This document shows, one piece after another, positions 1 to 64,000 of a stretch of DNA of 64,000 bases; positions within the stretch are counted from its first letter, which is position 1, and the number at the start of each line of letters is the position of its first letter. This DNA comes from Candidatus Bathyarchaeota archaeon (GTDB taxonomy: Archaea > Thermoproteota > Bathyarchaeia > Bathyarchaeales > Bathycorpusculaceae). The notes under the pieces are model-generated. The model was not told where the DNA came from. It saw nothing but the letters and a program-made list of their open reading frames with translations, and ran no database searches. The DNA lies in NCBI GenBank assembly GCA_963826715.1, contig CAWGYA010000007.1, positions 96,001 through 160,000 of the forward strand, read 5' to 3'. The translations under genes and the position numbers were made by a program.

Positions 1-2
1 TT

Positions 3-1385
3 TTGACAATAAGCCTTATGTTTCTAGTGCTGAGCGTTGGTTTAATTGCACCCATTCAAGGACAGTTAGCAACAAAAGAAGCCTCGCCGCTTTCTGCAGA
101 ATCAATCATGGCAGCAATGAAGTCCCTCTCAATCTACAAATCTTCTGACAATACTTTGGTGATTGAAAGCCAGTATCAAAAAACAATCGTGGAAAAAATC
201 ACAGATACACATTACAAAATGACTTTCATAAACTCAACGGGTTATATTAAAGTGCTCGAGGCAACAAAAGATGGCTCTAAAACAAGTGTTCTATTTGATG
301 GCAAAGAATTGCTTAAAAATCCCACTAATACGTCATTAACCGATTCTGCTGACTTCCCATTACTTCCAATACTTTCCGCAAATCTGGCTGAATTACCCCA
401 AGACATCGTACAAGAAGTTATGCCCATGGTTACAGATAGCATAGACCACTACAATTGGGATGGAGTCCCATTCATTTCAGGAGGTGGGGGCGGTCAAAGC
501 ATAAAATACCCACATCCAGACAAAGAAGCCCTTTCCATCTGGATATTCGGCGACTGGTCTACTGACGGAAACTATCTACAGCATAACATGTTTAATCAAG
601 CGGCATCTATAGCAATGGGTGAATTCGGACCATTCGGAATATCAGGCGCTATCGGTGCAGCGATTGGAGTGGCAATCGGAGGTCCATGGGGTGCGGCAGC
701 AGGCGTAATAATTGGAACCCTCTACGGCATATACCTATGGTATTTCTACGGGTATCAAGTCCAAGATGAAGACCTAAATATATGGTGGTGGCAAAGCCTA
801 CCATTCATACATTGGGTAAGCGAAAATGCATGGTACATTGCTGCACTAGGAGAATATGCTCTGCCTTTCGTTGAGTACGAATTCCTTACTTCAGGCTACA
901 TTAGAATTGGCAGTTGGACATTCTTTAATGCGTTAGGCATCAGTGACCCAGCCCCACCACCGCCACCACCATCTTATTACTACGTGTCAAGCATTGCTCA
1001 AACTGGAACTTGGGGTGCCGGAGCTGTCAATAATCCAGATGGTTTGAGAGGTAGTTCAAACGATGGAAGCTATGTTCAACTATGGGGCGGTAATTATGGC
1101 GATGGAGGGCAAATAGTTGGCTGGATGAATCAGGAAGCACATGGACACATCTATCTGTATGGTCACTCGGGTTCAGGATATTACACGCACCTTTACACAT
1201 TCGTTTCATACAACAATAACAATGACTGGACACAGACAAGCGTTCAAACAATCACAGGTACTAATGATCGCTGGATTGACTGCGGCTCGTACAACGATAA
1301 TTTCAGATATATCGCTATAGCCGCCATTGATGACAATGGAATGAGTGCCAACATATTCATAGACTCAGTAAAAGTAAATCTCTAA
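3..1385 (+). CDS. Secreted/membrane protein with glycine-zipper segment, poly-Pro linker and C-terminal beta-rich domain (start may lie off-window)
   Basis: N-terminal hydrophobic signal; GISGAIGAAIGVAIGGPWGAAAGVIIG; PAPPPPPP linker; T-tract downstream. Confidence 0.6.
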   Translation: MTISLMFLVLSVGLIAPIQGQLATKEASPLSAESIMAAMKSLSIYKSSDNTLVIESQYQKTIVEKITDTHYKMTFINSTGYIKVLEATKDGSKTSVLFDGKELLKNPTNTSLTDSADFPLLPILSANLAELPQDIVQEVMPMVTDSIDHYNWDGVPFISGGGGGQSIKYPHPDKEALSIWIFGDWSTDGNYLQHNMFNQAASIAMGEFGPFGISGAIGAAIGVAIGGPWGAAAGVIIGTLYGIYLWYFYGYQVQDEDLNIWWWQSLPFIHWVSENAWYIAALGEYALPFVEYEFLTSGYIRIGSWTFFNALGISDPAPPPPPPSYYYVSSIAQTGTWGAGAVNNPDGLRGSSNDGSYVQLWGGNYGDGGQIVGWMNQEAHGHIYLYGHSGSGYYTHLYTFVSYNNNNDWTQTSVQTITGTNDRWIDCGSYNDNFRYIAIAAIDDNGMSANIFIDSVKVNL

Positions 1386-1403
1386 GTAGCTTTCAATATA
1401 TCC

Positions 1404-1423
1404 TTTCTTTTTTTATTTTTTTT
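1404..1423 (+). terminator. Oligo-T archaeal-type terminator
   Basis: tttctttttttatttttttt shortly after the stop of 3..1385. Confidence 0.5.
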
Positions 1424-1546
1424 GCGGTTTAGCTTTTCACTCAATCTATGGATTAAGCGCTTAAATTGAAATGTTGATATATCTTTTCAGCGATAAAAAA
1501 TAACAAGAAATACCTTTTTGGAAATTGCTGTTCTAAGAGAAAATGG

Positions 1547-1768
1547 TTATGTGTTAACTATTTGGATAGGGTTTGCTTGTCGGTATTTTATATGAATAAA
1601 GATTGCAACCGACAAGAGAACAATGCCCATGATACCAATCGTCAAAGTTAATGACCAAAAGATTTGTGCACCCTCTGAAATAAAATACATTATAAAAGAA
1701 TAAAGTATTGCAGCGCCTCCAACAGCGCCTAACCCTCCGACTAATCGATCTCTAACCGACTTATTCAT
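1547..1768 (-). CDS. Small 2-TM membrane protein
   Basis: 73 aa, two hydrophobic helices, GGAGG upstream. Confidence 0.65.
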   Translation of the reverse strand: MNKSVRDRLVGGLGAVGGAAILYSFIMYFISEGAQIFWSLTLTIGIMGIVLLSVAIFIHIKYRQANPIQIVNT

Positions 1769-2419
1769 CTTTTATTGCCTCCCTATGTTATCGACTATAT
1801 GCCCGATAAGCTATTAATGACTATAGGATAGGACAGGGTGTACTACCTGTTAGGACGGCGGTTTGATTGTCAGCATCTTGCGAGAGAAGTAACGTCGACT
1901 CTACTTGTCGTACTAACCTCTGTACCATTTTGCCCTAGTGTATGGGATTAATTATTGAATTAATAGATAAAAGGAGTGTTGAAGTGACTGATGAAGAATC
2001 GCCCGACGGCAAACTAACAAATTAAGTTGGTTTATTATCACTTTTTTTGATGCTCCTCCTTCTGTCCTACCCAGAATAGGAAAAAGAAATAGGGCATTCC
2101 TACAAACCAGGAGTCTATGGACTTCTTTTTCTTACCTAAAATGCTCCTTGAGTTTAAGCATGTAAACTGTCTAACTGTCCATGGCTCATTATCTACTCAG
2201 CCTATACATTGTCAAGGCTTAATAGAAGGATGATGGCGCACCTTGGGCTTGGATGCTTTATGACAATGTTTGTCGCTTGTTTTTCAAAAAGGGGCTGGTA
2301 ACAGCTTTGTAGATTTGAGTATTCACTTTAGCTAAAATAATTAGTGCTGTCTGTACTAAGTTCCGTACAATTTGTCCTAGACAATAGTATTAACTATCTA
2401 TTGTTTAGTAAGATAACCA

Positions 2420-4321
2420 TTGCAAGGATTTAACTTGCAAGAGATTAAGAAAATGGAAGTCGAAAAATTTAGGAAAATTAGAAAAAATCCGATTGTTTGC
2501 ATGCTGCTCATTGCCCTAATGCTTTCCAGTTGCGTTGTTATCAAATCTGTCGTTGCTGACCCCGTTGGATATCAAAATGTTAGTGTTCAAGAAGCAAATA
2601 ATCTCATCTCTAATGATTCTCATGTCTTCATTTTGGACGTGAGAAACCAGAGCGAGTATAATCTAGGCCATCTTAATGGTGCTACACTTTTACCTTTATA
2701 TGAAATTCAAGACTGGAACTGGAATATCACGTCTGGACAGCCATCCCTAAACTTACTCCAAGCGCACATCAATGATACAGTTATAGTTTATTGCAAAGCT
2801 GGTTCTAGAAGTGCGCCTGCCTGCCAATTACTAGTGGAACATGGCTACACTAATGTGTATAACATGGAAGACGGAATCGTTGGCTGGATGCAGGCGGATT
2901 TTCCTCTCAACACACGATACCATCATATTCAGGCTGAAAGTATGAGTGAAATAGACATAGAACCTTTGCTTCTTTACCAAACCGAATGTATCACGTGCCA
3001 AAACCAATCGACATGTTCAATGGCTGATGCTCTCCCTGCAAACAGTAACTTTACAGTCGTAGAACAAAATGCTACACATACTATTCTCTCCATAATTGGT
3101 GAGCTAAACGGTACCTTAACCGAATACACAGTGACCTTAACGCTACTTTCTAGCTACTCAACTATAGAGGATGGTACGAACAAAACAGCAACTATGATGT
3201 CTATGGCGATGACATCTACAACCTTTGAGCAGATATATTATGCATTAAAATACAGGGCGGAAAATGATGCCTATAACTTTACCGTGGTTTCCAGCCTTAT
3301 ACCAACAAACCTACAAACGTATAACGCGTCCGTTTCATATATCAGCATTGACCATAATAACGCATCGCCCGGTGACGTAATAAAGACTCAGGAAACTATA
3401 GATACAAACTCTTCGATGACCTTATCGGAATACTACAACATTTTGAGTAAAGTTTCAAAAGAACTGAGTGAAGAGTACGGAGATAGCGAGGATTATTCAA
3501 TCGAACAACTAGAGAGTGACTACAAATCAATTAAAAACGAATTGAATAGCTTATCACAGATCGTTGAACAACAATTCGCTGATCTGGACAAATCAATAAC
3601 TGAGCATTCAAGAACCATAATGGGCGTAGACTTAGGGATAAAAGACCCTAACGGAGTCACTAACAACGGCTTTGAGAGCGGGCTAAGCGGCTGGACTACA
3701 GGTGGAAATGGTTACCACTGTAACGGCGCTGAAGTATACGAAGGATCATACTCCTTGCTGCTAGGACGAGGCGATTGGAACCCTCCGCCCGGTCAAGACT
3801 GGGCCTATCAATTGGTAACCCTGCCTGAAGACGCAGTCAACATTGTGTTTGGCTACTATTATCGGCTGTATACCTACGACACTCATTCATATGACCGTCT
3901 TGAAATCTATGTAGCAAAATTAGGACAGGATCCGGTTCTATTCTACGATGTGGGACAATATGGCACTCGCGGCAACTATTACGTTGATGGCTGGATGGGT
4001 GTTTTCCATGATTACAATATGCAAACCTACGCTGGCAGTAGTTTTTACATATACTTTCAAGTCGTGAACGGAGATAATACTTATCCTACATGGGCATATA
4101 TCGACAGGGTTTCTGTGTCATATGAAGAAATCTATGAGTGCAGCTGGGAATCTTGGCTTAATTGCGCTTGGGGGGATTTTGATACTGCAACGCTTTGCGG
4201 TTGGATATTGGATATTTGCGATGAAGCTCCTTCGGAATATAATCCAGCATGTGCAGCAGGACTGATTTGCTCACTTTCCTACTCGCTCTATTGTGCACTT
4301 GAATACTGTGTAATTAACTAA
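2420..4321 (+). CDS. Secreted multidomain protein: rhodanese domain, central region, beta-sandwich (CBM-like) domain, Cys-rich C-terminus
   Basis: Signal peptide; ILDVRNQSEY...GHLNGA, VYCKAGSRS (rhodanese active-site Cys); NNGFESGLSGW; 7 Cys in last ~60 aa. Confidence 0.75.
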   Translation: MQGFNLQEIKKMEVEKFRKIRKNPIVCMLLIALMLSSCVVIKSVVADPVGYQNVSVQEANNLISNDSHVFILDVRNQSEYNLGHLNGATLLPLYEIQDWNWNITSGQPSLNLLQAHINDTVIVYCKAGSRSAPACQLLVEHGYTNVYNMEDGIVGWMQADFPLNTRYHHIQAESMSEIDIEPLLLYQTECITCQNQSTCSMADALPANSNFTVVEQNATHTILSIIGELNGTLTEYTVTLTLLSSYSTIEDGTNKTATMMSMAMTSTTFEQIYYALKYRAENDAYNFTVVSSLIPTNLQTYNASVSYISIDHNNASPGDVIKTQETIDTNSSMTLSEYYNILSKVSKELSEEYGDSEDYSIEQLESDYKSIKNELNSLSQIVEQQFADLDKSITEHSRTIMGVDLGIKDPNGVTNNGFESGLSGWTTGGNGYHCNGAEVYEGSYSLLLGRGDWNPPPGQDWAYQLVTLPEDAVNIVFGYYYRLYTYDTHSYDRLEIYVAKLGQDPVLFYDVGQYGTRGNYYVDGWMGVFHDYNMQTYAGSSFYIYFQVVNGDNTYPTWAYIDRVSVSYEEIYECSWESWLNCAWGDFDTATLCGWILDICDEAPSEYNPACAAGLICSLSYSLYCALEYCVIN

Positions 4322-4382
4322 ATTCCTTTTCTTTTTTGACAAAAAAGTTATTAAGAAAAAACGACTAAAAGGATGATTAAAT

Positions 4383-4724
4383 ATGAACCCATTGGATAAC
4401 CTTATTCAAGGATTTGCTTGGTCAATAATCGTAATTCCAGTTCTCGTTTTGATCATAGGCTCAATAGCTTCATACTTCTTGCCGAAACATAGAAAAACGA
4501 TTGGGATTTCGCTAATAACGCTTGGGGCTTTAGGAACTGGTTTGTTTGCCTTGACTCTTATTATAGGGATCGTTGAAGGACTTAGTAGAAGCTTGACGTC
4601 AGAGACTTTTTTATTAACCGTTTTACTCGTTATCGAACTCATAACATTAGCCGTTGGAGCGCTTTCACTAAAGCCAAGAGACCAACAAATTGGTATAACG
4701 AATAGACCAACAGGTCATGTCTAA
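4383..4724 (+). CDS. Small 3-TM membrane protein
   Basis: 113 aa, three hydrophobic helices, directly after 2420..4321. Confidence 0.65.
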   Translation: MNPLDNLIQGFAWSIIVIPVLVLIIGSIASYFLPKHRKTIGISLITLGALGTGLFALTLIIGIVEGLSRSLTSETFLLTVLLVIELITLAVGALSLKPRDQQIGITNRPTGHV

Positions 4725-5271
4725 GCCTACGTTGCCGCCATTTGCTCGACATCCACTCGTTATCTAACATAACTCCCGTAAAACAACTTGAGTTATAGTC
4801 GAGCTGGTGATCTACCCTGGTGCAACAAAGCCAAAGTAAGATTCACCTTTTTTTTACTTAAATACTAAATCGTAATTTCGGAAGTGCCTGCTTACTATCA
4901 AGGTTATGCCTGCGATGATATTAAATATTCCATAAATAGTACAATTGTGTTTCCGATGCCCCGAACCCAACGTCGACAAATTTCCCTCCCCATTTTTTTT
5001 AAGAAGCAACATCATTATGGAACAGCCTCCCAAAAAGTTGGATAGTCTTCAGGTAAATAATGACTATTCTAAGCTGCAAAGAATCGATTTTTTTCGCTCG
5101 GAAGTTGCGTTTTTCGCCATACCAGAACTCTTACTTTCTTCAAGTGTACATTATGTGGCTTTACGATACGGGAGGCTGAATAAAGGAATGAACGATGCAA
5201 ATACAAAGATCTTAAGGAAGGTTAGTGTAATTTGGATTTTTCCCCTTTGCTGCTTAAGGCTGCCTGTGAGA

Positions 5272-5694
5272 TTAGGCTTGTGACTGTTTGGTTCTCTTGT
5301 ATTCTTCGTACTTGTACAGTGCTTCGCTTATTTGGCTGCGTATGAATTGCTCCGGACTGCGAAATGGTGTTCCCATTTCTTTTAGGGCTTCTTCGAGCTC
5401 GTTATACTGCTCACGGGAGACTTCTAGGAATTCGTTATCGTTTTTCAATCGTTCTAGTCGGTAGCGTATAGCGTCACGGACAAAGTCCTCTTTGTTGGTG
5501 AAGCCTATGTCTTTGTTTTCTTCAATGAAGTTTTCCACTTTAGCAATGACTTCAGGCGGAAGAATAACCGACTGCTGCAAGAGGGCGTTTATGGCGTCTT
5601 GGTAAGTTTGCATTTTGTTTGTCTCAGCGGTGAGCTCTCCTAGGAGACCGGTTAGTTTGCTGTGGATGTCGTCTGAGATTTTTATTGCTTTCAT
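5272..5694 (-). CDS. Ribbon-helix-helix DNA-binding protein (tandem RHH-like units)
   Basis: Likely start MKAIKISDDIH at 5694; SVILPPEVIAKVENFI...FTNKEDFVRDAIR. Confidence 0.65.
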   Translation of the reverse strand: MKAIKISDDIHSKLTGLLGELTAETNKMQTYQDAINALLQQSVILPPEVIAKVENFIEENKDIGFTNKEDFVRDAIRYRLERLKNDNEFLEVSREQYNELEEALKEMGTPFRSPEQFIRSQISEALYKYEEYKRTKQSQA

Positions 5695-5762
5695 GGGTAT
5701 TTCTCCTGTTAACAGAAGTATGATTAGTAGGATTAGATTTATAAGGTTTCTCATTGTAACGG

Positions 5763-5779
5763 AGTTAACTAAGTTAACT
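5763..5779. promoter_or_regulatory. Tandem palindromic AGTTAACT boxes between divergent RHH genes (putative operator)
   Basis: agttaact-a-agttaact. Confidence 0.45.
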
Positions 5780-5798
5780 ATAAGGGGAATTGTGAGAA

Positions 5799-6011
5799 AT
5801 GAAAGCAAAAGTCGCCTTCACCATTGATCAAGCGGTCCTAAAAGAAATAGACGCCTTAAGGGACCTAGCAACGCGAAGCGCCTTCGCCAATGAAATCCTC
5901 AAACAAGGACTCAAAGCATACAAGGCAACGCATAAGCGACCCAAGGCGCCATTTCCAGCCGTGACCTTTGATACGGCTGAGGAAACAGCATTAGCGAGGG
6001 AGAGACCATGA
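5799..6011 (+). CDS. CopG/RHH family regulator
   Basis: KAKVAFTIDQAVLKEIDALRDLATRSAFANEIL. Confidence 0.7.
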   Translation: MKAKVAFTIDQAVLKEIDALRDLATRSAFANEILKQGLKAYKATHKRPKAPFPAVTFDTAEETALARERP

Positions 6012-6253
6012 CGGAAGGACATAAAGTTTGCCCCTTAGCCGCAGCCCATCCTCAACAGGGAAATAGCGATTGCCTAGGCGAAGCGTGCGCATGCCACGTA
6101 AAAATGCAAAAGCCACGCTTAATGCAAACAGGCAACACCAGCCTCGTTGATCCAGAAAGTTTCTATCGCTATGTCGGATGCGGATTGGTGGCACATATTC
6201 CCTGGGAACTTGTCAACTGCGAAAACGACTCTAAAATCAAACAAGTAAATTAG
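6008..6253 (+). CDS. Small Cys-rich hypothetical protein
   Basis: CPL...CLGEACAC...CGL; ATGA overlap with upstream gene. Confidence 0.55.
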   Translation: MTEGHKVCPLAAAHPQQGNSDCLGEACACHVKMQKPRLMQTGNTSLVDPESFYRYVGCGLVAHIPWELVNCENDSKIKQVN

Positions 6254-6257
6254 CCAG

Positions 6258-7553
6258 GTGCAAAACTGCAGGAATGAGGAGTGGGAGGGAATGGTTGGAT
6301 ATTCAAGCGGGGTTAAGTCTCCTAATGTTTTTAGCGCCTTCTCCAGTTCTTCCGCTTGTGGATCCACGCTTCAAGAAAGCATCCCCCTAAACCCACCTTG
6401 CCCTCAATGTAACTCAAAACGGCTATGGCGAGACTCCAAACGTTACACAGCCGCTGGAGACGAAATACAAAGATGGCTCTGCAGGGAGTGCGGCTTAAGA
6501 TTTTCCGATCCAAATGACATCAAAAAAGCCGGCACGGCAGTTGCAACAGTTGAAAGAATTGAAACGAAGACATTAAAAAGCGCAAACAACAACTTCTCTA
6601 CAACCCAAATCTGCGTAAAGGAGACGAAAAATTTGGATGCAGAACAACAGACCACTGGAGTTCTGCGGAGCAACCAAGCAGACATCAAAGGCAAAATCGT
6701 TGAACACGCTTTCTGGATGCAAAAAGAAGGATACGCCGAAGCAACAATCTCACGCCGCATACGCTTTCTAAAAACAATGATGAACAAAGGAGCCAACTTA
6801 GCAGACCCCGAATCACTAAAAGAAATGCTAGCCCGACAACAAAACTGGCAAGCAAAAACCAAAAAAATAGCAGTCGAAACCTATAGCCTCTTCCTAAAAA
6901 TGCAAGGCTTAACCTGGAACCCACCAAAATTCAAAAGCGTCAAAAAACTGCCATTTATCCCAACAGAGCAAGAAATCAACAGCCTAATCGCAGGCAGCAA
7001 CAGAAAAACAGCAACCTTCCTACAACTACTCAAAGAAACAGGCATGCGATGTGGAGAAGCCTTCCTACTCAAATGGACCGACTTCAACTTCGAAAACAGA
7101 AGCGTCGACATAACACCAGAAAAAGGCAGCGAACCAAGACAACTACCAATCTCAAATCAGCTAATAGCAATGCTAAACAGCCTACCAAAAGACCAAGAAA
7201 AGCCCTACGGATGCAGCGAGCGACATTTCGCAAGAGCCTTCCGCCTACAAAGAAGCCGAATAGCCTTTAATCTCAAAAACGACCGCTTAAAAAAAATCCA
7301 CTTCCACACCCTACGCCACTGGAAAGCCACCACTGAGTACGCTAAAACCAAAGATATCTTACACGTAATGAAGCTACTCGGCCACAGAAACATCCAAAAC
7401 ACCCTACTGTACACTCAGCTCATCACTTTCAAAAACGACGAATTCCACAGCGCAACCGCCAAAACCGTTGAAGACGCACAAAAGCTCGTTGAGGCAGGAT
7501 TCGAATATGTATGTGACTTTGGAGACGTAAAACTATTCAGGAAGCGAAAGTAA
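6258..7553 (+). CDS. Tyrosine recombinase/integrase with N-terminal Zn ribbon
   Basis: CPQC...CREC; TGMRCGE, HFHTLRH, LLGHRN, TLLY catalytic residues; ends 50 bp before the att core. Confidence 0.92.
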   Translation: MQNCRNEEWEGMVGYSSGVKSPNVFSAFSSSSACGSTLQESIPLNPPCPQCNSKRLWRDSKRYTAAGDEIQRWLCRECGLRFSDPNDIKKAGTAVATVERIETKTLKSANNNFSTTQICVKETKNLDAEQQTTGVLRSNQADIKGKIVEHAFWMQKEGYAEATISRRIRFLKTMMNKGANLADPESLKEMLARQQNWQAKTKKIAVETYSLFLKMQGLTWNPPKFKSVKKLPFIPTEQEINSLIAGSNRKTATFLQLLKETGMRCGEAFLLKWTDFNFENRSVDITPEKGSEPRQLPISNQLIAMLNSLPKDQEKPYGCSERHFARAFRLQRSRIAFNLKNDRLKKIHFHTLRHWKATTEYAKTKDILHVMKLLGHRNIQNTLLYTQLITFKNDEFHSATAKTVEDAQKLVEAGFEYVCDFGDVKLFRKRK

Positions 7554-7603
7554 AATGACTAAAAAATTGAACAAAATCATCGCCAATAGGGCCACTGGAA
7601 ATG

Positions 7604-7619
7604 TGGTGAGGCCGCTGGG
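7604..7619 (-). repeat. Left att core (degenerate tRNA 3'-end copy)
   Basis: tggtgaggccgctggg matches 55978..55993 at 15/16; reverse complement ends in ACCA. Confidence 0.8.
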
Positions 7620-7632
7620 TTCCAGTCGTGCA

Positions 7633-7649
7633 CACGTTAAAAGGTACCA
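7633..7649 (+). repeat. Left arm of 17-bp inverted repeat at provirus end
   Basis: cacgttaaaaggtacca versus reverse complement of 55956..55972 (cacgttaaaaagtacca), 16/17. Confidence 0.8.
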
Positions 7650-7665
7650 CATCTTTAGCGTCGTT

Positions 7666-9102
7666 TTATGTAACCTCCTTGCGGAAAAGCTCTTTAAGAT
7701 GCTCAGCAAGCAATGAGAGCTGATGATTCTGTTTCTGATCTAGAGCTTCAGTGATGTTTCCTCGGAACATTGCGTCTTTGGTGAGTATTTCTTCAGGGTT
7801 TCCGCCCCATGCCCTGATGATCTCTTTTAGTTGGTCAATGCGGTTTACTTCGGTTTTTGATCTGATTGTTATCCCAGAGGTTGCGTAGAGATTTCTCAAG
7901 GTTTCGATGCCTAAGCTTTGAACGTCTGTGTATGTGTCGATAGTGTGTCCCATCATGTATTCCACAAGTTCGGGGTCGATCTTTGCGATGCTCATTTGGC
8001 TTCGGAAGAATTTGCGTAGACTGTGAACTCTTACGCTATACATCCAGCTGTTAGGTAGTTTCTTTGCGATATTTTCGCCGACAGCAAGTTCGTGTATTAT
8101 GTCTCTAATTGCTTTTTCAGTAACGCCTAAAATCTTGTCTGCTATGCGGCAGTTACGGATAAGTGGTGATTCATCTGTTAACTGCTCGGGTGGGAAATAC
8201 CTGTTGCCTCGTCGTCTTTCATCGATGTAGCTTTTTAGCAGGCTGCAGGCTTCAGCGCCAAGGAACGTGTCGTAGTCGTGGTATTTGCCTTTGGTGATTT
8301 CTGCTTCAACATGAACGTGGATAGGGATGCGATTTGCTTCTAAGTCCTCGCGGATGTGGCGGTATTTGAGTTTTACAAAGGTTCCTATGCGGAATCCACC
8401 TGTTGATATGGCTGCGATGATAAAAGCTTCTCGGGTAGCGGAATTATCAAGCATTGTGGCTATTTCTTGAGGTTTTGGAGCTCTGTCTTTGTAGATTACT
8501 TTGCGTTTTAATGGCTCGTCGAGTTCAACTTTTTTGACGCCGTTAGCTCGGTAAAAGGTTTTTACTGCTTTAATGCGATTGCATACAGCGTTGGGTGCAA
8601 GACCTGCATCTTGGAGTTCTGCAAGATAATCGAGTAGAAAGCCGCAGTGCGCTTGGACACGCTGCTGGTCAGGTATGGCACCCGCGGGTTTAACGTCTGC
8701 TATTATTGTGTCGGGGCTGTGTCCTAGCCACTCAGCGTATTTTTTTAATTTTGTTGAGTACATTAGACAGCTTGCTTTTGAGGCTGAGCAGTGACGTAGG
8801 AAATGCCTCGCCATTCTTTGCATGCTGGGGTATTCGAAAATATAGGGAATTATGCCTGGTTGGTGCTCGATACAGCTGCGTATGATATAGTCGATGAGTC
8901 CTTTCTCTTGGGCGGCTAAAATTTTGTCGAGTTTCATGATTACTGTTTTTCGTAGACGGTAGCCGTTTAAGCTTTTTTCGATGGCAACGGTGTCCCCTTG
9001 GATTATCAGCGGTAGGTTGAGGCTTTTTAGTTCTTCGACGGAAAGTTTATGATTTCGGGTTATGGGAGAGGTTACGGTAGCTTTCGCTATAGATATGGTC
9101 AA
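7666..9102 (-). CDS. Provirus tyrosine integrase
   Basis: STGGFRIG, KGK, HSLRKFF, MMGH, TY; 3' end abuts the left att arm. Confidence 0.9.
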   Translation of the reverse strand: MTISIAKATVTSPITRNHKLSVEELKSLNLPLIIQGDTVAIEKSLNGYRLRKTVIMKLDKILAAQEKGLIDYIIRSCIEHQPGIIPYIFEYPSMQRMARHFLRHCSASKASCLMYSTKLKKYAEWLGHSPDTIIADVKPAGAIPDQQRVQAHCGFLLDYLAELQDAGLAPNAVCNRIKAVKTFYRANGVKKVELDEPLKRKVIYKDRAPKPQEIATMLDNSATREAFIIAAISTGGFRIGTFVKLKYRHIREDLEANRIPIHVHVEAEITKGKYHDYDTFLGAEACSLLKSYIDERRRGNRYFPPEQLTDESPLIRNCRIADKILGVTEKAIRDIIHELAVGENIAKKLPNSWMYSVRVHSLRKFFRSQMSIAKIDPELVEYMMGHTIDTYTDVQSLGIETLRNLYATSGITIRSKTEVNRIDQLKEIIRAWGGNPEEILTKDAMFRGNITEALDQKQNHQLSLLAEHLKELFRKEVT

Positions 9103-9104
9103 AG

Positions 9105-9557
9105 TTACTTTTTCTCCTTCGCTGTTTTTCCCGGAGTATCTGTGACTCCGCGAGTTTTTCGCTCCGATGGACGGAACGCATACTCACTATCTTCTTTGTC
9201 TTGTTTGCTTTTTAAATTCAACTCACAATTTCGTTGATGCTCTGGAGAAAACGCTACCATGCGTACAAGATCCGATTTTAACAGAACTAACCCCGAGGCT
9301 TTGGGGTCTCCTCCGTGCAGCGTTGGAGGACCAGAATCCCGATCCCAGGAAATGATGATGTAGGTGTCCGCCTCATAGATCAGCCAGCCAACGGCTTCTC
9401 TGGTTTGAGGCTGCATCAAAAGTGCCGAAGAGCGATTATACATGACATGGTCTAGGTACTGGACAAACACTAATTTTTCAAAGGCAGGGTCAAGCTTAAC
9501 CAAAGTGTTGACCTCATCAACCCAGCCCCAATCATTGTCTTCAGCCATCCCGCCCAC
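9105..9557 (-). CDS. Hypothetical viral protein (possible Sm/SH3-like beta-barrel)
   Basis: VFVQYLDH...EAVGWLIYEADTYIII pattern; in operon with the integrase. Confidence 0.5.
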   Translation of the reverse strand: MGGMAEDNDWGWVDEVNTLVKLDPAFEKLVFVQYLDHVMYNRSSALLMQPQTREAVGWLIYEADTYIIISWDRDSGPPTLHGGDPKASGLVLLKSDLVRMVAFSPEHQRNCELNLKSKQDKEDSEYAFRPSERKTRGVTDTPGKTAKEKK

Positions 9558-9569
9558 CTCTAGCTTTGT

Positions 9570-9845
9570 TTAGTTTTCCTTTGCGGTTTTGTGTGAGTCA
9601 AAAAAGAGGATGGGTTTGTCTTTGACGTCTTGCAGGTAGGTTACTGGAAACATTTGCCTAAAGAGCTCAACCGCTTCTGGGCTTTCAAAGATCGGAGTGG
9701 CATACTCTGAAGCTTTGATTAAGTGTTCTCTGCAGAACGGAGCATAGAGTCGTGTTGTGCCACTTTGATAGTAAACATAGCCCGTGTGCCCTGCTGGATG
9801 TTTTCCGCAGACTACACATCGGTTTCGATTCAGCCGCTTCCTCAT
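9570..9845 (-). CDS. Zn-finger protein
   Basis: CVVC...CREH. Confidence 0.6.
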   Translation of the reverse strand: MRKRLNRNRCVVCGKHPAGHTGYVYYQSGTTRLYAPFCREHLIKASEYATPIFESPEAVELFRQMFPVTYLQDVKDKPILFFDSHKTAKEN

Positions 9846-9857
9846 GTTTCCGCCTCG

Positions 9858-10100
9858 CTACTTGAAGAATTGGTCGTCACGCATGTTTTCGCTGATTTGG
9901 ATGAAGCCCTTTTTCTTGCAAAAATCGTTAATTTTTATAAGCAGCGGGTCGTCGCCTCTTTCAAACTCTTTTTTAAAGCCAATCCTTCCAGTTTGAACCC
10001 TAATCTCAATGAGTCCATCTGTTCCGAGAATTTGATAAAAACCCAACTTATCCCCGGCATACTCCTCAAGGGCACCCCAGTCCTCAATAATATTTACCAC
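9858..10100 (-). CDS. Hypothetical protein, first gene of the integrase operon
   Basis: 80 aa, tightly linked operon. Confidence 0.6.
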   Translation of the reverse strand: MVNIIEDWGALEEYAGDKLGFYQILGTDGLIEIRVQTGRIGFKKEFERGDDPLLIKINDFCKKKGFIQISENMRDDQFFK

Positions 10101-10157
10101 TTCAATGTCACCTTGACTTTTCGAGCGCGCCTGAGTTCAAAAACAATCTGGTGCTTT

Positions 10158-10208
10158 CAAGGAAACTCCTTGTGACCCCCCTCTGGGGAGTTTCCTTGTG
10201 AGGGGGTC
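10158..10208. other. Interlocking inverted repeats (H-type pseudoknot potential) upstream of the integrase operon
   Basis: caaggaaactcc(10158-69)/ggagtttccttg(10187-98); loop gaccccc(10174-80) pairs with gggggtc(10202-08). Confidence 0.55.
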
Positions 10209-10381
10209 TCGCGGAAACTACCTAAAACAGTCAAATTAAGAATTGAATACTTTCATCATTATGAATAAAATTGACTATTTAATGTCAGAATTGTTTCTAG
10301 ATACAGAAAAATAGGCAATACCTCTCTTTTTATGACCTATCTCCAGCATAGTCACTTATTTTGAGATGCACACTTACCCTA

Positions 10382-10945
10382 TCATGTGTTCAACACGTGT
10401 AAGTAGTAATTAGTAAAATGATATAACCCGGTAAAAGTCGTGTAAGTTGTTGCAAACCTAAAAGTCAATTGAAAATCAACCACTCTATTACCACCACCAA
10501 CCGTAACACTCCCAACTTCTAGCGGATAGGCTACCTCTACTTGCTGTTGGATAATTTCGCTTCTCGGCGCCTGAATAGATAAAAAGAATTCGTTGTAGTT
10601 TATAGTAACTGAATCTCCAGAACCATACTGCAGATGAACAGACACTACAACCTCAGTCATATTATCTCCGAGGGTTCTTCTGCTTGCTTCGCTGTAAGTT
10701 AAGGCTATGTCATGATCTGGAAGTGAACTTGTTCGAGGGGGCGGAGTAACAATCGGCGTTGGGCTCACTACTATTGTAGGCGTTGGATTTGATTGCGTTG
10801 GTGTCACAGTACTTTTGCTACTAGGCAAGGGGGTAGGTGTAGTTTGAGCGGGTTCGCTGTCAAGGATAAATCCGATGTTTATCCCTATGCTTAAAGCAAA
10901 GGCAAAAAGCAAAACGACAACTAAAACCACTGTGGGTGTTTTCAT
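10382..10945 (-). CDS. Membrane-anchored surface protein with Pro/Thr linker and Ig-like domain
   Basis: N-terminal TM; PT-rich linker; beta-rich C-terminus. Confidence 0.65.
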   Translation of the reverse strand: MKTPTVVLVVVLLFAFALSIGINIGFILDSEPAQTTPTPLPSSKSTVTPTQSNPTPTIVVSPTPIVTPPPRTSSLPDHDIALTYSEASRRTLGDNMTEVVVSVHLQYGSGDSVTINYNEFFLSIQAPRSEIIQQQVEVAYPLEVGSVTVGGGNRVVDFQLTFRFATTYTTFTGLYHFTNYYLHVLNT

Positions 10946-11228
10946 GAAAGTTAGCTATCCTTTTAGTATCAGACACTAATTTCTTTAGCGTCCCTGTTTT
11001 ATAAAAGACTTCTTGTATACATCTCTTGAATAGCCCGGTCAAATTTTCTTGACAAAAAGAGATTCCTTTGAGTTGTCACACTGCGGCGGGTCGCCACATA
11101 GTGTATCCTACCCTGTTTTGGAGTATCGCGGGCTTTCAAAGAACCAGATAGAATTGGGTGCCACAGGCAGTTAGATCCGGGTTTAGCATAACTCTCTACG
11201 TTACCTTGCTGAAAGCTTAACGGACCTT

Positions 11229-11633
11229 CTAGTCTTTTTGGGATTCAAGAACATTTAGTAGCGCTAACAGGATATTTGCTGCCTGCGTGTCTGTGGCTTG
11301 GTCAATTATGTCTTGAATGCTATTTTCTTTGAGAAACATCGCAAGGTAGGCTTTGGTTCGCAGCTCATAGCTTACCAGGCTCTTGGCGCCTTCCAACTCT
11401 AATTTGGCTTCTCCGATGTAGCCCGTTTGCTGAAGTGAATGCAGACGTTTTGTTAGGCTTGCATAGTAGGTTTCCTCTAAACCCTCATACCTACTTATTC
11501 GTTTAAGTAACTGTTTGATATTTTGCGGGCTATCTTTGACTAGGGCATCAAAAACAGCGACGTTAGCTCTAGCTGCTCTATCCGAGAACACCTCCAACTC
11601 AGTTCCCTTGCCCTTCTGCTTCTTCCCCGCCAA
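11229..11633 (-). CDS. Winged-helix DNA-binding protein
   Basis: YASLTKRLHSLQQTGYI...YELRTKA. Confidence 0.6.
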   Translation of the reverse strand: MAGKKQKGKGTELEVFSDRAARANVAVFDALVKDSPQNIKQLLKRISRYEGLEETYYASLTKRLHSLQQTGYIGEAKLELEGAKSLVSYELRTKAYLAMFLKENSIQDIIDQATDTQAANILLALLNVLESQKD

Positions 11634-11958
11634 AGATTACACAACCCTCCAGCCTTTGGAAGGAATAAACAATGCGTCGGAGCTAACTTATGACGTTAGC
11701 CTCTGCTTGTTGGGCGGTTTTGTCTTGGGCAATATTTTTCTAGACTAGAAATACTATGGGCAAAACGCATTTGGCGACGCTATGGAGACATAATTGACAG
11801 TTTCATGTAAAAAAAGGGCAAATAACGTTACTTGCAACGGTGTTTTTCCGAGGTCCAAAAAAGCGCATTTCTTGAATAGATGCATTTTACCGGGCACATA
11901 TTTATGATAGACTCTTAAGTGGAAACGGGGAATCGCAACTGCGTCGGCAAAACGGGAA

Positions 11959-12150
11959 TCATATTTGATTGTCTATTAGCAAAATATAGGTGGTGTTGCC
12001 GTTTCTGGTTGCTTTAATCTCTAGTTGGCGGTCGCGCAGGCACTGCAAAAAATCATGAAGTTCCGTTGGAAACCGTAAACAAACCTCTTCATACACGTAC
12101 ATATCTTTCTTGCCTGGCTTTTTAACAAAGTAAAAACTAAGTTTGACCAA
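11959..12150 (-). CDS. Small hypothetical protein
   Basis: 63 aa, overlaps the upstream gene. Confidence 0.45.
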   Translation of the reverse strand: MVKLSFYFVKKPGKKDMYVYEEVCLRFPTELHDFLQCLRDRQLEIKATRNGNTTYILLIDNQI

Positions 12151-12478
12151 AGCTAACCACCCCGTCTTTGGGCATTGTGGCTAGCTGCTTTTCGAGTTCG
12201 CCAATTTTCTTTTGCTGCCCTAAAAGAATACTCATCACCATAGGCTCAAACAGTATCGGGTTGCAAGCGTTTCCAGCTGCCATAGCGTTGTTTCTGCACA
12301 TATCCATAATTTCATCAAAAGCCTCCCTGTCCAGGTCACATGCCAAAGCTTTTCTGTAGCTCTTCCAAATGGCGATCTCGGTCTCCAAAACCATGCGATA
12401 AGAAGGAACAGTCTTACCCACCCCTTCTAAGCCTCCAAATAATCTGAATTCGGTTTCATGCAAAATCCCACAGGTCAT
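12137..12478 (-). CDS. Conserved small archaeal helical protein (resembles the family usually encoded next to PolB2)
   Basis: GKTVPSYRMVLE.EI..W..YRKAL...DREAFD...P..FE..MSILL pattern. Confidence 0.55.
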   Translation of the reverse strand: MTCGILHETEFRLFGGLEGVGKTVPSYRMVLETEIAIWKSYRKALACDLDREAFDEIMDMCRNNAMAAGNACNPILFEPMVMSILLGQQKKIGELEKQLATMPKDGVVSFGQT

Positions 12479-12628
12479 GCATCCAGTAATTTTGCATATA
12501 AAACAGCGGTCGAAGCCTACTTGCTGTGCAGTGGAGAGTAGGATGAAAATGATTGAAACTACAATTGCGGCACTCCAGTGAGCGAATTTGTCATTTTATT
12601 GGTCTGTCGAATCGGCGTAGCAGGCGAT

Positions 12629-12955
12629 TTATCGGGGCTTAAAGTATGAATACCTAATACTCTCTTCAGGGAGCTCTTCGATTTCAAGGCTTTTGAGTTT
12701 TCCGTTTTCTTTTTCAAAAATCATGATAACTCCTTTTCCAAAGTAAGGTTCTAAAATCTCCCTGACAAAATCTATCGGCAACAAAGTCTCACTCTCTTCA
12801 TCAAGAGGATAAAATTTTATTTCGCCCGTTGGAAGCTTCACAAGTTTTACCGCTATAGCCGTTTCTTCCATAATTAACCCCCAGTTGTTAGCGCACATTA
12901 GAGTATTAAACTCTTCAGTATATTCAGATATCAGATACCAACCCATGCTTGCCAC
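12629..12955 (-). CDS. Hypothetical protein
   Basis: ORF; real start probably later (MEETA). Confidence 0.4.
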   Translation of the reverse strand: MASMGWYLISEYTEEFNTLMCANNWGLIMEETAIAVKLVKLPTGEIKFYPLDEESETLLPIDFVREILEPYFGKGVIMIFEKENGKLKSLEIEELPEESIRYSYFKPR

Positions 12956-13002
12956 TTGAACCGCGTTAGGCTTAAATATAAATCACTCACAGAAAGGATT
13001 CT

Positions 13003-13320
13003 ATGGAACTCTTCTTTCTTCCCAGAGAAACGATCTTTCTAACCTTCAAAATGGCAAACGGTTCCGGATGGTTAACTAGCCACCGCCTAATCCTATGCGA
13101 GCATCCACCTGGACAAATGAAAGGACATGTCCCAGAAGATTATTGGCTTAAAAACTTTGAAAAAGCCCAGATAAAGGATTCAAAGCTGACGGTTAAATTC
13201 AAAGACAAAGAAGCCCAAATCCAACTTCAATTGTACGCCCCCAGCATACTTGAGGATATAAAGAACTTCCTTGAGGAAGCAGCTAAAAACTGTAAAAAAC
13301 GATTTCTTAGCGAGAGTTAA
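13003..13320 (+). CDS. Hypothetical protein, PH-like fold possible
   Basis: LPRETI...WLTSHRLIL pattern. Confidence 0.5.
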   Translation: MELFFLPRETIFLTFKMANGSGWLTSHRLILCEHPPGQMKGHVPEDYWLKNFEKAQIKDSKLTVKFKDKEAQIQLQLYAPSILEDIKNFLEEAAKNCKKRFLSES

Positions 13321-13325
13321 GCAGA

Positions 13326-13481
13326 ATGAACGAAAAGAGCTCTAAGGTAAAGCATGTTTGCTCCACTTGCGGAAAGGAAATATCCGAGCAAGACTGCCAA
13401 GACTACGATAGCAAGTGTTGGGAATGCTGGGACGACCAATTGACGGATGAATCGGACAGTATGATAGACGACTTGATGTAA
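13326..13481 (+). CDS. 51-aa Zn-finger microprotein (not in ORF track)
   Basis: MNEKSSKVKHVCSTCGKEISEQDCQDYDSKCWECW... Confidence 0.5.
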   Translation: MNEKSSKVKHVCSTCGKEISEQDCQDYDSKCWECWDDQLTDESDSMIDDLM

Positions 13482-13895
13482 TATAGAAATTTTATTACCT
13501 TAAAAATTAAAGAGAAAAATTGCTTTTCTTCATTTCATCTGCTGCTATTTCTTCACCTGCATACGATCCCCATTTAACTGTAAAACCTGTCCTAAACATC
13601 TCTTGGATTAATTGAAAGATAACTTGCTTATAGGCAACTGGCGCATTAACAATTAAATCTTTAATACTAGCGGAAATCGAGTTTTGACCAATCAATTGAG
13701 CTTTTTGGCTATTATCGAGGTAGGGTTAACTAGTTAGTGCTTATGGCACCATCAACAGATTACTTTAGGCTAATGATATAAATTATTAAATGAAAAATCG
13801 CAAAAAGCCTTTTGAATGAACTGTTGATTAACAAAATATAAAAGGCATTACCGCAGACATAGGAACCCTAAATCATTGAGCGCTGGTAGGTAGAA

Positions 13896-14363
13896 ATGAG
13901 ACGTTCACGTATCAAACAATCTCTTGAAAGCTACTACACTTGTCCTTTTCAAATAAACGTCAAAGCGCGGTTGCGTTCAAAGACAGGAAAGTTTTTTTGC
14001 GCCGTAAAACAAAAGGGTTCAATTCATGCAAATAAGGAATGGAGCGAATTTAAAAGCAAACACGAGTGCGAATGTGGTATTTTAACCGATGAACAATTAA
14101 ATGAACAACTAAAAATTGCAATTAAAAACTGCGGTATCATACAAACATTAGTCAAAGCATTCGAGAACAGAGAATACGAGATAATTCACAATTTTTTCAA
14201 GGAGATAACAGATTATCAAGAATGGCAAACTTTTGTTGTTTACACAACAGGAATCGGTTGGAGTCGCTGGGAAATGCACATTGGTACCTGGCTCTTGAGG
14301 GAATGCCGATCAGACCCCCAATCTCCTTTCAAAGCAATGCTCCCTGAATCCAACCGTGAATAA
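13896..14363 (+). CDS. Hypothetical protein
   Basis: 155-aa ORF. Confidence 0.5.
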   Translation: MRRSRIKQSLESYYTCPFQINVKARLRSKTGKFFCAVKQKGSIHANKEWSEFKSKHECECGILTDEQLNEQLKIAIKNCGIIQTLVKAFENREYEIIHNFFKEITDYQEWQTFVVYTTGIGWSRWEMHIGTWLLRECRSDPQSPFKAMLPESNRE

Positions 14364-14417
14364 TCTTTTTTGATTTTGACCTTCACCGGGTTTATTGAAA
14401 ACTATTTGTTTAACTAC

Positions 14418-15554
14418 TTATTGTGGTTGGCCCCAATTACGCTTTAAATACTCAGCCATTTCAAAGCCTTCTAAAAGCCTCTTTCTATTTCCATCCCTTG
14501 TCCAAAGGTCTCGAATTTCTCTGCCACCTATCTTATCTTTGAAAAACGTCGGTACGCTTGACTTTTGGATTTGAACAATACATACAATTTCGTCATCTAT
14601 AGGTTCAAAGCTAATTGTAATTAGTCCAGGTATGTAAGGTTGGATATTTTCGATTATGATATTTTTTAGATGGTTTTCAAATCCATCTCTGTTTCTGTTC
14701 TTTGGCTCAGTAAAAGTCTTAAAGTCATTTTTAATACCCAGGACTTTCTTACTTTCGTTCTCGACTCCAATTATCAACCTTCCTCCTTCACTGTTCAGAA
14801 AAGCGCATATTTCCTGGATTGCTGCTTTCTCCAATTTAGGATCACCTATTTCAATACCTTTTTTGGCGGCTTCATAATTATATCTCAAACTAGCTTTGAA
14901 TTCAAGGCATTGTCCTTCATCTTTTAGCAAAAAATTTTTGAGGTTTGAGTTTGCTTGCTGTGGTTGATTATTTAAAATTGGCTTAAGTATTTCCTCCATG
15001 AATTCATGTTGAGCATTAGAAAATTCAAGTGAGAGAAATTCTGGAGAATAATCTGCCAATTCTAGCTTTACAAGGTCGCTGCTCGTAAGCCTGTGTAAGA
15101 AAGAAGATGTTCCGCTTTCTCTTTCATCGGATTTGTTGATATAGAAAGGTATTAGGACATTTCTGTAATAATCTTCGTCTAGTAATTTTTTTATAAAGGC
15201 ATAAAGGTCTTCTCGATACTTTACGTTTTCTTCGCAGGAGTCTGGAAAACCATTCTTTTTGACCCATAGGCAGAAAAGCAAATGATTTATCAGATCGTCA
15301 AATTCTCCGATCTCAACACTAAAGTCCTTCTTTTCAGAAAATATTTTTATCTCGTCAACCATGGGAGGCAGCTCCCGTGATTTATAGAGCCCAAAAAATG
15401 TGCAAATTAGAACAGGGTCAATCTTTCTTTTGAATTCGGATATATTCGCTAGAGATTTCTCTTGTATCCCTTGTTCATCTGCTTCAATTGGTGGAATTCC
15501 TCTTATTATTTGTTTAAGATTTTCTGGAATCTGGATATTTCCTTTAAGCTTCAT
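14418..15554 (-). CDS. PbeD-position protein with C-terminal Schlafen/AlbA_2 domain
   Basis: EGQCLEFKAS...ICAFLNSEGGRLIIGV AlbA_2 motifs; fourth gene of the pbe-like operon, overlapping pbeC. Confidence 0.7.
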   Translation of the reverse strand: MKLKGNIQIPENLKQIIRGIPPIEADEQGIQEKSLANISEFKRKIDPVLICTFFGLYKSRELPPMVDEIKIFSEKKDFSVEIGEFDDLINHLLFCLWVKKNGFPDSCEENVKYREDLYAFIKKLLDEDYYRNVLIPFYINKSDERESGTSSFLHRLTSSDLVKLELADYSPEFLSLEFSNAQHEFMEEILKPILNNQPQQANSNLKNFLLKDEGQCLEFKASLRYNYEAAKKGIEIGDPKLEKAAIQEICAFLNSEGGRLIIGVENESKKVLGIKNDFKTFTEPKNRNRDGFENHLKNIIIENIQPYIPGLITISFEPIDDEIVCIVQIQKSSVPTFFKDKIGGREIRDLWTRDGNRKRLLEGFEMAEYLKRNWGQPQ

Positions 15555-17433
15555 TGAGTACCGCCTCTTCGTTTACTATTTGCGTTGGATTAGATGATAT
15601 AAAAGGCCCAAAATCAGCGATTTCAGTAGGCAAGCAAAGGAGTATAATTTGTTGATGATTTGCAACTAAGTGTCTTGCTAGTTTTTCTCTGTGACTACCA
15701 ACGTTTCCTGATGGTGTATCGACGATTATTGGGTCTATTAGCGTTAAAGCTTCGGCAAAACAATAGGATAGAATGAGACGACCTGAATAGCCACCTCTTT
15801 CACGCCCATAGTGACCATCTTCACCTAATACAAGTCCTTCTTCGACGGAGAGCCTTGCAGAAAACTTTGCTCCCAAAATTGATGAAACCCCTTCTGAAAT
15901 GACTCCACTGATTATATCAATAGTTTTAGATTTTATTGTTTCACCGGCAGCCTCGACTTTGCTTATGGATTCATCAATTCTATCAATGATAACTTTATTT
16001 TCCTTTAACGTTGAGTTTTTGCTTTGCAACTCTGCAACTTGCTGTTTCAGATCTGATATCCAAGAATTACGTTCATTTAGTTTGCTTAGCAAATTGGCAT
16101 TGTTTGTAATAATCAAGGCAATGTCCTTTTGTATTAGTTCTCTTTCAGTGAAAAGTTGGTTATCCTCTGTGGTGAGTTTTATATTATTTATTTGGTTTTG
16201 GATTCTCTTGCATTCATCAATCAGGTTCTTGATTTCCTTGTATTCTTTCTCGGTATCGAGCACATTGGTTCTCGGATCAAGTGTTTTTTGTAAAAATGTA
16301 TGCACATCTGGATCGGCAATTACAGATTCTAATGCCAATATGTGTTGTCTCGAGAATTCATCCAATAATCTTCCACAGATTTCGCATTTTCCAGATGATA
16401 GACAATTTGAGATTAAATTCTTTCTAAAAGGTTCAGGTAGATTTCCTTTTTCTCGTACTTGAGTCTTAAGCTGATTAATTAATTCAATATCGGCACTATA
16501 CCATTGTGAAGCAAAGGCATAGATAGCGGAGCGTTTACGTGCAATTTCAGCAGTTTTGGTTTTCAAGTCGTCGTCAAATCGTAGTTTTTGAACAATTTCG
16601 TCTGCCTTAGCCTGAGTTATCTTGTTTTCAAGCTCAATAAAACGTTCCTGTTGGCTCTTTAGTGCTAACGAATTGGCAGCCATGTCAACCTTAATTGAAT
16701 TCGTTTCTTTCTCAAGCTGACGCAAATCTTCAATCGCAGTTCTTAGACGCCCGATTAATATTTCTAGTGCCTTATCGGATACTTTTGCATTAGCTTCTTC
16801 CAGAAGTCTATTTTTTAATCCGTTAAGCTTTTCTTTATATTCCTCAATTCGGGGGTGAGTTGCCCTTTGGTTTACAAGGAATAATAAGTCACCTACCTTT
16901 TCAGAATTTGAAGAAAGCTGCATTAATTCACGTGCTTTTTCTCCATCGAAACAGAAAAAGTCTGCACATTCTTTGAACCGCAATTCATCTTTCAGAAAAT
17001 CGAAAACTGCGTCCCCTGTTAACACATTTTTCCCTTGGTCTATCTCTAAGGTATCGTAAACCTCCCTGATTATATCGGAGTTTGGTTTATGCTCTAGATC
17101 AGAAATTCCATCAATAGATCGTGTAAATTGGTAAAGATGCTCTTTCCCTTTTTCGTCAAATGCGGAAAATCGGATTAGTATCTCGCAATGTTGAGGGCCA
17201 TTTTTGGATTCGTCAAGAACATAAGCGTGAGTAAACCATGTGTGACTAAAATTATCGACACATTGACTTTGGGGATATTTAAAGCACCACCTCATTAGTT
17301 CGATGGTAGTCGTTTTCCCTGTATTACCGTCCATAACAAAAATAGTGTGCTGACCTCGCGGATTCATTTTTAGAGTAAAGTATCTCCCACGATAGCCAGA
17401 TACTTTTATTAGCAAAAAATGAATGTTCCTCAT
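15544..17433 (-). CDS. pbeC: SMC/Rad50-like ATPase, PbeC-like
   Basis: DGNTGKTT Walker A, FCFDGE, coiled coil with CEIC hook, IIVDTP Walker B; position in operon. Confidence 0.7.
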   Translation of the reverse strand: MRNIHFLLIKVSGYRGRYFTLKMNPRGQHTIFVMDGNTGKTTTIELMRWCFKYPQSQCVDNFSHTWFTHAYVLDESKNGPQHCEILIRFSAFDEKGKEHLYQFTRSIDGISDLEHKPNSDIIREVYDTLEIDQGKNVLTGDAVFDFLKDELRFKECADFFCFDGEKARELMQLSSNSEKVGDLLFLVNQRATHPRIEEYKEKLNGLKNRLLEEANAKVSDKALEILIGRLRTAIEDLRQLEKETNSIKVDMAANSLALKSQQERFIELENKITQAKADEIVQKLRFDDDLKTKTAEIARKRSAIYAFASQWYSADIELINQLKTQVREKGNLPEPFRKNLISNCLSSGKCEICGRLLDEFSRQHILALESVIADPDVHTFLQKTLDPRTNVLDTEKEYKEIKNLIDECKRIQNQINNIKLTTEDNQLFTERELIQKDIALIITNNANLLSKLNERNSWISDLKQQVAELQSKNSTLKENKVIIDRIDESISKVEAAGETIKSKTIDIISGVISEGVSSILGAKFSARLSVEEGLVLGEDGHYGRERGGYSGRLILSYCFAEALTLIDPIIVDTPSGNVGSHREKLARHLVANHQQIILLCLPTEIADFGPFISSNPTQIVNEEAVLNEA

Positions 17434-17624
17434 TTTTTATTCCCCTTTAGCAAACGTTTGATTTCCTCTAATGATATAGAATCAATTTTGTTTTGACGAA
17501 CTAATTTTAGAAGAATGTCATCACCAGCTTCAGCAAGAAGTTTGTCAAATTCAGCATTCATTACTTCTTCAATCCTGCTTTGAATAGCAATTTGTTTTTT
17601 ATCATTATCTACTCTTTTGGTCAC
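17430..17624 (-). CDS. pbeB: Small protein, PbeB-like
   Basis: 64 aa, overlapping both neighbours, between helicase and ATPase. Confidence 0.55.
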   Translation of the reverse strand: MTKRVDNDKKQIAIQSRIEEVMNAEFDKLLAEAGDDILLKLVRQNKIDSISLEEIKRLLKGNKK

Positions 17625-19386
17625 TCAAATCACCTGATATTTGATCAATAGATAATAGTGTTTCATAGCGTTCTCTTTCTAAAAGTAAGGGCTCGCCATT
17701 TGTTTCGCAAAAAACTACGTCTATTATTTCAGCTATTGTGTGAGGGCTTTTTTGATCAAAACGTAACGCACGACCGATTTTTTGTATCCAGTCTCTTTCA
17801 GATTTATCCGAGCCATGAAGGATAACTTTATCAACCTTTGGCAGATCGAACCCCTCTGAGAGCATTTTTTCTGAAATTAAGCAATAACCTACGTTCTTTT
17901 TAAATTGATTGAAGGCATAGGTTTTGTGATCTTCACTTTTTGAGGAATCGTAAACATATGTTGACGCTTCGGGGTTCCATCCGGGTTGCTTAGTTATAAA
18001 ATCCCTCAGATGCTCCGCAATCTCGTTTGTTTGCACAAAAATAATTGAAGCTTTATCTGAAAAACCATCGATATGAGAAGTAATATAATTTTGCAGAACT
18101 CTAACGCCACCCGGTAAGCTTCTTAGCCATCTAGCACGCTTAATAGCTGCTGTCGGTTCATTAGCTCCTCCCAAGGTAGATTTACCGATTTGAATAGCTA
18201 CATTTTTGCTAAGGCTTTTGAATTCATCCATTTCTGCGAGAGTCAAATTATACTTTAAAGGGATGTATCTTAGCGGTTTTAATACTGCAGTGGAATTTAG
18301 CCTATTCCAATAGGAGTAAAAACGCTGCAACGAAATTTCGAAACGATTGTTATTTCCATCCATGAAATTAACGAAGTTTTTTACTTCATCTTCCCTGAAT
18401 GAATCGATGGTCGCTGAAAGACCAAGTCTATACGTTTGGTTTCCAAAAGATTGAATTAAACTACTAAATTCACTTAAATTATCTATATGACCATAGGAAT
18501 TATGGCACTCATCTAAAATTAGTAATAAGGAGGGCTTTAAAATTTTTGCTCGCTTATAATACTCGCGATATTGATCAAAAAATCTACTATATAATGTCAC
18601 TAAAACTCGATGGCTTGGATCTGCGAAGTAAGATCCCAAGTTGTTTAAATCCGTACCCCATTCTAAATTTGGTATGTTCGCTTGGTCTAAAAGTCTTCTC
18701 CATTGATTTAAGAGCGTAATTGTCGGAACTATCACTATAGAAGTCATATTCGAATCTTTACCAAAAAGGTATTGTAGGTATGTAAAAGCAATCTTAGTCT
18801 TGCCTGTACCGGGCGGGATGTTTACGATCGAACTGGTTTTATCTTCTAACCAAGCTAAAACCTCAAGTTGGTGTTTCCACAGAGAAGAGAGTAATTTAGG
18901 ATCAAATTTCGAATATGCGGTCGTCGTTATTGGTGACTTTTTAATAGGCAGATCGGTATTTGGGATCAAGCTAAGATCGGCATAAATTTGAGGAACATTA
19001 TCCCAAATTGTTTTGCAATTGGAAGTTAAATAAAAGAGTGACTCGAAATTCAAGTTCGAATATTCAGAAAGATTGGGAGAACCAACCGCTAAAAATTTTA
19101 TTTCCCCTTCTTTTTTAAACAAGAATAATTTAGCATGAATTAATGTTAGATTTTCTGGAATAGTAAAAAATGCAAGTTTCTTTAGTTTCATGAGATTAAC
19201 TAATTCTTCTGAGTGTTCTGTTGAATAGGTAATTTTTTCAGCATTTGACCAAATAGCAATTCTTTTCAGCGAAGGGTATTCTTTAAAAAGCCTTAAAACA
19301 AGATCGAGACTGACATTATACGCCATGCATTCAAGCTCGTCGCACTTTTCGATGTCCAAGCCTTTGGATAGCATTCGTTGAAGCAC
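17605..19386 (-). CDS. pbeA: PLD-nuclease + SF2 helicase, PbeA-like
   Basis: IHAKLF...GSPNLS; PPGTGKT, DECH, LSAT, EGFDLP, QKIGRALR; downstream of the dnd genes. Confidence 0.75.
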   Translation of the reverse strand: MLQRMLSKGLDIEKCDELECMAYNVSLDLVLRLFKEYPSLKRIAIWSNAEKITYSTEHSEELVNLMKLKKLAFFTIPENLTLIHAKLFLFKKEGEIKFLAVGSPNLSEYSNLNFESLFYLTSNCKTIWDNVPQIYADLSLIPNTDLPIKKSPITTTAYSKFDPKLLSSLWKHQLEVLAWLEDKTSSIVNIPPGTGKTKIAFTYLQYLFGKDSNMTSIVIVPTITLLNQWRRLLDQANIPNLEWGTDLNNLGSYFADPSHRVLVTLYSRFFDQYREYYKRAKILKPSLLLILDECHNSYGHIDNLSEFSSLIQSFGNQTYRLGLSATIDSFREDEVKNFVNFMDGNNNRFEISLQRFYSYWNRLNSTAVLKPLRYIPLKYNLTLAEMDEFKSLSKNVAIQIGKSTLGGANEPTAAIKRARWLRSLPGGVRVLQNYITSHIDGFSDKASIIFVQTNEIAEHLRDFITKQPGWNPEASTYVYDSSKSEDHKTYAFNQFKKNVGYCLISEKMLSEGFDLPKVDKVILHGSDKSERDWIQKIGRALRFDQKSPHTIAEIIDVVFCETNGEPLLLERERYETLLSIDQISGDLSDQKSR

Positions 19387-19542
19387 ATTAAGCCCAAGAT
19401 CATGTTCTAACTCTATCCTTCAATGCCCACCCGTAAGTAATTATATATCACAGTTTAGACTCAATCTCAACTGTGAATATATGGATCAATTGAGTTAACG
19501 CCGAATAGGTACATTAATTTTGCGTATATTTTTCAATTCAGG

Positions 19543-20712
19543 CTAGATTTTAAGCGAGGAATTTAACATATTCAGTTTCTGAACATTTTGAATAATTAAT
19601 TTCGAAGCAAATTCTATCTCTTCCTGTGTGTTATATCTCCCTAGCCCTAATCTGATAGTTGTATACGCCCTTTCTTCTCCAAATCCTAAAGCAAGGATAA
19701 CATGTGAAGGCTTAACCCTAAGAGTTGTACAGGCAGATCCCGTAGAAATTGCCAGTTTATTATTCACTGAATTAATTAATGCCTTATTTTCAACGCCGCT
19801 AAATGAGATGTTGATATTATGAGCTAGCCGCTGAGTTGGATGTCCATTTAGCTTGACAAGGTTGCATTCAGTTTCAAAGTTCTCTATTAGAAATTTCGAC
19901 CATTTACAATATTGTAAATTTTCCATATCCATTAGTTCAACTGCTCTTTTTAATGCTGACGCCAACCCTACAATTCCTGGGACATTAAGTGTTCCAGAAC
20001 GTATCCCTTTCTCATGTCCGCCCCCAAATATAATTGGCAGAGGTTTGGCTGCCCAATTGCTGTTTCGTACATACAATGCACCAATACCTTTAGGTCCATA
20101 AATTTTATGTCCAGAAATGGAGGCTAGGTCTATGTTGTTAGCGTTTACATCAAACACTATGTGTCCTACCGCTTGTGAAGCATCTGTATGAAAGGGTATA
20201 CCGTGTTTACGCGCGATAAAACCAATCTCTTTTAAAGGTGCTATTGTGCCGATTTCATTATTCGCGGTCATAACACTAATTAGGGCAGTTCTTTTAGTGA
20301 TAGCTTGTTCGAGTGCTGGTAGATCAACAATACCGTGGTTATCAACTGGAATATATGTTACTTTTTTACCTATACTTTCTAAATATCTGCATGTATCAAG
20401 AATAGATTTGTGCTCTGTGACGCAAGTTATTAGATGGTTTTTCTCCGGATCCTTTTGAGATATGCCTTGCAATACAATATTATTTGATTCCGTTGCTCCA
20501 CTTGTAAAAATTATGTTCTCTGGTTTAGCATTTATGCATTGAGCAATTTGTTTTCTTGCTTTTTGGACGGCCTCGAATGCGTCAATTCCATATTGATGGT
20601 CGATACTTGAAGCATTACCAAATTTTTCAGTAAAATAGGGTAACATTTCTTCAAGAACTCTGGGATCAACGGGTGTAGTTGCGTGGGAATCTAGATAAAT
20701 TGGGAAGTTCAA
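19543..20712 (-). CDS. dndA: Cysteine desulfurase (DndA/IscS)
   Basis: YLDSHATTP, FTSGATESNN, SGHKIYGPKG, STGSAC; coupled to dndE. Confidence 0.9.
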   Translation of the reverse strand: MNFPIYLDSHATTPVDPRVLEEMLPYFTEKFGNASSIDHQYGIDAFEAVQKARKQIAQCINAKPENIIFTSGATESNNIVLQGISQKDPEKNHLITCVTEHKSILDTCRYLESIGKKVTYIPVDNHGIVDLPALEQAITKRTALISVMTANNEIGTIAPLKEIGFIARKHGIPFHTDASQAVGHIVFDVNANNIDLASISGHKIYGPKGIGALYVRNSNWAAKPLPIIFGGGHEKGIRSGTLNVPGIVGLASALKRAVELMDMENLQYCKWSKFLIENFETECNLVKLNGHPTQRLAHNINISFSGVENKALINSVNNKLAISTGSACTTLRVKPSHVILALGFGEERAYTTIRLGLGRYNTQEEIEFASKLIIQNVQKLNMLNSSLKI

Positions 20713-21083
20713 GCGGTTTTCTCCTTAGGAAGTAAATCCCGAAAGTCTTGGATAGTCTTTACTCGGTCGAACAATACATTTGCGCCCCGATTCATATGTG
20801 CTCTAAATTGTGGAAAGAAATCCTGATCTAGATCTAAATTGTCCTTTAACATACGCTCTTTTAGCAAAGCAACAAAAAGCTTGTCCCATTCACCAATTAA
20901 GGTATACCGGTTTATTTCTTGCCCATCTTCGTCATAGTTAGCCGGGTTAGGGACAACAGGATCGCTAAGTGATAGACAGAATCCGATCCTACAAAGTATA
21001 TTGGGTGTTAAACCCGTTCGCCCTTTTAGCATAGATAACCGAGCGGTTGCTGATTTGCTTAATCTGAGTCTATAGAAACTCAC
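20709..21083 (-). CDS. dndE: DNA sulfur modification protein DndE
   Basis: LKGRTGLTPNILCRIGFCLSL...HMNRG. Confidence 0.9.
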   Translation of the reverse strand: MSFYRLRLSKSATARLSMLKGRTGLTPNILCRIGFCLSLSDPVVPNPANYDEDGQEINRYTLIGEWDKLFVALLKERMLKDNLDLDQDFFPQFRAHMNRGANVLFDRVKTIQDFRDLLPKEKTA

Positions 21084-23107
21084 TGTTGTGCCTCCGTATT
21101 TTTCCAGAAGTATCCTTCTCTAACGGTAGTTTTGCCCATTGGGGGATTGTATTCTAAGCTATACGCTTTTGAAATGTTAGGATACAGCAAATTGAAATAT
21201 GGTTGGTCTACTTCGGTATTAGTGGAAAAGATTATTATTTGATGGGAGGCATTCGCGAGAAAATTCTTTAGGACATTTCTCCTATGATCTATGTCAAGTC
21301 TTCCTAATGGCGTATCTATCATAAATGGTAGCTGTCTGCCAGAAGTTTTGGCAAGGGCCCAAATCATTGCCATTGCATAAATCTGCCGTTCTCCTGCGGA
21401 GAGCTCGCTTTTTGGAAGGGGATCGCCATGAGGTGTGAATAGCGTGATGTTAAAGTTTGTTATTGAAACAGTTGCATTACCAATCAAGTTGTCTTTTCCA
21501 ATTAGAAGGTTAAAACATTCAAGAAAGTTATCTTTAAACGCAGTTATTTTTTCGTTTCTTGTTTCCTGCAAATAATCTTCTATTACTTTTTGCGCTTTTA
21601 TCCCAAGTTGGATTTTTCTATTATGTTTGTCAAATTGGGTTTTTTCTTCCAGAAGCTTTTCTTGCTCATCTATGCTGATTTTTAGCTGTTTAGCGTTTGC
21701 TTCAATTACTTTTTCTATGTTTGCTTGGTTTTGTAATTCTCTTCCAAGTTCTTCATGCAGTTCGCCCAGCTTTATGAAATATGGTTTTAGTAGTTCATCG
21801 GAGGGGGCATTGGAAATATATCCATTGATTGTTTTTGCTTCAGATTCCAAGAATATTAACGAAGAGGTAAGTTCCTCTAACTTAAACGGCGCCCTACTTA
21901 ATGCGGTTTCAATCCATCGCAGGAGGTCACGTCTTTCAAGTGATGATATAGCGTGGATACTCTCTTTTGGACTACCATTCATTTGTTGTAGCCTATTTCT
22001 TAGAGTTTTAATTGCCTCACTCGCGACAAGTTCTTTCTCATCTTTTGATAATTTTAGGGCATCAAGAAATAGAGCATTGCTTATATCCTTCGTTAGGTCA
22101 TTTGCTGCCAAATTGAGGTAAGCAAGGGCTGCCTGCCTTTGTTGGACTTTTTCTTCATTCTTAAGTCGATTCTTAAGGGTAAGGCATAATTGAGGGGTAA
22201 ATGTAAAAGGAAGTAATTCGGCACATAAAGTGCGGATTTGTTCTTTTATCGTCTCAATTTTCCCCTCAAGTTCTTTTGCCTTTTGTTTATACTCTTCTCT
22301 TTGAGATGCAAAGCCTCCGCCAGCGGTAGAAATTGCTTGCTCTTGGCTTTCAATTTCAATGTTAATTCGAGAAATCTTGTTTTGGAGGTTGGCTTTGGTT
22401 TGTAGAAAAGAGTCTATTTCTGTTTCGATTATTTTTCTTTGTTTCTGAACCTCGAAAAGTTTACGTTCAAATTTTTCAGGGTCTCCCGCTGATTCTTTGG
22501 CTATGAATGTTTTAACGTCATATCTAAGGTCTTCAATCAGATCTAAACCTAATAGTGAGTTAATTGAGCCAATAATATGTTGATTTTCACCTTGACCACG
22601 AGATAGACTCTGGATTTTTTCACCATCAAATAAGAATAGCTTAGAAAGACCTGGCGGAATGAGCTCTATTAGGAAGTTCTGCCATTGTTCTTCATCTGCT
22701 TCTTTTAGAGCTTCATTGTTTTGAATAACAGCAAGTGTTTCTATAAGCAGGGTACCATTGTAGTTCCAAGTTCTTGTTACTTTGTAATTGTCGATCACGC
22801 CCAGCTTAGGATAGTCAAAGGTTAATGTTATTGAAGTCGTTGTCGCTTTGGTTCCATCAGGATTTCTATGGATACGAGCAACAATATGCTTATTGTATAA
22901 TGATTTTGGCATTTTTTGGCCTTTAAATGCATCACCATATAGACAAATTTTGAAGGCTTCAAGCAGAGTTGTTTTTCCACTACCATTTTTTCCGCCAAAA
23001 ATGATGATGGGTTGGCATCCATCGGATGATTTTTTGGGCATAAGATCAAAGGTTTGTTCTTCAGAAAATACGCCGAAATTTGCTATTTGAAGACTTTTGA
23101 ACCTTAT
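21080..23107 (-). CDS. dndD: DNA sulfur modification ATPase DndD (5' end extended to an ATA codon at 23107)
   Basis: (I)RFKSLQIANFGVF N-terminus; GKNGSGKTT, FLFDGEKI, LSAGERQ, IDTPLGRLD. Confidence 0.88.
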   Translation of the reverse strand: MRFKSLQIANFGVFSEEQTFDLMPKKSSDGCQPIIIFGGKNGSGKTTLLEAFKICLYGDAFKGQKMPKSLYNKHIVARIHRNPDGTKATTTSITLTFDYPKLGVIDNYKVTRTWNYNGTLLIETLAVIQNNEALKEADEEQWQNFLIELIPPGLSKLFLFDGEKIQSLSRGQGENQHIIGSINSLLGLDLIEDLRYDVKTFIAKESAGDPEKFERKLFEVQKQRKIIETEIDSFLQTKANLQNKISRINIEIESQEQAISTAGGGFASQREEYKQKAKELEGKIETIKEQIRTLCAELLPFTFTPQLCLTLKNRLKNEEKVQQRQAALAYLNLAANDLTKDISNALFLDALKLSKDEKELVASEAIKTLRNRLQQMNGSPKESIHAISSLERRDLLRWIETALSRAPFKLEELTSSLIFLESEAKTINGYISNAPSDELLKPYFIKLGELHEELGRELQNQANIEKVIEANAKQLKISIDEQEKLLEEKTQFDKHNRKIQLGIKAQKVIEDYLQETRNEKITAFKDNFLECFNLLIGKDNLIGNATVSITNFNITLFTPHGDPLPKSELSAGERQIYAMAMIWALAKTSGRQLPFMIDTPLGRLDIDHRRNVLKNFLANASHQIIIFSTNTEVDQPYFNLLYPNISKAYSLEYNPPMGKTTVREGYFWKNTEAQQ

Positions 23108-24538
23108 GCTGATTCCTCCAATCTCAAGCTTTCAGATCTCTTCTTTTCAAGAAGTACCTCTTCTTCGCTTCGCCATTCTGCCGAAAATACTTGGTTTATT
23201 TTCTTGTGAATTGATGCTCTTCGGGTCATTCCTTTTGATTGAATAGCTGCATCCAGTAGTTTCATAACCAGTCTTAGCGGAACGTCATTTTTTATACATA
23301 TTTCCTGTAACCTAATCTTATCTTTTAATGAGAACCCAATGTCGTCATGTATCCACTCAAGTTCTTTACCGGTTATTTCTTGGTATATTTTTGGCACTGA
23401 GTCTTCCCAATCGCTCTCTTTGGAGAGCCATAAGCGTCTGATTTCGAAAAGTTCCTTATGTGAGACTAAACATACGCTATGTTTCGAGTTATCTATGCAG
23501 ATTTGAGCCTTGAGTAAGGTGGCTAAAAGCTGTTTGCGGAAGTCAAGGGTATAGGGACCTCTTGTAATAGTCCCTGAACCATCAGATTTAAACCACACTC
23601 TACCATCCTTTCGTTTATAATCTCTATAAATATGCTTATTCCAAGGATCTTGTGTTTTAACTAGAAGATCATGTATGTCTAGCAGCGGTTGCAACCATGT
23701 TTCTCCTGCATCAATGAGAGCACTTAATGATTTGTCCTCGTTGACTAAGGTACAGACCCAGCATCCGAATCGGCTATTGCCGCAGGTAGGTGTTGTTTCA
23801 TCGACGACTAAGGGGCACTCTCCTTGCGCAGTTTTGTATAATGCGACGAGGTCTCGATTTTCGTTCCCCCATGGTGATGGAACTTGGAGGAGATATGACC
23901 AAACATCATTTACGCTCCATTCCTTGATTGGTGTATAGACGAATGCGCCTGAGAAGGTTGAATGCCTTGACAAGAGACTATTGGGTATCTCATAGAGACT
24001 AATTACTTGAGCACGTGTCGCACTCTCTTGGCGACGCACACCTAAAATTAATACTACTTCGCCATGTTTTGAAAGATGTTCGGTTATGAATCTATTTGAG
24101 GGGTTTATTTTTAGACGTTCTGTGCACCATCTAAATCTCTGTGATGGAGCTGGGTATCCTTTTCCAAGTAAATTAACCCAAAAGCTATCAGCTATAACCG
24201 GTTTCAATCTATGAGTTATTATGGGTAAATTAAGCTCTTTTGCTTTAGTAGCTACTCTATTGAGACTATTATTAACTATATCTACCATGACAGGTGTTTC
24301 AACTAAAGTGTCTGTAGCAATTACATGGATTGGTTTGCTTCGTTTTTCAGGTGGCAATTCAGAAATGGCATAAAAGATTAATTGGAGAACAAGTTGTGGA
24401 GTCTTTACCTCCACTATAACCTAACACCCAAGGCCGCTGATCTGAGTGATAGACTTGTTGGATTTCTGTATAGATATCCCGCAGACTACGTTTATCAAAT
24501 ATAGACGGTTCTACTGTTTGATCACTATTTTCAGCCAT
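23104..24538 (-). pseudogene. dndC: dndC with a frameshift just after the PP-loop (or an assembly error)
   Basis: ATG at 24538 reads ...RPWVLGYSGGKDST, then an extra A near 24394; remainder LVLQL...GYPAP...RWCT...SRFGCWVCT in another frame. Confidence 0.85.
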
Positions 24539-24540
24539 GT

Positions 24541-25692
24541 TTAGTTACCTCGACTTTCCTCTGCGAAATCTTGCTCTAAGGTTTGTTCAGCTTCGCTTAA
24601 GCTTAAACATAAGATCTTCTTGATTGCTATAGAGACAAGCGCCGTATTTTTTGTAGACGCAGTAATAGTACCCGAATTAATAATGCGTCCTGCCCATAAA
24701 CCGTTGGATCTAGACCAATCGACTTTTTCTAAGAGGCTCAACCGCTCTCGCCAATCATGAGGATGCTCATCAAGTAAGGTTTTTCCAGAAATACCTAGAG
24801 CCTGAAGCATAATACCATGAACGTCAACATAGTTTTTCCTGAGTTCACTTGCTGGAGCCTTCCCCGCCTTGACAAGCAACCAGTGCTCCATGTGTTTTGA
24901 AACCTCTGTCCAATATTGGATGGCTTTAGTTTCGTCTTTTTCAGCAATGCGACCAAAATTTTGCCCTATACCTAATAAGTACCTAGTGGCTTGGTAAAGA
25001 CTACTGAGTGTAAACAGTTTTAGGGACCTGTTAGATATTGAGCTTTTTTCAAATTCTATTTTGTCAACGAATACTGGGACTAAATCAGCGATCTTTTTGG
25101 TCAAACGAGATAGAGATTCCCTATGATTGTAAAGAATTGAAAGAGACATTGTGGGTCGCAGAGCGTGTTTATTTAGATCAGAGAACATTTGCTGACTCCT
25201 TTTTAAGCCACCGTCAACAAAGAAAACAACAGATATATGCTCTGAACCTAATTGGGGCATTTGCTTTAACGCTTCCTCAATCGCGGCTTTTCTATGTTGA
25301 CCATCATTTATCAAAAATCTTGCAGATTGAGGAATTATCAAGTGACCTACCTTGCTAGCAGCACCACTTTTACTAAAGGGAACAAATTCAACGCGACAGT
25401 CGACTGAAGCCGTAATAGAAGAGAAGACATAGTTTTTTGGGTCCTCGAGAATATAGCGGCTGATGGCCGGAATCCTTGAGCGATTCAATTGTCGTTGCGC
25501 CCTATTAGTCGAAGGTAACTCTTTTTCATCAAACAAAAACAATTTAGGAATGAAACTGAGCTGGACCATTACTGAATAGTATTCTCGACCAGCTTGTATT
25601 CCCCTTAGGGCCATAAAAGTGTAATTATTAGATTCACAAGATTCAACGCTACCCAATAGATCATTTATTTGCCCCTCAGTCATTCGCTTCAC
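24541..25692 (-). CDS. dndB: DNA sulfur modification regulator DndB
   Basis: RGIQAGREYY, RAQRQLN, INDGQHR, QQMFSDLN. Confidence 0.92.
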   Translation of the reverse strand: MKRMTEGQINDLLGSVESCESNNYTFMALRGIQAGREYYSVMVQLSFIPKLFLFDEKELPSTNRAQRQLNRSRIPAISRYILEDPKNYVFSSITASVDCRVEFVPFSKSGAASKVGHLIIPQSARFLINDGQHRKAAIEEALKQMPQLGSEHISVVFFVDGGLKRSQQMFSDLNKHALRPTMSLSILYNHRESLSRLTKKIADLVPVFVDKIEFEKSSISNRSLKLFTLSSLYQATRYLLGIGQNFGRIAEKDETKAIQYWTEVSKHMEHWLLVKAGKAPASELRKNYVDVHGIMLQALGISGKTLLDEHPHDWRERLSLLEKVDWSRSNGLWAGRIINSGTITASTKNTALVSIAIKKILCLSLSEAEQTLEQDFAEESRGN

Positions 25693-25868
25693 AGTCTGCT
25701 TATCTATCGAAGGAAGTTAAAAGCTTTATGCAACTTCCAGAACAATATTATAAACTTCCATCTAAACCTGAAAAATAGGTTAAATTGTCAAAAAGAGCAC
25801 AAATTAAGCGAATTTCTGAGAGAGACTCAACAACCTAAAGATGTCACCTTTATCTGGCGACATAATAG

Positions 25869-26588
25869 TTGAACAATCTTTTTGAGCGTTTTGTGCATTT
25901 CCAGACTGCCGTAGACAGGCTTGAATTGACATGTGAGAAAAATAAAAGAGTTTATGCAGAAAGTCACAAGTTAAATATAATTAACTTCAACCGAATTATT
26001 GAAGTTAGAGACTTAAAAATAGTGCAAAATAACATGTTTGACACAGCGAAGTCGTCGGCAGCGGAATCCCCGCTCAATAAAGAGTTAACTTACGCTAAGA
26101 AGACAATAAAAGCCCTGGAATTGATGGACCCTCAACTATCAGACAATGCATGCATTGTTCACGGAAAAAAACATGCCTGGATACGGATTAAGACCTGCCT
26201 AAAAAAGACGAATTTCTATCTATTTATGGAAAATGGTGCAATTTGCGTTGACTTATATATTGGCGGCAGGGGCAAAAAAGAAGCTAACCAATTAGTTTTC
26301 GACCGATTCTTTGCAAGAAAAACTGAGATTGAAAGTTTGTTTGATAAACCGATTTCTTGGGTAAGAAAACATCCGAAGTCTTCGCAGGCATCCAGAATCA
26401 TTATCCGAAACACCGATTTTCTGGATAACGATTTTTCAAACTCCAAACAAGCATTAACCTGGGCAGTAGACAACCTCATAAAGCTATACCAAGCTCTCTC
26501 ACCACAGTTATGTGAGATTCTTGAAAAGTATAACCAGGTGAAAAAGCAATCAAATCCTCTCCAAAGAAATAAAATAAAAGAGACCTAA
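25869..26588 (+). CDS. DUF4268-like protein
   Basis: FDRFFARKTEIESLFDKPISW...ASRI motif. Confidence 0.6.
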   Translation: MNNLFERFVHFQTAVDRLELTCEKNKRVYAESHKLNIINFNRIIEVRDLKIVQNNMFDTAKSSAAESPLNKELTYAKKTIKALELMDPQLSDNACIVHGKKHAWIRIKTCLKKTNFYLFMENGAICVDLYIGGRGKKEANQLVFDRFFARKTEIESLFDKPISWVRKHPKSSQASRIIIRNTDFLDNDFSNSKQALTWAVDNLIKLYQALSPQLCEILEKYNQVKKQSNPLQRNKIKET

Positions 26589-26743
26589 ACAGAAGTCTCA
26601 AAAATAACATGCAGTATAAATAATTGTGGCATTTAGCTGTGCCCGGGTCGCCGATTGGAGGTTTTTGCTATCTGGCGCGAGAAATACAGAGAAAAAAATT
26701 TTCCCCATGGGTAATTTTGGTTTGGGGTGTTCCTAGACGGCGG

Positions 26744-28192
26744 TTAGGTTGTTTGTCTACACCAAAACAGGTAAACTTTTGTTTGAGATAGCATTGCAAG
26801 AATCTTAATCAATCTGCCAATTTTCAAGTTATCCGCAGTTTGCATGGATGCCAGATATTCGGATGTTTTTCCATATGGGTTGTGTCGGCTAGGCGCCACT
26901 TCTTTTTTAAAGCGTGGATGTTTGCTTGCCATGAAGGCTGTTTTGAGTTCTCTTATTTGTTGCTCAGTTAAGTTTTCGAGTTTTGATTGTACATAGCGCT
27001 GGCTGCCAATAAGCTGTAAGTTAAACCCAAGGTGTTGCAGTGTATTAGTAATTCCCTTAAATCCTTCAACAGATTGCTGTTCCATAACCTTTCGCATTCC
27101 TGCCTTCTCTGCAAAAGGCGAATATTTTGCCATTACAGCAATCAACTCAACGTATGGGGTGCCAGCTTGGGGTAGTGTATCACGGATTATTTTCTCTCCA
27201 AGACCTATTGTCCGGTATTTGGGGTGGATTACAATACGGTTTATGGTACTGAGTTTCTGGTTTATTTCTGCCATTGTCATCCTTGGAAGCACAAGACGTC
27301 TTCCATAGCAGGCAGGAGGGGGATAAGTATAGACTATTACACCACAGAGCTCATCACCCCTGGCCATTCTGAAGATTTTTCGGGGAACAGAGACTCCGTG
27401 TCCTCGATAGTGGAAAGCGCTTAGTTTTTTCCAGTCTTCTTTTGTTCCCTGCTCTATTTTCATTTCCTTGGTTAAGCTGCATTCAGGCGCTGGGTTGTTT
27501 GGGTAATAGTTAATTCTGATTTCTTCGCCAAACCTTTTGTTGACAAGTACGCTGGGTTTTAGGTCATCTTGTAAGTCGCTATGGGTTGTGGCTGCTATAA
27601 CGGCTTTACCCTGCTGGCGGGCAAGCTTTTGTAAGTTGTAAGCAATTATTTTTGCGGTGTCTCGATCTAGGCAGGCAGCGAACTCATCCATCAACCACCA
27701 GTGCCGCTGCTTACCAGATTCGATGAGTTTTGCGATTCTGTAACGGTACTTTTGGCCGTCGCTGAGTTGACTGTAGGTACGTAGGAAGAGGAAAGCGTCG
27801 TTTAAGCCCACTTTGCTAAGAAGCTCCAATCCTTGCTCAACTGTGGCACCTACGGTTTCAATTAACGGTTTCTCTGGATCTACTTCAACATCTGATAGAT
27901 CGATGGCTTCTTCGCCAAGGTCAGCCCTTATTGCTCGTAGCAAGACGCTTTTGCCGCTGCCGCTGTCCCCTGTGATGTAGACGATGTCTTGTGGTCCAAT
28001 CTTTAGTTCCGCATCCAACACCTTGAACTTCTGCGTCTCATCGATTCCTAACCCGAAGGCTTCAGCTACAACAAGACTTCTTGGCGTGGGCTTGGTATGT
28101 GTTTCATAGCTGATGTTAAACGTGAACTTGCCTTCAGCCCTATCGTAGACTCGTCGGAATTGCGTTATGCGTAAGTCTCTTTGTCTTCTCAT
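26744..28192 (-). CDS. ABC-type ATPase fused to GNAT (Mom-like) acetyltransferase
   Basis: GDSGSGKS, LSDGQKYR, MDEF; FHY, INRIVIHPKYRTIGLG; no TM partner; follows terL. Confidence 0.82.
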   Translation of the reverse strand: MRRQRDLRITQFRRVYDRAEGKFTFNISYETHTKPTPRSLVVAEAFGLGIDETQKFKVLDAELKIGPQDIVYITGDSGSGKSVLLRAIRADLGEEAIDLSDVEVDPEKPLIETVGATVEQGLELLSKVGLNDAFLFLRTYSQLSDGQKYRYRIAKLIESGKQRHWWLMDEFAACLDRDTAKIIAYNLQKLARQQGKAVIAATTHSDLQDDLKPSVLVNKRFGEEIRINYYPNNPAPECSLTKEMKIEQGTKEDWKKLSAFHYRGHGVSVPRKIFRMARGDELCGVIVYTYPPPACYGRRLVLPRMTMAEINQKLSTINRIVIHPKYRTIGLGEKIIRDTLPQAGTPYVELIAVMAKYSPFAEKAGMRKVMEQQSVEGFKGITNTLQHLGFNLQLIGSQRYVQSKLENLTEQQIRELKTAFMASKHPRFKKEVAPSRHNPYGKTSEYLASMQTADNLKIGRLIKILAMLSQTKVYLFWCRQTT

Positions 28193-28199
28193 TCCATCG

Positions 28200-29648
28200 T
28201 TACCTCGGGATTACTGCTAAGAACGGTTCAGGCTCCATTTGGACTGTGGCAAACACGGCTAGCGCTATGCTCCAAAAAACGTCGTCATGCGTTCCGTTTG
28301 GGTGCGAGTATCCTATAGCGCCATCTTTGCGCAAGTCATAACGCTCAACGTTTAGTTCTGTGCATATGTCGCCTCGGTATGGGCGTTCCCAATTCAGCAG
28401 TGGATAGACGAACTGTTTGTTCATCATACGCTGCTTAAGCAGGCTTGCCATCTCGCTTTTTCGGGGCACACTAAAGTTTACTCCTTCAGCGTTTTCTATT
28501 CCTGCATTTTGCATATCGGCAATAATGGACGGTCCTTCCCGGGTGAAGTCAATTCGTATCTTTTGGAATCCACCCCACCGATCCTGCAACGCCTTCAAAT
28601 AACCAAGAACCTGAGCATACAATGTCGGCTGCTGAAAAATCTTCAAATGCCTAAGAAACAGCCTATCATTTAGTCGCTCAATAACCGAGAGGACGCAGTA
28701 ATCTCTTGTTTGCGCTAAGTCAAGCCCCGCGAAGAAATCGCCCTCAAATGTCGCCTCAGGATTGAACTCTTGCAGGTCCTCGCCACAGTTTTTGGTTGTA
28801 CCAATGCAGCTGACAATAAGTGACTGGGCAAGCCAGGTGTCTTCATCCTCCGCCCACTCAGCCTCCATTTCCCGACGCCAACGCTGCGGATCATCCCCAA
28901 ACTGCCGCTTAATCTTCTCCACAATCGCCAACTTAAGCGGACCATCAGGCTCCAACGCATCACTCCAACGCACATGCGAGCGGGCAAAATCCTGGTAGTC
29001 TTTGTGGTTACACATCTTCCAAAACAACGAATCAGAATTCCAAGGCGTAGACGTCGCAATCAACTTACCATTAGTAGTACCCAAAGTAAACAAAATAGCA
29101 TCATAGAGTTCCTCATCGTTAGGCACGAAATTAGCTTCTTCAATCCAGATCACTTTGAAGGTGGGACCTCTGATGGTGTCGGGATTGTTTGGGAAAGCTT
29201 CAATCATGCTCCCGTTTGGCAAACTAATCCTTGTCTTCTGCACATGCAAGCCTGGCTGCTGGGGAAGCTTTCGACAAAAACCACCCATACGCCTTATGTT
29301 TAATTTAGTTTGACGCCAGCTAGGCCCCACAATCGCAATGTAACTGTCGGGATGCTCCCAAGCATACTTGAGAAGCAAAGCAGAAACCGAAAAACTCTTC
29401 CCCGTCTGACGCGACCAACGCACAGCAGTAAACTGGTTACTCTCAAACATGTCCGCAAGCTCCAGCTGATAGCGATAGGGTGCAAAACCGAAAACCTGCT
29501 TACAAAACCCACTAAAGTCATTTTGTAACGCTTCTACTTGAGTCTGCTTTTTAGCCTCATGAGCCGTTGCCAACTGCTGGACACGTTCCATTTTGGCTTT
29601 AGCTTGGTTTATCCTCAGTGTCCGAGGGTTTTTTCTCCAAAGAACCAT
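28200..29648 (-). CDS. terL: Terminase large subunit
   Basis: WSRQTGKS, IWIEEA, STP, AGLDLA, HDDVFWSIALA. Confidence 0.93.
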   Translation of the reverse strand: MVLWRKNPRTLRINQAKAKMERVQQLATAHEAKKQTQVEALQNDFSGFCKQVFGFAPYRYQLELADMFESNQFTAVRWSRQTGKSFSVSALLLKYAWEHPDSYIAIVGPSWRQTKLNIRRMGGFCRKLPQQPGLHVQKTRISLPNGSMIEAFPNNPDTIRGPTFKVIWIEEANFVPNDEELYDAILFTLGTTNGKLIATSTPWNSDSLFWKMCNHKDYQDFARSHVRWSDALEPDGPLKLAIVEKIKRQFGDDPQRWRREMEAEWAEDEDTWLAQSLIVSCIGTTKNCGEDLQEFNPEATFEGDFFAGLDLAQTRDYCVLSVIERLNDRLFLRHLKIFQQPTLYAQVLGYLKALQDRWGGFQKIRIDFTREGPSIIADMQNAGIENAEGVNFSVPRKSEMASLLKQRMMNKQFVYPLLNWERPYRGDICTELNVERYDLRKDGAIGYSHPNGTHDDVFWSIALAVFATVQMEPEPFLAVIPR

Positions 29649-30066
29649 AATCAGCCTCCAATTTGTCTAAACGCTCTTCAATTCCCCGATAATCCAAGTA
29701 CTCAGCAAAAGCATCCTTGTAGGTCTTAGCTAAAGTGGCTACAACCTGTAAACGCTGAACCTCATCCTTGCTTAGCCCAGCTTCAGCACTCTTCAATAGA
29801 GCAGCCGCCAAAATCTGCAGCGTCTCCTCAACGTTAGGCATGTTAACAGGGAGAACAAGTTTAGAAGAAGAAAAAATCGTCTTTTTCCCAGAAACAGCTA
29901 TTTTTTCTTCTTTCACTATCTTAAGTTTAAGGTCAAACAGCTTCTGCGTGATAGCATCATGCGTTTTAACCATGATTTTGCAGATAGATTCAACGCTTTC
30001 GCCTTCCTCTACTAGCTGTCGAAGTTGACGCTCTTCATCTATATCCCATGGTCTACCCTTCGTCAT
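29599..30066 (-). CDS. Probable terminase small subunit (HTH)
   Basis: WDIDEERQLRQL HTH; overlaps terL. Confidence 0.55.
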   Translation of the reverse strand: MTKGRPWDIDEERQLRQLVEEGESVESICKIMVKTHDAITQKLFDLKLKIVKEEKIAVSGKKTIFSSSKLVLPVNMPNVEETLQILAAALLKSAEAGLSKDEVQRLQVVATLAKTYKDAFAEYLDYRGIEERLDKLEADYGSLEKKPSDTEDKPS

Positions 30067-30305
30067 GTTTTCTGCCCCACAAACAACCCAACAACAGTCC
30101 CACTCAAGCCGGTAATTGACGCGAAAATCTCAGCATTCCACGTATGAAAGAAAACCATATGAGCCAATTCAAGAGCGGACATAAAAGTCGTCATAGCAAT
30201 AGCAAATTTAACACCCAAAACCAACTTTTCGTTTGGTTCCTCAACTATCAGGCGCCCCCGCTGCAGTCGTCTTCTTGTCAGAGCACGTTTAATTGGGTCT
30301 GCCAT
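30063..30305 (-). CDS. 2-TM membrane protein (holin-like)
   Basis: Two TM helices, late operon. Confidence 0.45.
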   Translation of the reverse strand: MADPIKRALTRRRLQRGRLIVEEPNEKLVLGVKFAIAMTTFMSALELAHMVFFHTWNAEIFASITGLSGTVVGLFVGQKT

Positions 30306-30735
30306 CGATACTTAGCCTCTTTTGAAACAGTGTATTGCAGAAAGTTCTTGGACGATTAAACGCCCTATGTCCACCGAGCATGAAACTATTAACCAGCTTG
30401 CCCGCAGCCTCTTTGGGTATGTGTTCTTTAACTAACACTGAGACATCAACTGCCCAGCTAAGCGGAATAGCAGTGTAATCCAAATCAAAAAGACCATCAG
30501 CATAGCGGAAGCTGTTTTGAGCCAGTACTATGTGCTTAATTTTGTCGCCGATTAGACCAACGTATATGCCCCAGCTTTGTACTGGAACATCTATTGCCAT
30601 TCCTGAACCGCTGCTTTTACCAACAGAGGCATCACACCAGCTGCAACAGATTAAATCCCCCGGGCATAAACTCTCAAGTGCACTTCGCAAACTGCTCTTC
30701 ATTTCTCTACCTCGCCACCTTATACCTGTTAACAT
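30289..30735 (-). CDS. Hypothetical viral protein (possible Sm/SH3-like barrel)
   Basis: GDLICCSWCDAS...SWGIYVG...HIVLA. Confidence 0.55.
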   Translation of the reverse strand: MLTGIRWRGREMKSSLRSALESLCPGDLICCSWCDASVGKSSGSGMAIDVPVQSWGIYVGLIGDKIKHIVLAQNSFRYADGLFDLDYTAIPLSWAVDVSVLVKEHIPKEAAGKLVNSFMLGGHRAFNRPRTFCNTLFQKRLSIDGRPN

Positions 30736-33700
30736 GATTTACTTTGGATCGCAAGGCATACACGTAATCTGCCAGAAGCGCCTTCTCACGGCCAAGCTCC
30801 AAAGTAATCTCCAACTCGCCTGTGTCTTTTTTTACGCTGTATTCGACACTTATAATGCGGAAATTCCCACTAACGTTCTCAACTGGCAAAGAAACTGGAA
30901 TCAGATCTCCAGCAAACAAAGGCGTAGCACCAAAATCGATAACGGTGCTAGTTAATCGAATATACTCGGCGATGTCCTGCATCTTTTCCAAAACAGCTTT
31001 GGCCCTTAACTCGCAGTCAGCATCACTCCAAAGCTCCTCATCAGTATCCACAAACTCCCGAACACCAAAAGCCGCTTGACTAGCCACATCCTGCTGAACG
31101 CTACTATAGCGGGCACCGCCAAAATAGAGCTGCCCCATCCAAATATTACCCGGCGTCGCCGGCGCAACAAGCCAACCGTTAATCCGAACAGCAATAACCT
31201 GCGTCCAATCAAAGTTAGCAACAGCATTCCACTGCGCAGAATACTCAGCGCCGACACTGAGCTCAAAAGCCGACCACTCATTCTCGTTAACTCCAGGGAC
31301 TGTTTGAATTGCGCCTCGTCCTAAAGTATCATAGAGCAGCACATCAAAACCATCACCTTTGATGTTAGCATCACGCATCAACGCCACAACCACCTTGGGA
31401 TATGTGTTGAGGTTAACTGCAGCGCCAAACGTGAACAAGCTGGATCCTGCATAGTTTGCGCCGGTAGCATTTTTTATGCTACTATTAGCTGTTCCAAACT
31501 TGACCGCTGCGTCGAGAGATAACGTTCCAATGTAGGCACTCCAGTTCCCGCTGGCAGGAGTTAGGCTCTCAACAGTTTGATCTTTGTCTAGAGGAGTGCT
31601 TTTGTCTGCAGCACCATAGATGGTGATTTTGTTGCGGATTGCAAAAATATCCTGCTGATAATCATAGTCTTCGATGCGGTCAACTATGCTAACTGGGCTT
31701 ACCTTTGAACCTGTAGCGAAAAACTCGAGTTTGCCATCAGGAGCAACTCGAAAATCATAGCCGATGACGCCGTTTTTATCGCTTTCAGCTGCAACTTTCT
31801 GTATTAGTTCCCAAACATCGATGTCCTTGACTTTTAGATCCGCAAAAGTCGTATCAGTGTCTTCAACTAGCTCAATACTGCCGCGGACATGACTTATGCC
31901 AGAGTAGTAGTCCAGTAGATTTTTGACTATGGCTTCGCCTTTGAATCCTGAGTAGTCCTTGGTTACTTTTTGGCGAAAGAGTTTCTCGCCCCAGCACCTA
32001 CCCGAGACAACAACATCATTTTCGGTAGGTGTTGAATGGAATTTCAGCTTCTCGGTGCGAGTTGTGATGAGTTGAGGCACATTAGGGGTTCTGCCTATGC
32101 AAATATAGCCGTCATGCCCAACATGCAGAGGATAGGCACCGTTTGCACTGTATTTGCCAGTCGAATTATCCAGCCTCAAACTCCAACTGCTAACTTCTTT
32201 GGTAGCGCCCAAATGAACGGAGGCTTCTATGATGTCGGATTGGGGAACGCCGATGGTGCCAAGTGCAACAGCCATCTTCGATCCGGTGACGTCAGGATTC
32301 ATGGAGGGACTAAAAACTGGAGTGACAGTAGTTGCAGTGGTTAAATTGAAAACGTAGGGATTGCCATAAATCAAAACGCCATTAACGACCCAGTTCTTGA
32401 AAGTGTAACCATTTGCTGTGTCTGGGTAAGCAGTCAAAGTTATCTCTGCATTGTAGTCATAGTAGGATTCGCCCGCTGCAGGAGTCGTCGTACCCCCCAC
32501 CCCGCTATACATAGTTAATTTGAATTGTTGGCTACTGAAAACAGGTGTCACTGACGTATTCGCATTTAGATTAAACGAATACGGGTTAGCCGTGATATGC
32601 ACGCTATTGATCAACCATTCAACGAAGTGGTAGCCGTTTTGTGTGTCTGGGTAAGCTGTGAGCGTAACTTGCTGACCAGCAGCCCAACTCGACACACCTG
32701 CAGCAGGAGTCGTTGTTCCCCCCGTCACACCGTACATAGTTAGATCATAAGTGGTGCCTGAACCGTTTTTTGTAGGCCAACTATTCCAAGTCGTCCAATC
32801 AGCGGACGCCACAACTTCATACTTCCAAAGACAGCAGCCAGAAAAGTTAGAATACGGTCCATGAGCGGCTAACTGCTCATCAATAGCAGCCAACTGAGCA
32901 GAAAACAACGTAAAAACCGGAGTAAACTTGCCTTGACACCACGTCCCATTAGCAGTCTTAGTCCCATAGTAATCACTGCAGGCAAACCAGGCGCTGATTC
33001 TTTGCTCATAGCTGTAATTTGGGTATGTGTTAAAGCTCCAAAGATAGGCACCTTGATAACCGTCAGCTCGCAAAACGTTGATGAGGTTGTTTTGCCAGGT
33101 TTGCTGCCAACTACCAAATACCTCAGTCCAATTGCTCCCAGACATAACGCCGTTGAACTCAGGGATAACTACGCACTTATTGGCAGCAATCATCTCATTA
33201 GCCCTAGTCTCAGCTAACGCAGCGCGAATCGCAGTCTCAGTATTTGTTCCCGTAGCGAATCCGTAGGCGTCATAGCCAAACATGACGTTGCTTCGCTGCA
33301 GTCCGATATCAAGCTCAAAAGCAAAGCTGCCAACCCATCGACCGCCGGTGCCAATGTCAGTGAGCATCGCATCAACCATAACAATTCTATCAGCGTCAAT
33401 TGCTCGTATGGCATCTATGGCAGCGCGGCAATGAGTCACCCAATCCGCAGCAGAGACGTTCATGGGCTCTCCGCACAACTGGAAAATAACGTTACCATAA
33501 GCTGAGAGCTGAGTCGCAAATATTGCCCACCAATTTACCCAGTCCGCCCAACTATAGACGTCCCCGTCAAAGTAGTCGTTGACATAGTGAGCAAAGCAGT
33601 CACTTCTACTGCTCCAGTGCACGCCAGCATCGATGAGAACAACCAAATTTTGGGCTGCAGCCTGAGTAATGAGATACTTTACGTTTGTCCACCAGGTCGC

Positions 33701-34552
33701 ATTAGTCAGCCAGCCGGCTTCAATATCACCAAACGCAACGGCAACTCGAATAGACGTCGCACCCATAGCTTTCGCATATGCAACCTGCTCAGCAATACGA
33801 GTCCCATTAATTACCCAGCGGTTGGCTTCAATAACATAGCCATCCATTTTGATGATGTCGCCATGGATGTTTTTGAGGTAACGCCCAGAAACATAGAGGC
33901 CCTCGATAGACTCTTGCTTTTTAACCATCAGCCCTAGGGAGATTTTGCAGGCGCAGTTTGTGAGCACATAATTCATGTAAGTTTTAATTGTAGCTGCAGG
34001 CAACGACTCGCTCGCATAAAGCATCGGGTGAACAACATCAATATCAGCGCTGCTCAAGTTAGGATACAAATTTTGATAGTCATACCCAGAGCGAATCTGA
34101 CCCATGCAACTAAACATTTTACCCTGAACATGTGCCTGATTGCCAATAGCATTCCACAGAACAGCCAAATTCGACGTTGACCCACTATACGTCTCGATGT
34201 CGTCACAAAAGCCATCCAAACCGATAACATTGACATAGCCAACAGCCAAACTAACTAGAGTCGAGCGATTTGTGGAACTGTCAATGTTGAGATCAACCGC
34301 TGGAGCGCCCAAACTTGATTTAGAATAAACCCAAGCAAAAATCTTAATCGTCGGATCTACTGCCTTGGCAGCTACGACCCAAGCCTGCACAACCCCATCA
34401 CTAAACTCCTTAGTTATCCCCGTGGGGACACCGGCCGAGCTTGTCGCCCAATTACCAATTTTCAAGTTTAGGTGGGTTATATTTCCGGCATTTGCCTTTG
34501 CAACAACAGTTGCAGGCGTATCATTTGGGGTACACCATAGCGCATTTATCAA
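30707..34552 (-). CDS. Large tail-tip/baseplate-hub protein with GH18-like and GH5-like domains and two InlB-B/Flg_new-like repeats
   Basis: GLDGFCDDIE; NVIFQLCGEP and VIPEF; two GGTTTPAAG...LTAYPD repeats; C-terminal hub motifs (IRNKITIYG, SQAAFGVRE, ITLELG). Confidence 0.75.
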   Translation of the reverse strand: MINALWCTPNDTPATVVAKANAGNITHLNLKIGNWATSSAGVPTGITKEFSDGVVQAWVVAAKAVDPTIKIFAWVYSKSSLGAPAVDLNIDSSTNRSTLVSLAVGYVNVIGLDGFCDDIETYSGSTSNLAVLWNAIGNQAHVQGKMFSCMGQIRSGYDYQNLYPNLSSADIDVVHPMLYASESLPAATIKTYMNYVLTNCACKISLGLMVKKQESIEGLYVSGRYLKNIHGDIIKMDGYVIEANRWVINGTRIAEQVAYAKAMGATSIRVAVAFGDIEAGWLTNATWWTNVKYLITQAAAQNLVVLIDAGVHWSSRSDCFAHYVNDYFDGDVYSWADWVNWWAIFATQLSAYGNVIFQLCGEPMNVSAADWVTHCRAAIDAIRAIDADRIVMVDAMLTDIGTGGRWVGSFAFELDIGLQRSNVMFGYDAYGFATGTNTETAIRAALAETRANEMIAANKCVVIPEFNGVMSGSNWTEVFGSWQQTWQNNLINVLRADGYQGAYLWSFNTYPNYSYEQRISAWFACSDYYGTKTANGTWCQGKFTPVFTLFSAQLAAIDEQLAAHGPYSNFSGCCLWKYEVVASADWTTWNSWPTKNGSGTTYDLTMYGVTGGTTTPAAGVSSWAAGQQVTLTAYPDTQNGYHFVEWLINSVHITANPYSFNLNANTSVTPVFSSQQFKLTMYSGVGGTTTPAAGESYYDYNAEITLTAYPDTANGYTFKNWVVNGVLIYGNPYVFNLTTATTVTPVFSPSMNPDVTGSKMAVALGTIGVPQSDIIEASVHLGATKEVSSWSLRLDNSTGKYSANGAYPLHVGHDGYICIGRTPNVPQLITTRTEKLKFHSTPTENDVVVSGRCWGEKLFRQKVTKDYSGFKGEAIVKNLLDYYSGISHVRGSIELVEDTDTTFADLKVKDIDVWELIQKVAAESDKNGVIGYDFRVAPDGKLEFFATGSKVSPVSIVDRIEDYDYQQDIFAIRNKITIYGAADKSTPLDKDQTVESLTPASGNWSAYIGTLSLDAAVKFGTANSSIKNATGANYAGSSLFTFGAAVNLNTYPKVVVALMRDANIKGDGFDVLLYDTLGRGAIQTVPGVNENEWSAFELSVGAEYSAQWNAVANFDWTQVIAVRINGWLVAPATPGNIWMGQLYFGGARYSSVQQDVASQAAFGVREFVDTDEELWSDADCELRAKAVLEKMQDIAEYIRLTSTVIDFGATPLFAGDLIPVSLPVENVSGNFRIISVEYSVKKDTGELEITLELGREKALLADYVYALRSKVNHVNRYKVAR

Positions 34553-34588
34553 CTACTCTTTTCCTCCATTTTTTTAGTTACTATCATT

Positions 34589-35170
34589 TTATTCGATTCC
34601 TCTGCGGTAAAATGAGGCCTCAGATGAACCACTCCCAGAGCGGGAAACAACTGCGGCTTCACCTGATCTTTGAATACTACGAGTGTGAGTAGGCGTTTCA
34701 GAGGTGGCGCTATTGAAGTTCTGCACACTATCAGTTGCGTTGTTCATGCTAGTAGCAAAGTATGCCATGGCTGCTGCAGCCGCCACAATAACCGCAATCC
34801 CCACACCCGTTAATGCCAGGAATGTTCCGTAGCTAATGTTTAGGGCATTTTGTGCTGCAGTGGCCACCCAGCAAGCCGCAGAATACACCTTCTGAGCAAC
34901 AGCTAAACCGGTGCTCGTTCGTAGGAACATACCCATAACTGAGACAACCATCATCGAGGAGTTGAAAACCTTCATCTCAGAATCATTCAAAATACCAAAT
35001 TGGTTAGCAACATAGCCGATAGCGGTTCCAGCAGCACCTAAACCAGCTAGTGCAGTTCCTAAGCTCCTAACTCGTGTTGCTAGGGCTTCAGCGTCTGTTT
35101 GTATCCTGGCGAATTCATTACTAGCTCTATTTATCGCTCGAATGGTTAGGGCGATTTCTCGAAAACTCAA
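34589..35170 (-). CDS. Very short tape measure protein
   Basis: IALTIRAINRAS N-terminus; Ala/Gly-rich amphipathic; AAQNALN...LTGVGIAVIVAA. Confidence 0.7.
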   Translation of the reverse strand: MSFREIALTIRAINRASNEFARIQTDAEALATRVRSLGTALAGLGAAGTAIGYVANQFGILNDSEMKVFNSSMMVVSVMGMFLRTSTGLAVAQKVYSAACWVATAAQNALNISYGTFLALTGVGIAVIVAAAAAMAYFATSMNNATDSVQNFNSATSETPTHTRSIQRSGEAAVVSRSGSGSSEASFYRRGIE

Positions 35171-35535
35171 AGCCCCGCCTCCACCCTGGCCTGCTCAATG
35201 GCTGCGATGACTACGGATTCGAGTTGAGGCAGATACTCTTGGATGGCAGGATAAAGGTAAGGATGCGCCTGCATGTACTTGGTGCCTAGTTCTACGAACA
35301 GAGCATATACGGCCTCTGCCCCAACATTAACTACCCATTCCTGGATCTTTGCGTATATGGTGCTTCGCAGATAGCCGCTACGGACAGGGACAATTCGTTG
35401 CGCCTCTGCTTTAACATCGGCAGCCCAGCTAGCCAAGAAACTGTGGACCTCACGCTGCATGCCTAAATCAAACCTTTGCATAGCTGCCTTGAACTCTTCT
35501 ACGCCCTCGATATCGCAGGCTATTTCTATCGCCGT
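35167..35535 (-). CDS. HK97-gp10-like tail completion protein (frame open upstream to ACG at 35535)
   Basis: VPVRSGYLRSTI...YALFVELGT...PYLYPA. Confidence 0.8.
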   Translation of the reverse strand, partial: TAIEIACDIEGVEEFKAAMQRFDLGMQREVHSFLASWAADVKAEAQRIVPVRSGYLRSTIYAKIQEWVVNVGAEAVYALFVELGTKYMQAHPYLYPAIQEYLPQLESVVIAAIEQARVEAGL

Positions 35536-35729
35536 TTTGCTTCACGCTCCGCCTTCTCTTTTTCTTCCCTTGCCATTTCATCCATCTCCTTTAGGATAAC
35601 GCAGAACTCCTGCACGGTTCTTGCTGGCTGTTTGGCAAGCTGATTTGGGGTCCAGCCGAATTCTTTACATAACCGAAACTCACCAAGAGCAAAGTGAGGC
35701 TTGGCTCGTCTAACTGCTCTAATAAAAAA
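35526..35729 (-). CDS. gpT-like -1 frameshift extension of the tail assembly chaperone
   Basis: -1 frame reads IRAVRRAKPHFALGEFRLCKEFGWTPNQLAKQP...EAKRR*. Confidence 0.8.
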   Translation of the reverse strand, partial: FFIRAVRRAKPHFALGEFRLCKEFGWTPNQLAKQPARTVQEFCVILKEMDEMAREEKEKAEREAKRR

Positions 35730-36055
35730 CGCAGATCCTCACGACCAACGCTGGTGAGTTTGTTAGCTACTTTAGAGAAAAGCTCTCCAATCTCGATGGG
35801 GATCCCGTTTTCTTCGCTTAAAAGCTTCTCAAGTGTTACGGGCTGGCTTTTTGGCTGCCCATGCAGGCTGGCCATTATGGTTTCTGCTTGAATTGCAACA
35901 AAATCGCTGCTCTCAACATCGCCGGATAGCTTGTTGTATTTGGTGTGTCTTTGGATAATGCGGTTGCGCTTAGCCCATGAAATTTCACCAAACATGTATG
36001 TGCCCAGGTATTCTTCGCCGAAGCGAGCATCAATTTCAAGTTTTTCAGTTTTCAT
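35591..36055 (-). CDS. Tail assembly chaperone (gpG-like)
   Basis: Follows the major tail gene; T-TTT-TTA slippery site at 35729..35723. Confidence 0.78.
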   Translation of the reverse strand: MKTEKLEIDARFGEEYLGTYMFGEISWAKRNRIIQRHTKYNKLSGDVESSDFVAIQAETIMASLHGQPKSQPVTLEKLLSEENGIPIEIGELFSKVANKLTSVGREDLRFLLEQLDEPSLTLLLVSFGYVKNSAGPQISLPNSQQEPCRSSALS

Positions 36056-36070
36056 TTTTTGGTCTCCTTG

Positions 36071-36934
36071 CTATGAAATTGCGAGTGGTCCTTTGGCTGT
36101 GAAAAGAGCTTTGGCATAGATCAAATCCTCAGCCTTGCCGCTCAAAGAAAAATCATCCCACTTTGCATAAGCCACATTTACCTTATTGGCTCCACCAAGG
36201 CCAAACTCCAAACTCGACAACTCAGTGTCAGCTAAGACATCGTCAGCTTCCTGCTTGCTCTCAAACTCAAAATTAAGCTCGCCTCCGAGTAGCCGCTTGC
36301 CCCAAGGTAGATACTTTGCCAAATGCCCATTAGTCGACCGTATTACGGGGACCGCTTTGCAGGAGTTGTCGATTGAAAGTTTCCAAGAAGTAATTCGCTC
36401 GCATGTTACGCCGCCGATTTTGACGTAGCTTTCGCTTCCACAGACGGCGCCTTCATAGTCGGTGTAGGTTGCGTCAGCGATTTTGGCTGTGGTTACCTCG
36501 ATGTCTTGGGCTGGAAATTCCGCATCGCATTCTAAGAGGCCGTCTATGTCGCAGGTTAAGGTAGCCTTGTTGAAGCGGGCACCCTTGTAGATTAGGCTGA
36601 TGATGTTTGTTGCTGTGGCGAAAATGTCTTTGTAGTAGAGCACCTGGAGTGTGAGGCTGTTGTTTAGTTCCTGCTTGACATATTGCAACAAATTAATGGG
36701 AGCCTCCGACGGAATGGGATATTTGATGCGCAGGGTTGGCTGTCTTAAACCTCGCTTGAGCACTATGACGTCGGCTGATCCTGTTCCTGGGATTTTGATG
36801 TTGTTGGGGTTTATGTCTGGACTTAAGTTGCTACAGGAGTGACCCAACATCGCTGGAGCAGCTGGAACAACACCAAAGGAGCCCTCCGTCACGTAGTAGA
36901 ATTTCTCTTGGTCACTATGGTATGTATCGACCAC
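36071..36934 (-). CDS. Major tail (tube) protein
   Basis: YYVTEGSFGVVP N-terminus; beta-rich; position. Confidence 0.75.
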   Translation of the reverse strand: MVDTYHSDQEKFYYVTEGSFGVVPAAPAMLGHSCSNLSPDINPNNIKIPGTGSADVIVLKRGLRQPTLRIKYPIPSEAPINLLQYVKQELNNSLTLQVLYYKDIFATATNIISLIYKGARFNKATLTCDIDGLLECDAEFPAQDIEVTTAKIADATYTDYEGAVCGSESYVKIGGVTCERITSWKLSIDNSCKAVPVIRSTNGHLAKYLPWGKRLLGGELNFEFESKQEADDVLADTELSSLEFGLGGANKVNVAYAKWDDFSLSGKAEDLIYAKALFTAKGPLAIS

Positions 36935-36950
36935 TCTTTGTCACCTATTA

Positions 36951-37967
36951 CTATGAGATGGCTATGGACTCAAAGAGCCAGGCCACAAGTTGAATTTCCT
37001 CTTTAAACAGGAACGGTTTGACATCGACGACATCGACGTCTTTGTAACTGTGAATATCGCAAAACGTTATGCCCCTCACATCGACTGTAGCTTGGATGAA
37101 ATCGCAGTTTAAAACGGCAGGAGAAAGCCCATCTGATGGGTTGGTTGTCTTTGCCATTATGTAGAGAAAGCCGTCGTTGTTGACGTAGTTTGCAAGGTTT
37201 GAGGTTAGGGTGATGGTTAGGGTTTCATCTGTTGCTCCAGTACCGGTTTGGGGATTGCTCCAAGAGTCTGCAACGTTATCCCAGACTTGTAGAGTTACCC
37301 CGTTTCCAGCCGGAGTAGTTCCGTAGCCTTCAAAGGACAGTATAATTTGCTTTAGGCATTGTTTGCGAGGCTCATTTCGGGTCTCTCCGGGCTTGGATGC
37401 GATTTTGAAGCGGAAAAGCATGAAAGCATAGTCGTTGAGCCCAGTTGCACTTTTAGAGTGCCTGTCATTGTCGCTTGCCCAAAGCTTAGGATAATCTGCG
37501 TTATCTATCTCACTCCAGGAAGCGCTTGAAGGTTCAGGCTCCCCTTCGGCAGCTGTGTCGTATGCTTTTTGGGTTATAGAACTGTCGTATAGAGGATAGT
37601 AATAGAAGCCAGTTCTATTTGGCAGGTTACGATTCTCAGGTACAATCAAAAGCAACTGCTCAAGGACCTTATCACGCATAACTCTGCCCACGTCTGAACC
37701 TGCATTTTGCTTATCCACAGTCGTTATGGTTGCTCGAAGAGAGTATATACGACGCCTCAGCTTACCATCTAAGGTGTGTTTTTGCTGTTGGCATGGGTCA
37801 GCGGTCTTGGAAACGGTGATTTGGGCGTCATAGTCTTTGAGCAGTTCGCGATCATAGTTGGCTTGAGAGCACAAAACGCGGGCTAAGCCACTGTCATCTT
37901 TGACAACTCTAAGGCGCGACTCAATCAAACGCAAAACAGTAACGACGGGATTTTCAAGCTCACTCAA
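36951..37967 (-). CDS. Tail terminator-like protein with inserted beta-sandwich domain
   Basis: Position before the tube gene; N- and C-terminal terminator-like segments flank a ~190-aa insert. Confidence 0.5.
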   Translation of the reverse strand: MSELENPVVTVLRLIESRLRVVKDDSGLARVLCSQANYDRELLKDYDAQITVSKTADPCQQQKHTLDGKLRRRIYSLRATITTVDKQNAGSDVGRVMRDKVLEQLLLIVPENRNLPNRTGFYYYPLYDSSITQKAYDTAAEGEPEPSSASWSEIDNADYPKLWASDNDRHSKSATGLNDYAFMLFRFKIASKPGETRNEPRKQCLKQIILSFEGYGTTPAGNGVTLQVWDNVADSWSNPQTGTGATDETLTITLTSNLANYVNNDGFLYIMAKTTNPSDGLSPAVLNCDFIQATVDVRGITFCDIHSYKDVDVVDVKPFLFKEEIQLVAWLFESIAIS

Positions 37968-39355
37968 GTGGCAAGTAACCTCCTAGCTGCACTTTTGAAG
38001 TAAATTCGTTGGTTGACAAAGGTGAATGGTGTCACGGTTTGGATTTCATAGTCTTGGCCTTGCCGCCTGATCTTATCATGCACTCCAAGGGGCAGAAACG
38101 TGTAGATTGATAGGTAGTCGTTTAGATAATAGCCTGCTTCTACCATAACCTGCTCAGTCTTAACTGCAGAAACAACAGCCAATAGCTCCAGCGCCTCACC
38201 GTAAGTCACCGTTGCAGCCGCTTCCCGAACAGGATAAAGCGTGATGGTTTCACCGTGTCTCTTTAAAATCTTGGTAAACGGGCTTGAGGGCTCTTCGTAA
38301 TGAAGAAATAGTTGTCCCAGCCAGCAAACCGTTGCCATAGCCCACTTATTCTCCACATAGCTGTAGTCTGCGTGTTTGGCTCCCCAAAACATGAACTCAG
38401 CAGAATGCTTGTCGATGATTTCTACGCTGAATTTAAGGCTGGGTGGGTCGTGGTTTTTGCGTACTCTCCAAAGAATCCCGCTGGTGACCGCGTCGTAGTA
38501 GTCGGAGGCGGAGAATCGGCTAATGACATCTATGTAGCCAGCCCAACAGATCGCGGGGTTATAGGCGGGGTATTGGGCGCTTGCTCTTATGCTGTTTAGG
38601 TAGTTGTAGACTCTTTGGCAGCTATTGCTCCAGCCTTCAACCTCGTACAAGCCTATCAGGGCGTAGGCGAATGGGTCATCATAAACCTCGTTTTCAGTTA
38701 GGCCGACTCTGTGCCATTTGCTATCTGTTGGGTCGTAGTGCAACCATAGGTTCTCAAAGCCATCTCTTAGAAAACCAATTGCCTTGCCCATAATTCCCTG
38801 GTAAATTGAAGCGTTCTGGGCGTCATATTCCTCGGCTAACATCTTCAAACCAATTAGCCCATAGAGGCATTCAATGTCGAGTTGCAGAAGCCAAGCATCC
38901 CCGATTGTGACGGCTCTAGCGAAGCCGCCGTAGGCTTGCTGGTCCTGCATGGTTTTAAGAAAAGTTCCGCTGGATAGCTTGGCACTATCCAAATAATCTG
39001 TGTTGCCGCTAAGTTCGTAAGCTCTTAGAAGGGATGGAATAACTCTACAAGCGTCCACACTGTAGTAGTATGTGCTGATCTCTGCGCTTTGAAATCCCCC
39101 AAAAGCTTTCTTATCTGGATCAAGGCACTGTTGAGTAAGGATCCAATCGGCTAAGCTTATGATTTTGTCTTTGATGTCTTCTTTTCTTTCTTCGAATTGT
39201 TTGGCAGAATATGCTTCAAAGAGAAAGTCGATTGCAAAGCTAGCTGCCAAAACACCCTTACCGAATGAGGGGTCCGGTGTATCGGGTGGAATAACATAGA
39301 CATAGGGCGCGTAGTCCATGACGAATTGGTAGTAAGCTTCTGGAACGGTTCCCAT
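37964..39355 (-). CDS. (alpha/alpha)6-barrel glycosidase-like domain fused to a C-terminal head-closure-like domain
   Basis: LADWILTQQ, LLRAYELSGNTDYLDSA helical repeats; C-terminal ILKRHGETITL...DKIRRQGQDYEI. Confidence 0.6.
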   Translation of the reverse strand: MGTVPEAYYQFVMDYAPYVYVIPPDTPDPSFGKGVLAASFAIDFLFEAYSAKQFEERKEDIKDKIISLADWILTQQCLDPDKKAFGGFQSAEISTYYYSVDACRVIPSLLRAYELSGNTDYLDSAKLSSGTFLKTMQDQQAYGGFARAVTIGDAWLLQLDIECLYGLIGLKMLAEEYDAQNASIYQGIMGKAIGFLRDGFENLWLHYDPTDSKWHRVGLTENEVYDDPFAYALIGLYEVEGWSNSCQRVYNYLNSIRASAQYPAYNPAICWAGYIDVISRFSASDYYDAVTSGILWRVRKNHDPPSLKFSVEIIDKHSAEFMFWGAKHADYSYVENKWAMATVCWLGQLFLHYEEPSSPFTKILKRHGETITLYPVREAAATVTYGEALELLAVVSAVKTEQVMVEAGYYLNDYLSIYTFLPLGVHDKIRRQGQDYEIQTVTPFTFVNQRIYFKSAARRLLAT

Positions 39356-39357
39356 GG

Positions 39358-39741
39358 CTACACGCTCCCCACGTAAGGCTCTTTGAGGCCTGATAGAATC
39401 CGCTCAAATTCTAATTGCAGAACTGCTAAGCTGGGTAGAGCTGAGTTTGAACTTGTTAGGTCGCCGACGCTGAAGTTTAAGCCGATGACGGAGCCGCCAG
39501 TTAAGTAACAGAGCGCATAAATGGCTGCTAAAAGAGTGATGGCTTCTTTTTGAGTATCCGAACAACTCAAATAATCAATGCTCTCCGAGAGCTCCAGCGC
39601 CAAAGTCACTGCAGAACGCTTAATCATCTTTAGGACTTGTACATCGGGAATATCAGAAGCATCTACATGTAAGATATCGCGGACATCTTCAAGGGAGACA
39701 GAAGCCAAGCTATGCATACCTCCCACAGAGCAGTAAACCAA
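39358..39741 (-). CDS. Head-tail adaptor (gp6/gp15-like)
   Basis: VSLEDVRDIL...IPD...; FSVGDLTS; position. Confidence 0.6.
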   Translation of the reverse strand: MVYCSVGGMHSLASVSLEDVRDILHVDASDIPDVQVLKMIKRSAVTLALELSESIDYLSCSDTQKEAITLLAAIYALCYLTGGSVIGLNFSVGDLTSSNSALPSLAVLQLEFERILSGLKEPYVGSV

Positions 39742-39828
39742 ACGCTTTTGATACGTTCGTCAATTTCTTTTGCCTCTTGTTGGTTTCTTGCACAGCCCCT
39801 CAAGGGAGCCATGTCAAGCCAAAAATGG

Positions 39829-40020
39829 TCAAGTTGGGGTTGGTTTCACGAATTTGAACCAGAAAGCATTGAGCGTCACGCTGATAAAGCCCAAAATACC
39901 GCAGGCTGCAACTTTAAGCCCTGGATCTATAGGTTGTGTTGCCAGAAATGCTGCGCCCGCTCCACTTGCCTCCGCAATTCCCAAAATGAAACCTTCTTCA
40001 TTGTTTGATAAAATCGCCAA
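39829..40020 (-). CDS. Small 2-TM membrane protein
   Basis: 63 aa hydrophobic; directly after portal. Confidence 0.5.
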   Translation of the reverse strand: MAILSNNEEGFILGIAEASGAGAAFLATQPIDPGLKVAACGILGFISVTLNAFWFKFVKPTPT

Positions 40021-41268
40021 TCAATCACCTCCTTTTTTGATCTTAGAAGCGTTACTTTGACTTGACTGCTGAGAGGAAGCATCCCAGAGTTCCCAACCAA
40101 ACTTTACAGCATTCTTACGGAACTCTTCATCTCTGACCAGCCCTAGCTCAGCAGCCCTGATAAGATCAGCCGGAACCATCTCTGGTGTTTCTGGGCTACC
40201 AAAATTCAATCTCACCTTCGCCTTAGCAGCTTCAAACCCGTTTTGGGCAACAATGACAGCGAAAATTTCTTTCTCTACTTGACGTTTGATGTAGCGCTGA
40301 GCAGGCTTTATGAGCATGTCCTGCAAATCCAACGCCGCACGCGCAGAGGCCTCGGTAAAACCAGGAGTGCTAAATAGCCTGGGCAGAGGCGTCTCGCAGC
40401 CAAGATAGAATTGATTAACCATGTGATCTATGTAGTACTCAAAACGTGCCCTTGGGTCAATTGATACTGGGTAGACGCCGACGTTTTTGGCGCCGCTAAA
40501 TAGCCATTGTCCTTCTTCGGGGCGATTCTTTATTGCGCTCTCATATTTCTTGATGGTGTCTTCTTTTTGTCCCTCAAGCTGAACCACAACGTCTGGTCCA
40601 GCATACTTGACAAAGATGTTTGGCAGGATCTTCTCTATCTTGGCCTTCATCCAAGCATAACTTGGGCGCTTATCTGCGTCAAGAGTTAACGTGTGTAAAA
40701 GCACCTGTAGTAATCCTACGCCAAAGCCGGAGGGGACATCGCCGCTTAGGCGCCAGTGAATCACAGCTTCGGGTTTAAGCTCGTTTCCTGCACCGCCGCC
40801 ATAGGTGCTCATGAGCTGGTATCCTGTAACCTTGTAGGGCAACTTTAGGGTAGGAACCGAACTGAGCCCAATCCGCTGAACAGCATCAATCGGCATACGC
40901 AAAGTATCAACTAGCCGCTGGGGAGTGAGTTTTAGCCAGAAATCATTCCCGCATGCAATCAAAGGCTTAGCCATATCGTTTAGAAGCCCATCAAGGTTGA
41001 CGTCTTCACAAAACTTGTCTACAACAGCTTTTGCCTCAGATGCCTTCTCATATTTCTCATTAGCCGTCGTGTAGAAACCCATGCCAACCGCCGACGCGGC
41101 TAGCAAATCAACACTGCTCTTACAGGTCGGATCTCGCTCATAGAGCTTCATAACATCACATAGCGAAATGGCTGAGGTATCAAAGAACACACGCCCATTT
41201 GGCGACGCCACGCCTGCTGCAGGAGCACGGGAAAGCACTTCACGGATCTTATTGATTACCTTACTCAC
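40021..41268 (-). CDS. Portal protein
   Basis: LYERDPTCKSSVD, CGNDFW, VIHWR, FGVGLL, TEASA. Confidence 0.82.
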   Translation of the reverse strand: MSKVINKIREVLSRAPAAGVASPNGRVFFDTSAISLCDVMKLYERDPTCKSSVDLLAASAVGMGFYTTANEKYEKASEAKAVVDKFCEDVNLDGLLNDMAKPLIACGNDFWLKLTPQRLVDTLRMPIDAVQRIGLSSVPTLKLPYKVTGYQLMSTYGGGAGNELKPEAVIHWRLSGDVPSGFGVGLLQVLLHTLTLDADKRPSYAWMKAKIEKILPNIFVKYAGPDVVVQLEGQKEDTIKKYESAIKNRPEEGQWLFSGAKNVGVYPVSIDPRARFEYYIDHMVNQFYLGCETPLPRLFSTPGFTEASARAALDLQDMLIKPAQRYIKRQVEKEIFAVIVAQNGFEAAKAKVRLNFGSPETPEMVPADLIRAAELGLVRDEEFRKNAVKFGWELWDASSQQSSQSNASKIKKGGD

Positions 41269-41328
41269 TTCACGTCTACTCCAAAGGTTAAACCAAAAAA
41301 AGGGAGGCCATTGGCTTAGAGTGGCGCT

Positions 41329-42285
41329 TTAAGTCAGCGTCGTTTTGATGTTTGTCATCTTGGCAACAGCGTTGGAGCGAAGAACACCTAGCCCAAAGCG
41401 GGTGGTGCCTCTAATGCCTGAATTGCCTGTCTTAGAATCATACCAGTCCTCAACAGTAACATCCCTGCGAAGCAGCATAACGGATGCTACTCGAGTGTCA
41501 ATTGCATATGCTGTGCCGTTGGGGATCTCGGTGCTAGCCTGAACCTTCATGCCCAGAATTGTACCTATGGAGCCTTGGTCTATGTCGGTTTGAGTGCTCG
41601 GCAGCATAACGCCGTTTCTAAAGTTCTCATCATTAAGTAACTGATGCAGCTGCATTTCATTGATCGCTAACACGTTAGGCTTCCAATTCGCACTACGAAC
41701 CGCATAATGCAAAGACAAAAGCTGCGCCCAACTAAACACTGCACCGCTACCAGCAAGCACAGCACCAGTCGCCAAATCAGCATCTGCAATAGCAGCATAA
41801 AGCGAGATGATCTTCTGGGTCTCCTTAACGGCAACTGCTCTGCCTACGTTTCCCACCATGCGGTCCATGACGTTCCAGGTGGCGTCTTCATCAAACTCCT
41901 TGGTCCACTGATCGCCAGACTCAACGGTGATGTTTGTGCTGACATCTACCTTGCCGGGTTTTTTACCACTTAAGCGCACGACTGCGCCTTCAGCGTATTG
42001 ATAAGCAACCGCTCCCTCATCGAGCGGAAAACGCTCCAGAGCCTCACTAGTAGGTGTGACATTGATGATGCCTCTGCCGATGAGTTCTGGCCATGCAGCC
42101 TCAACCATTGTGTCATGTACTCGCCCCAAAGCGTTTGCAGAGTCGCTAAAAAAGCCCTCTTTTACACCCACCGCAACATAGCGCTTAAGAAACGGATTGA
42201 CCTCAAGCTTGCGTTTTAGGTCTTCGTAGACGCGCTTTTGCTCGCAGTCACGCTGTTGAAGAGCTTCGTATAGTTTAGGTTTCAT
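41329..42285 (-). CDS. HK97-fold major capsid protein (probable start MKPKL at 42285)
   Basis: AEGA, VGRAVAVKE, GTILGMKVQAS.EIPNGTAY, TTRFGLGVLRSNAVAK. Confidence 0.88.
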   Translation of the reverse strand: MKPKLYEALQQRDCEQKRVYEDLKRKLEVNPFLKRYVAVGVKEGFFSDSANALGRVHDTMVEAAWPELIGRGIINVTPTSEALERFPLDEGAVAYQYAEGAVVRLSGKKPGKVDVSTNITVESGDQWTKEFDEDATWNVMDRMVGNVGRAVAVKETQKIISLYAAIADADLATGAVLAGSGAVFSWAQLLSLHYAVRSANWKPNVLAINEMQLHQLLNDENFRNGVMLPSTQTDIDQGSIGTILGMKVQASTEIPNGTAYAIDTRVASVMLLRRDVTVEDWYDSKTGNSGIRGTTRFGLGVLRSNAVAKMTNIKTTLT

Positions 42286-42289
42286 CCGA

Positions 42290-42718
42290 TCACTTCTCCA
42301 CTTCGATAAATAGCAAGTCACCGTCAAGAGTAGTGGTTTGCAGAGCGGTTCCAAGTTTGCGGTTGTAGAACACGGTGTAGGTTGCTGCGCCGCCTTCATC
42401 GACTGCCTGGTCTACTAAGGGGGCGACTTTGTTTGCTGCTGCACTGCAGACTGCCTTTCCACGTGTTATTGCTCCGTTTGCGGTGACTTTGACTCTGCCA
42501 CTAGTGAGGACGGGGCACATCTCACCGATTGCTACGGTTTTTGTTGCTATGCCAATAGCGTCATCTCCGCCTGGGCTGGGTGAGACTTTGTCGTCACTGC
42601 TCAAATAGACGGGTGCGCCTTTGGTGATTGCTGCCTCAGCCTCAAAAGACTCTATGATAGCCGTGGGGTCGTCGGAATCTCCTGCATCCATCCAAGTTTT
42701 GCCTGTTTTATCAGCCAT
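42290..42718 (-). CDS. Capsid decoration/cement protein (DUF2190-like)
   Basis: AEAAITKGAPV, AIGIA, GRVKVTANGAITRG. Confidence 0.75.
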   Translation of the reverse strand: MADKTGKTWMDAGDSDDPTAIIESFEAEAAITKGAPVYLSSDDKVSPSPGGDDAIGIATKTVAIGEMCPVLTSGRVKVTANGAITRGKAVCSAAANKVAPLVDQAVDEGGAATYTVFYNRKLGTALQTTTLDGDLLFIEVEK

Positions 42719-42797
42719 ACAAAATCAAATCGAATGTTTGGTTTGAATTTCCCAAAGTTCGTCCTTTGGTACTTTTCCTCATAGAAATGAGCATAAA

Positions 42798-43553
42798 CTA
42801 GGAACCTCCGGCTAGCCGCCCTTTAGCTACAAAAAGCGCTGCTCTTACAGCTTGGGCTTGCCGCTGCATACCCATGCTAGACCTCTCCACCACCAAAGGA
42901 GGAAGCAGCCCTTCCAAAATGGTGATGTGTTCTGAGACTGGCATCATCTTTGACGGATCTTTAAGCAAGCCTCCACCTGGAAGTTGTTTTCGAAGGTCCT
43001 CGATTACTTTTTCAGATTCAGAGAGCTTGCCTTCGGTTTGGGTCAGCTTTTCGTGTAGCTGCTTATCCTCGACCTCCTCGATTACCTTAATGTTGGTTTC
43101 TTGGACGCCAGGGACCGCTACGAGCGATAGCTCGGGATTGAAAAGGCCATGAGGCACCTTAGCATCCACCACATCAAGCGTATCGTAGTCAGCGCCGACA
43201 CTAACGTGCTGAATCAGGCCGTTGCGTATTTTGTCGGCTATGGTTTGGTCGTAAATCTCAGCCTCATAGAGCAAACAACGGCTAGCCGAATCATAATTGC
43301 ACTTGGTAACTTTTCCTGCAGCAGTCTCGACGGCGACATGCTCGATGTAGACTGGAGCATTAACCAGCTTCTCAGCAAAAACCGTAAGCTCATTTGGCGT
43401 GTAAACGTTAAAGTTACGAGACATACCCGCAGCCATAGCGATGCCACCAATCTTTAGAGGCTTGTCATCTGCTGATTCTAAAATTTTGAAGGGTAAAAGA
43501 GAGGCTACATGCTCTTTGACGTGTCTGCAACCATCACAGGTTTGTATTGCCAT
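42798..43553 (-). CDS. Prohead protease/scaffold
   Basis: SRNFNVY, VYIEH, HVSVG, ELSLVAVPG; coiled-coil C-terminus. Confidence 0.8.
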   Translation of the reverse strand: MAIQTCDGCRHVKEHVASLLPFKILESADDKPLKIGGIAMAAGMSRNFNVYTPNELTVFAEKLVNAPVYIEHVAVETAAGKVTKCNYDSASRCLLYEAEIYDQTIADKIRNGLIQHVSVGADYDTLDVVDAKVPHGLFNPELSLVAVPGVQETNIKVIEEVEDKQLHEKLTQTEGKLSESEKVIEDLRKQLPGGGLLKDPSKMMPVSEHITILEGLLPPLVVERSSMGMQRQAQAVRAALFVAKGRLAGGS

Positions 43554-43589
43554 ATAGGCAAAAGAGGCTTATTTTGCTGAAAAAGGCTG

Positions 43590-43626
43590 TTGTTAAGCCT
43601 TGTTAAAGATTAACAATAATTGTTAA
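43590..43626. promoter_or_regulatory. Four TTGTTAA boxes at 10-bp spacing in the divergent promoter region
   Basis: TTGTTAA at 43590, 43600, 43620; reverse copy at 43610; palindrome ttaacaat-a-attgttaa. Confidence 0.65.
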
Positions 43627-43660
43627 ATACAGACAGGCAAGTGATAACTTTGTAAGAAAG

Positions 43661-43804
43661 ATGAAAAAACATCCAGTCAGCATCGCCCTTTCCAATCGTA
43701 TTCTGCAGAGGATAGACCAAGAGGCATCAAAGCAAAAACGCTCAAGAAGTGAATATGTTGAGTTATTCTTCGAAGAAGCCCTCTTTTCACAAAAACAGAA
43801 TTAA
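43661..43804 (+). CDS. 47-aa CopG/RHH repressor (not in ORF track)
   Basis: MKKHPVSIALSNRILQRIDQEASKQKRSRSEYVELFFEEAL. Confidence 0.75.
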   Translation: MKKHPVSIALSNRILQRIDQEASKQKRSRSEYVELFFEEALFSQKQN

Positions 43805-43894
43805 TCTATCAAGACAAAATGTCGCTGGCTAATTAACCCTAAAACAGCTTTGTCTATTGAACCTCAAGCCCAAAAAAAGAAGATAGAAAGAATC

Positions 43895-45205
43895 TTAACT
43901 AGTCTTTTTGGCTTTCATCTCGGGGATTTGATAAAGTCTTACGTCTTTAACTTCAATTTGCCTAATTGCAGCAATATCTTTGTGAAGTTGTCCAACGCCG
44001 GATTTTAACACACTTAGATTTCCGCCAACTGCATGATACATCACCTTTTCAGCTGCCTTGCGGTTTACAGCACCAGTCAGCATTCTTTTTCCCGCGATAT
44101 TCCATACTATATTATTCCAAGGGTCATTTGATAAGTCTCTAGGAATCTTCGAAACCCTCTCTACAGCTTTTTCTAAAGATAGCTTTTCATGTTCGATTAA
44201 CAAGCGAACGATTTTTACGTAAATCAGAAGACCAATAGGTCTAAAAATGATATTTCCACCATCAACGTGTCTATATTTAACTGCAATTTCGTCCTCAGGA
44301 TTGCTATCACAAACCTCTTCTAATTCATTAAAGTATTTGCAGAATGCATCCCACAAGGCAATGGAAGATGCATATAATTCATTTACTTTTTCTTCGCCAG
44401 GGTAAAAACGTTTGAATTGATCCCAACCGGATTTTGGTTTTTCTATAAGGTAAGTATTTAATGCTTCATAAAGTGTGTTAATATTAGTTAAGGCTTGTTT
44501 GTCGCTAGACGACATACTTGACATGCTTGAAGAATTAGACAAAGACAATTTTCCATCAGAGAATAAGGCGTATTCTTCTATTAGTCTTCTAGTAATTATT
44601 GCAATTGCATCGTCTTCATCCAGGGTAATTATTGCTTTTTTGCTGACTGGTTTTGCATACCTATTTAAGGTACTAAAAAGCCGTCTTGTTCTTTGGAAAC
44701 CGGACGGGTCCTTAAGTCTTTCCGAGACCTCAATACCTTTCACTATTATTATTGGAATCTCCTCATGACCGAGTTCTGGATGATCTTTAATAGTAATTCT
44801 AATACCTTCAACTCTATGCTGCCCATCGATTGCAAAAAGTTTCTCTTTACCTGTAAAAGTAAGAAAACCTAGTATTCCTTCGAAATCTTCAGAAGCGCTA
44901 ACACCAGTATCCAATGGGCCCTCAAGTTTTATTTCTGTCCACTGTGGATCGCCAGCACATGTTCCAATAACTAAAGAGTTAAAGAAGCGCTGTGGTTGCG
45001 ACACTAAATATTCTTTGATTTTTATTGCACGCTGACCTTGAAGATCTCTTTGCAAAAGTTCTTCCAAGATCTTACTATCATAAAGAGTTTGAGCTCGAGA
45101 GATTCTATTGGCAATCGCTTCCATTTTCATGTAGGTGATATAATAAATCCAGTCTCCCATATTTGCTCTTAAGGCTGGTAGAACTAAGGGTTTTGATGAA
45201 CTCAA
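43895..45205 (-). CDS. DGQHR (DndB-like/ParB-fold) domain protein
   Basis: LQRDL, RFFNSLV, FAIDGQHR, RRLFSTLNRYAKPV. Confidence 0.85.
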   Translation of the reverse strand: MSSSKPLVLPALRANMGDWIYYITYMKMEAIANRISRAQTLYDSKILEELLQRDLQGQRAIKIKEYLVSQPQRFFNSLVIGTCAGDPQWTEIKLEGPLDTGVSASEDFEGILGFLTFTGKEKLFAIDGQHRVEGIRITIKDHPELGHEEIPIIIVKGIEVSERLKDPSGFQRTRRLFSTLNRYAKPVSKKAIITLDEDDAIAIITRRLIEEYALFSDGKLSLSNSSSMSSMSSSDKQALTNINTLYEALNTYLIEKPKSGWDQFKRFYPGEEKVNELYASSIALWDAFCKYFNELEEVCDSNPEDEIAVKYRHVDGGNIIFRPIGLLIYVKIVRLLIEHEKLSLEKAVERVSKIPRDLSNDPWNNIVWNIAGKRMLTGAVNRKAAEKVMYHAVGGNLSVLKSGVGQLHKDIAAIRQIEVKDVRLYQIPEMKAKKTS

Positions 45206-45684
45206 GTAAATGCCCTCCTTGCTTGACCCATTGATCCTTTTATTTTAGTGTTTAACGGAGGTTGATAAGCGTCCGTAAGCTCGTCCTCCAATTGTACTGC
45301 TTCTTCCTTCTTGGCTTTAATATAATAGAAGCAAATAAACCCATCATATAAATTAAGAAAAACAAATACTTTGGGTCGACCAGTCACGCGTTTTTCAGAA
45401 GTCAAATATTCATGAAATCTACTTCTTAGCGATTTTTCCTCTTTTCCAACATACATCAAATAGGAACAAGCCGGATGATTAGCTATGCCGGGCTGAAGAA
45501 CAAGGGTATAGACACCTGGTTCGTTAGGTATTTGATCTTTCTTAGAAAAATCGAGCTTTTGACCATGCCATTCGTGAGTTAAGGTATATTTTTTCCAGGT
45601 ATCGGGGCAAAGCAAAAAATGCCTGCTCCAGCCACATGCCTTCAAGTAATCATTCAATATGTCGGCGAGCTCTGGCTTACTCAT
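45202..45684 (-). CDS. GIY-YIG-like nuclease
   Basis: IPNEPGVY...MYVGK...LRSRF.EY...LEDEL...PPLN; ATGA-type overlap with the DGQHR gene. Confidence 0.75.
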   Translation of the reverse strand: MSKPELADILNDYLKACGWSRHFLLCPDTWKKYTLTHEWHGQKLDFSKKDQIPNEPGVYTLVLQPGIANHPACSYLMYVGKEEKSLRSRFHEYLTSEKRVTGRPKVFVFLNLYDGFICFYYIKAKKEEAVQLEDELTDAYQPPLNTKIKGSMGQARRAFT

Positions 45685-45801
45685 AACCTCATCATTCAGC
45701 GTTACTTATTATTTTGTCTTTCGCGCATACCAAATAACCTATTAAACACTCTATTGAAGCTTCAGATAATATCCTACTTTGCTAGGGCTAAAATATCTCC
45801 T

Positions 45802-47352
45802 TTAAAATTTGGTTTGAGAAAGCAACTTATCCGATTTGTTCAATCTTTGCAAGATTAAGATGATTTTTTCAGTTTCATTATCCGGCAAGACTTCTAAGCA
45901 CTTAGTCAAATACTTTTGTTCAGCCTTCTCTTCGCCAATTCGCTTAAATGCTGAAGCCAAATTCCAAAGAATACCAAAATGCTCCATTGGGCTGGATAAA
46001 CTCGGAGTTTTCTCTTCCGCTTCTCTGAAATAGTTCCAAGCGGCCTCTTTGAAGCCCATTTGCCATTCTGCCTCTCCGATATTCTTCAGACCCACAGCCA
46101 CCATGTACTCATTACCGCTTTTTTCATATTCAACAAGTGCCTTTTTCATGTAACCGATCATAAGCTTGAATCGCTTATTATGCCTACATATGATTGCATT
46201 ATTTTCAAGAATTATGCCTTTTTCAAGAGTTGTCAAGTTACTGGATTTTAATAGTTCGTTGTTTAGCGTTATTGACTGTAGAAAAAGTCCTTGCTCTTGA
46301 AGAGAAATAGCGCACATACCTATCAGGAAGTTGACCTGCTTCTCAGGTTCTAGTAGAGTTAATAATAATTCTCTTGCTTTCGACGCATCCACAAAATTAT
46401 ATTTGAATGGATAACCTTTTGCAATGAGGCTCTTTCTTATTTCTATGTCTTGATTTTGGAACCATTCCTGGGCAATAATGGAGGAAACTTGCCTATAGAA
46501 GACTTCAAAAAGTAAAGTAAACTGCCCGCTTTCAGCGCACAAGTATTTGTGATATTTTTCTCTTAAAAGGAAGTTCTGCTTTGAAATTACATCATTGCAC
46601 TCTTCTCTAAAGGAAATAAAATCCTCAACATATTCAGGCATTATAGGGCTAATTGCAGCGTTGTGACGGATCATTTCCACAGCGATGGGGTTTGATTCCC
46701 AGTATTCCTTGTCTGCTTTTGACAACTGCAAAGCAGGAGAAGTTGTGTCTGTTTTAGGCAGCTCCTGTGAACTAAAAATAGTCGCAATTGATTTAACTCG
46801 ATCGTCAACTTTTTGCCTTTTTATCGGAGCCGGCTCTACCTCATAAAAAGCGTCTGGAACATATTCGTGAATTATTCGTTGCAGATGTCTGCGGGTGTAA
46901 TCATCGTTTTCTTCAACCGATAATGGCTTCTCTATTAAATCCTCTAACTTGAAGCCTTCGGGTCTAAACATTGAAAGCAGGAAAGCTTTGGTTAGAGTTA
47001 ATCTTTGTCTTTTTAGTTTCGGGGTTGTTCTTGTCTTTTTGAGAACATATCGATAAAACCCGGGTATGCAAGCTCTTTTGGAGAGCAGTAAACCTATTTG
47101 TCTTCCGAAGTCATTGAGTTCATTTTGCCATTTAGGACTTGCTCTATCTAATGCACCGATGTATCTTTCAAGATATCGTTGACTAATCCGATCAAAAGAA
47201 GTCATTATTGAATTTGCTATTTTGTCTCTTTCAATCTTTTCTTCTTCTGTTAGTCTGGCATCCTCTTCCTTTGGATAAAAAAAGGGAGGCCTTTTGCCTC
47301 CGGGATTATCTTTTTCCATGGTTTCCTGCTCTGGAATAGTGGTATGCTGCAT
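45802..47352 (-). CDS. Protein with C-terminal TPR repeats (true start probably downstream of 47270)
   Basis: AVGLKNIGEAEWQMG...AWNYFREA; LWNLASAFKRIG...YLTKCLE. Confidence 0.65.
   Translation of the reverse strand: MQHTTIPEQETMEKDNPGGKRPPFFYPKEEDARLTEEEKIERDKIANSIMTSFDRISQRYLERYIGALDRASPKWQNELNDFGRQIGLLLSKRACIPGFYRYVLKKTRTTPKLKRQRLTLTKAFLLSMFRPEGFKLEDLIEKPLSVEENDDYTRRHLQRIIHEYVPDAFYEVEPAPIKRQKVDDRVKSIATIFSSQELPKTDTTSPALQLSKADKEYWESNPIAVEMIRHNAAISPIMPEYVEDFISFREECNDVISKQNFLLREKYHKYLCAESGQFTLLFEVFYRQVSSIIAQEWFQNQDIEIRKSLIAKGYPFKYNFVDASKARELLLTLLEPEKQVNFLIGMCAISLQEQGLFLQSITLNNELLKSSNLTTLEKGIILENNAIICRHNKRFKLMIGYMKKALVEYEKSGNEYMVAVGLKNIGEAEWQMGFKEAAWNYFREAEEKTPSLSSPMEHFGILWNLASAFKRIGEEKAEQKYLTKCLEVLPDNETEKIILILQRLNKSDKLLSQTKF
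47276..47301 (-). terminator. Hairpin + U-tract after the microprotein
   Basis: Minus strand GGAGGC-aaaag-GCCTCC-c-TTTTTTT. Confidence 0.55.
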
Positions 47353-47461
47353 TATTGGAGTTGAGTTGATTGGCTGTATTGTTTTGGGCCGCTCTGTACT
47401 CCGAGCTAGTGGGGTTTAGGACTGTTGATCTTTGATCGTTTGGGGTTGGTTTATCGGTCAT
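47306..47461 (-). CDS. 51-aa Asn/Gln-rich microprotein (not in ORF track)
   Basis: MTDKPTPNDQRSTVLNPTSSEYRAAQNNTANQLNSNNAAYHYSRAGNHGKR*. Confidence 0.6.
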   Translation of the reverse strand: MTDKPTPNDQRSTVLNPTSSEYRAAQNNTANQLNSNNAAYHYSRAGNHGKR

Positions 47462-47543
47462 TTTATCACTGATTCCTTATAGAGCGCTAATTTTCTTAAA
47501 TAAAAATCGGACATAGAATCACTATATCTCAATTTTGCCTGCT

Positions 47544-48113
47544 TTAGGTTCCATTAAATGCATTATCGCAACCAACGGCATAAGGACAAACGATATCTAA
47601 CTGCTTAATCGGTCCGCCATTTTTCTTTTTGTAGAATCCCGCCAGTCGAATATTATAGTCGCAAATGGATCCCGCAAGTTCTCCACTGGTCACTTTCCAG
47701 CTTGTGCGATGTTTGCTTGTGTTAATAGCAGTGACAATTTCGATAGCAGTATCTTTCATACTCTCTTTATCCACATCACTGAGTTCTGCAAGTCCCTTTT
47801 TATCTCCAAATTGAGGATGAGAGTGAAAATCACCCACATATTCAAGGTGCATCAATCGGGGAATAGCTTCTTGTATCTTAATCTTTTTCTTTGGATGAGG
47901 TGCCACTTCACTATACGTTCGTTTAGCAACTGCCTGAAAAGGAACTGCATGTTCTACTATGATTTTTCCTTGCGACTTAATGCCTAATAGAATACCGAGA
48001 CATTCCTTCTTGTAAACTTCGATCGAAGAAAGCACTATTCCAACAAAGGCTTTATCGGATAGAATAATCCGAGTCTTACCGTAAACCGGCAATTTATCAC
48101 CGATTTTAATCAA
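47544..48113 (-). CDS. JAB/MPN (Mov34) metalloprotease domain protein
   Basis: ECLGILLG ... VGDFHSHP ... LSDVD (JAMM motif). Confidence 0.85.
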   Translation of the reverse strand: MIKIGDKLPVYGKTRIILSDKAFVGIVLSSIEVYKKECLGILLGIKSQGKIIVEHAVPFQAVAKRTYSEVAPHPKKKIKIQEAIPRLMHLEYVGDFHSHPQFGDKKGLAELSDVDKESMKDTAIEIVTAINTSKHRTSWKVTSGELAGSICDYNIRLAGFYKKKNGGPIKQLDIVCPYAVGCDNAFNGT

Positions 48114-48173
48114 TCGGTTTCAATTTAAGGCTTTGCAGATTAACGAATACTTAATTGCTAACTATTGAATTGA

Positions 48174-48691
48174 CTTATTACACGGGTAGGAAAGTTCACA
48201 TCTGTTATAATCAAGCAACCAAAGAAGTGTACAAATAGCGAGTTAGACATATTCTTCGATTTACTCATGAAGGGAGGCGAGGTTGAAAAGCGAACTGCGG
48301 CTAGCGGAATTAGACGGGCGGAGTTTCTTGCATTCAACTTATGAGAAGAATATTCTAGCAGATCGCAGCAATAAAACAGCCAACAGAGACATATAGAGAA
48401 AGTATATTTCGGAAGGCAAATGCAAACGAGCAGGGGATTAATTACAACCGTGAACTTGGGTATATAGTCACGAATGAGGCGTATAGAGGACGCCGGATAT
48501 GCTCTAATCTGATTGACCAATTGTTGGAAAGATGCCCAGTCAATCTCTATGCAACTACAAAAACAGCAAACATAGTCATGCAGACGGCGTTGGAACACAA
48601 TGGTTTTCGGAAGATAGGCAGTCAATATAAGGGAAGACTAAATCATAGTAAACAGGATTACCAATTACAATTATATATTAGGAATATTTAG
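48174..48691 (+). pseudogene. Disrupted GNAT acetyltransferase
   Basis: Frame 1 ...ELDIFFDLLMKGGEV...FLAFNL*; frame 2 ELGYIVTNEAYRGRRICSNL...ALEHNGFRKIG. Confidence 0.6.
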
Positions 48692-48724
48692 CCTTAAAGC
48701 GATTCCTAGTTCCGTTCAGAAAAG

Positions 48725-49872
48725 TTAGACCACGCTCATCAATTTCTCAAACCATTCCTCTTTTCCAAAGCGTTCTTGCATGTCTATAAGTTTTTTGCAG
48801 TTAAATTGATCTGGACAGGTAGAACACTGAAAGTGTTTCCGCTTAACTTGTTCTAATAAAATTTTTTTCAGCCGTTCATTCTGGATTTGCTTGGAATAAT
48901 TCGTGAATGGAGTTAAGAGAAATCCTCTATAACTTTGCATTTCAGCAAGAAAGAAGTCTTCCAGCTCAAACTCTTCCTTTTCACCTTTACCCATTTTTTC
49001 TTTTTTTAACGCAACCTCATATCTTTTTGCCAGTTCCTCAACAACAGTTAGATGGAACTGCTCGCCTATTTTCCCAAGAGTAATAGCCGATATCTGCGTA
49101 TATTGCCATAAGAAGCAGGTAAAAGACGATATCACCGGTTTGAACCGATAGATTGTAGACTTTTTTGAATTCCGATTGTTCAAAATACACAAAAGGAGTT
49201 ATTTCAGACCCAGGTTGGAAGTCTCTCAAGTTGGTATGGATATAGCTAGAAAGCTGATCATAAGTGAAATGTATCAATTCCGAGCGTTTATAATCATCAT
49301 ACTTTAAGCCATCCAGCCACAAATAGTCAAGACTATCAGGCAGGTTACCAATTCCGCTAATATGTCTAAATTTTTAATCCGATTGGAAAAATCTTTATCG
49401 TGCATCCATTTGGTTAATTTCTTATCTGGTTTTTTTTAACTCAAAATCAGTATATTCCAAAAACTCCATAAATTCCTCATAACTCATGCTTTGTCCCTTA
49501 TGGGTTTCATTTCCTGTCAGCATTGATTTATCATCGATTGCCACAAAAGCTTTAACGACTGTTTCTAGCATCCATCTAAGCGTTCTGGCTGCGGAATCGT
49601 AAGCTCCCACCAACTATCATTAACACTACTCCATTGAACTCTCTCGAAACTATTCTCGTAAGGTTAGCAGAAAGTGACTGATTATCTAAAAAAGGGTCAT
49701 TTTAGTCTATGTAGTCCCCGCACTTGCTACGATACATTGATGGGATCTTTGTCTCTAACCATTCATACAAGTAATTTATTTTCTGCAATAACGCAATGCG
49801 CTTTTTATTGCCTTTTACTTTTTGCGTGTCATTAAAAACATGGATAAAGTGCTCAGGAAGCTTTGTCGGCAT
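48725..49872 (-). pseudogene. Fragmented paralog of 51672..52823
   Basis: MPTKLPEHFIHVFN, GAYDSAARTLRWMLE, YDQLSSYIHTNLRDF, ERFGKEEWFEKL split over several frames. Confidence 0.85.
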
Positions 49873-49999
49873 AGAAAAATATAGCTTTATTTTTGTTTTT
49901 AAAACTAATTGTATAACAAGACTAGCTTGCGTTTAGCTGATTTCTTAATTGAAGGCAATCGCTAATATTTACGAAGATTTCACTCAATCTTTTCAGCCG

Positions 50000-50491
50000 C
50001 TATCTGTTGTACCATATTTTGTTTTTTCGGCGTAGTCTTAAGAGTTGATCTTTTTGTGTGGAAGTAGCGTAAATATATTTGTAGACTTCAATGTCGTCCA
50101 TTAAGCCATTAGCTCTCCTTACGTATACATCAGGAAGGCTTTGACCACTTTTTGAGATATCTTCTTTTAACACCAAAAATTTTTCCTTAGCGTTGACTCT
50201 GCTTAGGAAAAAAAGCGCTTCATTTGCTGTAGAAATTTTCCCTGATGGATAAAAACTACCTTCGGTCCATTTATAGCATTTACATTCACCAACAATATTT
50301 CCGTCGTCTGATACTAAATCGAATTCATGTCGCATCGGAGACCCGTCATCCCTTCTTCCGATTACAAGTGATTTTCTGGATAATTTCCAACCTTTGGCGG
50401 CTTCAAAGGCAGCTTTGACTTTCTTTTCAAAGCTCACGCTTTCTGATTCCATAGGTAATTTTCTAAACTCTTCGGGGGTAATGTCCACCAT
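50000..50491 (-). CDS. PD-(D/E)XK-like nuclease
   Basis: FE...HEFDLVSDDGNIVGECKC. Confidence 0.65.
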   Translation of the reverse strand: MVDITPEEFRKLPMESESVSFEKKVKAAFEAAKGWKLSRKSLVIGRRDDGSPMRHEFDLVSDDGNIVGECKCYKWTEGSFYPSGKISTANEALFFLSRVNAKEKFLVLKEDISKSGQSLPDVYVRRANGLMDDIEVYKYIYATSTQKDQLLRLRRKNKIWYNR

Positions 50492-50603
50492 ATTATCTGA
50501 CCCGTTACAGTTAGCACCTTTTATCGGCTTTAATTCTTATCTACTTCAGGTTTATCTTAAATTTATATAGAACAGCAGCAAGAGCCAAGTGCTAGTTTTT
50601 ACA

Positions 50604-51122
50604 TCAAGTTGTAGGTATAGGTGTAGGCGTTGGAGTGGGTAATACGCTCAATAAAGAGGACGAATCCATAAAGACGACTTGAAGAGTAAGAGTAGCCAGT
50701 AGTATAGTGATGAAGACTATCGGAAGCCAATAGACCAAATTGCGTATCTCAAACCCGGGAATGTCATCGGGATACATTTCGGGGAGATTATCGCTTTTTG
50801 ATAAAGCTTGGGCTTTATCTTTATAGTATTCAATGTATTTGCTACTTCTGTATTGGATAAAGAGCCATACTATACTAAGAAGAATACCTAGAATCACAAC
50901 GAGAAGTTGGAAGATGAATAGCTGAATTGGAATACCGAATGGTTTTTGCGTATATGCTAATGTTAAAAGGCTCATTACAACCAAAAAATAAGTGTTACGA
51001 TTCCAGGTAATACCTGCTTCATGCTCAACTCTGCTTCGGTATAAATTTAATAGCTCCATGCCATCTGGTGTTTTTGTTTCTTGGCCGTCTTGAGGCTGCG
51101 ATTGTTGTGGAGAGTCAGACAT
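50604..51122 (-). CDS. 3-TM membrane protein (possible pore-forming defence effector)
   Basis: LYRSRVEHE..ITWNRNTYFL followed by TM helices. Confidence 0.55.
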   Translation of the reverse strand: MSDSPQQSQPQDGQETKTPDGMELLNLYRSRVEHEAGITWNRNTYFLVVMSLLTLAYTQKPFGIPIQLFIFQLLVVILGILLSIVWLFIQYRSSKYIEYYKDKAQALSKSDNLPEMYPDDIPGFEIRNLVYWLPIVFITILLATLTLQVVFMDSSSLLSVLPTPTPTPIPTT

Positions 51123-51671
51123 TGCAATAAGTGTTACCGCTTTTGTGCTTATTTGAATTCCTATAAGCTATTTTCAAGCTCGGCAAGCAGACAGAGTACT
51201 ATCGTTAAATCAGCGTTTTTTTGGTTTTTATACTCATTAAGTGCGTTGAATAGTGCTTTCCTAAGGTTTACTGTGAACCCCGCGAATCTTTGGTCGGAAT
51301 CAAAGAAATACATTGGTTGCCTAGAAAAGATGTTCTAAGAGTCTATTTGCCGCGTTGTTGTCAGAAGTATTCTTTGCGATGTACGCAGTTAAAGCATTTT
51401 TTATAGCTGATACTTCATCTTCATCAAGCCACTCTTGTTTTTTAACGTTTGACAAAGTTAGCCCTCGCACTGTTCAATCGTGTGATAGCTCTCAATTTAA
51501 CTGTTATGCTATACCGTATTCTCATTATCTCTTCGGAAAGGATTTAGTTGATTTCATCAGTTCTTCTAAGGACTTTCTAACGCATCAACTGATTCCCCGA
51601 GCCAAGGAGCATTTTATCATATTTTCATCGCTCGTATGTGCCAATGCAGGTCTCCATAGATAGAACACACT

Positions 51672-52823
51672 CTAGCCACTTTCCTTTAGCAACTTCTCGA
51701 ACCATTCCTGCTTCCCGAACCTTTCCTGTAATTCAAGAAATCTTTTACACGTAAACTGCTCAGGGCAAATAGGACATGTGAATTGGTTGCGTTCAGCTGC
51801 TTCTAATAACACTTGTTTTATCTGTGAATCCCTTATTTGCTTAGAATACCGTGGACCATGCCCAAAAACTAGTCCTCTTAAACTCGGCAACTGCTGGAAG
51901 AAGAATAACTGCTTCTCTTTTTCACACTTATTTTCCTCGTTTTCTTGCTCTTCCATACCCTCCGACAATTCTTTTATTATAGTCTCCTGAAATTGTTCCC
52001 CAAACTCCCAAGAGTAGAATCCTACATCGGTATAGATGGCCATTATGAGTAGATAAATTACAATGTCTGACGTCTGTACTGCAAGTTGGAAAACTTTCTT
52101 GAATTCCTTTGGTTCGTAATAAACAAAGGGTATTATCTCAGATTCTATTCTGAAGTCTCTCAAGTTTGTGTGTGTATAGCTGGAAAGCTGGCTATATGTA
52201 AAATAAATTAACTCAGCTTTTTTATGATCTCCATATTCTAAACCGTCAAGCCAACGATTCTCAATAGCATTGGGAAGGTTACCAATTCCACGAAGTTTGG
52301 TAGGTCGCTTTTTTTCTTTGCCAACTCGTTTATTTTTTACCCAAGTTGTCAGCTTGCTATTCTTACTGAAGTCTTTGGATACTGAGTCGGTAAACTCGAG
52401 GAATTCTATAAATTCTTCAAAAGTCATGCTTGCTCCTTTATGCGTCGCATCACCAGTTAGGATCGATTTGTCATCAACAGCGACGAAAGCTTTTATCGTG
52501 GTTTCTAACATCCAACGGAGAGTACGAGCTGCAGAATCGTATGCCCCGCCTGTAATCATTAGCACAACTCCGTTGAATTCTCTGGAAATAATTCGAGTTA
52601 GCTTTCCAGGAAGCGAGGACCCTTCTTCTATTAAACAATCATCGATGTATTTGCCACATTTGCTTTTATACAAATGCGGAATTTTTGTCTCAAGCCACTC
52701 ATACAAAATACTAATTTCTTGTAATAAGGCTAGACGTTTCTGGTTGGTTTTAGCTCTCGAAGTATAATTAAACACGTGGATAAAGTGGTCGGGTAATCGA
52801 GTGGGCATTTTACATCCCTGCAA
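51672..52823 (-). CDS. HEPN-like (DUF5677-type) protein with C-terminal Cys cluster
   Basis: YDSAARTLRWMLE; YSQLSSYTH; CPICPEQFTC. Confidence 0.55.
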   Translation of the reverse strand: MQGCKMPTRLPDHFIHVFNYTSRAKTNQKRLALLQEISILYEWLETKIPHLYKSKCGKYIDDCLIEEGSSLPGKLTRIISREFNGVVLMITGGAYDSAARTLRWMLETTIKAFVAVDDKSILTGDATHKGASMTFEEFIEFLEFTDSVSKDFSKNSKLTTWVKNKRVGKEKKRPTKLRGIGNLPNAIENRWLDGLEYGDHKKAELIYFTYSQLSSYTHTNLRDFRIESEIIPFVYYEPKEFKKVFQLAVQTSDIVIYLLIMAIYTDVGFYSWEFGEQFQETIIKELSEGMEEQENEENKCEKEKQLFFFQQLPSLRGLVFGHGPRYSKQIRDSQIKQVLLEAAERNQFTCPICPEQFTCKRFLELQERFGKQEWFEKLLKESG

Positions 52824-52955
52824 TCAGTGTTTAAGATTGTTTACCGGTCAATTGATTGTTTATCATAGAAAGTGCATTATTATATTTAAGCGGTTTATCG
52901 CTTAGCCTAGATTTAATATTGGAGATGATGCAATTGATAGTAGGGTTACCCCTAA

Positions 52956-54221
52956 ATGGCTGAAATTGAAGAACAATGTTGTGAGGATTGTGGTTCCGAG
53001 GGTGAAATAGGGGACGGTCTTATTCGATGTCCAAGGCTCGAGAAGACTAAAAATCGGAAAATCTTATGGATACATAAAAAATGTTGTGCAACCGACCAAT
53101 TAACATACCAAAGAAAACTGCGCTTGCTGGGAAAGGAAGCACAGATACCAGGGATTGAAGAATGTTCAAAATGTGAACAGGGAAAAGAAGCAATAAAAGA
53201 AGGCGGTTACGACAGCTGGCCATGCTGTGAGAGTTGGGATTGTGACGTAGATTTTAAGGGTTTAACAAAGGAAGTTTGGCGTGGCATACCTGTCTATGTG
53301 CCGCCAGATAAAATATGGGCTATTACAAATGAAGGCGATCGGCTATTAGAATTATTTAAACCACTAAACATTGTAACTAGTTCCATAATTGACGAAGAAG
53401 CCCAAGTTTACTATGTTAAAGACCATAAGAAGAACATCACTGCATACTCACTTCAGTCTTTGAATGAAATTGAAAAAAGGCTCCCGTGGGGGTTTGGTAG
53501 CACTGAAAAATTTAGGGCGGCTAATGGTCCACTTTGTATTTTAAGTGAGCTTTATGATAATCCATTCGGTGCAATGCTGGCACCCTGGTTGTGCAACAAA
53601 GGCAAGGATATCAAACAGATAGGCCTCGATTTAGCCACTAAGTTTAGGATTAAATATTTTGAAGCAGAGAAATTTTTTGGTGTAGATCTTGCGGCGAATC
53701 ATGAAACGCTCAAGTGTAAAATACAAAGTTTGTCTGAAAACGCGTTTATTCAAGAAATTCTAGTTCCAGTATTAAAAGCTCAAGACTTTCAATCAGTTAA
53801 GCCTATTTCTTTCCACGGTCCGGGTGAATGCGGCGGAGATTTTCATCCATTCTATAAGGTGAATGAATTTGGAAAAATTGTGTATTATTCCGCCCAAGCC
53901 AAAGCTGTCAAGATTCATGCGACCTCTGGAAAGAAAGAAGGTAACGTAAATCAACTAATCGATGAACTTAAAAAGCTCTTTAGAACACCTTTCCCAACAT
54001 TCGTTGACAACACTCAAAAGAGAATTACGCAAGCTTTCGTTTTCTGTTCGCAAGATATTACAAAGGAAGCAAGTGATCAATTATTTAACGAATTTGAAGA
54101 AAGACAGCAAATACTTCTTATCGATATTGACGACATAGTTGATGCTGTACTAGAGAGAGGGTTGGCCAGCCAAATACTGGATAGTTGTATGAAGAAAGAA
54201 ACGATCGATTCAAAACTTTAG
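52956..54221 (+). CDS. Cys-rich N-terminus + Mrr-like PD-(D/E)XK restriction endonuclease domain
   Basis: ENAFIQEILVP...HGPGECGGDF...SAQAKA...ITKEA...LIDIDD. Confidence 0.65.
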   Translation: MAEIEEQCCEDCGSEGEIGDGLIRCPRLEKTKNRKILWIHKKCCATDQLTYQRKLRLLGKEAQIPGIEECSKCEQGKEAIKEGGYDSWPCCESWDCDVDFKGLTKEVWRGIPVYVPPDKIWAITNEGDRLLELFKPLNIVTSSIIDEEAQVYYVKDHKKNITAYSLQSLNEIEKRLPWGFGSTEKFRAANGPLCILSELYDNPFGAMLAPWLCNKGKDIKQIGLDLATKFRIKYFEAEKFFGVDLAANHETLKCKIQSLSENAFIQEILVPVLKAQDFQSVKPISFHGPGECGGDFHPFYKVNEFGKIVYYSAQAKAVKIHATSGKKEGNVNQLIDELKKLFRTPFPTFVDNTQKRITQAFVFCSQDITKEASDQLFNEFEERQQILLIDIDDIVDAVLERGLASQILDSCMKKETIDSKL

Positions 54222-54249
54222 TAACTCATCGTCTTTCGCTTTCAACATA

Positions 54250-54687
54250 GTCCATGACTCCATGGTAAACGTTATGAGAGCCCAATGCCAACCTCGTTTT
54301 TCTGCAATATGTACACCTAATTCTTTTCCAAGCGTTTATCCATTTTCTGGATTCTTCTACTTACTAGGTGACGGGTTACTTCAAATGCTCAAGTTTGGCC
54401 TGCAAATCTTCTGGCAATAAACCGGGATTACCTGCTTCATAGAGAAGTTGTATTATTTCTCTATCAATCTCATCACAGCAGGTCATTTGCTCAACTAATG
54501 ATTGATTAAAACTAAAAGAGCTTTTTAAACCAGCAAAAATAGTTCGCAGCATTAGCATTAGCTTAATCTCCTTAACTTCCCGTAAGATCTGCTTGAGTAG
54601 TTGCTGGTTTTACTTTAGGCGACCTATTTTGTCGCTTTGGCTGCGCTTCTTTTTCTGGTTCTGAACAGGCTTTTGGCTCTCTTCCAT
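54250..54687 (-). pseudogene. Disrupted HTH protein gene
   Basis: MEESQKPVQNQKKRSQSDKIGRLK* in-frame TAA; continues DEIDREIIQLLYEAG...; later frameshift. Confidence 0.55.
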
Positions 54688-54860
54688 GTCAGAATGCACA
54701 CTCCATGTTTTCTGCTCCATCAACGCATGGCAAAATTAGCAGTGGGTAATCAGGACTAACGAACTGTAGATTTGTGACTTCTGAAAAACATGGACTTTTC
54801 CCATGCCCTCGCACAGGGTCCAAAAGTGCTTTTGAACACCTTTTAACTTCCAAAACCGCT

Positions 54861-55784
54861 CTAAGCAACGTAAGCCATCCCGCCTTTACTGTTCTCCAGT
54901 GAACCTTTTGGTTTACTTTGCTGGACAGGATTTGCATCAAAAAGATTTGAAAGAATACCAGCTACCTTCTGAAGCGCCTCGCTGTTCTTAATCTCGGTTT
55001 TCTCCAACTTGTCAAGCTTATCTAAAGCATTATCCATCGTATCGGAAAAACTAGCGATAACTTCAATTGAATCCGGGTGAGTGCGATCCCCAACCTTAAT
55101 CACAAGGCCATGACTCTGCTCAAAATCTCGAATCACCATATACGGCAACCGCTCTCCTGCACAATAGGGAAAATGGCCACTCTTTGGGCGAATCCGCTCC
55201 AAAACCTGGCTAAGCACCTTAAAGTCAGTTACCAACCCAGAGTTAACAAAAGCATCACAAAACAACTGCTTAGCCTTCCCCAAATTCCCCGGACGCCGAA
55301 CATTTAACCCAACTAAACCAGTTTCAAACCAAACAGCCCGACCAAACTTGCCCTTCCAGATCCAAAAACGATTCCTCGCCCTAGAAGCCACCCAACCAAA
55401 ACCGAGCCCTTTTTTGTTCCAATCTGTCTGCACAACGCACCTAAGAGCTACACTTAGCTCTAAATCCAGCCTACCCTTCGCTTTAAAGCAGTGGAAATTT
55501 GAACACTTTGAACCTCGTTCATTTCTATAGTAATACTTCCACTCCCACTTAGTCTTAGAGACGTAGTTGTGGTATCGTTTGTATGTTAAATTCAGCAGTT
55601 CGCAGATTTGTTTGGGCGTTAACAATGGGTTGGATTGGCCTTCGCCGTCGAGAAGCTCGAAGATTTGTTTGCGCAGATTATTACTATTACCACTCTTACA
55701 GTAAGAGTCTGTCTTGCCTGTAGTGTCGGTCGATTGCTTAGCCAAAAAAATTAGCTCCTTTTCCCGTTTGAGACTCTTTCGCAT
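54861..55784 (-). CDS. wHTH-containing protein, candidate replication initiator of the provirus
   Basis: LTPKQICELL HTH; size and layout resemble 57633..58583; internal palindrome at 55692..55708. Confidence 0.45.
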   Translation of the reverse strand: MRKSLKREKELIFLAKQSTDTTGKTDSYCKSGNSNNLRKQIFELLDGEGQSNPLLTPKQICELLNLTYKRYHNYVSKTKWEWKYYYRNERGSKCSNFHCFKAKGRLDLELSVALRCVVQTDWNKKGLGFGWVASRARNRFWIWKGKFGRAVWFETGLVGLNVRRPGNLGKAKQLFCDAFVNSGLVTDFKVLSQVLERIRPKSGHFPYCAGERLPYMVIRDFEQSHGLVIKVGDRTHPDSIEVIASFSDTMDNALDKLDKLEKTEIKNSEALQKVAGILSNLFDANPVQQSKPKGSLENSKGGMAYVA

Positions 55785-55955
55785 GCTGGAGAAGATGCTA
55801 TGCGGTTAACTGATTTTCTGCCTTTCATAGCCGGCTCGGTGCAACGTTCACACCAAAAAACGCAGTCCATACAGTAGAAAATGTCTGATGAAGTTGATTG
55901 ATGAACGGTTAGTTTGGTTGATTTAAAATTAGGCGATAAAAAAGAGGAAGAAAAA

Positions 55956-55972
55956 TGGTACTTTTTAACGTG
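55956..55972 (-). repeat. Right arm of 17-bp inverted repeat
   Basis: tggtactttttaacgtg; 16/17 to the left arm. Confidence 0.8.
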
Positions 55973-55977
55973 AGCAT

Positions 55978-56000
55978 TGGTGGGGCCGCTGGGATTTGAA
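55978..56000 (-). repeat. Right att core: 23-nt tRNA 3'-end fragment (T-loop to CCA; Pro-like acceptor stem)
   Basis: Reverse complement TTCAAATCCCAGCGGCCCCACCA; rest of the tRNA absent. Confidence 0.85.
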
Positions 56001-56250
56001 GGCGGACCACCGAGGCGACATTTTTCCAGTTATCGCCACAATGTCTGTTTAAGCTCCGCAGCCTTCTTCCTTTTTTTCCTAACAATGCCCACTTGGAGGC
56101 TAACCCATTGAATCAGAAGCAGATAGATGCTGCCACGGTTGTCCTTCGAATTGTCCTTTCAGGATTAGCCCTCAATTTTGATGCAGATTTCCATGAGCTT
56201 GAAGAAATTACCAAGCGTGCCCTACTTCAGATAGAACAGGAGCCTATTTC

Positions 56251-56781
56251 TTGAGCATCACTTTTACTTACCTACGTCAGCCTCTTAATCGCTATACATT
56301 CAAGGCGCCAAAAACTAAGGCATGGGTAGAAGAGCAGTGCAAAGGCAAATATGTGCTTAACCTGTTTGCAGGTCCCACACGATTGATGGGTTGCATTGAA
56401 GTCGCCAACGACCTAGACGATTTGCCGTATACTCTTTTTAGGATGGATGCCCTGGACTGCGCCAAACATCTCGGGGAAAGAGGCGAGTTATTCGATGTTA
56501 TTTTGCTAGACCCGCCGTATAGTTACCGCAAAAGCATGGAGCTCTACAATGGCCACAAGAATAGCCGTTTCAAGCAGCTGCTCGATGTTCTGCCTGATAT
56601 TTTGACGCCTCTCGGCTGGGTTATTACTTTTGGGTATCATAGTCGCGTTATGGGTGCTAGCCGAGGCTTTAGGATTCATGAAATTTGTCTGATTAGTCAT
56701 GGTGGGACTCAGCATGATACGATCGCTACGGTTGAGATGCGAATCCAAGTAACGAAAGGAGAAATCAAAGATGAGCAATAA
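56251..56781 (+). CDS. Small amino-methyltransferase (DPPY)
   Basis: VLNLFAG (motif I), DVILLDPPY (motif IV). Confidence 0.8.
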   Translation: MSITFTYLRQPLNRYTFKAPKTKAWVEEQCKGKYVLNLFAGPTRLMGCIEVANDLDDLPYTLFRMDALDCAKHLGERGELFDVILLDPPYSYRKSMELYNGHKNSRFKQLLDVLPDILTPLGWVITFGYHSRVMGASRGFRIHEICLISHGGTQHDTIATVEMRIQVTKGEIKDEQ

Positions 56782-57325
56782 AGTTAGTTTTGTTCTAAAT
56801 CGCAATCCGCCGTATATAGATACGATCGTTCCGTATGAGCGGACTAAAGCGGAAATTGAGATTCTGCTGAAAAGCTACGGGATAAAGAATATTCGCTGGA
56901 CCACTCTTGAAGGCCAGGATGACACTTTAGAGTTCATAATTGACGCTGAAGTGCAGGGTATAAAGAAGCAATTAGGCGTCGCCGTTAAGCCCCCTCATAT
57001 TATCGTCAAAAAGAAGCTTCATGGCAAACTCGTTGATACTGAGAACATTAACCAGGAGTACCGGCTGCTGTTTCATTGGATAAAAAGCAAGATTGAGGCG
57101 GTCGTTTGGGGTCTTAGCACAATCGAGAAAGAATTCCTCAGCGAAGTTTTGATGAAACTGCCCAACGGACAACAATCAACAGTTGGCGACGTGGTCGTAA
57201 ATTTGATGAGTAAAGATACGCTGCAGAGCTTGCCTTTCTACAATTCCCGACAGACTGAGCTTCCTCGCCGAGTAATTGAGCCTGAAGTAATTCTGCCCTC
57301 CGAAGATAATTCGGGAGGTTCATAG
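56771..57325 (+). CDS. Conserved viral/plasmid hypothetical protein
   Basis: T.V..ERTKAEIE.LL..YG...RLLFHWIKSKIEAV..G. Confidence 0.6.
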   Translation: MSNKVSFVLNRNPPYIDTIVPYERTKAEIEILLKSYGIKNIRWTTLEGQDDTLEFIIDAEVQGIKKQLGVAVKPPHIIVKKKLHGKLVDTENINQEYRLLFHWIKSKIEAVVWGLSTIEKEFLSEVLMKLPNGQQSTVGDVVVNLMSKDTLQSLPFYNSRQTELPRRVIEPEVILPSEDNSGGS

Positions 57326-57326
57326 T

Positions 57327-57629
57327 TTGGGATATTTTCGTATGGGTCCTCGGAATATTCTTCAGCCTTTGCTTGACCAGGCTGATTTAGAGCAGCAGTC
57401 GCTGGGTGCTCCTGCAAAAAAGACGTTGCTTGAGATTGCAGACATGCTGGTTCGGTGGGCGCCTAACTTGTATAGCAGCCTAAGCGACCCCGGTTACTCT
57501 GATAAGGAGAAGACTGCTGCTAAAGCCTTGCTGAAAAAGTATGGTTTAGAGAAGCTTGGGAATCTGAGTCCCCGATACAAAAAGATGACTCTGCAAGCTA
57601 TTAGGGCAGAGTTAGCTAAGGGGGCTTAA
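57327..57629 (+). CDS. Hypothetical protein
   Basis: Operonic ORF with GGAGG upstream. Confidence 0.5.
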   Translation: MGYFRMGPRNILQPLLDQADLEQQSLGAPAKKTLLEIADMLVRWAPNLYSSLSDPGYSDKEKTAAKALLKKYGLEKLGNLSPRYKKMTLQAIRAELAKGA

Positions 57630-57632
57630 TTT

Positions 57633-58583
57633 TTGGCTGTAACATCTGTTACCTCTTCATGTAAGTCTTGTAACACCAGTTACAACAGTTACGGATCCTA
57701 CGGTTACAGCGTAGAAGCCCAAGTACTCCATGCGATCGAAGATTCGGAAATTGAGCTTACGCCAGCAGAGATTGCACGAAAAATCCATGCACCAAACAAA
57801 CCAACCAAGGGGCAATACACAACTGTCCGAGTATTCTGCCGACGCTTACTCGAAAAGGGGCAAATGCGTCAGCCTTATCCTGGAGCTTACTGTAGCAAAA
57901 TCACCCACGGGGTGCGGTTTGAACCTCTCTCAGTTCACAACATTACTCTTCGCAGTTTTGTTTGCCAAGACGTTAAGCATTGGGAGAAGGATGAGGTTGT
58001 TGGGGGTGTAAAGATTCATGTTTGTTTTGGGTCGGAAAGGCGAAAGGTCACTGGATATATTGCTTGTGACGTTGGCGGTATGAGCCACGACGCTTGCCTT
58101 TTGGCTTTAAATCGCTGGTTTGACCTAGTCAACAGTCGTTTGGGCTTTCAGCTTAACGATTTGGAAATTTTAACGTTTGAGTGCAACAGGGATCACCAAG
58201 GCGTACGTCTCGACGGTGTTCAATGCATAACAAGAACCGACCTTTGCGGAATGATCGATCGCATCTACCAAAAAGAGGCGTCTTTGGTGCGTGCAGAATG
58301 CAAGGTCCTTAGTCCTATGAGTGTTAACAAGTTTACACAGACCCTTGCCAGCGGCTTTGCAGACTTCAAGAACGCTCAACACATCTCTGAGTTAAAACAG
58401 GGTGTAAACAGCAATACTGAAGCAATAAAGTTTGCAAACAGTCGGCTTCTGCAGATTGAGCGTCAAAATGAGGCAATGGTGGGCGCAATAATTAGGCTTA
58501 CAGAAACTCTAACCAAACCCAACCAAACGGAAGATCCATCGGGTATTAGGGTGCCGAAGAATTTTGAGGGTTATGTTAGGTGA
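57633..58583 (+). CDS. wHTH-containing protein, candidate replication initiator with 5' iteron-like repeats
   Basis: LTPAEIARKI...TVRVFCRRLLEKG; GTAAC/GTTAC repeats 57639-57707. Confidence 0.5.
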   Translation: MAVTSVTSSCKSCNTSYNSYGSYGYSVEAQVLHAIEDSEIELTPAEIARKIHAPNKPTKGQYTTVRVFCRRLLEKGQMRQPYPGAYCSKITHGVRFEPLSVHNITLRSFVCQDVKHWEKDEVVGGVKIHVCFGSERRKVTGYIACDVGGMSHDACLLALNRWFDLVNSRLGFQLNDLEILTFECNRDHQGVRLDGVQCITRTDLCGMIDRIYQKEASLVRAECKVLSPMSVNKFTQTLASGFADFKNAQHISELKQGVNSNTEAIKFANSRLLQIERQNEAMVGAIIRLTETLTKPNQTEDPSGIRVPKNFEGYVR

Positions 58584-59169
58584 CAGTTATGGAGAAATGG
58601 ATATGGAAGAGAGAAAAACAAGTTTGAAAGTTCCGGATGCTTACAGGAGCCTCCTCGAAGACATCCGCAACCTGAAAAGTGATGAAACAAACCCCAACCG
58701 AATGACCAACAAACAGAAAGCCGAGGTCTGGAAGAGCCTCAAAAAGCATGGTTGGATATACCCAATAGTAACCGATCTGCAAGGCATCTTTGGTGATGGC
58801 GAGCAACGAGTGCAAGTATGCCTAGAACATGAAGAATTCAACGCTCCCGTGCTTCGTCTTCAATTATCTGACGTTCAACGCAGGCTTCTAAGACAGACTC
58901 TAAACAAGCTTAGGGGAAAGCATAACCGAGAGCTTGATGAAGCCGATTACAAGCGCATAATTGAGGCTGGCGAGAAAGAAGATTTACAGGCGCTGTTGAC
59001 GGCGATTGGAGAGAAAATTCCCGAAGATCTAGGCGGACCTCAGGAGGGCTCTATGTTGATTCCTGAAAGTTACGAGCTGGTCATTGAGTGCAAAGATGAA
59101 ACTGACCAGAAAGCCAAATTTGACCAATTAACCGCGGCAGGATATGCTGTTAGGGTGCTGAATCTCTAA
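58564..59169 (+). CDS. ParB/Srx-like protein
   Basis: NPNRM...SLKKHGWIYPIV...DGEQRV...LNKLRG; YELVIEC.DE..Q tail. Confidence 0.8.
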   Translation: MRVMLGDSYGEMDMEERKTSLKVPDAYRSLLEDIRNLKSDETNPNRMTNKQKAEVWKSLKKHGWIYPIVTDLQGIFGDGEQRVQVCLEHEEFNAPVLRLQLSDVQRRLLRQTLNKLRGKHNRELDEADYKRIIEAGEKEDLQALLTAIGEKIPEDLGGPQEGSMLIPESYELVIECKDETDQKAKFDQLTAAGYAVRVLNL

Positions 59170-59852
59170 TGGAATTCGATTTTTATAACACCTGGAGGGA
59201 GCCTGACAGTTTCCGAGCGCAGAGCGTCGTAGGAAGCTTCACCCTAAATGATGTTAAGCTGCAGAAGCACTTCAAGGGATCTCTACCCATAGAAGATGAT
59301 GATTGGCAGGTAGGCATAATTGTTGGCCCCAGCGGATCGGGCAAGAGCAGCATCGCAAAAAGACTCTTCCCCAACGAGTACATCACAAGTTTCCAGTACC
59401 AGGGCAAATGCATCCTCGACGACTTTCCGGCTGAGCTTAGCACATCAGAGATTACCCGTATGCTCTGCAGCGTCGGATTTGCTTCTCCACCGGATTGGCT
59501 AAAGGCTTACAGTTGTCTTAGCCAGGGCGAGAAAATGCGAGTTGACGTCGCAAGGGCATTATGCCTGCCTCAGAAATGCATTGTCTTCGACGAATTTACC
59601 AGCGTCGTGGACCGAGAAGTTGCTAAAATCGGATCCTACGCCATCAGCAAAGCCGTCCGAGTCCAAAGCGGAAAACAATTCATAGCGGTCACCTGCCACT
59701 TCGACGTCATAGACTGGCTAGAAGTCGATTGGGTCTTCAACACCGATACAATGGAGTTTGACCGAAAAAAAGAAGTCGGCCGCCCGTTGAGCTCAAAGTT
59801 TACCGGTGCGGCAATTCCATGTGGAAGAGCTTTCGGCAATATCACTATTTGA
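59169..59852 (+). CDS. ABC-type ATPase (N-part of frameshifted ABC-GNAT)
   Basis: GPSGSGKS, LSQGEKMR, FDEFTSVVDR, VTCH. Confidence 0.85.
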   Translation: MEFDFYNTWREPDSFRAQSVVGSFTLNDVKLQKHFKGSLPIEDDDWQVGIIVGPSGSGKSSIAKRLFPNEYITSFQYQGKCILDDFPAELSTSEITRMLCSVGFASPPDWLKAYSCLSQGEKMRVDVARALCLPQKCIVFDEFTSVVDREVAKIGSYAISKAVRVQSGKQFIAVTCHFDVIDWLEVDWVFNTDTMEFDRKKEVGRPLSSKFTGAAIPCGRAFGNITI

Positions 59853-60253
59853 ATGGTAAGCTCGGTGCCGGAGTGCGATGCTACGTTGCTGTCTACAACG
59901 AGAAACCTGTTGGTTTTGTTGCTGTTGTGCATACAAGGATGAAAGCCAATTACTTCCGGGTGAGTCGCCTGGTGGTTCTGCCCGATTACCAAGGAATAGG
60001 CTTAGGCAAACGGCTACTCAACTTCATCGCTGAACTCTACACTTCCCAAATCAACCTACCCTTCTATTTGGTTACTTCAAATCCTCAGCTTGTCCGAGGC
60101 AACTTGGGGAACTGGCGTGTGAAGCGTGTTGGGCATGGCACAGCTGGAAGCGAAGACACTAGAATAAACTCAGAACTCACCAAGAGCAACAGCAAACGAC
60201 GCCTAAGCGTAACCCTACAGTATATGCCTAAGCTGAAATCTGGAGGTTCTTAG
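59765..60253 (+). CDS. GNAT (Mom-like) domain reached by -1 frameshift at the A7 run
   Basis: KRSRPPVELKVYRCGNSMWKSFRQYHYL...SRLVVLPDYQGIGLG. Confidence 0.75.
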   Translation, partial: KKRSRPPVELKVYRCGNSMWKSFRQYHYLNGKLGAGVRCYVAVYNEKPVGFVAVVHTRMKANYFRVSRLVVLPDYQGIGLGKRLLNFIAELYTSQINLPFYLVTSNPQLVRGNLGNWRVKRVGHGTAGSEDTRINSELTKSNSKRRLSVTLQYMPKLKSGGS

Positions 60254-60408
60254 TGCCAAAATACTGCAAAGGCAAATGCGGCCGAAAAATCTCCTACCAA
60301 AACAAAACCGGCTATTGCAAAGAATGCTTTGGCCGTTTCATTCTTAGCCCTAAGGGTGCTAATGCAAGCAGGAGAGATACATCAAAACTAAAATCAACCA
60401 AAAGGTAG
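60253..60408 (+). CDS. 51-aa Zn-finger microprotein (not in ORF track)
   Basis: YCKGKC...YCKEC; GTG overlaps the GNAT stop, GGAGG upstream. Confidence 0.5.
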   Translation: MPKYCKGKCGRKISYQNKTGYCKECFGRFILSPKGANASRRDTSKLKSTKR

Positions 60409-60927
60409 AAACACAAAACTACTATGTAGTAATTCGCCATTTAACATTAATTTAAACTCAGCACTATGACCTGCAACCTTATTCATTACGTCAAGACCAG
60501 TCAGAATGCTCGCTTGTATAGTCTTTGATTCACCAGAACGAATGATACCTATAGGTTCATTCCAAGCGCTATAGTTTTCGCTTGAAACTCCAGTAATGTT
60601 CACACTTAAAAGCAAACCCTCTATATCATTGATGCCCTCGTTATGAATAGTGACGTTGATTAAGCAATCCATAGTCATTCCTGCTGGATTCCGCCAAGTG
60701 TTCCCAGATGAGAGAGAGACAATTTTTGCGATATTAATCATCGGGGTAGGAGTTGGGGAAGGAGTAGGCGTTGGGGTTGGACTAAGAGTTGGAGAAGAAG
60801 TGGGAGTGCTATTTGAAGGTGAAGGAGTGAATATTTGAATATTCTGCGTAAAATACCAAGCAGAAAATGTTATTCCCACTATAGCGATAAGAACAATGCC
60901 GTAAACAGTTTTTCTATCTATTATCAC
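60394..60927 (-). CDS. Membrane-anchored PT-linker + Ig-like (CARDB-like) surface protein
   Basis: TM, SPTPTPTP, INVTIHNEG...IRSGESKTI. Confidence 0.7.
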   Translation of the reverse strand: MIIDRKTVYGIVLIAIVGITFSAWYFTQNIQIFTPSPSNSTPTSSPTLSPTPTPTPSPTPTPMINIAKIVSLSSGNTWRNPAGMTMDCLINVTIHNEGINDIEGLLLSVNITGVSSENYSAWNEPIGIIRSGESKTIQASILTGLDVMNKVAGHSAEFKLMLNGELLHSSFVFLPFG

Positions 60928-61040
60928 TTATTTCAGCTTCCAAGTTTTCTATTTTAAGCAGTTAATTTGTCAGCTTAAGAGCTTTTTTGTCCACATTCCT
61001 ATACTAACCTTTGTCAACGTTTCTTGACCAAAACAAAGAG

Positions 61041-61074
61041 AGGGTGGATAGTCTAGTCGTGAGAAAAAGGTCTT
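61041..61074 (+). repeat. Intergenic motif copy 1
   Basis: AGGGTGGATAGTCTAGTCGTGAGAAAAAGGTCTT. Confidence 0.65.
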
Positions 61075-61114
61075 AATTGTCTCTATGAAGGGGTCAGTTT
61101 TGTTTCTTTGTTCC

Positions 61115-61366
61115 TTATCGTTTCATAATGAAAAATACATTGACTACTATAGTGAAGATAAAAATAAACAACGGATAATTGGGTAATGGCTCAATTAATG
61201 TTGGTGGATATTTAATTGAACTTTGAAAACTAACATCTATGAAAATACCTACATTACCTACAATCGTGTCTTTTAATAAAAAAAGGAGTTGCTCAATAGA
61301 CAGAAATAGAAACAAATCCATTATAACGTTAAACATGAGGATGATTGCTGTAAATCTTTTTGTCAT
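61115..61366 (-). CDS. Small 2-TM membrane protein
   Basis: 83 aa hydrophobic. Confidence 0.55.
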   Translation of the reverse strand: MTKRFTAIILMFNVIMDLFLFLSIEQLLFLLKDTIVGNVGIFIDVSFQSSIKYPPTLIEPLPNYPLFIFIFTIVVNVFFIMKR

Positions 61367-61438
61367 AGATAAACACCAATCGAATGTGATTCAATAAGTT
61401 CAGATTTGTTTTGACCTTGCTTAAAGATTTTACAATAA

Positions 61439-61657
61439 CTAAGAAGGGGTCTGTTTTGTTTCAGTTATTTTCATTTTTTGAATGATTATTGCGATAGTAA
61501 TTAAGACTACTCCGATAACCAAAAAAGCCACATTCAAATCCGATGCTAAATTCCAGCGGTGAGGGTAAAAGATGAAATTAAAAATTGAAAATACAAATAA
61601 AATAGTTCCAATGACCGATAGAAGACTAACGCTCATTCTTTTGGTTTGTTTGTCCAT
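61439..61657 (-). CDS. Small 2-TM membrane protein
   Basis: 72 aa hydrophobic. Confidence 0.6.
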   Translation of the reverse strand: MDKQTKRMSVSLLSVIGTILFVFSIFNFIFYPHRWNLASDLNVAFLVIGVVLITIAIIIQKMKITETKQTPS

Positions 61658-61720
61658 TTTTACTTAATCCTCAATCAAGTGTTAATTTGTTTTGACCTTG
61701 CTTAAAAGATTTAGCGTTAT

Positions 61721-61750
61721 AGGCAAGGTACATCCAAGCGTGGGAAAAAT
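61721..61750 (+). repeat. Intergenic motif copy 2
   Basis: AGGCAAGGTACATCCAAGCGTGGGAAAAAT. Confidence 0.5.
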
Positions 61751-61825
61751 GTACTTATTAGGCTGTAACAAGTCTTAATACTATTAGTTGTGAAGCCAAT
61801 ATTTAATCAAAGATGAAACCTTCCT

Positions 61826-62095
61826 ATGTCAACAAAAAGATTATTTCATTTTGTGTCAATACTTACTTTGGCAGTTTTTGCAATATTAGTAGGTCTGTTT
61901 CTTTTCAAATTAAGGTTCTTTGGTGATTCAGACATCTGGTGGTATGGTGCTCTTTTCCAAGTTGAACATTACAGTAACTCAGATGTATGGCTTTATGGTG
62001 CAGTAACAGGTTTTTTTGCATGGCTATTCTTAGGACTACTTATTGCAACGGCTTTTCTATTTTACAAACTCAGTATGGAGAAAAGGCTGCAATAA
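61826..62095 (+). CDS. Small 2-TM membrane protein with internal SD(I/V)W(W/L)YGA repeat
   Basis: 89 aa. Confidence 0.55.
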   Translation: MSTKRLFHFVSILTLAVFAILVGLFLFKLRFFGDSDIWWYGALFQVEHYSNSDVWLYGAVTGFFAWLFLGLLIATAFLFYKLSMEKRLQ

Positions 62096-62138
62096 GAGAG
62101 TTTGAAACATTGAAGTTAACCCTTGTCGTTACTTAGGC

Positions 62139-62172
62139 AGGGTGGGGTAGTCTATTGGTGGGAAAAGGTCTT
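62139..62172 (+). repeat. Intergenic motif copy 3
   Basis: AGGGTGGGGTAGTCTATTGGTGGGAAAAGGTCTT. Confidence 0.65.
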
Positions 62173-62269
62173 GAAATTTTGATAAGTCCAGAAAACTGGA
62201 CTGATTATTATTTACCGTTTAAGGCTGGTCTACAAAATAGGGATTAAATACGTTAATAGATATTTATGA

Positions 62270-63148
62270 TTGCAAGGAAGAACCAACATGGAAGACCTGA
62301 ATCGGATAGAACAAGACAAGCAAAGGGCAGAAGTATTTGACGCACTAGGTCATCCGACACGGATACTTATTCTTAAAGTCTTAAATGACGGTTCACTTGG
62401 GTTTGCAGAGTTAAAGAAGAAGACAGCTATTGAGAGTAGCGGACATCTGCAACATCATTTAACAAAACTCAATGGGTTGATAAAGACTGATGAATACGGC
62501 AAGTACTGCTTATCAGAACAAGGTAAAGATGCCTTACTAACCGTTCAAACAGTAGAGAATGCGTCACCCAAAAAAGAGGCAAAAGAGCAGGGAAAAAAAC
62601 ACTTAAAGGTGGGTTTAAAACCAGTTGTTGTCCTACTTACCGTTCTGTTAATTACAAGTTCGGCAATTGCAATATATGAATACAACCAAACGCTAATTCT
62701 AGAGAAGGGCAGTCTTTCTCCACAAATCCTTACTTCCTACAGTAGCGTAAACAATGGTTTGCAATTATCTATAACTCTTCACTTAGGCAAGACCCAATAT
62801 AAAATAGGTGAAGTAGTACCCATAACCTTCACCATTAATAATGTAAGCAACCAAACACTAACCTTCACTAACGTAAATGGCAACGCAAATTTCAACTTCC
62901 AAGTATACAATGGCAATAACAAAGAAGTTTACTCTTGGGTGCTTGGGGCTTATCCACTAACTAATGCATCTATACCTTTGAATCCAAACGGAAGCTATGC
63001 ACAAACGCTTAACTGGAATTCTGAAGTAAACCTATCAGGATTTTCACAGGCAAAGGCAGGAGTATACTATATAATAGGTGAAATTGGTGAAAACCAGCCA
63101 TACCAATTCCAAACAACACCACTTGCGATAACAATTGCTACCTCATAA
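62270..63148 (+). CDS. ArsR-like wHTH - TM - extracellular Ig-like (BsuPI-like) one-component regulator
   Basis: FDALGHPTRILIL...SSGHLQHHL; TM; YKIGEVVPITFTINN. Confidence 0.8.
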   Translation: MQGRTNMEDLNRIEQDKQRAEVFDALGHPTRILILKVLNDGSLGFAELKKKTAIESSGHLQHHLTKLNGLIKTDEYGKYCLSEQGKDALLTVQTVENASPKKEAKEQGKKHLKVGLKPVVVLLTVLLITSSAIAIYEYNQTLILEKGSLSPQILTSYSSVNNGLQLSITLHLGKTQYKIGEVVPITFTINNVSNQTLTFTNVNGNANFNFQVYNGNNKEVYSWVLGAYPLTNASIPLNPNGSYAQTLNWNSEVNLSGFSQAKAGVYYIIGEIGENQPYQFQTTPLAITIATS

Positions 63149-63200
63149 TGCTTATCCGACAATTTGTTTCTTAACAAGCGTTCTTTATCTACAATTACAG

Positions 63201-63232
63201 ATGGTGGATACACCCAACTGTGGGAAAAGGTC
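63201..63232 (+). repeat. Intergenic motif copy 4
   Basis: ATGGTGGATACACCCAACTGTGGGAAAAGGTC. Confidence 0.6.
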
Positions 63233-63259
63233 AATGTTTATCTCAGCAGGTTTTTCTTC

Positions 63260-63772
63260 TTAAGGATTTGTAACTGTTAGGCTGAAGGTGTCTCCGCTTT
63301 TGTTTGTCAACTGACTATTTCCAAAAGCAATGACCATTGTGTAATCACCTATTGGGATATCTTTTGCCAATTCAACTGTCAAAATTGAAGAGTTAGTTTG
63401 CATAGAGGCAATATTGATGGAATTGGGATTAAATGTGTAATTGAAAGTTTTTTCTTGTGGCGAAATATCATAATAGGTCCAATTTGAAAACCTCAAAGTA
63501 AGATTCTCAAAAGGTATGGATATTTCTGTTTCAAGAAAAGATTTTAAGGTAACATTTACTTGAAAAGTTGCGCCTTGGGCAACATTTGGATGAAACGGAG
63601 AAACATCTGATGTAATCATTTGTTCGGGTTTAAAAGGAATCAGCCCAATTGGTCTATTTAACCAGTAATACCCACCAATTAAAAGAGAAGCGAATAAAAT
63701 AGCAATTAATGCTCCTATAGCTAATTTGCTATTCAAGCTTATCCCTATAATCCATGGTATTTCAAGTCGCAT
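63260..63772 (-). CDS. Membrane-anchored Ig-like surface protein
   Basis: TM then VAQGATFQVNVTL...SILTVEL...PIGDYT. Confidence 0.65.
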   Translation of the reverse strand: MRLEIPWIIGISLNSKLAIGALIAILFASLLIGGYYWLNRPIGLIPFKPEQMITSDVSPFHPNVAQGATFQVNVTLKSFLETEISIPFENLTLRFSNWTYYDISPQEKTFNYTFNPNSINIASMQTNSSILTVELAKDIPIGDYTMVIAFGNSQLTNKSGDTFSLTVTNP

Positions 63773-63820
63773 TTAAGTCTAGGCTTTAGAACAGTCTCTA
63801 TCTTCAGCTATACTTGCTTA

Positions 63821-63848
63821 AGATAGGTACAATATCGCTGGAAAGGTC
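63821..63848 (+). repeat. Intergenic motif copy 5 (degenerate)
   Basis: AGATAGGTACAATATCGCTGGAAAGGTC. Confidence 0.35.
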
Positions 63849-64000
63849 ATTGAGCTGGTTTTGTGGTTTTTTGATGCCTTCTAAAAAGCAAAACAGAAAT
63901 GGCAATAATCACAATTATAGCCAATATAACGCCAACAGGTAATAAGTAATCTATCGGTTCAGAATGTGGTGGATTTTTTGGTGGGAGATATTCACTGTCT
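63847..64000 (-). CDS. 3' end of a surface protein with C-terminal TM anchor (truncated by window)
   Basis: ...PIDYLLPVGVILAIIVIIAISVLLFRRHQKTTKPAQ*. Confidence 0.55.
   Translation of the reverse strand, partial: DSEYLPPKNPPHSEPIDYLLPVGVILAIIVIIAISVLLFRRHQKTTKPAQ

Follow-up and report, generated by a model that had tools for sequence, protein, structure and literature searches.

A frameshifted Dnd cassette with a Pbe-type module in a tailed provirus of Bathyarchaeia

The haloarchaeal DndCDEA-PbeABCD system acts on DNA without the phosphorothioate (PT) mark and gives protection against viruses (PMC6459918). Tandem DndD/CxC systems have been reported from 41 archaeal taxa (PMC10853773), and tailed proviruses of Woesearchaeales (WATPV) are described as carrying DISARM together with Dnd (PbeA, PbeC and DndA-E) (PMC11705971). 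The latter report also describes the Bathyarchaeia tailed proviruses BATPV1 and BATPV2, the first of which carries pPIWI. Dnd with PbeA and PbeC on the tailed provirus of a non-halophilic archaeon is already published (PMC11705971), so the combination, which an earlier, sequence-only reading of the present DNA had described, is not new. WATPV and the element described here are both head-tailed proviruses of non-halophiles and share the same PADLOC names, but the host class of the Dnd-Pbe cargo differs, the two being compared here by their descriptions. What is distinctive in the present copy is a broken dndC and an unusual fourth Pbe subunit, a new variant.

The stretch of DNA that we analyzed (64,000 nucleotides, here called the window) contains a 48.4-kb integrase-bearing tailed provirus at 7620-55979, with the cassette inside it (Table 1). 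It is the middle one of three related proviruses arranged in tandem at tRNA-Pro(GGG). The intact tRNA lies at C7 c193160-193238, partial copies of its 3' end flank the provirus, and the resulting att repeat is interrupted by one mismatch. The left att doubles as the right att of the neighboring provirus (integrase at 6258-7553), and the right att doubles as the left att of the next one. Window positions 7301-7619 (319 nt) are 95% identical to C7:192857-193175, beside the intact tRNA. The integrase gene, whose 3' end faces the left att, has a copy on C2 with 53% identity. Integrase, att repeats, terminase, HK97-type capsid and tail tube bear out the earlier description of a temperate virus; no portal protein was identified in the provirus. 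Its virion module is 58-92% identical to those of the proviruses in G014 and G069. The G014 relative is without most of the second cargo island but keeps two short ORFs at 54376-54940. The host is archaeal, as had been proposed: its small-subunit rRNA scored 1477.8 bits with SSU_rRNA_archaea, the top model of its clan, and close homologues are labelled Candidatus Bathyarchaeia at NCBI.

TABLE 1. Features of the provirus and its cassette (window coordinates)
Feature	Position	Strand	Properties and matches
Left att	7602..7619	+	18-nt partial copy of the tRNA-Pro(GGG) 3' end
Tyrosine integrase of the middle provirus, 478 aa	7666..9102	-	Phage_integrase 8.4e-08; phrog_1 2.3e-10
Companion gene, 155 aa	13896..14363	+	No Pfam match; 47-69% identity in G069, G072, L016-L018
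PbeD-slot protein, 378 aa	14418..15554	-	N-domain ~1-195; Schlafen/AlbA_2 domain 213-360
PbeC-like ABC ATPase, 629 aa, coiled coil	15544..17433	-	PbeC best, 2.2e-16 (weak)
64-aa protein, PbeB position	17430..17624	-	Kept at 53-95% identity in 5/5 loci spanning the interval
PbeA-like protein, 593 aa	17605..19386	-	N-terminal HKD/PLD nuclease + SF2 helicase; PbeA 5.6e-45 (best), ResIII, Helicase_C
DndA cysteine desulfurase, 389 aa	19543..20712	-	PADLOC 1.5e-153; Aminotran_5 9.5e-82
DndE, 124 aa	20709..21083	-	PADLOC 1.3e-48; PF08870 4.9e-27
DndD ABC ATPase, 653 aa	21080..23041	-	PADLOC 1.8e-190; Walker A present
dndC main ORF, 436 aa	23104..24414	-	PADLOC 6.5e-170; PP-loop missing
dndC 5' fragment, 59 codons	24359..24538	-	Includes GYSGGKDS; different frame
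DndB, 383 aa	24541..25692	-	DGQHR motif; PADLOC 1.7e-144; PF14072 3.5e-123
DUF4268 protein, extra cargo	25869..26588	+	Resembles PADLOC candidate PDC-S11
Conserved viral ABC-type ATPase	26744..28192	-	
Large terminase	28200..29648	-	Terminase_6N 9.6e-16; phrog_2 1.2e-36
Virion module	29599..43553	-	GH5-domain tail fibre, tail completion, tail tube, HK97-type capsid, cement/scaffold
Second low-GC cargo island	43895..55784	mostly -	DndB-like protein, weak GIY-YIG match, TPR, JAB, others
Right att	55980..56002	+	23 nt identical to the tRNA-Pro 3' end

Nine co-oriented minus-strand ORFs fill 14418-25692, in the order dndB-C-D-E-A, HKD-nuclease/SF2-helicase, 64-aa protein, Zn-hook ABC ATPase and 378-aa protein. 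Their spacings in the order of transcription are 126, 62, -4, -4, 156, -20, -4 and -11 nt, so that five of the eight junctions overlap. Together with the companion gene, they make up a low-GC cassette adjoining the terminase/ATPase pair; the start of dndB lies 2.5 kb from the large terminase. The mostly overlapping layout, the att boundaries and the neighboring packaging genes thus stand as they had been read. PADLOC matched all five dnd genes as well as its PbeA and PbeC models, and DndB (445.9 bits with TIGR03233; cutoff, 328), DndD (457.2 bits with TIGR03185; cutoff, 245.85) and DndE (93 bits with TIGR03184; cutoff, 71.85) passed their family thresholds. The provirus does bring its own DndA, which keeps the SGHK (PLP lysine) and STGSAC (SGSAC cysteine loop) motifs; the host's own cysteine desulfurase paralogue, on C8, is 40% identical to it. 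DndC was matched once in this genome, making the cassette its sole PT system, and in 3 of the 61 genomes of the genus, 48 of which have the terminase family. In each of the four Bathyarchaeia copies that extend to that side (L016/G072, L017, L018 and G069), the companion gene is convergent with the final cassette gene, and the DUF4268 gene is missing from the G069 copy.

The locus is not "whole," as the sequence-only reading had it, because dndC is frameshifted in this assembly. A one-base shift near 24388 splits the gene and puts the PP-loop out of frame with the rest of DndC. The main ORF, in which no SGGKDS motif was found, scored 500.5 bits with TIGR03183 in a match that starts at model position 28. 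In G069, G072 and L017, dndC is intact, with open frames of 481-485 aa. Given the frameshift, the present copy may be inactive in PT marking and, as a consequence, in Pbe-type protection.

The helicase and the ATPase of the downstream module match PbeA and PbeC, and to this extent the earlier label pbeABCD-like holds; it fails at the fourth gene, which is not a recognizable PbeD. The HKD residues of the PbeA-like protein (H84, K86 and GSPN102-105) are invariant in five of five sequences. Its PLD domain matched RE_NgoFVII at 8.1e-4, under the family cutoff, and homologues carry PF09565/PF13091; the helicase scored a weak 84.8 bits with TIGR04095 (cutoff, 600). The 64-aa protein had no family match in PADLOC, Pfam or other profile searches. 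PbeC models account for 8 of the 11 PADLOC matches of the ATPase, with LmuB and GajA also among them. A mid-length cysteine cluster (C344/C350/C353) is invariant in all six aligned ATPase sequences, and the protein shares with DndD a C-terminal DTP..G..HR motif (E = 3e-4). The four-gene module adjoins dnd genes in all six genome-contig loci found by the fourth gene (four Bathyarchaeia/Bathyarchaeota, one Anaerolineales and one Methanothrix), and Methanoregula boonei 6A8, in which PT has been measured, has a homologue with 46% identity.

The fourth protein is different from PbeD and larger, and nothing in its sequence links it to PbeD or DndE. PADLOC and profile searches gave no PbeD match and TIGR04062 none either, Pfam DndE matched 0 of 30 family representatives, and hhalign comparisons with DndE and three dnd_assoc_4-like proteins returned probabilities of 0.1-0.2. 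Its rare N-domain of ~190 aa found its best fold matches in two DndE structures, with weak Z scores of 4.8 and 4.5. An E-x4-E-F-K motif is present in every AlbA_2 member of the alignment, and the Schlafen position that we take to be the third catalytic acid is occupied by Asn here and by Asp in several relatives. Other relatives carry HEPN in place of Schlafen/AlbA_2, or nothing. This swapping of the extra domain for HEPN suggests that it is an added RNA-directed effector or sensor. Compared with the AlbA_2 nucleases of the Schlafen/SAMD9 group (SLFN11, 12, 13 and 14; SAMD9 tRNase domain), the window protein is prokaryotic, single-lobed and a DndE-like fusion.

Among known systems, one of the closest is DndCDEA-PbeABCD of Haloterrigena jeotgali A29 (Xiong et al.). 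Both loci have translationally coupled overlaps and the same gene order, in which dnd genes precede an HKD-nuclease/SF2-helicase, a protein of ~65 aa, a coiled-coil cysteine-hook ABC ATPase and a fourth subunit. The present locus differs in having dndB, in being borne by a provirus, in its frameshifted dndC and in its fourth subunit, which joins ~190 aa to Schlafen/AlbA_2 with no detectable sequence homology to PbeD/dnd_assoc_4. Its proteins score weakly on Pbe models.

We compared the slot that holds the cassette among related elements. In another species, provirus G069:C3, bounded by a 24-bp direct repeat (109547-109570 and 146912-146935), has this cassette in the corresponding slot, between a 13896-like gene and the ATPase, with 55-74% amino acid identity. 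The G072 copy, with a split pbeA, lies beside tRNA-Pro in a recombinase-rich island that has serine recombinases and a transposase and lacks virion genes. The cassette moves as one block among proviruses and a non-virion island. The provirus has 157 terminase relatives in IMG/VR. The eight cassette ORFs of at least 100 aa were found in 0 of 80 such loci, of which 28 stop at most 100 bp from the ATPase match and another 7 where the terminase match ends; scans of viral contigs with the ATPase profile and DndC gave no matches. The conserved viral ATPase was matched in 70 of the 80. All 15 relatives that span the slot lack the cassette, and 6 of them hold PADLOC-family genes there (10 of 86 ORFs at E <= 1e-8), the cargo comprising RM, pAgo/PIWI, type III REase, MTases, subtilase and mad8/HerA. 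In this virus group, the variable slot downstream of the terminase and ATPase serves as a hotspot for defence cargo.

We think it probable that a Bathyarchaeia-type tailed provirus carries, in this hotspot, a Dnd and Pbe-type cassette that blocks superinfecting viruses through their unmarked DNA. Going by the named families, DndA would draw sulfur from cysteine, DndC, DndD and DndE would mark the DNA of host and provirus with PT, and DndB would tune the process. The downstream CxC/Pbe-type module, made up of HKD-nuclease/SF2-helicase, small protein, Zn-hook ABC ATPase and DndE-like fourth subunit, would then act on unmarked DNA, by analogy with haloarchaeal DndCDEA-PbeABCD; its subunits are defined here after PMC10853773. 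Against this reading speak the broken dndC, the fourth gene unlike PbeD or DndE in sequence, the weak Pbe scores, the lack of the cassette in the IMG/VR relatives, its host-like tetranucleotide use, its place outside virion genes in G072 and the missing portal protein. The observations of the sequence-only reading are confirmed, and its interpretation as superinfection defence, which we infer from the same analogy, is partly supported.

There is a not quite even chance that the cassette is decaying cargo, with a real frameshift, no PT written in this host and a Pbe-type module that is inert or drifting. The shift severs the PP-loop, and the assembly does not look indel-ridden, since the other provirus genes that were compared with the G014 and G069 relatives all gave full-length alignments. 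The G072 copy has a split pbeA, and loss of PT is described as abolishing protection while leaving the cell unharmed (PMC6459918), so that no selection would act against a dndC mutation. However, the shift comes down to one base in a metagenome-type assembly with eight contigs, the remaining eight cassette genes are intact and conserved, G069 and L017 hold intact copies, and G072 retains dndC despite its split pbeA. It is very improbable that the four downstream genes are a separate helicase-nuclease/ABC-ATPase system with only gene order in common with Pbe/CxC. The PbeA and PbeC scores are weak and far under the NCBIfam cutoff, LmuB and GajA appear among the ATPase matches, and the PbeB and PbeD models are unmatched, but position, size and domain type agree at all four places: 593, 64, 629 and ~190 aa plus a fused domain, against published counterparts that are HKD + SF2, a small protein of 66 aa, a Zn-hook ABC ATPase and a DndE cognate of 152 aa. 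The HKD and cysteine motifs, the constant dnd neighborhood, the lead of DndE among the fold matches of the fourth subunit and the homologue in PT-bearing M. boonei argue likewise for a Pbe-type module.

It appears unlikely that the cassette is a cellular defence island, moving from one integration hotspot to another, that landed in the provirus, serves the host or itself and not the virus, and perhaps is never packaged. Such an origin would fit the GC content of the cassette (37.6%, against 47.4% in the virus core; 38.8 against 48.4 in G069), its host-like tetranucleotide use (0.191 to the host, 0.382 to the virus core), its absence from the slot-spanning relatives, the G072 island, and the module shuffling indicated by pbe genes that are 93-95% identical between G000 and G072 when the dnd genes are 62-76% identical. 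Against it, two att-bounded proviruses of different species use one slot, the cassette itself contains no recombinase, bona fide viral contigs carry other defence cargo there, and a 48.4-kb provirus would not obviously be too large for packaging. Use of PT by the virus itself, either for self-marking past the PT-reading defences of other hosts or for lysogeny addiction like that of restriction-modification, seems improbable. The cassette adjoins packaging genes and brings a DndA despite the host paralogue, and PT-modified SNJ1 virus is reported to escape DndCDEA-PbeABCD (PMC6459918). Plain self-marking, however, would need no effector module, and loss of PT is described as nontoxic with PbeABCD present (PMC6459918), which makes addiction unlikely.

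Like prophage and provirus defence hotspots in general, the slot is a variable site at a fixed position that holds differing defence systems in related viruses; here its place is immediately behind the terminase-ATPase pair in a group of archaeal tailed viruses. The pPIWI reported for BATPV1 (PMC11705971) is also found in L072, an IMG/VR relative of the window provirus.

The minus-strand cassette consisted of nine open reading frames (ORFs), encoding proteins of 383, 436, 653, 124, 389, 593, 64, 629, and 378 aa. Five of the eight junctions were overlaps of 4 to 20 nt, and the remainder were gaps of 62 to 156 nt. Three HMM libraries agreed on the Dnd identities of the first five genes. DndB (TIGR03233, 445.9 bits, cut-off 328; DGQHR motif present), the body of DndC (TIGR03183, 500.5 bits, cut-off 290.4), the ABC ATPase DndD (TIGR03185, 457.2 bits, cut-off 245.85), and DndE (TIGR03184, 93 bits, cut-off 71.85) all scored above the cut-offs. 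DndA, a class-V PLP cysteine desulfurase, matched the PADLOC DndA model at 1.5e-153 and Aminotran_5 at 9.5e-82; it contains the SGHK motif with the PLP lysine and the STGSAC catalytic cysteine loop, and its 417.5 bits in the NCBIfam DndA model fell under the cut-off of 480. The sequence-only reading had described nine co-oriented, mostly overlapping Dnd and Pbe-like genes, and the ORF layout and HMM matches bear out this description, with corrections to dndC and the last gene. Coordinates of the features are collected in the table.

Coordinates of the cassette, the proviruses, and related loci (window positions unless a contig or locus is named)
Feature	Location	Remarks
Nine-gene dnd-pbe cassette	14418-25692	minus strand
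Fourth-subunit gene	14418-15554	378 aa
Companion gene	13896-14363	convergent to the last cassette gene
dndC upstream segment	24359-24538	59 codons, M...GYSGGKDSTT
dndC frame junction	near 24388	one-base shift
DUF4268 protein gene	25869-26588	PADLOC candidate PDC-S11, 2.5e-16
ABC-type ATPase gene	26744-28192	phrog_11143
Tail-fibre-like protein gene	30707-34552	1281 aa
Second low-GC cargo island	43895-55784
DndB-like DGQHR protein gene	43895-45205	PF14072, 9.8e-30
Tandem provirus array	C7:64325-193238	three proviruses
Middle provirus	7620-55979	48.4 kb
Integrase of middle provirus	7666-9102
Integrase with recurring 3' flank	6258-7553
Further integrase fragment	C7:63605-64252
Partial tRNA-Pro(GGG) 3' ends	C7:64325-64347; 7602-7619; 55980-56002
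ATPase paralogue	59169-60253	neighbouring provirus
29-nt direct repeat	61404-61432; 61685-61713	90% identical, 281 nt apart
24-bp direct repeat, provirus of G069	G069:C3:109547-109570; 146912-146935
Split PbeA-like gene	G072:C17:37033-38798 (L014:7033-8798)	ORFs of 256 and 351 aa
Cut ATPase and truncated 13003-like gene	G014:C1:2130439-2131256
DndB-like and 160-aa pair	L017:12734-14478
pAgo/PIWI and type III REase	L072:12961-18237	slot after terminase-ATPase pair
Type II RM pair	L095:13513-16292	slot after terminase-ATPase pair
Nicking REase, cytosine methylase, PD-Lambda-5_A-like	L086:4816-8828	slot after terminase-ATPase pair

The main text of PMC10853773 describes PbeA as an HKD endoDNase with an SF2 helicase, PbeB as a small protein, PbeC as an ABC ATPase with a CxC Zn-hook, and PbeD as a DndE cognate. 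The features of a PbeA-like nuclease-helicase and of a CxC-type ATPase are present in the window. In its helicase half, the sixth protein matched PADLOC models of PbeA (best, 5.6e-45); it reached 84.8 bits in TIGR04095, whose cut-off is 600. Its HKD nuclease motif (H84, K86, and GSPN, arranged as H-x-K ... GSPN) is invariant in all five orthologues; a PLD domain match of 8.1e-4 lay under its cut-off, and homologues of the helicase bear the PLD domains PF09565/PF13091. For the eighth protein, 8 of 11 PADLOC matches were to PbeC (best, 2.2e-16) and none to DndD. This ATPase has a Walker A motif, a long helical middle, and a cysteine cluster (C344/C350/C353, C-x5-C-x2-C) that is a putative metal hook and is invariant in 6/6 sequences; the only motif it has in common with DndD is the C-terminal DTP..G..HR. 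The 64-aa ORF lies between the two genes, overlaps both, and is kept in 5/5 loci with 53 to 95% identity.

According to PMC6459918, PbeB is 66 aa long and PbeD 152 aa; the window proteins in these positions have 64 and 378 aa. In the PADLOC check proposed earlier, models for DndABCDE, PbeA, and PbeC were matched, and no Pbe model matched the 64-aa protein or the last protein. TIGR04062 (dnd_assoc_4) did not match the latter either. The earlier pbeABCD-like reading is not borne out by sequence for this gene, whose protein is larger than PbeD. The four-gene module adjoined dnd genes in all six genome_contigs loci recovered via the fourth gene, among them one from an Anaerolineales bacterium and one from Methanothrix. 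In the window's own genome, dnd_assoc_2 and dnd_assoc_3 (DndFGH type) found no match, a negative of little weight because the control matched nowhere either.

The fourth protein has two parts. Its N-domain (residues 1 to about 195) defines a rare family: at E<=1e-3, a set of 1.84 billion representatives yielded 38 clusters. In a Pfam scan of 30 family representatives, 15 were stand-alone N-domains of 183 to 216 aa, the form also present in the loci of Anaerolineales and Methanothrix, nine had a C-terminal AlbA_2 domain, five had a HEPN domain (some of these matches were weak), and one was long with no C-terminal Pfam match; Pfam DndE matched none of the 30. Sequence and profile tests did not link the N-domain to DndE, and comparisons with three dnd_assoc_4-like proteins of Thermoproteota genomes and with every chain among the PDB sequences gave no link. 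The AlphaFold2 model of the N-domain alone was confident (pLDDT, 86.4; pTM, 0.84). Compared with 48,161 chains, it matched the two DndE entries best, at weak Z scores (4.8 and 4.5), and Foldseek with the same domain returned nothing at E<=0.001. The predicted structure hints at a DndE-like fold.

The C-domain has a clear Schlafen/AlbA_2 fold, with Foldseek matches that include the SAMD9 tRNase domain and SLFN13/14, an SLFN14 profile match of 3e-6, and an E-x4-E-F-K motif kept in the AlbA_2 domain. The position that we take to be the third catalytic acid of Schlafen RNases is Asn in the window protein and Asp in several relatives. Speculatively, the Schlafen or HEPN add-on would act as an RNA-directed effector or sensor. 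A bolder reading, which we consider rather unlikely, is that in this branch of the Pbe/CxC systems a DndE-like DNA-reading subunit became a two-part protein whose swappable C-terminal module would be an RNA/tRNA-cutting abortive-infection arm, set off by unmarked DNA that the ATPase/DndE-like scanner encounters, so that tailed viruses of Bathyarchaeia would carry a two-armed phosphorothioation (PT) system against competing viruses.

Accounts of how Pbe-type systems stop viruses differ: PMC6459918 has "no DNA cleavage" and PMC10853773 "nuclease or suicide." The fourth subunit offers a testable handle on this matter and is the more useful lead. The words "Schlafen" and "AlbA" are absent from the main text of PMC10853773, and we did not find the family of about 190 aa or its Schlafen/HEPN fusions in print; supplementary tables, outside the scope of this search, may bear on the point.

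Judging from the named families and the available text of PMC6459918, DndACDE would write the PT mark, DndB would regulate it, and the Pbe-type module would block unmarked invader DNA in a PT-dependent manner. A PT-dependent block of virus replication is reported in that text only for the H. jeotgali system. The locus had been called whole, and in this assembly dndC contradicts this: the 436-aa ORF lacks the PP-loop, and SGGKDS is not in the same open frame. It is encoded directly upstream of the dndC body in a different frame, and the two frames join at a one-base shift. The orthologues are unbroken in the genomes of two relatives, G069 and G072 (open frames of 481 to 485 aa), and in locus L017, which contains a dnd-pbe cassette. 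The shift could be a mutation or an error of assembly or sequencing. The one sequencing run found, a DNA run, accounted for 5% of the sampled words, reaching only positions 7000-7556 and a few short pieces, and no RNA run was listed. All other provirus genes aligned with relatives at full length, and on these alignments we therefore lean slightly toward a real mutation, an error being only somewhat less probable. The PT system of this genome may be switched off by the shift in dndC.

The genome comprises 2.64 Mb in 8 contigs, has a GC content of about 41%, and contains an archaeal SSU rRNA. The close homologues of the cassette proteins come from MAGs named Candidatus Bathyarchaeia or Bathyarchaeota at NCBI. 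No tRNA and no Rfam match was found in the window. Repeat scans with long exact seeds revealed no att; the att sites surfaced in a search of the contig with the 3' flank of an integrase gene, which recurs beside tRNA-Pro(GGG). Protein comparisons along the contig resolved a tandem array at this tRNA gene, made up of three related tailed proviruses that each end in a partial tRNA 3' end. Since the window lies inside the array, all of it is proviral DNA, and host-flank synteny in relatives is uninformative because both window ends are proviral. A further integrase fragment was found on the contig.

The cassette is held by the middle provirus, which is inverted with respect to its neighbours and has its own integrase type. 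The flanking repeat is 16 nt long with one mismatch, and the integrase adjoins tRNA-derived repeats, so the proposed att-bounded element is confirmed as one with an integrase and direct repeats from the 3' end of tRNA-Pro(GGG). Its virion genes encode a large terminase, an HK97-type capsid, a cement/scaffold protein, a tail tube, and a tail-completion protein; a portal protein was not recognised in this provirus. The tail-fibre-like protein contains a GH5 (cellulase) domain (7.5e-14) and InlB-type B-repeats; it may act as a depolymerase on a glycan of the host surface. In the neighbouring provirus, a 29-nt direct repeat sits upstream of two small membrane-protein-like ORFs. This group of viruses is common: the terminase family occurs in 48 of the 61 genomes of the genus, and in IMG/VR a terminase relative is encoded in 157 of 162 pattern-matched stretches, the best 80 of which were used for comparisons. 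The ABC-type ATPase follows the terminase in 70 of these best 80. Where the neighbouring proviruses start there is a paralogue of the ATPase, either split or fused to a GNAT acetyltransferase; it was also found on contigs C2, C4, C5, and C8.

The composition of the cassette differs from that of the virus core, with GC contents of 37.6% versus 47.4% (38.8 versus 48.4 in G069). In tetranucleotide use the cassette lies at a distance of 0.191 from the host, for which 11-kb chunks give a baseline of 0.14 +/- 0.05; the core is farther away (0.382) and the second cargo island closer (0.138). DndC is present in only 3 of the 61 genomes of the genus and in a single copy in the window's own genome. The eight cassette ORFs of at least 100 aa were absent from all of the best 80 of 157 IMG/VR relatives, and scans of viral_contigs with the PbeC-like profile and DndC yielded no relatives.

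The provirus of G069, from another species of the genus, is bounded by a 24-bp direct repeat and contains the same nine genes and the companion gene at the same position as in the window, between its early genes and the ATPase-terminase pair. Its cassette proteins are 55 to 74% identical to those of the window, as compared with 76 to 78% for the ATPase and terminase. In G072, the third genome with DndC, the cassette is next to tRNA-Pro(GGG) and is surrounded by genes for serine recombinases, nucleases, and a transposase, with no virion genes in the 60 kb examined; the PbeA-like gene is split. The pbe genes of the window's genome and G072 are 93 to 95% identical (pbeC and the small gene) and the dnd genes only 62 to 76%, a difference showing that the modules recombine.

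In G014, the closest relative, whose terminase is 93% identical, the cassette is missing, and the slot might be taken for a clean empty site. We rejected this reading because the ATPase there breaks off at residue 200 and abuts a cut neighbouring gene; the slot looks like the scar of a deletion that took out all of the cargo. We read the cassette as acquired cargo in a defence hotspot, which also travels on other integrative elements. The gene content, motifs, module linkage, provirus location, and cassette mobility are established here; the sequence-only interpretation is supported in part, with dndC frameshifted in this assembly and no recognisable PbeD.

Several published observations are close to ours. 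Published work describes tailed proviruses of Woesearchaeales with Dnd, PbeA, and PbeC, and tailed proviruses of Bathyarchaeia with pPIWI or Drm genes (PMC11705971), DndCD in 2 Bathyarchaeota genomes (PMC6459918), and 41 archaeal taxa that have DndD and CxC systems in tandem (PMC10853773). PMC12429752 has just an orphan DndC-like prophage gene, and Dnd and Pbe are unmentioned in PMC13573593 and PMC10848311. Given the published Dnd-Pbe occurrences, the provirus-borne cassette belongs to a published kind, and through it the range of provirus-borne Dnd-Pbe defence widens to include the Bathyarchaeia, which are abundant and uncultured. The culturable Methanoregula boonei 6A8, in which PT was measured according to the available text of PMC6459918, has a helicase homologue with 46% identity and provides an experimental entry point.

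We evaluated the slot downstream of the terminase and ATPase genes in the best 80 of 157 relatives, 15 of which reach at least 3.9 kb past the ATPase or terminase. Other defence-family genes were found in 6 of these 15, with matches in 10 of 86 ORFs scanned at E<=1e-8. The slot contents include type II RM, pAgo/PIWI with type III REase, methyltransferases, subtilase, and mad8/HerA. Thirty-five of the same 80 loci end no more than 100 bp from the match to the ATPase (28) or to the terminase (7); a hypervariable slot at which assemblies break would have this effect. We found no published account of the slot as a hotspot for defence genes in these viruses, and supplementary tables, beyond the texts covered, may be relevant. 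A fixed defence-cargo slot in the commonest tailed proviruses of Bathyarchaeia is a place to seek further archaeal defence genes.

Two further sets of genes lie in the middle provirus. The G069 copy lacks the DUF4268 gene, which in the window separates dndB from the viral ATPase. The second cargo island encodes a 160-aa protein that matches GIY-YIG weakly, a TPR protein, a JAB-domain protein, an 8xMP membrane protein, and the DndB-like protein. In L017, the DndB-like and 160-aa pair immediately adjoins the dnd-pbe cassette, a hint that pair and cassette are linked in function.

Follow-up and report, generated by a model that had tools for sequence, protein, structure and literature searches.

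In the archaeal genome considered here, the last gene of a dnd/pbe-like operon encodes a protein that is, on balance, probably the PbeD-equivalent subunit of a divergent Pbe module, with an AlbA_2 RNase (probably a tRNase) as putative co-effector. The window, i.e., the whole stretch of DNA that was analysed, is 64,000 nucleotides long. A first-pass annotation had proposed a Pbe variant coupled to an RNase or abortive-infection effector; the analysis, at the level of sequence and models, supports that proposal.

The operon and the gene family

The target gene is the last of a dndB-C-D-E-A/pbeA-B-C-like operon whose genes are contiguous in the window and all on the same strand. The features are as follows.

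14418–15554, minus strand: target gene, 378 amino acids, PbeD-position domain plus Schlafen/AlbA_2 domain (open reading frame, Pfam match, full-length homologues)
14421–14918, minus strand: Schlafen/AlbA_2 domain of the target, residues 213–378 (Pfam PF04326, Foldseek, HMM alignment to SLFN13/14)
14919–14969, minus strand: flexible linker of ∼17 residues, 196–212 (pLDDT <50 at 197–203 in the full-length model)
14970–15554, minus strand: N-terminal domain (N-domain), residues 1–195, proposed divergent DndE-like (PbeD-equivalent) partner of PbeC
15544–17433, minus strand: PbeC-like coiled-coil ABC ATPase, 629 amino acids (PADLOC PbeC 2.2e-16)
17430–17624, minus strand: open reading frame of 64 amino acids, small and fast-evolving, in the PbeB position (between PbeA and PbeC)
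17605–19386, minus strand: PbeA-like protein, 593 amino acids, HKD/PLD nuclease fused to an SF2 helicase (PADLOC PbeA 5.6e-45)
19543–20712, minus strand: dndA, cysteine desulfurase (PADLOC DndA 1.5e-153)
20709–21083, minus strand: dndE, canonical, clade-1 (Pfam DndE 4.9e-27; TIGR03184 above cut-off)
21080–23041, minus strand: dndD (TIGR03185 9.3e-137)
23104–24414, minus strand: dndC (TIGR03183 4.2e-150)
24541–25692, minus strand: dndB (Pfam DndB 3.5e-123)

The start codon of the target open reading frame, ATG (15554–15552), falls within the final codons of the 629-amino-acid gene that precedes it. The stop codon of that gene is at 15546–15544, which gives an overlap of 11 nt and is consistent with the translational coupling to pbeC suggested earlier. 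In relatives of the target gene this junction is also an 11-nt overlap, a direct abutment or a gap of 1–2 nt. Full-length homologues of the protein display 38–88% identity.

The PbeA-like protein has Pfam ResIII and Helicase_C matches, a weak RE_NgoFVII (PLD) match and the motifs H84-x-K86 and GSPN; it matches TIGR04095 (dnd_restrict_1) at 6e-24, which is under the cut-off of that model. The 64-amino-acid open reading frame has no family match, PADLOC PbeB models included.

Gene order and content match those of the DndCDEA-PbeABCD system of Haloterrigena jeotgali (PMC6459918), a CxC ABC-ATPase/DndE-anchored system (PMC10853773). The H. jeotgali-type order consists of dnd genes, PbeA (HKD/PLD and SF2 helicase), a PbeB of ∼60 amino acids, a coiled-coil PbeC that carries a Cys motif at its apex, and a small PbeD (PMC6459918). 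Judged by its genes, the Pbe-type module of this Bathyarchaeia genome is a divergent one, linked to a phosphorothioation operon that is complete (dndBCDEA). The last gene is longer (378 amino acids in the window and 152 in H. jeotgali) and, unlike that of PbeABCD, carries Schlafen/AlbA_2 and matches neither PADLOC PbeD nor Pfam DndE (PF08870) in sequence. The PbeC-like protein of the window matches PADLOC models only weakly (2.2e-16), and its apex motif is C-x-x-C, whereas that published for PbeC is C-x-C (PMC10853773).

The N-domain, of ∼195 amino acids, represents a small, sharply bounded family, and its status as a distinct domain is strongly supported by sequence comparison. There are 36 representatives at E ≤ 1e-3 among 1.84 billion proteins, and a profile search from 25 stand-alone members found family members only, all at E ≤ 5e-50. 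About half of the relatives consist of the N-domain alone. A tree that took in 84 family rows of at least 170 amino acids comprises 49 proteins labelled stand-alone (among them P0015, which is an AlbA_2 copy cut short), 26 AlbA_2 fusions, eight HEPN-like fusions and one truncated protein. In the eight sister proteins, HEPN with an intact Rx4H is found in place of AlbA_2 at the same position; in one of these (locus L035) the gene once more follows PbeC directly. The tree calls for a minimum of four AlbA_2 and two HEPN changes, and the C-terminal domains have therefore been repeatedly gained, lost or swapped. In a close lineage, represented by loci L020 and L021, the AlbA_2 part is missing. Here a tblastn search for an AlbA_2 remnant yielded no more than 'DGNRKR', a weak match out of frame (E 0.25–0.66), from which a deletion scar cannot be claimed.

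In a survey of 28 loci of the family, the gene for a PbeC-like CxxC coiled-coil ABC ATPase was immediately upstream of the N-domain gene in 26; the remaining two have no upstream DNA. PbeA and PbeB are farther upstream in 16 of the 28, with an orthologue of the small open reading frame between PbeA and PbeC. In 11 of the 12 other loci the contig stops short of these genes; the twelfth, L033, has no more than 331 nt of upstream sequence. The dnd genes are found at 18 of the 28 related loci.

The Schlafen/AlbA_2 domain

Pfam SLFN_AlbA_2 (PF04326) matches residues 213–360 and covers profile positions 1–116 of 118. With an E-value of 8.5e-17 and a score of 62.2 bits (cut-off 25.3), the match is far beyond chance. 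Both motifs quoted in the earlier reading (E..LEFK and AFLN..GG.LIIGV) are present, the former as DEGQCLEFK at residues 212–220 and the latter as AFLNSEGGRLIIGV, with its last residue at 264. A Foldseek search with the domain found SLFN13 (5yd0_C, 5e-4), SLFN14 (9jr9_A, 6.9e-4) and the SAMD9 tRNase domain (9o0d_C, 1.5e-3, TMt 0.47); these E-values are modest, with E ≤ 0.001 in two matches only. With PDB sequence profiles, Schlafens are matched by the AlbA_2 part of the target protein only.

The target protein contains E213-x4-E218-F-K220, and the pattern E-x4-E-[FYL]-K is kept in all 26 AlbA_2 fusions. By HMM alignment, the SLFN14 counterpart is E206...E211-F-K. In the stretch G263-V-E265-N266-E267, Asn266 is aligned to D249 of SLFN14 (GVDD), the third Schlafen carboxylate. 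In SLFN13/14 this third acidic residue, within GV(D)D, is catalytic. The position is Asp in 14 of the fusions, Asn in seven (the window protein included), Glu in four and Gln in one. N266 is flanked by Glu265 and Glu267, and these might substitute for the third acidic residue.

In CbCash, a Schlafen tRNase of bacteria, E17-D22-K24 and Mg2+ form the metal centre (PMC13462974, available text), and E-x4-E-[FYL]-K of the target family corresponds to it; an E-x4-D/E-x-K metal centre would be common to Cash and this family. Prokaryotic Schlafen domains are described, in the available parts of two accounts, as tRNases activated by oligomerisation (PMC13462974; 10.64898/2026.05.29.728809). The window domain is also similar in fold and motifs to the SAMD9 tRNase domain and to SLFN11/13/14 of mammals, and this similarity extends over the ExxxxEFK and GG.L.IGV..(E/D)SK stretches. 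In contrast to mammalian Schlafens, it has a single lobe of ∼165 amino acids, Asn266 for D249 of SLFN14 and no helicase domain.

The N-terminal domain and its ATPase partner

The earlier description of a helical N-terminal domain of ∼200 amino acids holds, with the addition of two short strands in a mainly helical prediction. Predicted elements are strand 2–8, helix 11–18, a long loop, helix 45–59, strand 75–81 and helices 83–101, 110–125, 127–142, 152–161 and 171–195. The order in the model is β-α-α-β-α-α with the long loop between helices 1 and 2. DndE is the double ribbon-helix-helix DNA-binding partner of DndD, and clade-2 DndE displays two tandem ribbon-helix-helix repeats, with helices 1 and 2 separated by a loop that is long and flexible, and with a long helix at the C-terminus (PMC10853773). 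Among 48,161 chains, the N-domain model is matched best by DndE (E. coli B7A 4lrv/5wtu; Natronorubrum bangense 7x4e), which takes the first two ranks with 99–109 residues aligned, i.e., nearly the entire DndE chain. The structural match after DndE is an F-plasmid relaxosome subunit, over the same range of the model. A strand-helix-helix order occurs twice in DndE and is predicted to do so in the N-domain, and both are operonic partners of a DndD-type ATPase. From the model we infer that the N-domain adopts a double strand-helix-helix, DndE-like fold.

Sequence comparisons do not reach this far. Pfam at E 10 has no match for the N-terminal ∼205 amino acids or in any of 47 family members scanned, and NCBIfam has none for the N-domain. 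PADLOC PbeD (PDLC02758) has no match at E 10 in the whole of the same genome and, over three related genomes, a single one at chance level (E 0.67). Foldseek with the N-domain model gave no match at E ≤ 0.001. With hhalign, comparison of the N-domain to 37 haloarchaeal PbeD and six DndE sequences gave a probability of 0.1; the hhalign result is uninformative because the positive control, PbeD versus DndE, failed too. Language-model neighbours of the N-domain are PF27807 DNA_S_mod_dnd_assoc_4 clusters (score 0.93, 22/30, recognition 2150, below the mark), and a canonical PbeD used as control (PADLOC PbeD 1.1e-35) has the same PF27807 neighbours (0.94, 26/30), which is lead-level evidence. A cluster look-up of ten stand-alone N-domain members gave no informative names.

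ABC ATPases of the DndD/CxC type are always paired with a DndE cognate (PMC10853773). The PbeC-like ATPase displays a Walker A motif (GNTGKT), DTPxGN and, at the coiled-coil apex, a Zn-hook-like C344...C350-E-I-C353; all 15 of 15 orthologues have the Walker A, DTPxGN and Cys motifs unchanged. The apex of a canonical PbeC (L013) has C-I-C, that of the window protein CxxC plus C344. In complex modelling, which the first-pass annotation had advised, PbeC and the N-domain are predicted to pair with an ipSAE of 0.79 (runs 0.80, 0.79 and 0.78), compared with 0.00 for the best control; in calibration, 58 of 80 solved complexes attained the mark, as did 2 of 110 mismatched pairs. Contact agreement is at least 89% and partner pLDDT at least 81. 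Predicted contacts join the invariant S170-P171-E172 of the N-domain with PbeC residues 294–332 and 370–409. According to the predicted complex, the N-domain would sit on the coiled coil of the ATPase and make contact to either side of the CxxC apex. Its β strands are not among the confident predicted PbeC contacts; in ribbon-helix-helix proteins the β strands are the DNA-reading element.

Alternatives, proposed action and meaning

The AlbA_2 domain might instead be a non-catalytic nucleic-acid-binding or sensing module that widens the DNA, ssDNA or RNA recognition of a PbeC-PbeD scanner. N266, found in the window clade where the Schlafen site has a third acidic residue, speaks for this, as do the database name of relatives ('AlbA family DNA-binding domain-containing protein'), a fold match to the DNA-bound AlbA_2 domain of SAMD9 (7ksp_A) and the loss of catalytic residues in several mammalian Schlafens (PMC13462974, introduction). 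We consider it rather unlikely, since the invariance of E-x4-E-x-K in 26 of 26 fusions is not expected of a mere binding module; moreover, the third position is Asp or Glu in most relatives, and the domain swapped in at the same place is HEPN with its intact Rx4H, an RNase signature. If the AlbA_2 domain cut DNA and not RNA, it would duplicate or help the HKD nuclease of PbeA. This would suit a DNA-centred system, and some Schlafen/SAMD9 domains do bind DNA (7ksp; SLFN11 ssDNA, PMC13462974, available text). This is improbable, however, as the Schlafen-domain nucleases described in the available parts of PMC13462974 and 10.64898/2026.05.29.728809 cleave tRNA, and the equivalent domain of the sister proteins belongs to HEPN, an RNase family.

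It is unlikely that the N-domain is an unrelated adaptor, not homologous to DndE, that took the place of PbeD in a single subfamily of CxxC ABC-ATPase systems. No sequence method links the N-domain to DndE or PbeD. The two top structural ranks over nearly the full DndE chain, the predicted element order with the long loop described for clade-2 DndE (PMC10853773), the PF27807 neighbours common to the N-domain and canonical PbeD, and the published rule that ATPases of this type always have a DndE cognate (PMC10853773) argue otherwise. If it were true, the family assignment alone would change and the effector reading would stand. One might suspect that the fusion arose artificially in assembly or gene calling, or that the gene is decaying, as the sequences stem from metagenome-assembled genomes and L020 and L021 are without the AlbA_2 part. 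This reading is rejected because 26 distinct fused sequences exist in independent assemblies, with frame uninterrupted and motifs kept, and the genome itself is 96% complete in eight contigs; the chance of it is negligible.

Under the preferred reading of a PbeD-equivalent subunit with an RNase co-effector, the AlbA_2 domain, carried on its flexible linker, would be a metal-dependent endoRNase, most likely a tRNase, and a second effector alongside the PbeA DNase. The activation of the tethered domains is put forward here purely as a proposal. The PbeC-PbeD complex would engage DNA without the host phosphorothioate mark, and ATP-driven clustering or dimerisation of such complexes would bring AlbA_2 domains together. 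The gathered domains might then cleave tRNA or other RNA and, as proposed, translation would therefore stop, with abortive infection or dormancy as the outcome. In the sister proteins the HEPN RNase would take the role of AlbA_2. A bolder version, possible but tentative, is that an unrecognised and very divergent DndE-like branch clamps the CxxC ATPase near its Zn hook and docks interchangeable RNase warheads (AlbA_2 or HEPN). Pbe would then be two-pronged, with DNA restriction by PbeA and a Schlafen tRNase, assembled by clustering, that shuts off translation.

Fusion of Schlafen/AlbA_2 to a defence sensor is likewise found in Cash, a CRISPR-associated Schlafen tRNase (PMC13462974), and in Schlafen-pAgo (10.64898/2026.05.29.728809). 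The sensors differ: Csx15, which binds cA4, in Cash, Argonaute in Schlafen-pAgo, and the partner of a phosphorothioation-system ABC ATPase in the window. The main-text description of the Cash survey mentions neither Dnd nor Pbe among its seven clusters (PMC13462974, available text). Back-up 'suicide' effectors described earlier are the endoRNases of the HEPN and PIN families that occur near Dnd genes, and DndF proteins with a fused HEPN (PMC10853773). By analogy, the window may hold another RNase-type 'suicide' effector attached to a phosphorothioation system. The published RNases are either separate genes at the edges of the systems or parts of DndF fusions (PMC10853773), whereas here it is the PbeD-position subunit that carries the RNase-type domain (AlbA_2, or HEPN in the sister proteins). 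The main text of PMC10853773 contains neither 'Schlafen' nor 'AlbA'.

Xiong et al. observed no DNA degradation in Pbe antiviral action (PMC6459918), and Aravind and co-workers have argued for cleavage or suicide effectors as the Pbe output (PMC10853773). The bare, Schlafen-fused and HEPN-fused forms represent a natural series of the PbeD-position subunit, and this series suggests that the outputs of Pbe systems include RNA-directed abortive infection. The predicted interface between the coiled coil of a DndD-type ATPase and its small partner could guide work on DndD-DndE. Phosphorothioate-based immunity would join type III CRISPR and Argonaute as sensors that recruit Schlafen nucleases. If the two-pronged reading is true, it would directly link phosphorothioate self/non-self sensing to Schlafen-type tRNA depletion in archaea.

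The fused gene and its dnd-pbe operon

The gene at window 14418-15554 is an uninterrupted open reading frame of 378 codons on the minus strand. Its C-terminal part matches Pfam SLFN_AlbA_2 at residues 213-360 (62.2 bits, E 8.5e-17; cut-off 25.3) and displays the AlbA_2 motifs that the first-pass annotation had described behind an N-terminal region, DEGQCLEFK at 212-220 and GGRLIIGVENESK at 257-269. Residues 1-205, the N-domain, have no Pfam match up to E 10. The first-pass annotation also called the gene translationally coupled to pbeC; its ATG lies 11 nt within the upstream PbeC-like gene, and orthologous loci have the same 11-nt overlap, direct abutment or a gap of 1-2 nt. Reading upstream from this gene, the operon consists of the following genes, all on the minus strand.

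Genes of the operon, in upstream order
14418-15554 (-), N-domain and AlbA_2 fusion
(-), coiled-coil ABC ATPase, 629 aa; PADLOC PbeC, 2.2e-16
(-), reading frame in the PbeB position, 64 aa; no family match
(-), PLD/HKD and SF2 helicase protein, 593 aa; PADLOC PbeA, 5.6e-45; H84-x-K86 ... GSPN
(-), dndA, dndE, dndD, dndC and dndB, in that order; strong family matches to all five

The arrangement, dnd plus pbeABCD, is the one that Xiong et al. described (2019; PMC6459918). According to its re-annotation by Aravind's group (PMC10853773), PbeA combines HKD and SF2 parts, PbeB is small and disordered, PbeC is an ABC ATPase with a 'CxC' Zn hook, and the DndE cognate of PbeC is PbeD. The window ATPase differs at its coiled-coil apex, which reads C344...C350-E-I-C353-G-R. 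All 15 orthologues examined keep this motif unchanged. It is CxxC and not the C-I-C of a canonical haloarchaeal PbeC (locus L013).

The operon stretch has a GC content of 0.355-0.399 (12-26 kb of the window) against 0.42-0.47 around it, and its surroundings include a pair of integrase genes and one terminase-like gene. The dnd-pbe block has the integrase genes on one side and the other two genes listed below on the opposite side.

Genes flanking the dnd-pbe block
6258-7553 (+), Phage_integrase-family gene
7666-9102 (-), Phage_integrase-family gene
26744-28192 (-), ABC/SMC-like ATPase gene
28200-29648 (-), T4-type terminase large-subunit-like gene

These neighbours suggest a mobile island or provirus neighbourhood. 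The N-domain occurs in two of 401 genomes sampled from the class, the window's own included, and, within the genus, in one of 40 other genomes; it therefore belongs to an accessory, patchily distributed island. A divergent gene for a DUF4268 protein (25869-26588, +; 2.5e-15) is located just upstream of dndB. Elsewhere in the window there are a reading frame of 1281 aa at 30707-34552 (-) and further low-GC stretches (0.365-0.392) at 44001-54000 and 60001-64000. Convergent to the fused gene and directly downstream of it is a 155-aa Cys-containing reading frame (13896-14363, +) with no family match. Its position is conserved among the four closest Bathyarchaeia loci (L001, L002, L003 and L014; E 1e-73 to 3e-40), and it was not found in more distant ones; it may belong to the island as an accessory gene or be ordinary host backbone.

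A small N-domain family with exchangeable C-termini

An exhaustive phmmer search of 1.84 billion cluster representatives with residues 1-205 returned only 36 proteins at E<=1e-3, and a profile built from 25 stand-alone members had no match outside the family. Distinct family sequences of at least 170 aa, pooled from several searches, gave 84 rows (80 different). The N-domain is labelled as standing alone in 49 rows (183-243 aa, a count that includes P0015, a truncated AlbA_2 copy) and is fused to AlbA_2 in 26. In eight it is joined to a HEPN-like domain carrying Rx4H, and some of these match Pfam HEPN_Swt1 down to 1.5e-14; one row is a truncated copy. Four Bathyarchaeia genomes carry the AlbA_2 fusion (L001-L004), and stand-alone forms are found in an Anaerolineales bacterium (L005) and in a Methanothrix (L006).

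Co-occurrence with pbeABC elsewhere, a point raised in the first-pass annotation, was assessed at 28 loci, drawn from public genomes and metagenomes and annotated with the window's proteins (L026 is a duplicate of L006, and L024 is almost the same as part of L005). A PbeC-like gene is directly upstream of the N-domain gene in 26, the other two (L022, L034) having no upstream DNA; the HEPN form at L035 is likewise directly downstream of PbeC. PbeB- and PbeA-like reading frames precede PbeC in 16 loci; in 11 of the other 12 the contig stops before them, and at L033 the upstream DNA spans only 331 nt. Genes of the dnd type are present in 18. At L001, from a Bathyarchaeota MAG, two overlapping reading frames of 256 and 351 aa (6185-7950) take the place of a single PbeA-like gene, owing to a frameshift or to faulty assembly; the remaining operon is intact.

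A quick maximum-likelihood tree of the N-domain, with SH-aLRT support only, has at least four AlbA_2 and at least two HEPN label changes on well-supported branches, and the C-terminal domain has therefore been repeatedly gained, lost or exchanged. The N-domain is well supported as a separate module, tightly paired with the ATPase. Two stand-alone forms of 234-235 aa (L020 4352-5056 and L021 9914-10621) are nested within an AlbA_2-fused clade of the tree and display an out-of-frame 'DGNRKR' piece weakly resembling the AlbA_2 C-terminus (E 0.25-0.66); these may represent secondary loss of AlbA_2 by deletion.

The N-domain as a predicted partner of PbeC

Sequence comparison of the N-domain with DndE and PbeD was empty in Pfam, PADLOC PbeD, NCBIfam, PDB profiles and hhalign. 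The positive control for hhalign, haloarchaeal PbeD against DndE, failed too, and that test is therefore without power. Foldseek gave nothing significant. An AlphaFold model of residues 1-205 from 47 sequences (pLDDT 83.3, pTM 0.81) consists of two strand-helix-helix units: strand 2-8, helix 11-18, a loop of 26 residues and helix 45-59, then strand 75-81, helices 83-101 and 110-125 and three more helices, the last of 25 residues. The model suggests a double RHH fold. In a Foldseek-independent search of 48,161 PDB chains a subunit of the F-plasmid relaxosome ranks third. The long first loop and long terminal helix are features of clade-2 (PbeD-type) DndE as described in PMC10853773. In the ESM Atlas the N-domain adjoins clusters with PF27807 'DNA_S_mod_dnd_assoc_4' (0.93, 22 of 30 matches), a weak link with a recognition value below the mark. 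A canonical PbeD used as control (PADLOC PbeD, 1.1e-35) falls to the same family (0.94, 26 of 30 matches) and also matches a DndE-containing cluster by structure.

The predicted complex of PbeC with the N-domain, a further suggestion of the first-pass annotation, passed with an ipSAE of 0.79 (runs 0.80, 0.79 and 0.78) against 0.00 for the best control, with contact agreement of at least 89% and partner pLDDT of at least 81. In calibration 58 of 80 solved complexes and two of 110 mismatched pairs attained the mark, counts that hold only roughly because the alignments were made for this analysis. On the PbeC side the predicted interface comprises residues 294-332 and 370-409, which are the two arms of the coiled coil on either side of the CxxC apex. 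On the N-domain side it comprises residues 36-53, 84-125 and 159-194, with the invariant S170-P171-E172 among them; neither strand of the N-domain is among the confident contacts. The model supports, but does not show, binding to PbeC, with the N-domain predicted to dock close to the coiled-coil apex. We know of no solved DndD-DndE complex. The N-domain is likely the functional equivalent of PbeD, and it is probably a very divergent member of the DndE superfamily.

The Schlafen/AlbA_2 domain and its proposed role

The full-length model (pLDDT 77.1), in which residues 196-212 appear to form a flexible linker, matches SLFN13 (5yd0_C, E 5e-4), SLFN14 (9jr9_A, E 6.9e-4), the SAMD9 tRNase domain (9o0d_C, E 1.5e-3, TMt 0.47) and the bacterial AlbA_2 protein DIP2311 (3lmm). 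In an HMM alignment to SLFN14, E213-x4-E218-F-K220 falls on E206-x4-E211-F-K and G263-V-E-N-E-S-K on G-V-D248-D249-K-S-K. Asn266 occupies the second Asp position of GVDD, the third catalytic carboxylate of SLFN13/14, with Glu265 and Glu267 on either side; this makes catalysis by the window copy plausible but not assured. Across the 26 fusions the position is Asp in 14, Asn in seven, Glu in four and Gln in one. All 26 carry E-x4-E-[FYL]-K, the equivalent of the catalytic E17-D22-K24 centre, with Mg2+, of the bacterial Schlafen tRNase Cash (PMC13462974). The nearest relatives of the domain outside the family (P0022-P0085) are proteins of ∼330 aa, mostly bPH_2 (PF03703) + AlbA_2, with 28-40% identity over the C-terminal part; those with a named source organism come from Patescibacteria/Jorgensenbacteria.

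Among the papers searched, none pairs 'DndE' with 'Schlafen' or 'AlbA_2' with 'phosphorothioate'. The main text of PMC10853773 has no occurrence of 'Schlafen' or 'AlbA'; in it, HEPN and PIN are separate genes located at the edges of the systems, or HEPN forms a fusion with DndF. A survey of 926 defence-linked Schlafen domains in the main text of the Cash paper lists seven clusters, and 'dnd', 'phosphorothio' and 'pbe' do not occur in that text (PMC13462974). The fusion may be listed in the supplements of these two papers or in Krishnan et al. (2020).

Operon, fusion, modularity and tight ATPase pairing are well supported. By analogy, the AlbA_2 domain would be an RNase, probably a tRNase, acting as a co-effector. 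This is proposed because a HEPN domain with intact Rx4H sits at the same position in sister proteins, because the Schlafen domains of type III CRISPR (Cash, PMC13462974) and of Schlafen-pAgo (10.64898/2026.05.29.728809) are oligomerisation-activated tRNases, and because Aravind's group has already put RNases forward as suicide effectors that back up Dnd systems (PMC10853773). PbeC-PbeD complexes would cluster on DNA without the PT mark, and clustering would bring the tethered AlbA_2 domains together into an active nuclease. The analysis bears out the fusion that had been noticed and supports the earlier suggestion of a Pbe variant in which PT sensing would be coupled to an RNase or abortive-infection effector. 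Neither the kind of system nor either domain is new in itself; the novelty lies in a putative RNase-type warhead fused to the PbeD-position subunit, in the subfamily of CxxC ATPases and in the divergent partner of that subfamily.

Follow-up and report, generated by a model that had tools for sequence, protein, structure and literature searches.

Gene array at the end of the window

The window, a 64-kb stretch of genomic DNA from a soil archaeon of the class Bathyarchaeia, ends in an array of small genes (g1 to g7) with five copies of a 34-nt motif between them (Table 1). The array starts as variable cargo where the conserved provirus backbone ends, at its last gene, a zinc-ribbon ORF. It fills the cargo slot of the provirus, in which the sister provirus holds other genes; homology to this sister (provirus B) stops at position 60394.

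Table 1. Features of the array at the right end of the window
Feature	Position	Strand	Support
Zn-ribbon ORF, last gene of the provirus backbone	60253..60408	+	ORF list, provirus comparison
g1, 177 aa; N-terminal membrane helix, Pro/Thr-rich linker, outer domain	60394..60927	-	ORF and translation
Palindrome GTCAACGTTTCTTGAC, between motif copy 1 and g1	61013..61028		Sequence
Motif copy 1 (GGGTGGATAGTCTAGTCGTGAGAAAAAGGTC)	61038..61078	+	cmsearch 25.0 bits; nhmmer 14.0 bits
g2, frameshifted g3 paralogue	61083..61366 (ORF 61115-61366)	-	ORF list
g3, 72 aa; two membrane helices, tail ETKQTPS-stop	61439..61657	-	ORF list, translation
P1-type promoter block TTTGTTTTGACCTTGCTTAAAAGATTT of g3	61685..61716	-	Sequence and relatives
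Motif copy 2 (GAAAAATGTAC), right end degenerate	61717..61759	+	27.3 bits (covariance model)
g4, 89-aa membrane protein	61826..62095	+	ORF list
Motif copy 3	62136..62176	+	28.6 bits (covariance model)
Palindrome GTCCAGAAAACTGGAC, upstream of g5	62186..62201		Sequence
g5, membrane-anchored winged-helix protein	62270..63148	+	Pfam PF24038, E 8e-11; weak BsuPI match
Motif copy 4, between convergent g5 and g6	63199..63239	+	32.8 bits (covariance model)
g6, 170 aa; N-terminal membrane helix	63260..63772	-	ORF list, translation
Motif copy 5, degenerate	63820..63854	+	16.3 bits (covariance model); nhmmer 11.3 bits
g7, 3' part only in the window	63847..64000	-	ORF list

Gene g1 is the final unit of the array and has no motif after its stop codon. 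The palindrome in front of it is part of a promoter-region class (P2) that recurs in relatives. The relic tail of g2 (ETKLTPS-stop, read from the sequence) ends at 61083 and is of a type (D2) seen again beside motifs in relatives. The stop codon of g3 lacks a motif and is directly adjoined by the promoter block of g2, a second P1-type block (61400-61431). Gene g4 is oriented opposite to most units; Pfam assigned no family to g1 or g4. The product of g5 combines an N-terminal DUF7347 domain, one membrane helix, and a BsuPI-like outer domain. The palindrome upstream of g5 is kept upstream of g5-type genes in L056 and L044, and is likely the operator of g5's own promoter. Genes g6 and g7 follow, the former as a motif 4-g6-motif 5 unit. 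The complete g7 gene continues to window-equivalent position 64605; its 252-aa product has a signal peptide, is anchored to the membrane at the C terminus, and ends in a D1-type tail (FRRHQKTTKPAQ-stop).

Sequence and placement of the motif

The consensus of the motif is AGAGGGTGGGTACACCC-(4-5 variable nt)-GTGGGAAAAGGTC. Both arms, GGGTGGGTACACCC and GTGGGAAAAGGTC, are conserved; the AAAA columns are invariant in 116-118 of the 118 distinct copies, and the inner bases bordering the variable centre (CCCA/TGGG) co-vary weakly. The left half is a near-palindrome, which by itself is not enriched in the genome. As judged by eye from the alignment, neither arm is the reverse complement of the other.

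The original prediction had described five copies, all on the plus strand and all between ORFs, with an upstream TAACC.TTGTC common to copies 1 and 3; the sequence and the ORF list agree with this description. It had also named a looser relative at 11094-11114. This element corresponds to the left half only (GGGTAGGATACAC), lacks GGGAAAAGGTC, and is not a copy of the motif, since a covariance model gave no match there at E<=10. The model was sequence-only and trained on seven copies, five from the window and two from contig C5, which makes the search of the window circular; the next-best match in the 64 kb scored 5.7 bits with filters off. Three further results support the motif independently. 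An nhmmer search of the whole 2.64-Mb genome returned the five window copies, the two on C5 (153744 and 154152, both +), one weak match on C8, and no others. Among 30 metagenome loci retrieved by exact pattern, 28 contained the motif, and it also recurs in other genomes of the genus (see below). The short core GTGRGAAAARGTC, with two mismatches allowed, was found 6 times vs 6.6 expected from shuffles, and significance is therefore limited to the full motif of ~34 nt.

The motif occupies a defined place relative to genes. An opposite-strand coding ORF of at least 40 codons ends -8 to 30 nt from the GGTC end in 32 of 67 copies, vs 6 of 67 in the mirrored configuration and 181 of 3000 (6%) random positions. 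The corresponding numbers for independent metagenome contigs are 18/30 and 2/30. By eye, a relic gene tail is kept at about 10 of the remaining copies. Read on the gene strand, the motif starts directly after the stop codon and often overlaps it. Past its other end, the next gene starts within 45-130 nt in 54 of 66 copies, and these downstream genes have at least four different promoter classes.

Within the window, 10 nt separate copy 1 from the relic g2 stop on the opposite strand, the g6 stop is 28 nt from the GGTC end of copy 4, and the TGA of g7 overlaps the GGTCA end of copy 5. Copy 2 is an orphan with no opposite-strand gene end beside it; its neighbours are the P1-type block of g3 on the left and then g4. 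Copy 3 is located 100-120 nt upstream of g5 and points in the same direction, and this layout of motif, palindrome and g5-type gene is kept in L044, L056, L032, and L237. The statement that the genes point both ways is thus true of the window but not of the genus, throughout which the motif runs antiparallel to genes and abuts their stops. The premise of the original prediction, namely, that a promoter or terminator would follow gene direction and the motif does not, fails because the motif does follow it, copies 2 and 3 being the only exceptions in the window.

In the gene sense, the motif opens with CCUUUU. Its invariant T4 lies 2-8 nt from the stop-abutting end, in agreement with the archaeal pattern of four or more U residues shortly after a stop. 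T4 is a short tract. Across the genome, the 50 nt that follow stop codons (1,466 stops) contain a 3.7-fold excess of CCTTTT, and D1-tail genes outside the arrays retain a half-motif only, TGACCTTTTCTCA. Runs of at least five T just past the motif are no commoner than elsewhere (16% vs 24% genome-wide). U4 tracts are described as a terminator signal in Methanococcus maripaludis, and archaeal terminators of this kind as working with aCPSF1/FttA (PMC8716108). Since CCUUUU is the kind of tract that ends archaeal transcripts, the motif probably terminates the transcript of the upstream gene. It resembles these terminators in having UUUU, preceded by C, a few bases past the stop, but differs from them in its thirty further conserved bases, which have no known role in termination, and in its confinement to a few islands in a minority of the genomes of a single genus.

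Distribution and junctions

A survey of 60 other genomes of the same genus found the motif in 24, and one of 110 genomes from 54 sister genera found it in none. Its copies, 0-14 per genome, always form small clusters within islands, integrative elements or proviruses, with one strand per array; other genes of this genome do not use the sequence. The cargo of the arrays consists almost wholly of secreted or membrane proteins. Scans of the genome and of related genomes show an island-restricted element. None of the outcomes named in advance as speaking against the original prediction (a genome-wide occurrence at a fixed distance from transcription starts, a frequency no higher than in shuffled intergenic DNA, or synteny breakpoints away from the motif) was observed. 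Both outer junctions of the window array lack the motif, and no single 'empty' site was found at an orthologous locus in 29 other genomes.

Recent exchanges between genomes, with 92-96% identity, show homology that breaks inside the motif. From 48 rows of matches of at least 92% identity, de-duplicated by the author, 23 distinct interior ends were obtained: seven lie inside the 34-nt motif and three more within 40 nt. One motif-gene-motif unit of 566-591 nt, 95-96% identical between G176 and G175/G177, lies beside a gene that they share at 90% identity, to one side of it in G176 and to the other in G175/G177. A 692-nt block with motif copy 4 as its left end is 92.8% identical to L210 and L067, in which the left neighbours are unrelated. 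In one soil-metagenome contig, the end of g4 is joined straight to motif 4, so that g5 is missing; the upstream regions of g6 and g5 are joined in one contig without a motif in between. All junction data come from assemblies, and several events from three kin genomes (G175-G177).

At six junctions, conservation extends from the shared flank into the arm beside it, and the opposite arm differs together with its own flank. Sequence divergence is much greater in the far arm than in the shared block, and the breaks are thereby placed within the motif itself and not merely beside it. The left-arm variant GGCA is linked to the left-flank class P1 (8/10 vs 21/108, p=2e-4) but not to the right-flank classes (p=0.45 and 0.56). 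Unit orders and contexts vary, with boundaries at the site, as is characteristic of cassettes; the motif does bound shuffled gene units, as had been proposed. Alignments tend to stop at the motif because it is the sole sequence common to otherwise unrelated units. For the same reason, homologous recombination would use the motif whatever its main function.

Possible functions of the motif

Several readings were weighed for the observed position, orientation, distribution and junctions of the motif. A true integron attC array (CALIN) or an array of Xer-dependent pdif/dif modules is very improbable, even if the layout recalls the archaeal integrons and CALINs of Ghaly et al. (2022; PMC9668308), in which sites are scattered among short, mostly co-directional ORFs and an integrase is often missing nearby. 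An attC site is an imperfect single-strand hairpin (R''-L''...L'-R', 55-140 nt). DNA folds of 121 nt around the five window copies, on both strands, gave z-scores of -1.85 to +1.64 and left the motif mostly unpaired; RNA folds gave -1.11 to +1.04, and the RNAalifold consensus had 0 pairs. A 5-bp stem was paired in 75.6% of cells vs 75.3% in shuffles. Rfam returned no match at gathering score over the window and none at E<=1 over 60300-64000, so neither a family match nor a conserved fold points to a structured RNA. The copies are, as had been predicted, not attC-like hairpins. The sites are all direct, without the 28-nt format of pdif/dif sites (inverted 11-nt arms, a 6-nt spacer, alternating orientation), and neither intI nor attI was found at array ends, recombinases being judged by PF00589. 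The only recombinase among the 117 + 44 array-neighbouring proteins was the tRNA-linked integrase in the G014 element; PF00589 matches in five genomes were mostly tens of kb from arrays, the nearest at 5 kb (G014) and 15 kb (G012). None of the tested recombinases tracks the presence of the motif. This includes the integrase at 6258, which the original prediction had suggested as one candidate enzyme: it lies 53 kb away, and its family occurs in 51 of 60 genomes, motif-bearing or not. As neither a hairpin nor covariation nor an adjacent recombinase was found, the motif is not an integron or pdif site, and the integron- or pdif-like mechanism first envisaged is not upheld. A CRISPR repeat or solitary repeat unit was also rejected, as a simple k-mer spacing scan of this genome (G000) revealed no CRISPR-like array.

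The g5-type (DUF7347) proteins are the sole recurrent DNA-binding proteins encoded within 5 kb of motifs (11 members in 7/14 genomes, plus L237). Five of their genes have a motif about 100-160 nt upstream, and the left half of the motif is near-palindromic, which would suit an operator by which these membrane-anchored regulators co-regulate the adjoining surface-protein genes. We nevertheless consider this quite unlikely: 59 of 60 genomes have the family, motif-free ones included, several g5-type genes lack a motif, the palindromic half is not enriched alone, and a separate palindrome lies nearer the g5 start. The operator of a regulon was likewise rejected, with TATA-like boxes about 10 to about 80 nt from the motif and in four promoter classes. 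The motif could instead be a mere 3' terminator, or a 3'-UTR module, passed down together with a gene family, its junctions being an effect of alignment and conservation. Its fixed direction and contact with stops, the CCUUUU core, the half-motifs behind D1-tail genes and the distance of recombinases all fit. We regard this as rather unlikely, as a plain U-tract terminator needs no 34 conserved bases and other genes of the genome do without them; the divergence of the far arm, the changed place of a whole unit and the g5-type units with the motif upstream also speak against it. Somewhat more plausible, but still doubtful, is a dedicated recombination site of a new cassette system with integron-like logic, a linear hairpin-less site and a recombinase encoded elsewhere. 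In its favour are the pair of conserved arms that flank a variable centre, the crossovers mapping to this centre at six junctions, the linkage to the adjacent flank only, and the co-oriented, patchy arrays on mobile elements. Against it stand the direct arms, the outer ends of the window array and the missing 'empty' site; no candidate enzyme emerged from recombinases near arrays or from genus families, and the excised circles expected from the original prediction were not seen in circular or other excised form. Moreover, homologous recombination within either arm predicts the same junction pattern.

On balance, we lean towards a double role for the motif in surface-gene units, as terminator behind the stop codon and as crossover junction. 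It would act as a directional junction element in head-to-tail arrays of genes for small secreted or membrane-anchored proteins, each with its own promoter, so that a unit would comprise promoter, gene and motif. In recent exchanges, each arm has remained with the neighbour on its own side, left or right, which places crossovers inside the motif; units would then be gained, lost and moved by recombination between copies. The arrays travel as cargo of chromosomal islands and integrative elements and, in the window, of a provirus. Window copies 2 and 3 and the g5-type units, with no gene end beside the motif, were counted against this explanation. So was the contrast with known simple recombination sites, which the motif, with arms that are not inverted and no supported hairpin, does not resemble. 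As the agent, a recombinase acting in trans and short-homology (RadA-type) recombination appear about equally probable.

Comparable elements are known. REP/BIME elements are palindromic hairpins found genome-wide after stop codons in hundreds of copies; the motif is likewise a short post-stop repeat able to act as terminator and recombination point, but it is unstructured and confined to arrays. The pdif modules of Acinetobacter plasmids have inverted 11-nt arms whose orientation alternates around each module. They share with the units studied here the small size, short-site borders, varied contexts and a recombinase encoded elsewhere, but the motif has direct sites without inverted arms. ArnR of Sulfolobus and ToxR of Vibrio are membrane-bound one-component regulators of surface structures. 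This comparison concerns only g5, which is similar in its cytoplasmic DNA-binding domain, single membrane helix, outer domain and location among surface-protein genes; its DNA-binding family, the ArsR-like DUF7347, is different. Integron arrays, as described in PMC9668308, share the tandem, mostly one-way short genes with a repeated site directly behind each, the unit order varying between genomes, and the frequent absence of an integrase beside the array. Unlike integrons, the units here carry their own promoters and almost exclusively secreted or membrane proteins, there is no IntI or attI, and the site is a conserved linear sequence without a single-strand hairpin.

The motif is a genus-wide signature that picks out variable surface-protein genes of Bathyarchaeia and reveals their exchange points at base resolution, in a provirus included. 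Bathyarchaeia are abundant uncultured archaea of soils and sediments, whose cell surfaces and viruses are almost unknown. Tentatively, the motif may belong to a previously unknown cassette system, in which a 34-nt linear, hairpin-less site with two arms, a 4-5-nt crossover centre and an enzyme encoded elsewhere moves single promoter-bearing surface-protein genes among chromosomal islands, integrative elements and head-tailed viruses, the site doubling as gene terminator. If a dedicated enzyme acts, this would be a second, mechanistically different archaeal cassette system beside integrons, with a simple 34-nt handle for testing; if not, it would illustrate plainly how a repeat that bears a terminator drives modular gene shuffling in nature.

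Copies of the motif, their distribution and structure

The source genome (G000; 2.64 Mb, 41% G+C, 8 contigs) carries five copies of the motif in the window, and their placement between open reading frames and on the plus strand throughout was confirmed from the sequence and ORFs of the window. Alignment of these copies with two further ones from contig C5 defined a core of about 34 nt, and an nhmmer profile of this core matched the whole genome at three places only. A covariance model run with filters off scored the window copies at 16.3–32.8 bits and the next best match at 5.7 bits; this search of the window is circular because the model was made from those very copies. The additional copy originally predicted at position 11094 consists of the left half only and was not recovered by the covariance model. 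The 13-nt core alone did not occur above chance.

With a sequence-only model, the motif was found in 24 of 60 other genomes of the genus, where copies are nearly always clustered on one strand at a spacing of 0.4–3 kb. The same model (E ≤ 1e-4) detected it in none of 110 genomes from 54 other genera of the order; none of 10 further genomes of the same genus, drawn alongside these outgroup genomes, gave a match at this threshold either. An exact 20-base pattern occurred in 27 stretches among 185,579 species genomes, labelled as Bathyarchaeia/Bathyarchaeota (18), 'Crenarchaeota archaeon' (2), 'uncultured archaeon' (3), Methanocella (1), and bacteria (3), and in 30 stretches of JGI metagenomes. 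Re-alignment of 125 matches yielded 118 distinct copies with the consensus AGAGGGTGGGTACACCC, 4–5 variable bases, and GTGGGAAAAGGTC; the AAAA columns are kept in 116–118 of the 118 copies. Three loci, one of them within a tRNA-linked integrase element, share a conserved non-coding stretch (about 200 nt, no Rfam match at E ≤ 1) that finishes with a single motif copy or with two tandem ones just 35 nt apart.

The motif region displayed no Rfam matches and no tRNAs, and a tRNA-like look of copies 1 and 3 was dismissed on these grounds. RNAalifold predicted no pairs in the motif copies, and neither RNA nor DNA folds were more stable than those of shuffled sequences. A hairpin formed by the GGGTG/CACCC palindrome was rejected, with pairs in 75.6% of cells versus 75.3% in shuffled alignments and no covariation. 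Pairing of CCCA with TGGG around the variable centre reached 80.7% versus 75.3% (0 of 500 shuffles as high), a signal that comes mostly from one subfamily (A:T in 10 copies) and could be due to common descent of the copies. Given the lack of structure and of a match to known RNAs, the motif is taken to act as linear sequence. A CRISPR repeat was rejected as a reading, and an ORB-like origin element, a G-quadruplex, and SECIS were dropped on inspection.

Genomic settings of the motif arrays

The window array represents cargo of a provirus. Two related head-tailed proviruses, 79–91% identical in blocks, are located on contig C7. The sister provirus is collinear with that of the window on both sides of the cargo slot, where it contains two Lrp-like genes, an 867-aa surface protein, and a T9 terminator, but no motif. 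The slot is hypervariable, with surface-protein genes of differing content in both proviruses; the terminase regions differ as well. The read-out from metagenomes was based on short Logan contigs at ≥90% similarity, and uncovered parts were left out of interpretation; in soil and wetland contigs, depth was 30–120 in the flanks and just 2–8 in the array. The motif was present in 1 of 80 related viral contigs (IMG/VR). A link between motif and virus was rejected: the terminase of the provirus has close relatives in five genomes (G010, G017, G041, G062, and G069), all of which are motif-free. The phrog_11143 profile (357 positions) spans two ORFs with about 30 nt in common; this overlap recurs in related viral contigs, and the ORFs may therefore be two genes or the product of a programmed frameshift.

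Other arrays occupy different settings. That of genome G014 lies behind a tRNA-Gln gene and an integrase, that of G076 adjoins a tRNA fragment amid housekeeping genes, and some are found in plain chromosomal surroundings. Directly beside the last motif of the G076 array lies a segment resembling part of a tRNA 3' end; a complete tRNA-Leu gene is 1.2 kb away, and the segment may be an old attachment-site duplication. Phage_integrase (PF00589) matches number 18 in G000 versus 3–8 in four relatives, and 12 of the 18 fall in the same family as the Zn-ribbon integrase in the window. A variant motif, GGGGGTATACCCTCTCTCATAGGAAAAGGTAGTTAG, was seen beside pieces of a broken integrase gene.

Coordinates of the motif copies and associated features (plain numbers, window; C, contigs of G000; L, extracted loci)
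Feature	Position	Content	Method
Motif array	C7:157041-159848	five copies	nhmmer
Motif copies	C5:153744 and C5:154152	two copies	nhmmer
Weak motif match	C8:480129	one	nhmmer
Variant motif	G000:C8:479826-480154 (L003:5826-6154); G000:C6:110837	beside broken integrase gene	
Non-coding block of ~200 nt + motif	L061:11950-12330; L044:4690-4930; L051:19700-19940		
Window array	60394 to about 64758	provirus cargo	
Left of array		ParB-like gene; phrog_11143 ATPase/acetyltransferase; Zn-ribbon ORF	
Right of array		small genes; large terminase	
Provirus of window	58564-60408; beyond the window, G000:C7:160759-176000		
Sister provirus	G000:C7:64300-88300		
phrog_11143 ORFs	59169-59852; 59819-60253	ATPase part; acetyltransferase part	
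Zn-ribbon integrase	6258-7553	PF00589	
g5	62270-63148	winged-helix membrane protein	
Palindrome upstream of g5	62186-62201	perfect, 16 nt	
Paired-box promoter class	L049:16868; L050:13763; L060:7976	examples	
C-terminal module of g7	63847-63900	membrane helix + RRHRKT(A/S)NLKQ*	
tRNA-like segment	L045:10640-10710	partial, 3'	
tRNA-Leu gene	L045:11925-12010	full	

Orientation and flanking genes

The original prediction of recombination sites was derived from the genes pointing in both directions. This is the case within the window; the premise fails across the genus, where the motif does track gene direction. In 67 copies scoring ≥11 bits from 22 loci, examined with a codon-usage gene caller, the gene on the GGGTGG side ran antiparallel to the motif in 54 of 66 cases, with its start 45–130 nt away. 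For 44 of 67 copies the GGTC-side gene was antiparallel as well, and in 27 of these 44 its stop was no more than 20 nt away. The TGA stop is often the complement of GGTCA in the motif. Since a loose ORF-end test was positive at 49% of random positions, a stricter one, independent of gene calls, was used instead: a coding ORF of ≥40 codons ended between −8 and 30 nt from the GGTC end in 32 of 67 copies, compared with 6 of 67 in the mirrored configuration and 181 of 3000 random positions. Metagenome contigs replicated this result (18/30 versus 2/30 mirrored). Many apparent exceptions, judged by eye, still have the remnant of a conserved gene tail next to the motif, either of type D1 (a membrane anchor followed by ..RRHRKTANLKQ*) or of type D2 (..ETKQTPS*). 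Window copies 1 (abutting the relic tail of g2), 4 (abutting g6), and 5 (abutting g7) obey the direction rule, while copies 2 and 3 break it. The data show the motif to be a directional junction element that follows one gene's stop codon and precedes the next gene's promoter.

On the gene strand, the motif begins (TGA)CCUUUUCCCAC. Its stop-proximal part is plausibly a terminator: CCTTTT and TTTTTT are enriched 3.7-fold and 5-fold in the 50 nt after stops genome-wide (1,466 stops), two of the three D1-tail genes of G000 outside arrays retain just CCTTTTCTCA after the stop, and U4 tracts recognised by aCPSF1 are described as the terminator signal in Methanococcus maripaludis (PMC8716108). Tracts of T ≥ 5 just past the motif are no commoner than elsewhere. 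Termination does not account for the remaining ~25 conserved bases.

The products of nearly all motif-flanking genes bear a signal peptide or membrane helix at the N terminus, an anchor at the C terminus, or both; Pfam domains, where any, are Kelch, PQQ, NosD/beta-helix, BNR, and Ig-like. The C-terminal module formed by a membrane helix and RRHRKT(A/S)NLKQ*, common to otherwise unrelated surface proteins at many loci (L040-type tails and g7), may serve as a signal for sorting or anchoring. Upstream regions are individual to each gene, and the same motif is followed, at variable distance, by no fewer than four promoter/operator classes. One class with paired boxes GTTCCA-N4-6-TGGAAC and TGTTCCATGAATAGAAC precedes several surface-protein genes and may be the operator of another regulator. 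The sole recurrent DNA-binding gene near motifs is of the g5 type, combining a DUF7347 winged helix, a membrane helix, and an outer domain (BsuPI-like in g5); it mostly runs opposite to the genes around it, with a motif upstream. The presence or absence of the DUF7347 family is uninformative, as it occurs in 59 of 60 genomes. A palindrome, GTCCAGAAAACTGGAC, upstream of g5 is kept in two relatives, and g5 looks like a transmembrane one-component regulator with this palindrome as its putative operator.

Junctions between genomes and the nature of the motif

Many alignment ends in loose matches between arrays fell at motif edges. In order to exclude mere conservation, the strict junction set was confined to matches of ≥92% identity between different contigs with ends inside both loci. 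Among 23 distinct ends (our de-duplication of 48 rows), 7 were inside the 34-nt motif and another 3 no more than 40 nt away, the motif covering only a few percent of the compared loci. The block of motif 4, g6, and motif 5 is 92.8% identical to loci L210 and L067, which have another gene as left neighbour; the left arm and centre of motif 4 differ there at 5 of 20 positions, and the right arm is identical. A motif-gene-motif unit of ~570 nt, 95–96% identical in three further genomes, lies to the left of a shared 90%-identical gene in G177 and to its right in G176. At both ends of this unit, and at one junction in each of the locus pairs L048/L220, L059/L076, and L083/L234, the arm adjoining the shared flank is kept and the other arm switches with its flank. 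When all copies are considered, the GGCA variant of the left arm is associated with the P1 class of left-flank promoter blocks (8/10 versus 21/108, p = 2e-4) and not to right-flank classes; a table of left/right flank-class independence is weak, since its regex classes put most copies in 'other'. All junction data come from assemblies, and G175–G177 are kin. These comparisons indicate that units are exchanged, with crossovers inside the motif.

Single metagenome contigs of low depth joined the g4 end to motif 4, skipping g5, and motif 4 to a D1 tail, skipping g6. As a counter-case, the upstream regions of g6 and g5 meet in one contig without an intervening motif, and the outer junctions of the window array lack the motif. 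No empty single site was found; the locus orthologous to the G076 array had no motif within 1.5 kb in 29 other genomes. Excised circles were not seen in the short Logan contigs (≥90% similarity). Two back-joints (7725->7439 and 8171->7439) resemble paralogous motif-tail junctions that stem from other loci rather than circles, and the joint 10845->6323 fits a different gene order in related viruses.

Two arms around a variable centre, with switches mapping to that centre, fit the target of a site-specific enzyme, but no such enzyme was found. Tyrosine recombinases showed no consistent proximity to arrays, and the family of the recombinase at 6258, proposed as the candidate enzyme, occurs in 51 of 60 genomes whether the motif is present or absent; the integrase-motif link was rejected on both distance and family distribution. 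Homologous recombination in either arm of the motif fits equally well, because a switch can be placed only between discriminating differences. The proposed integron- or pdif-like site was not supported, as the motif did not pass the tests that define attC and pdif sites. In contrast to attC sites of published archaeal integrons, which are hairpins (PMC9668308), the motif is linear with no supported fold. With these tests failed and no enzyme found, it is filed as a combined terminator-like and crossover junction.

The motif is undescribed in titles and abstracts on Bathyarchaeia integrons, Bathyarchaeia proviruses or surface proteins, and archaeal integrons or attC. The word 'repeat' does not occur in PMC11697101 outside its supplements, whose island tables could still bear on the motif, nor does 'Bathyarch' in the main text of PMC9668308, whose supplementary lists of archaeal integrons could likewise be relevant. 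The evidence that sustains the idea of cassettes is that of the junctions.
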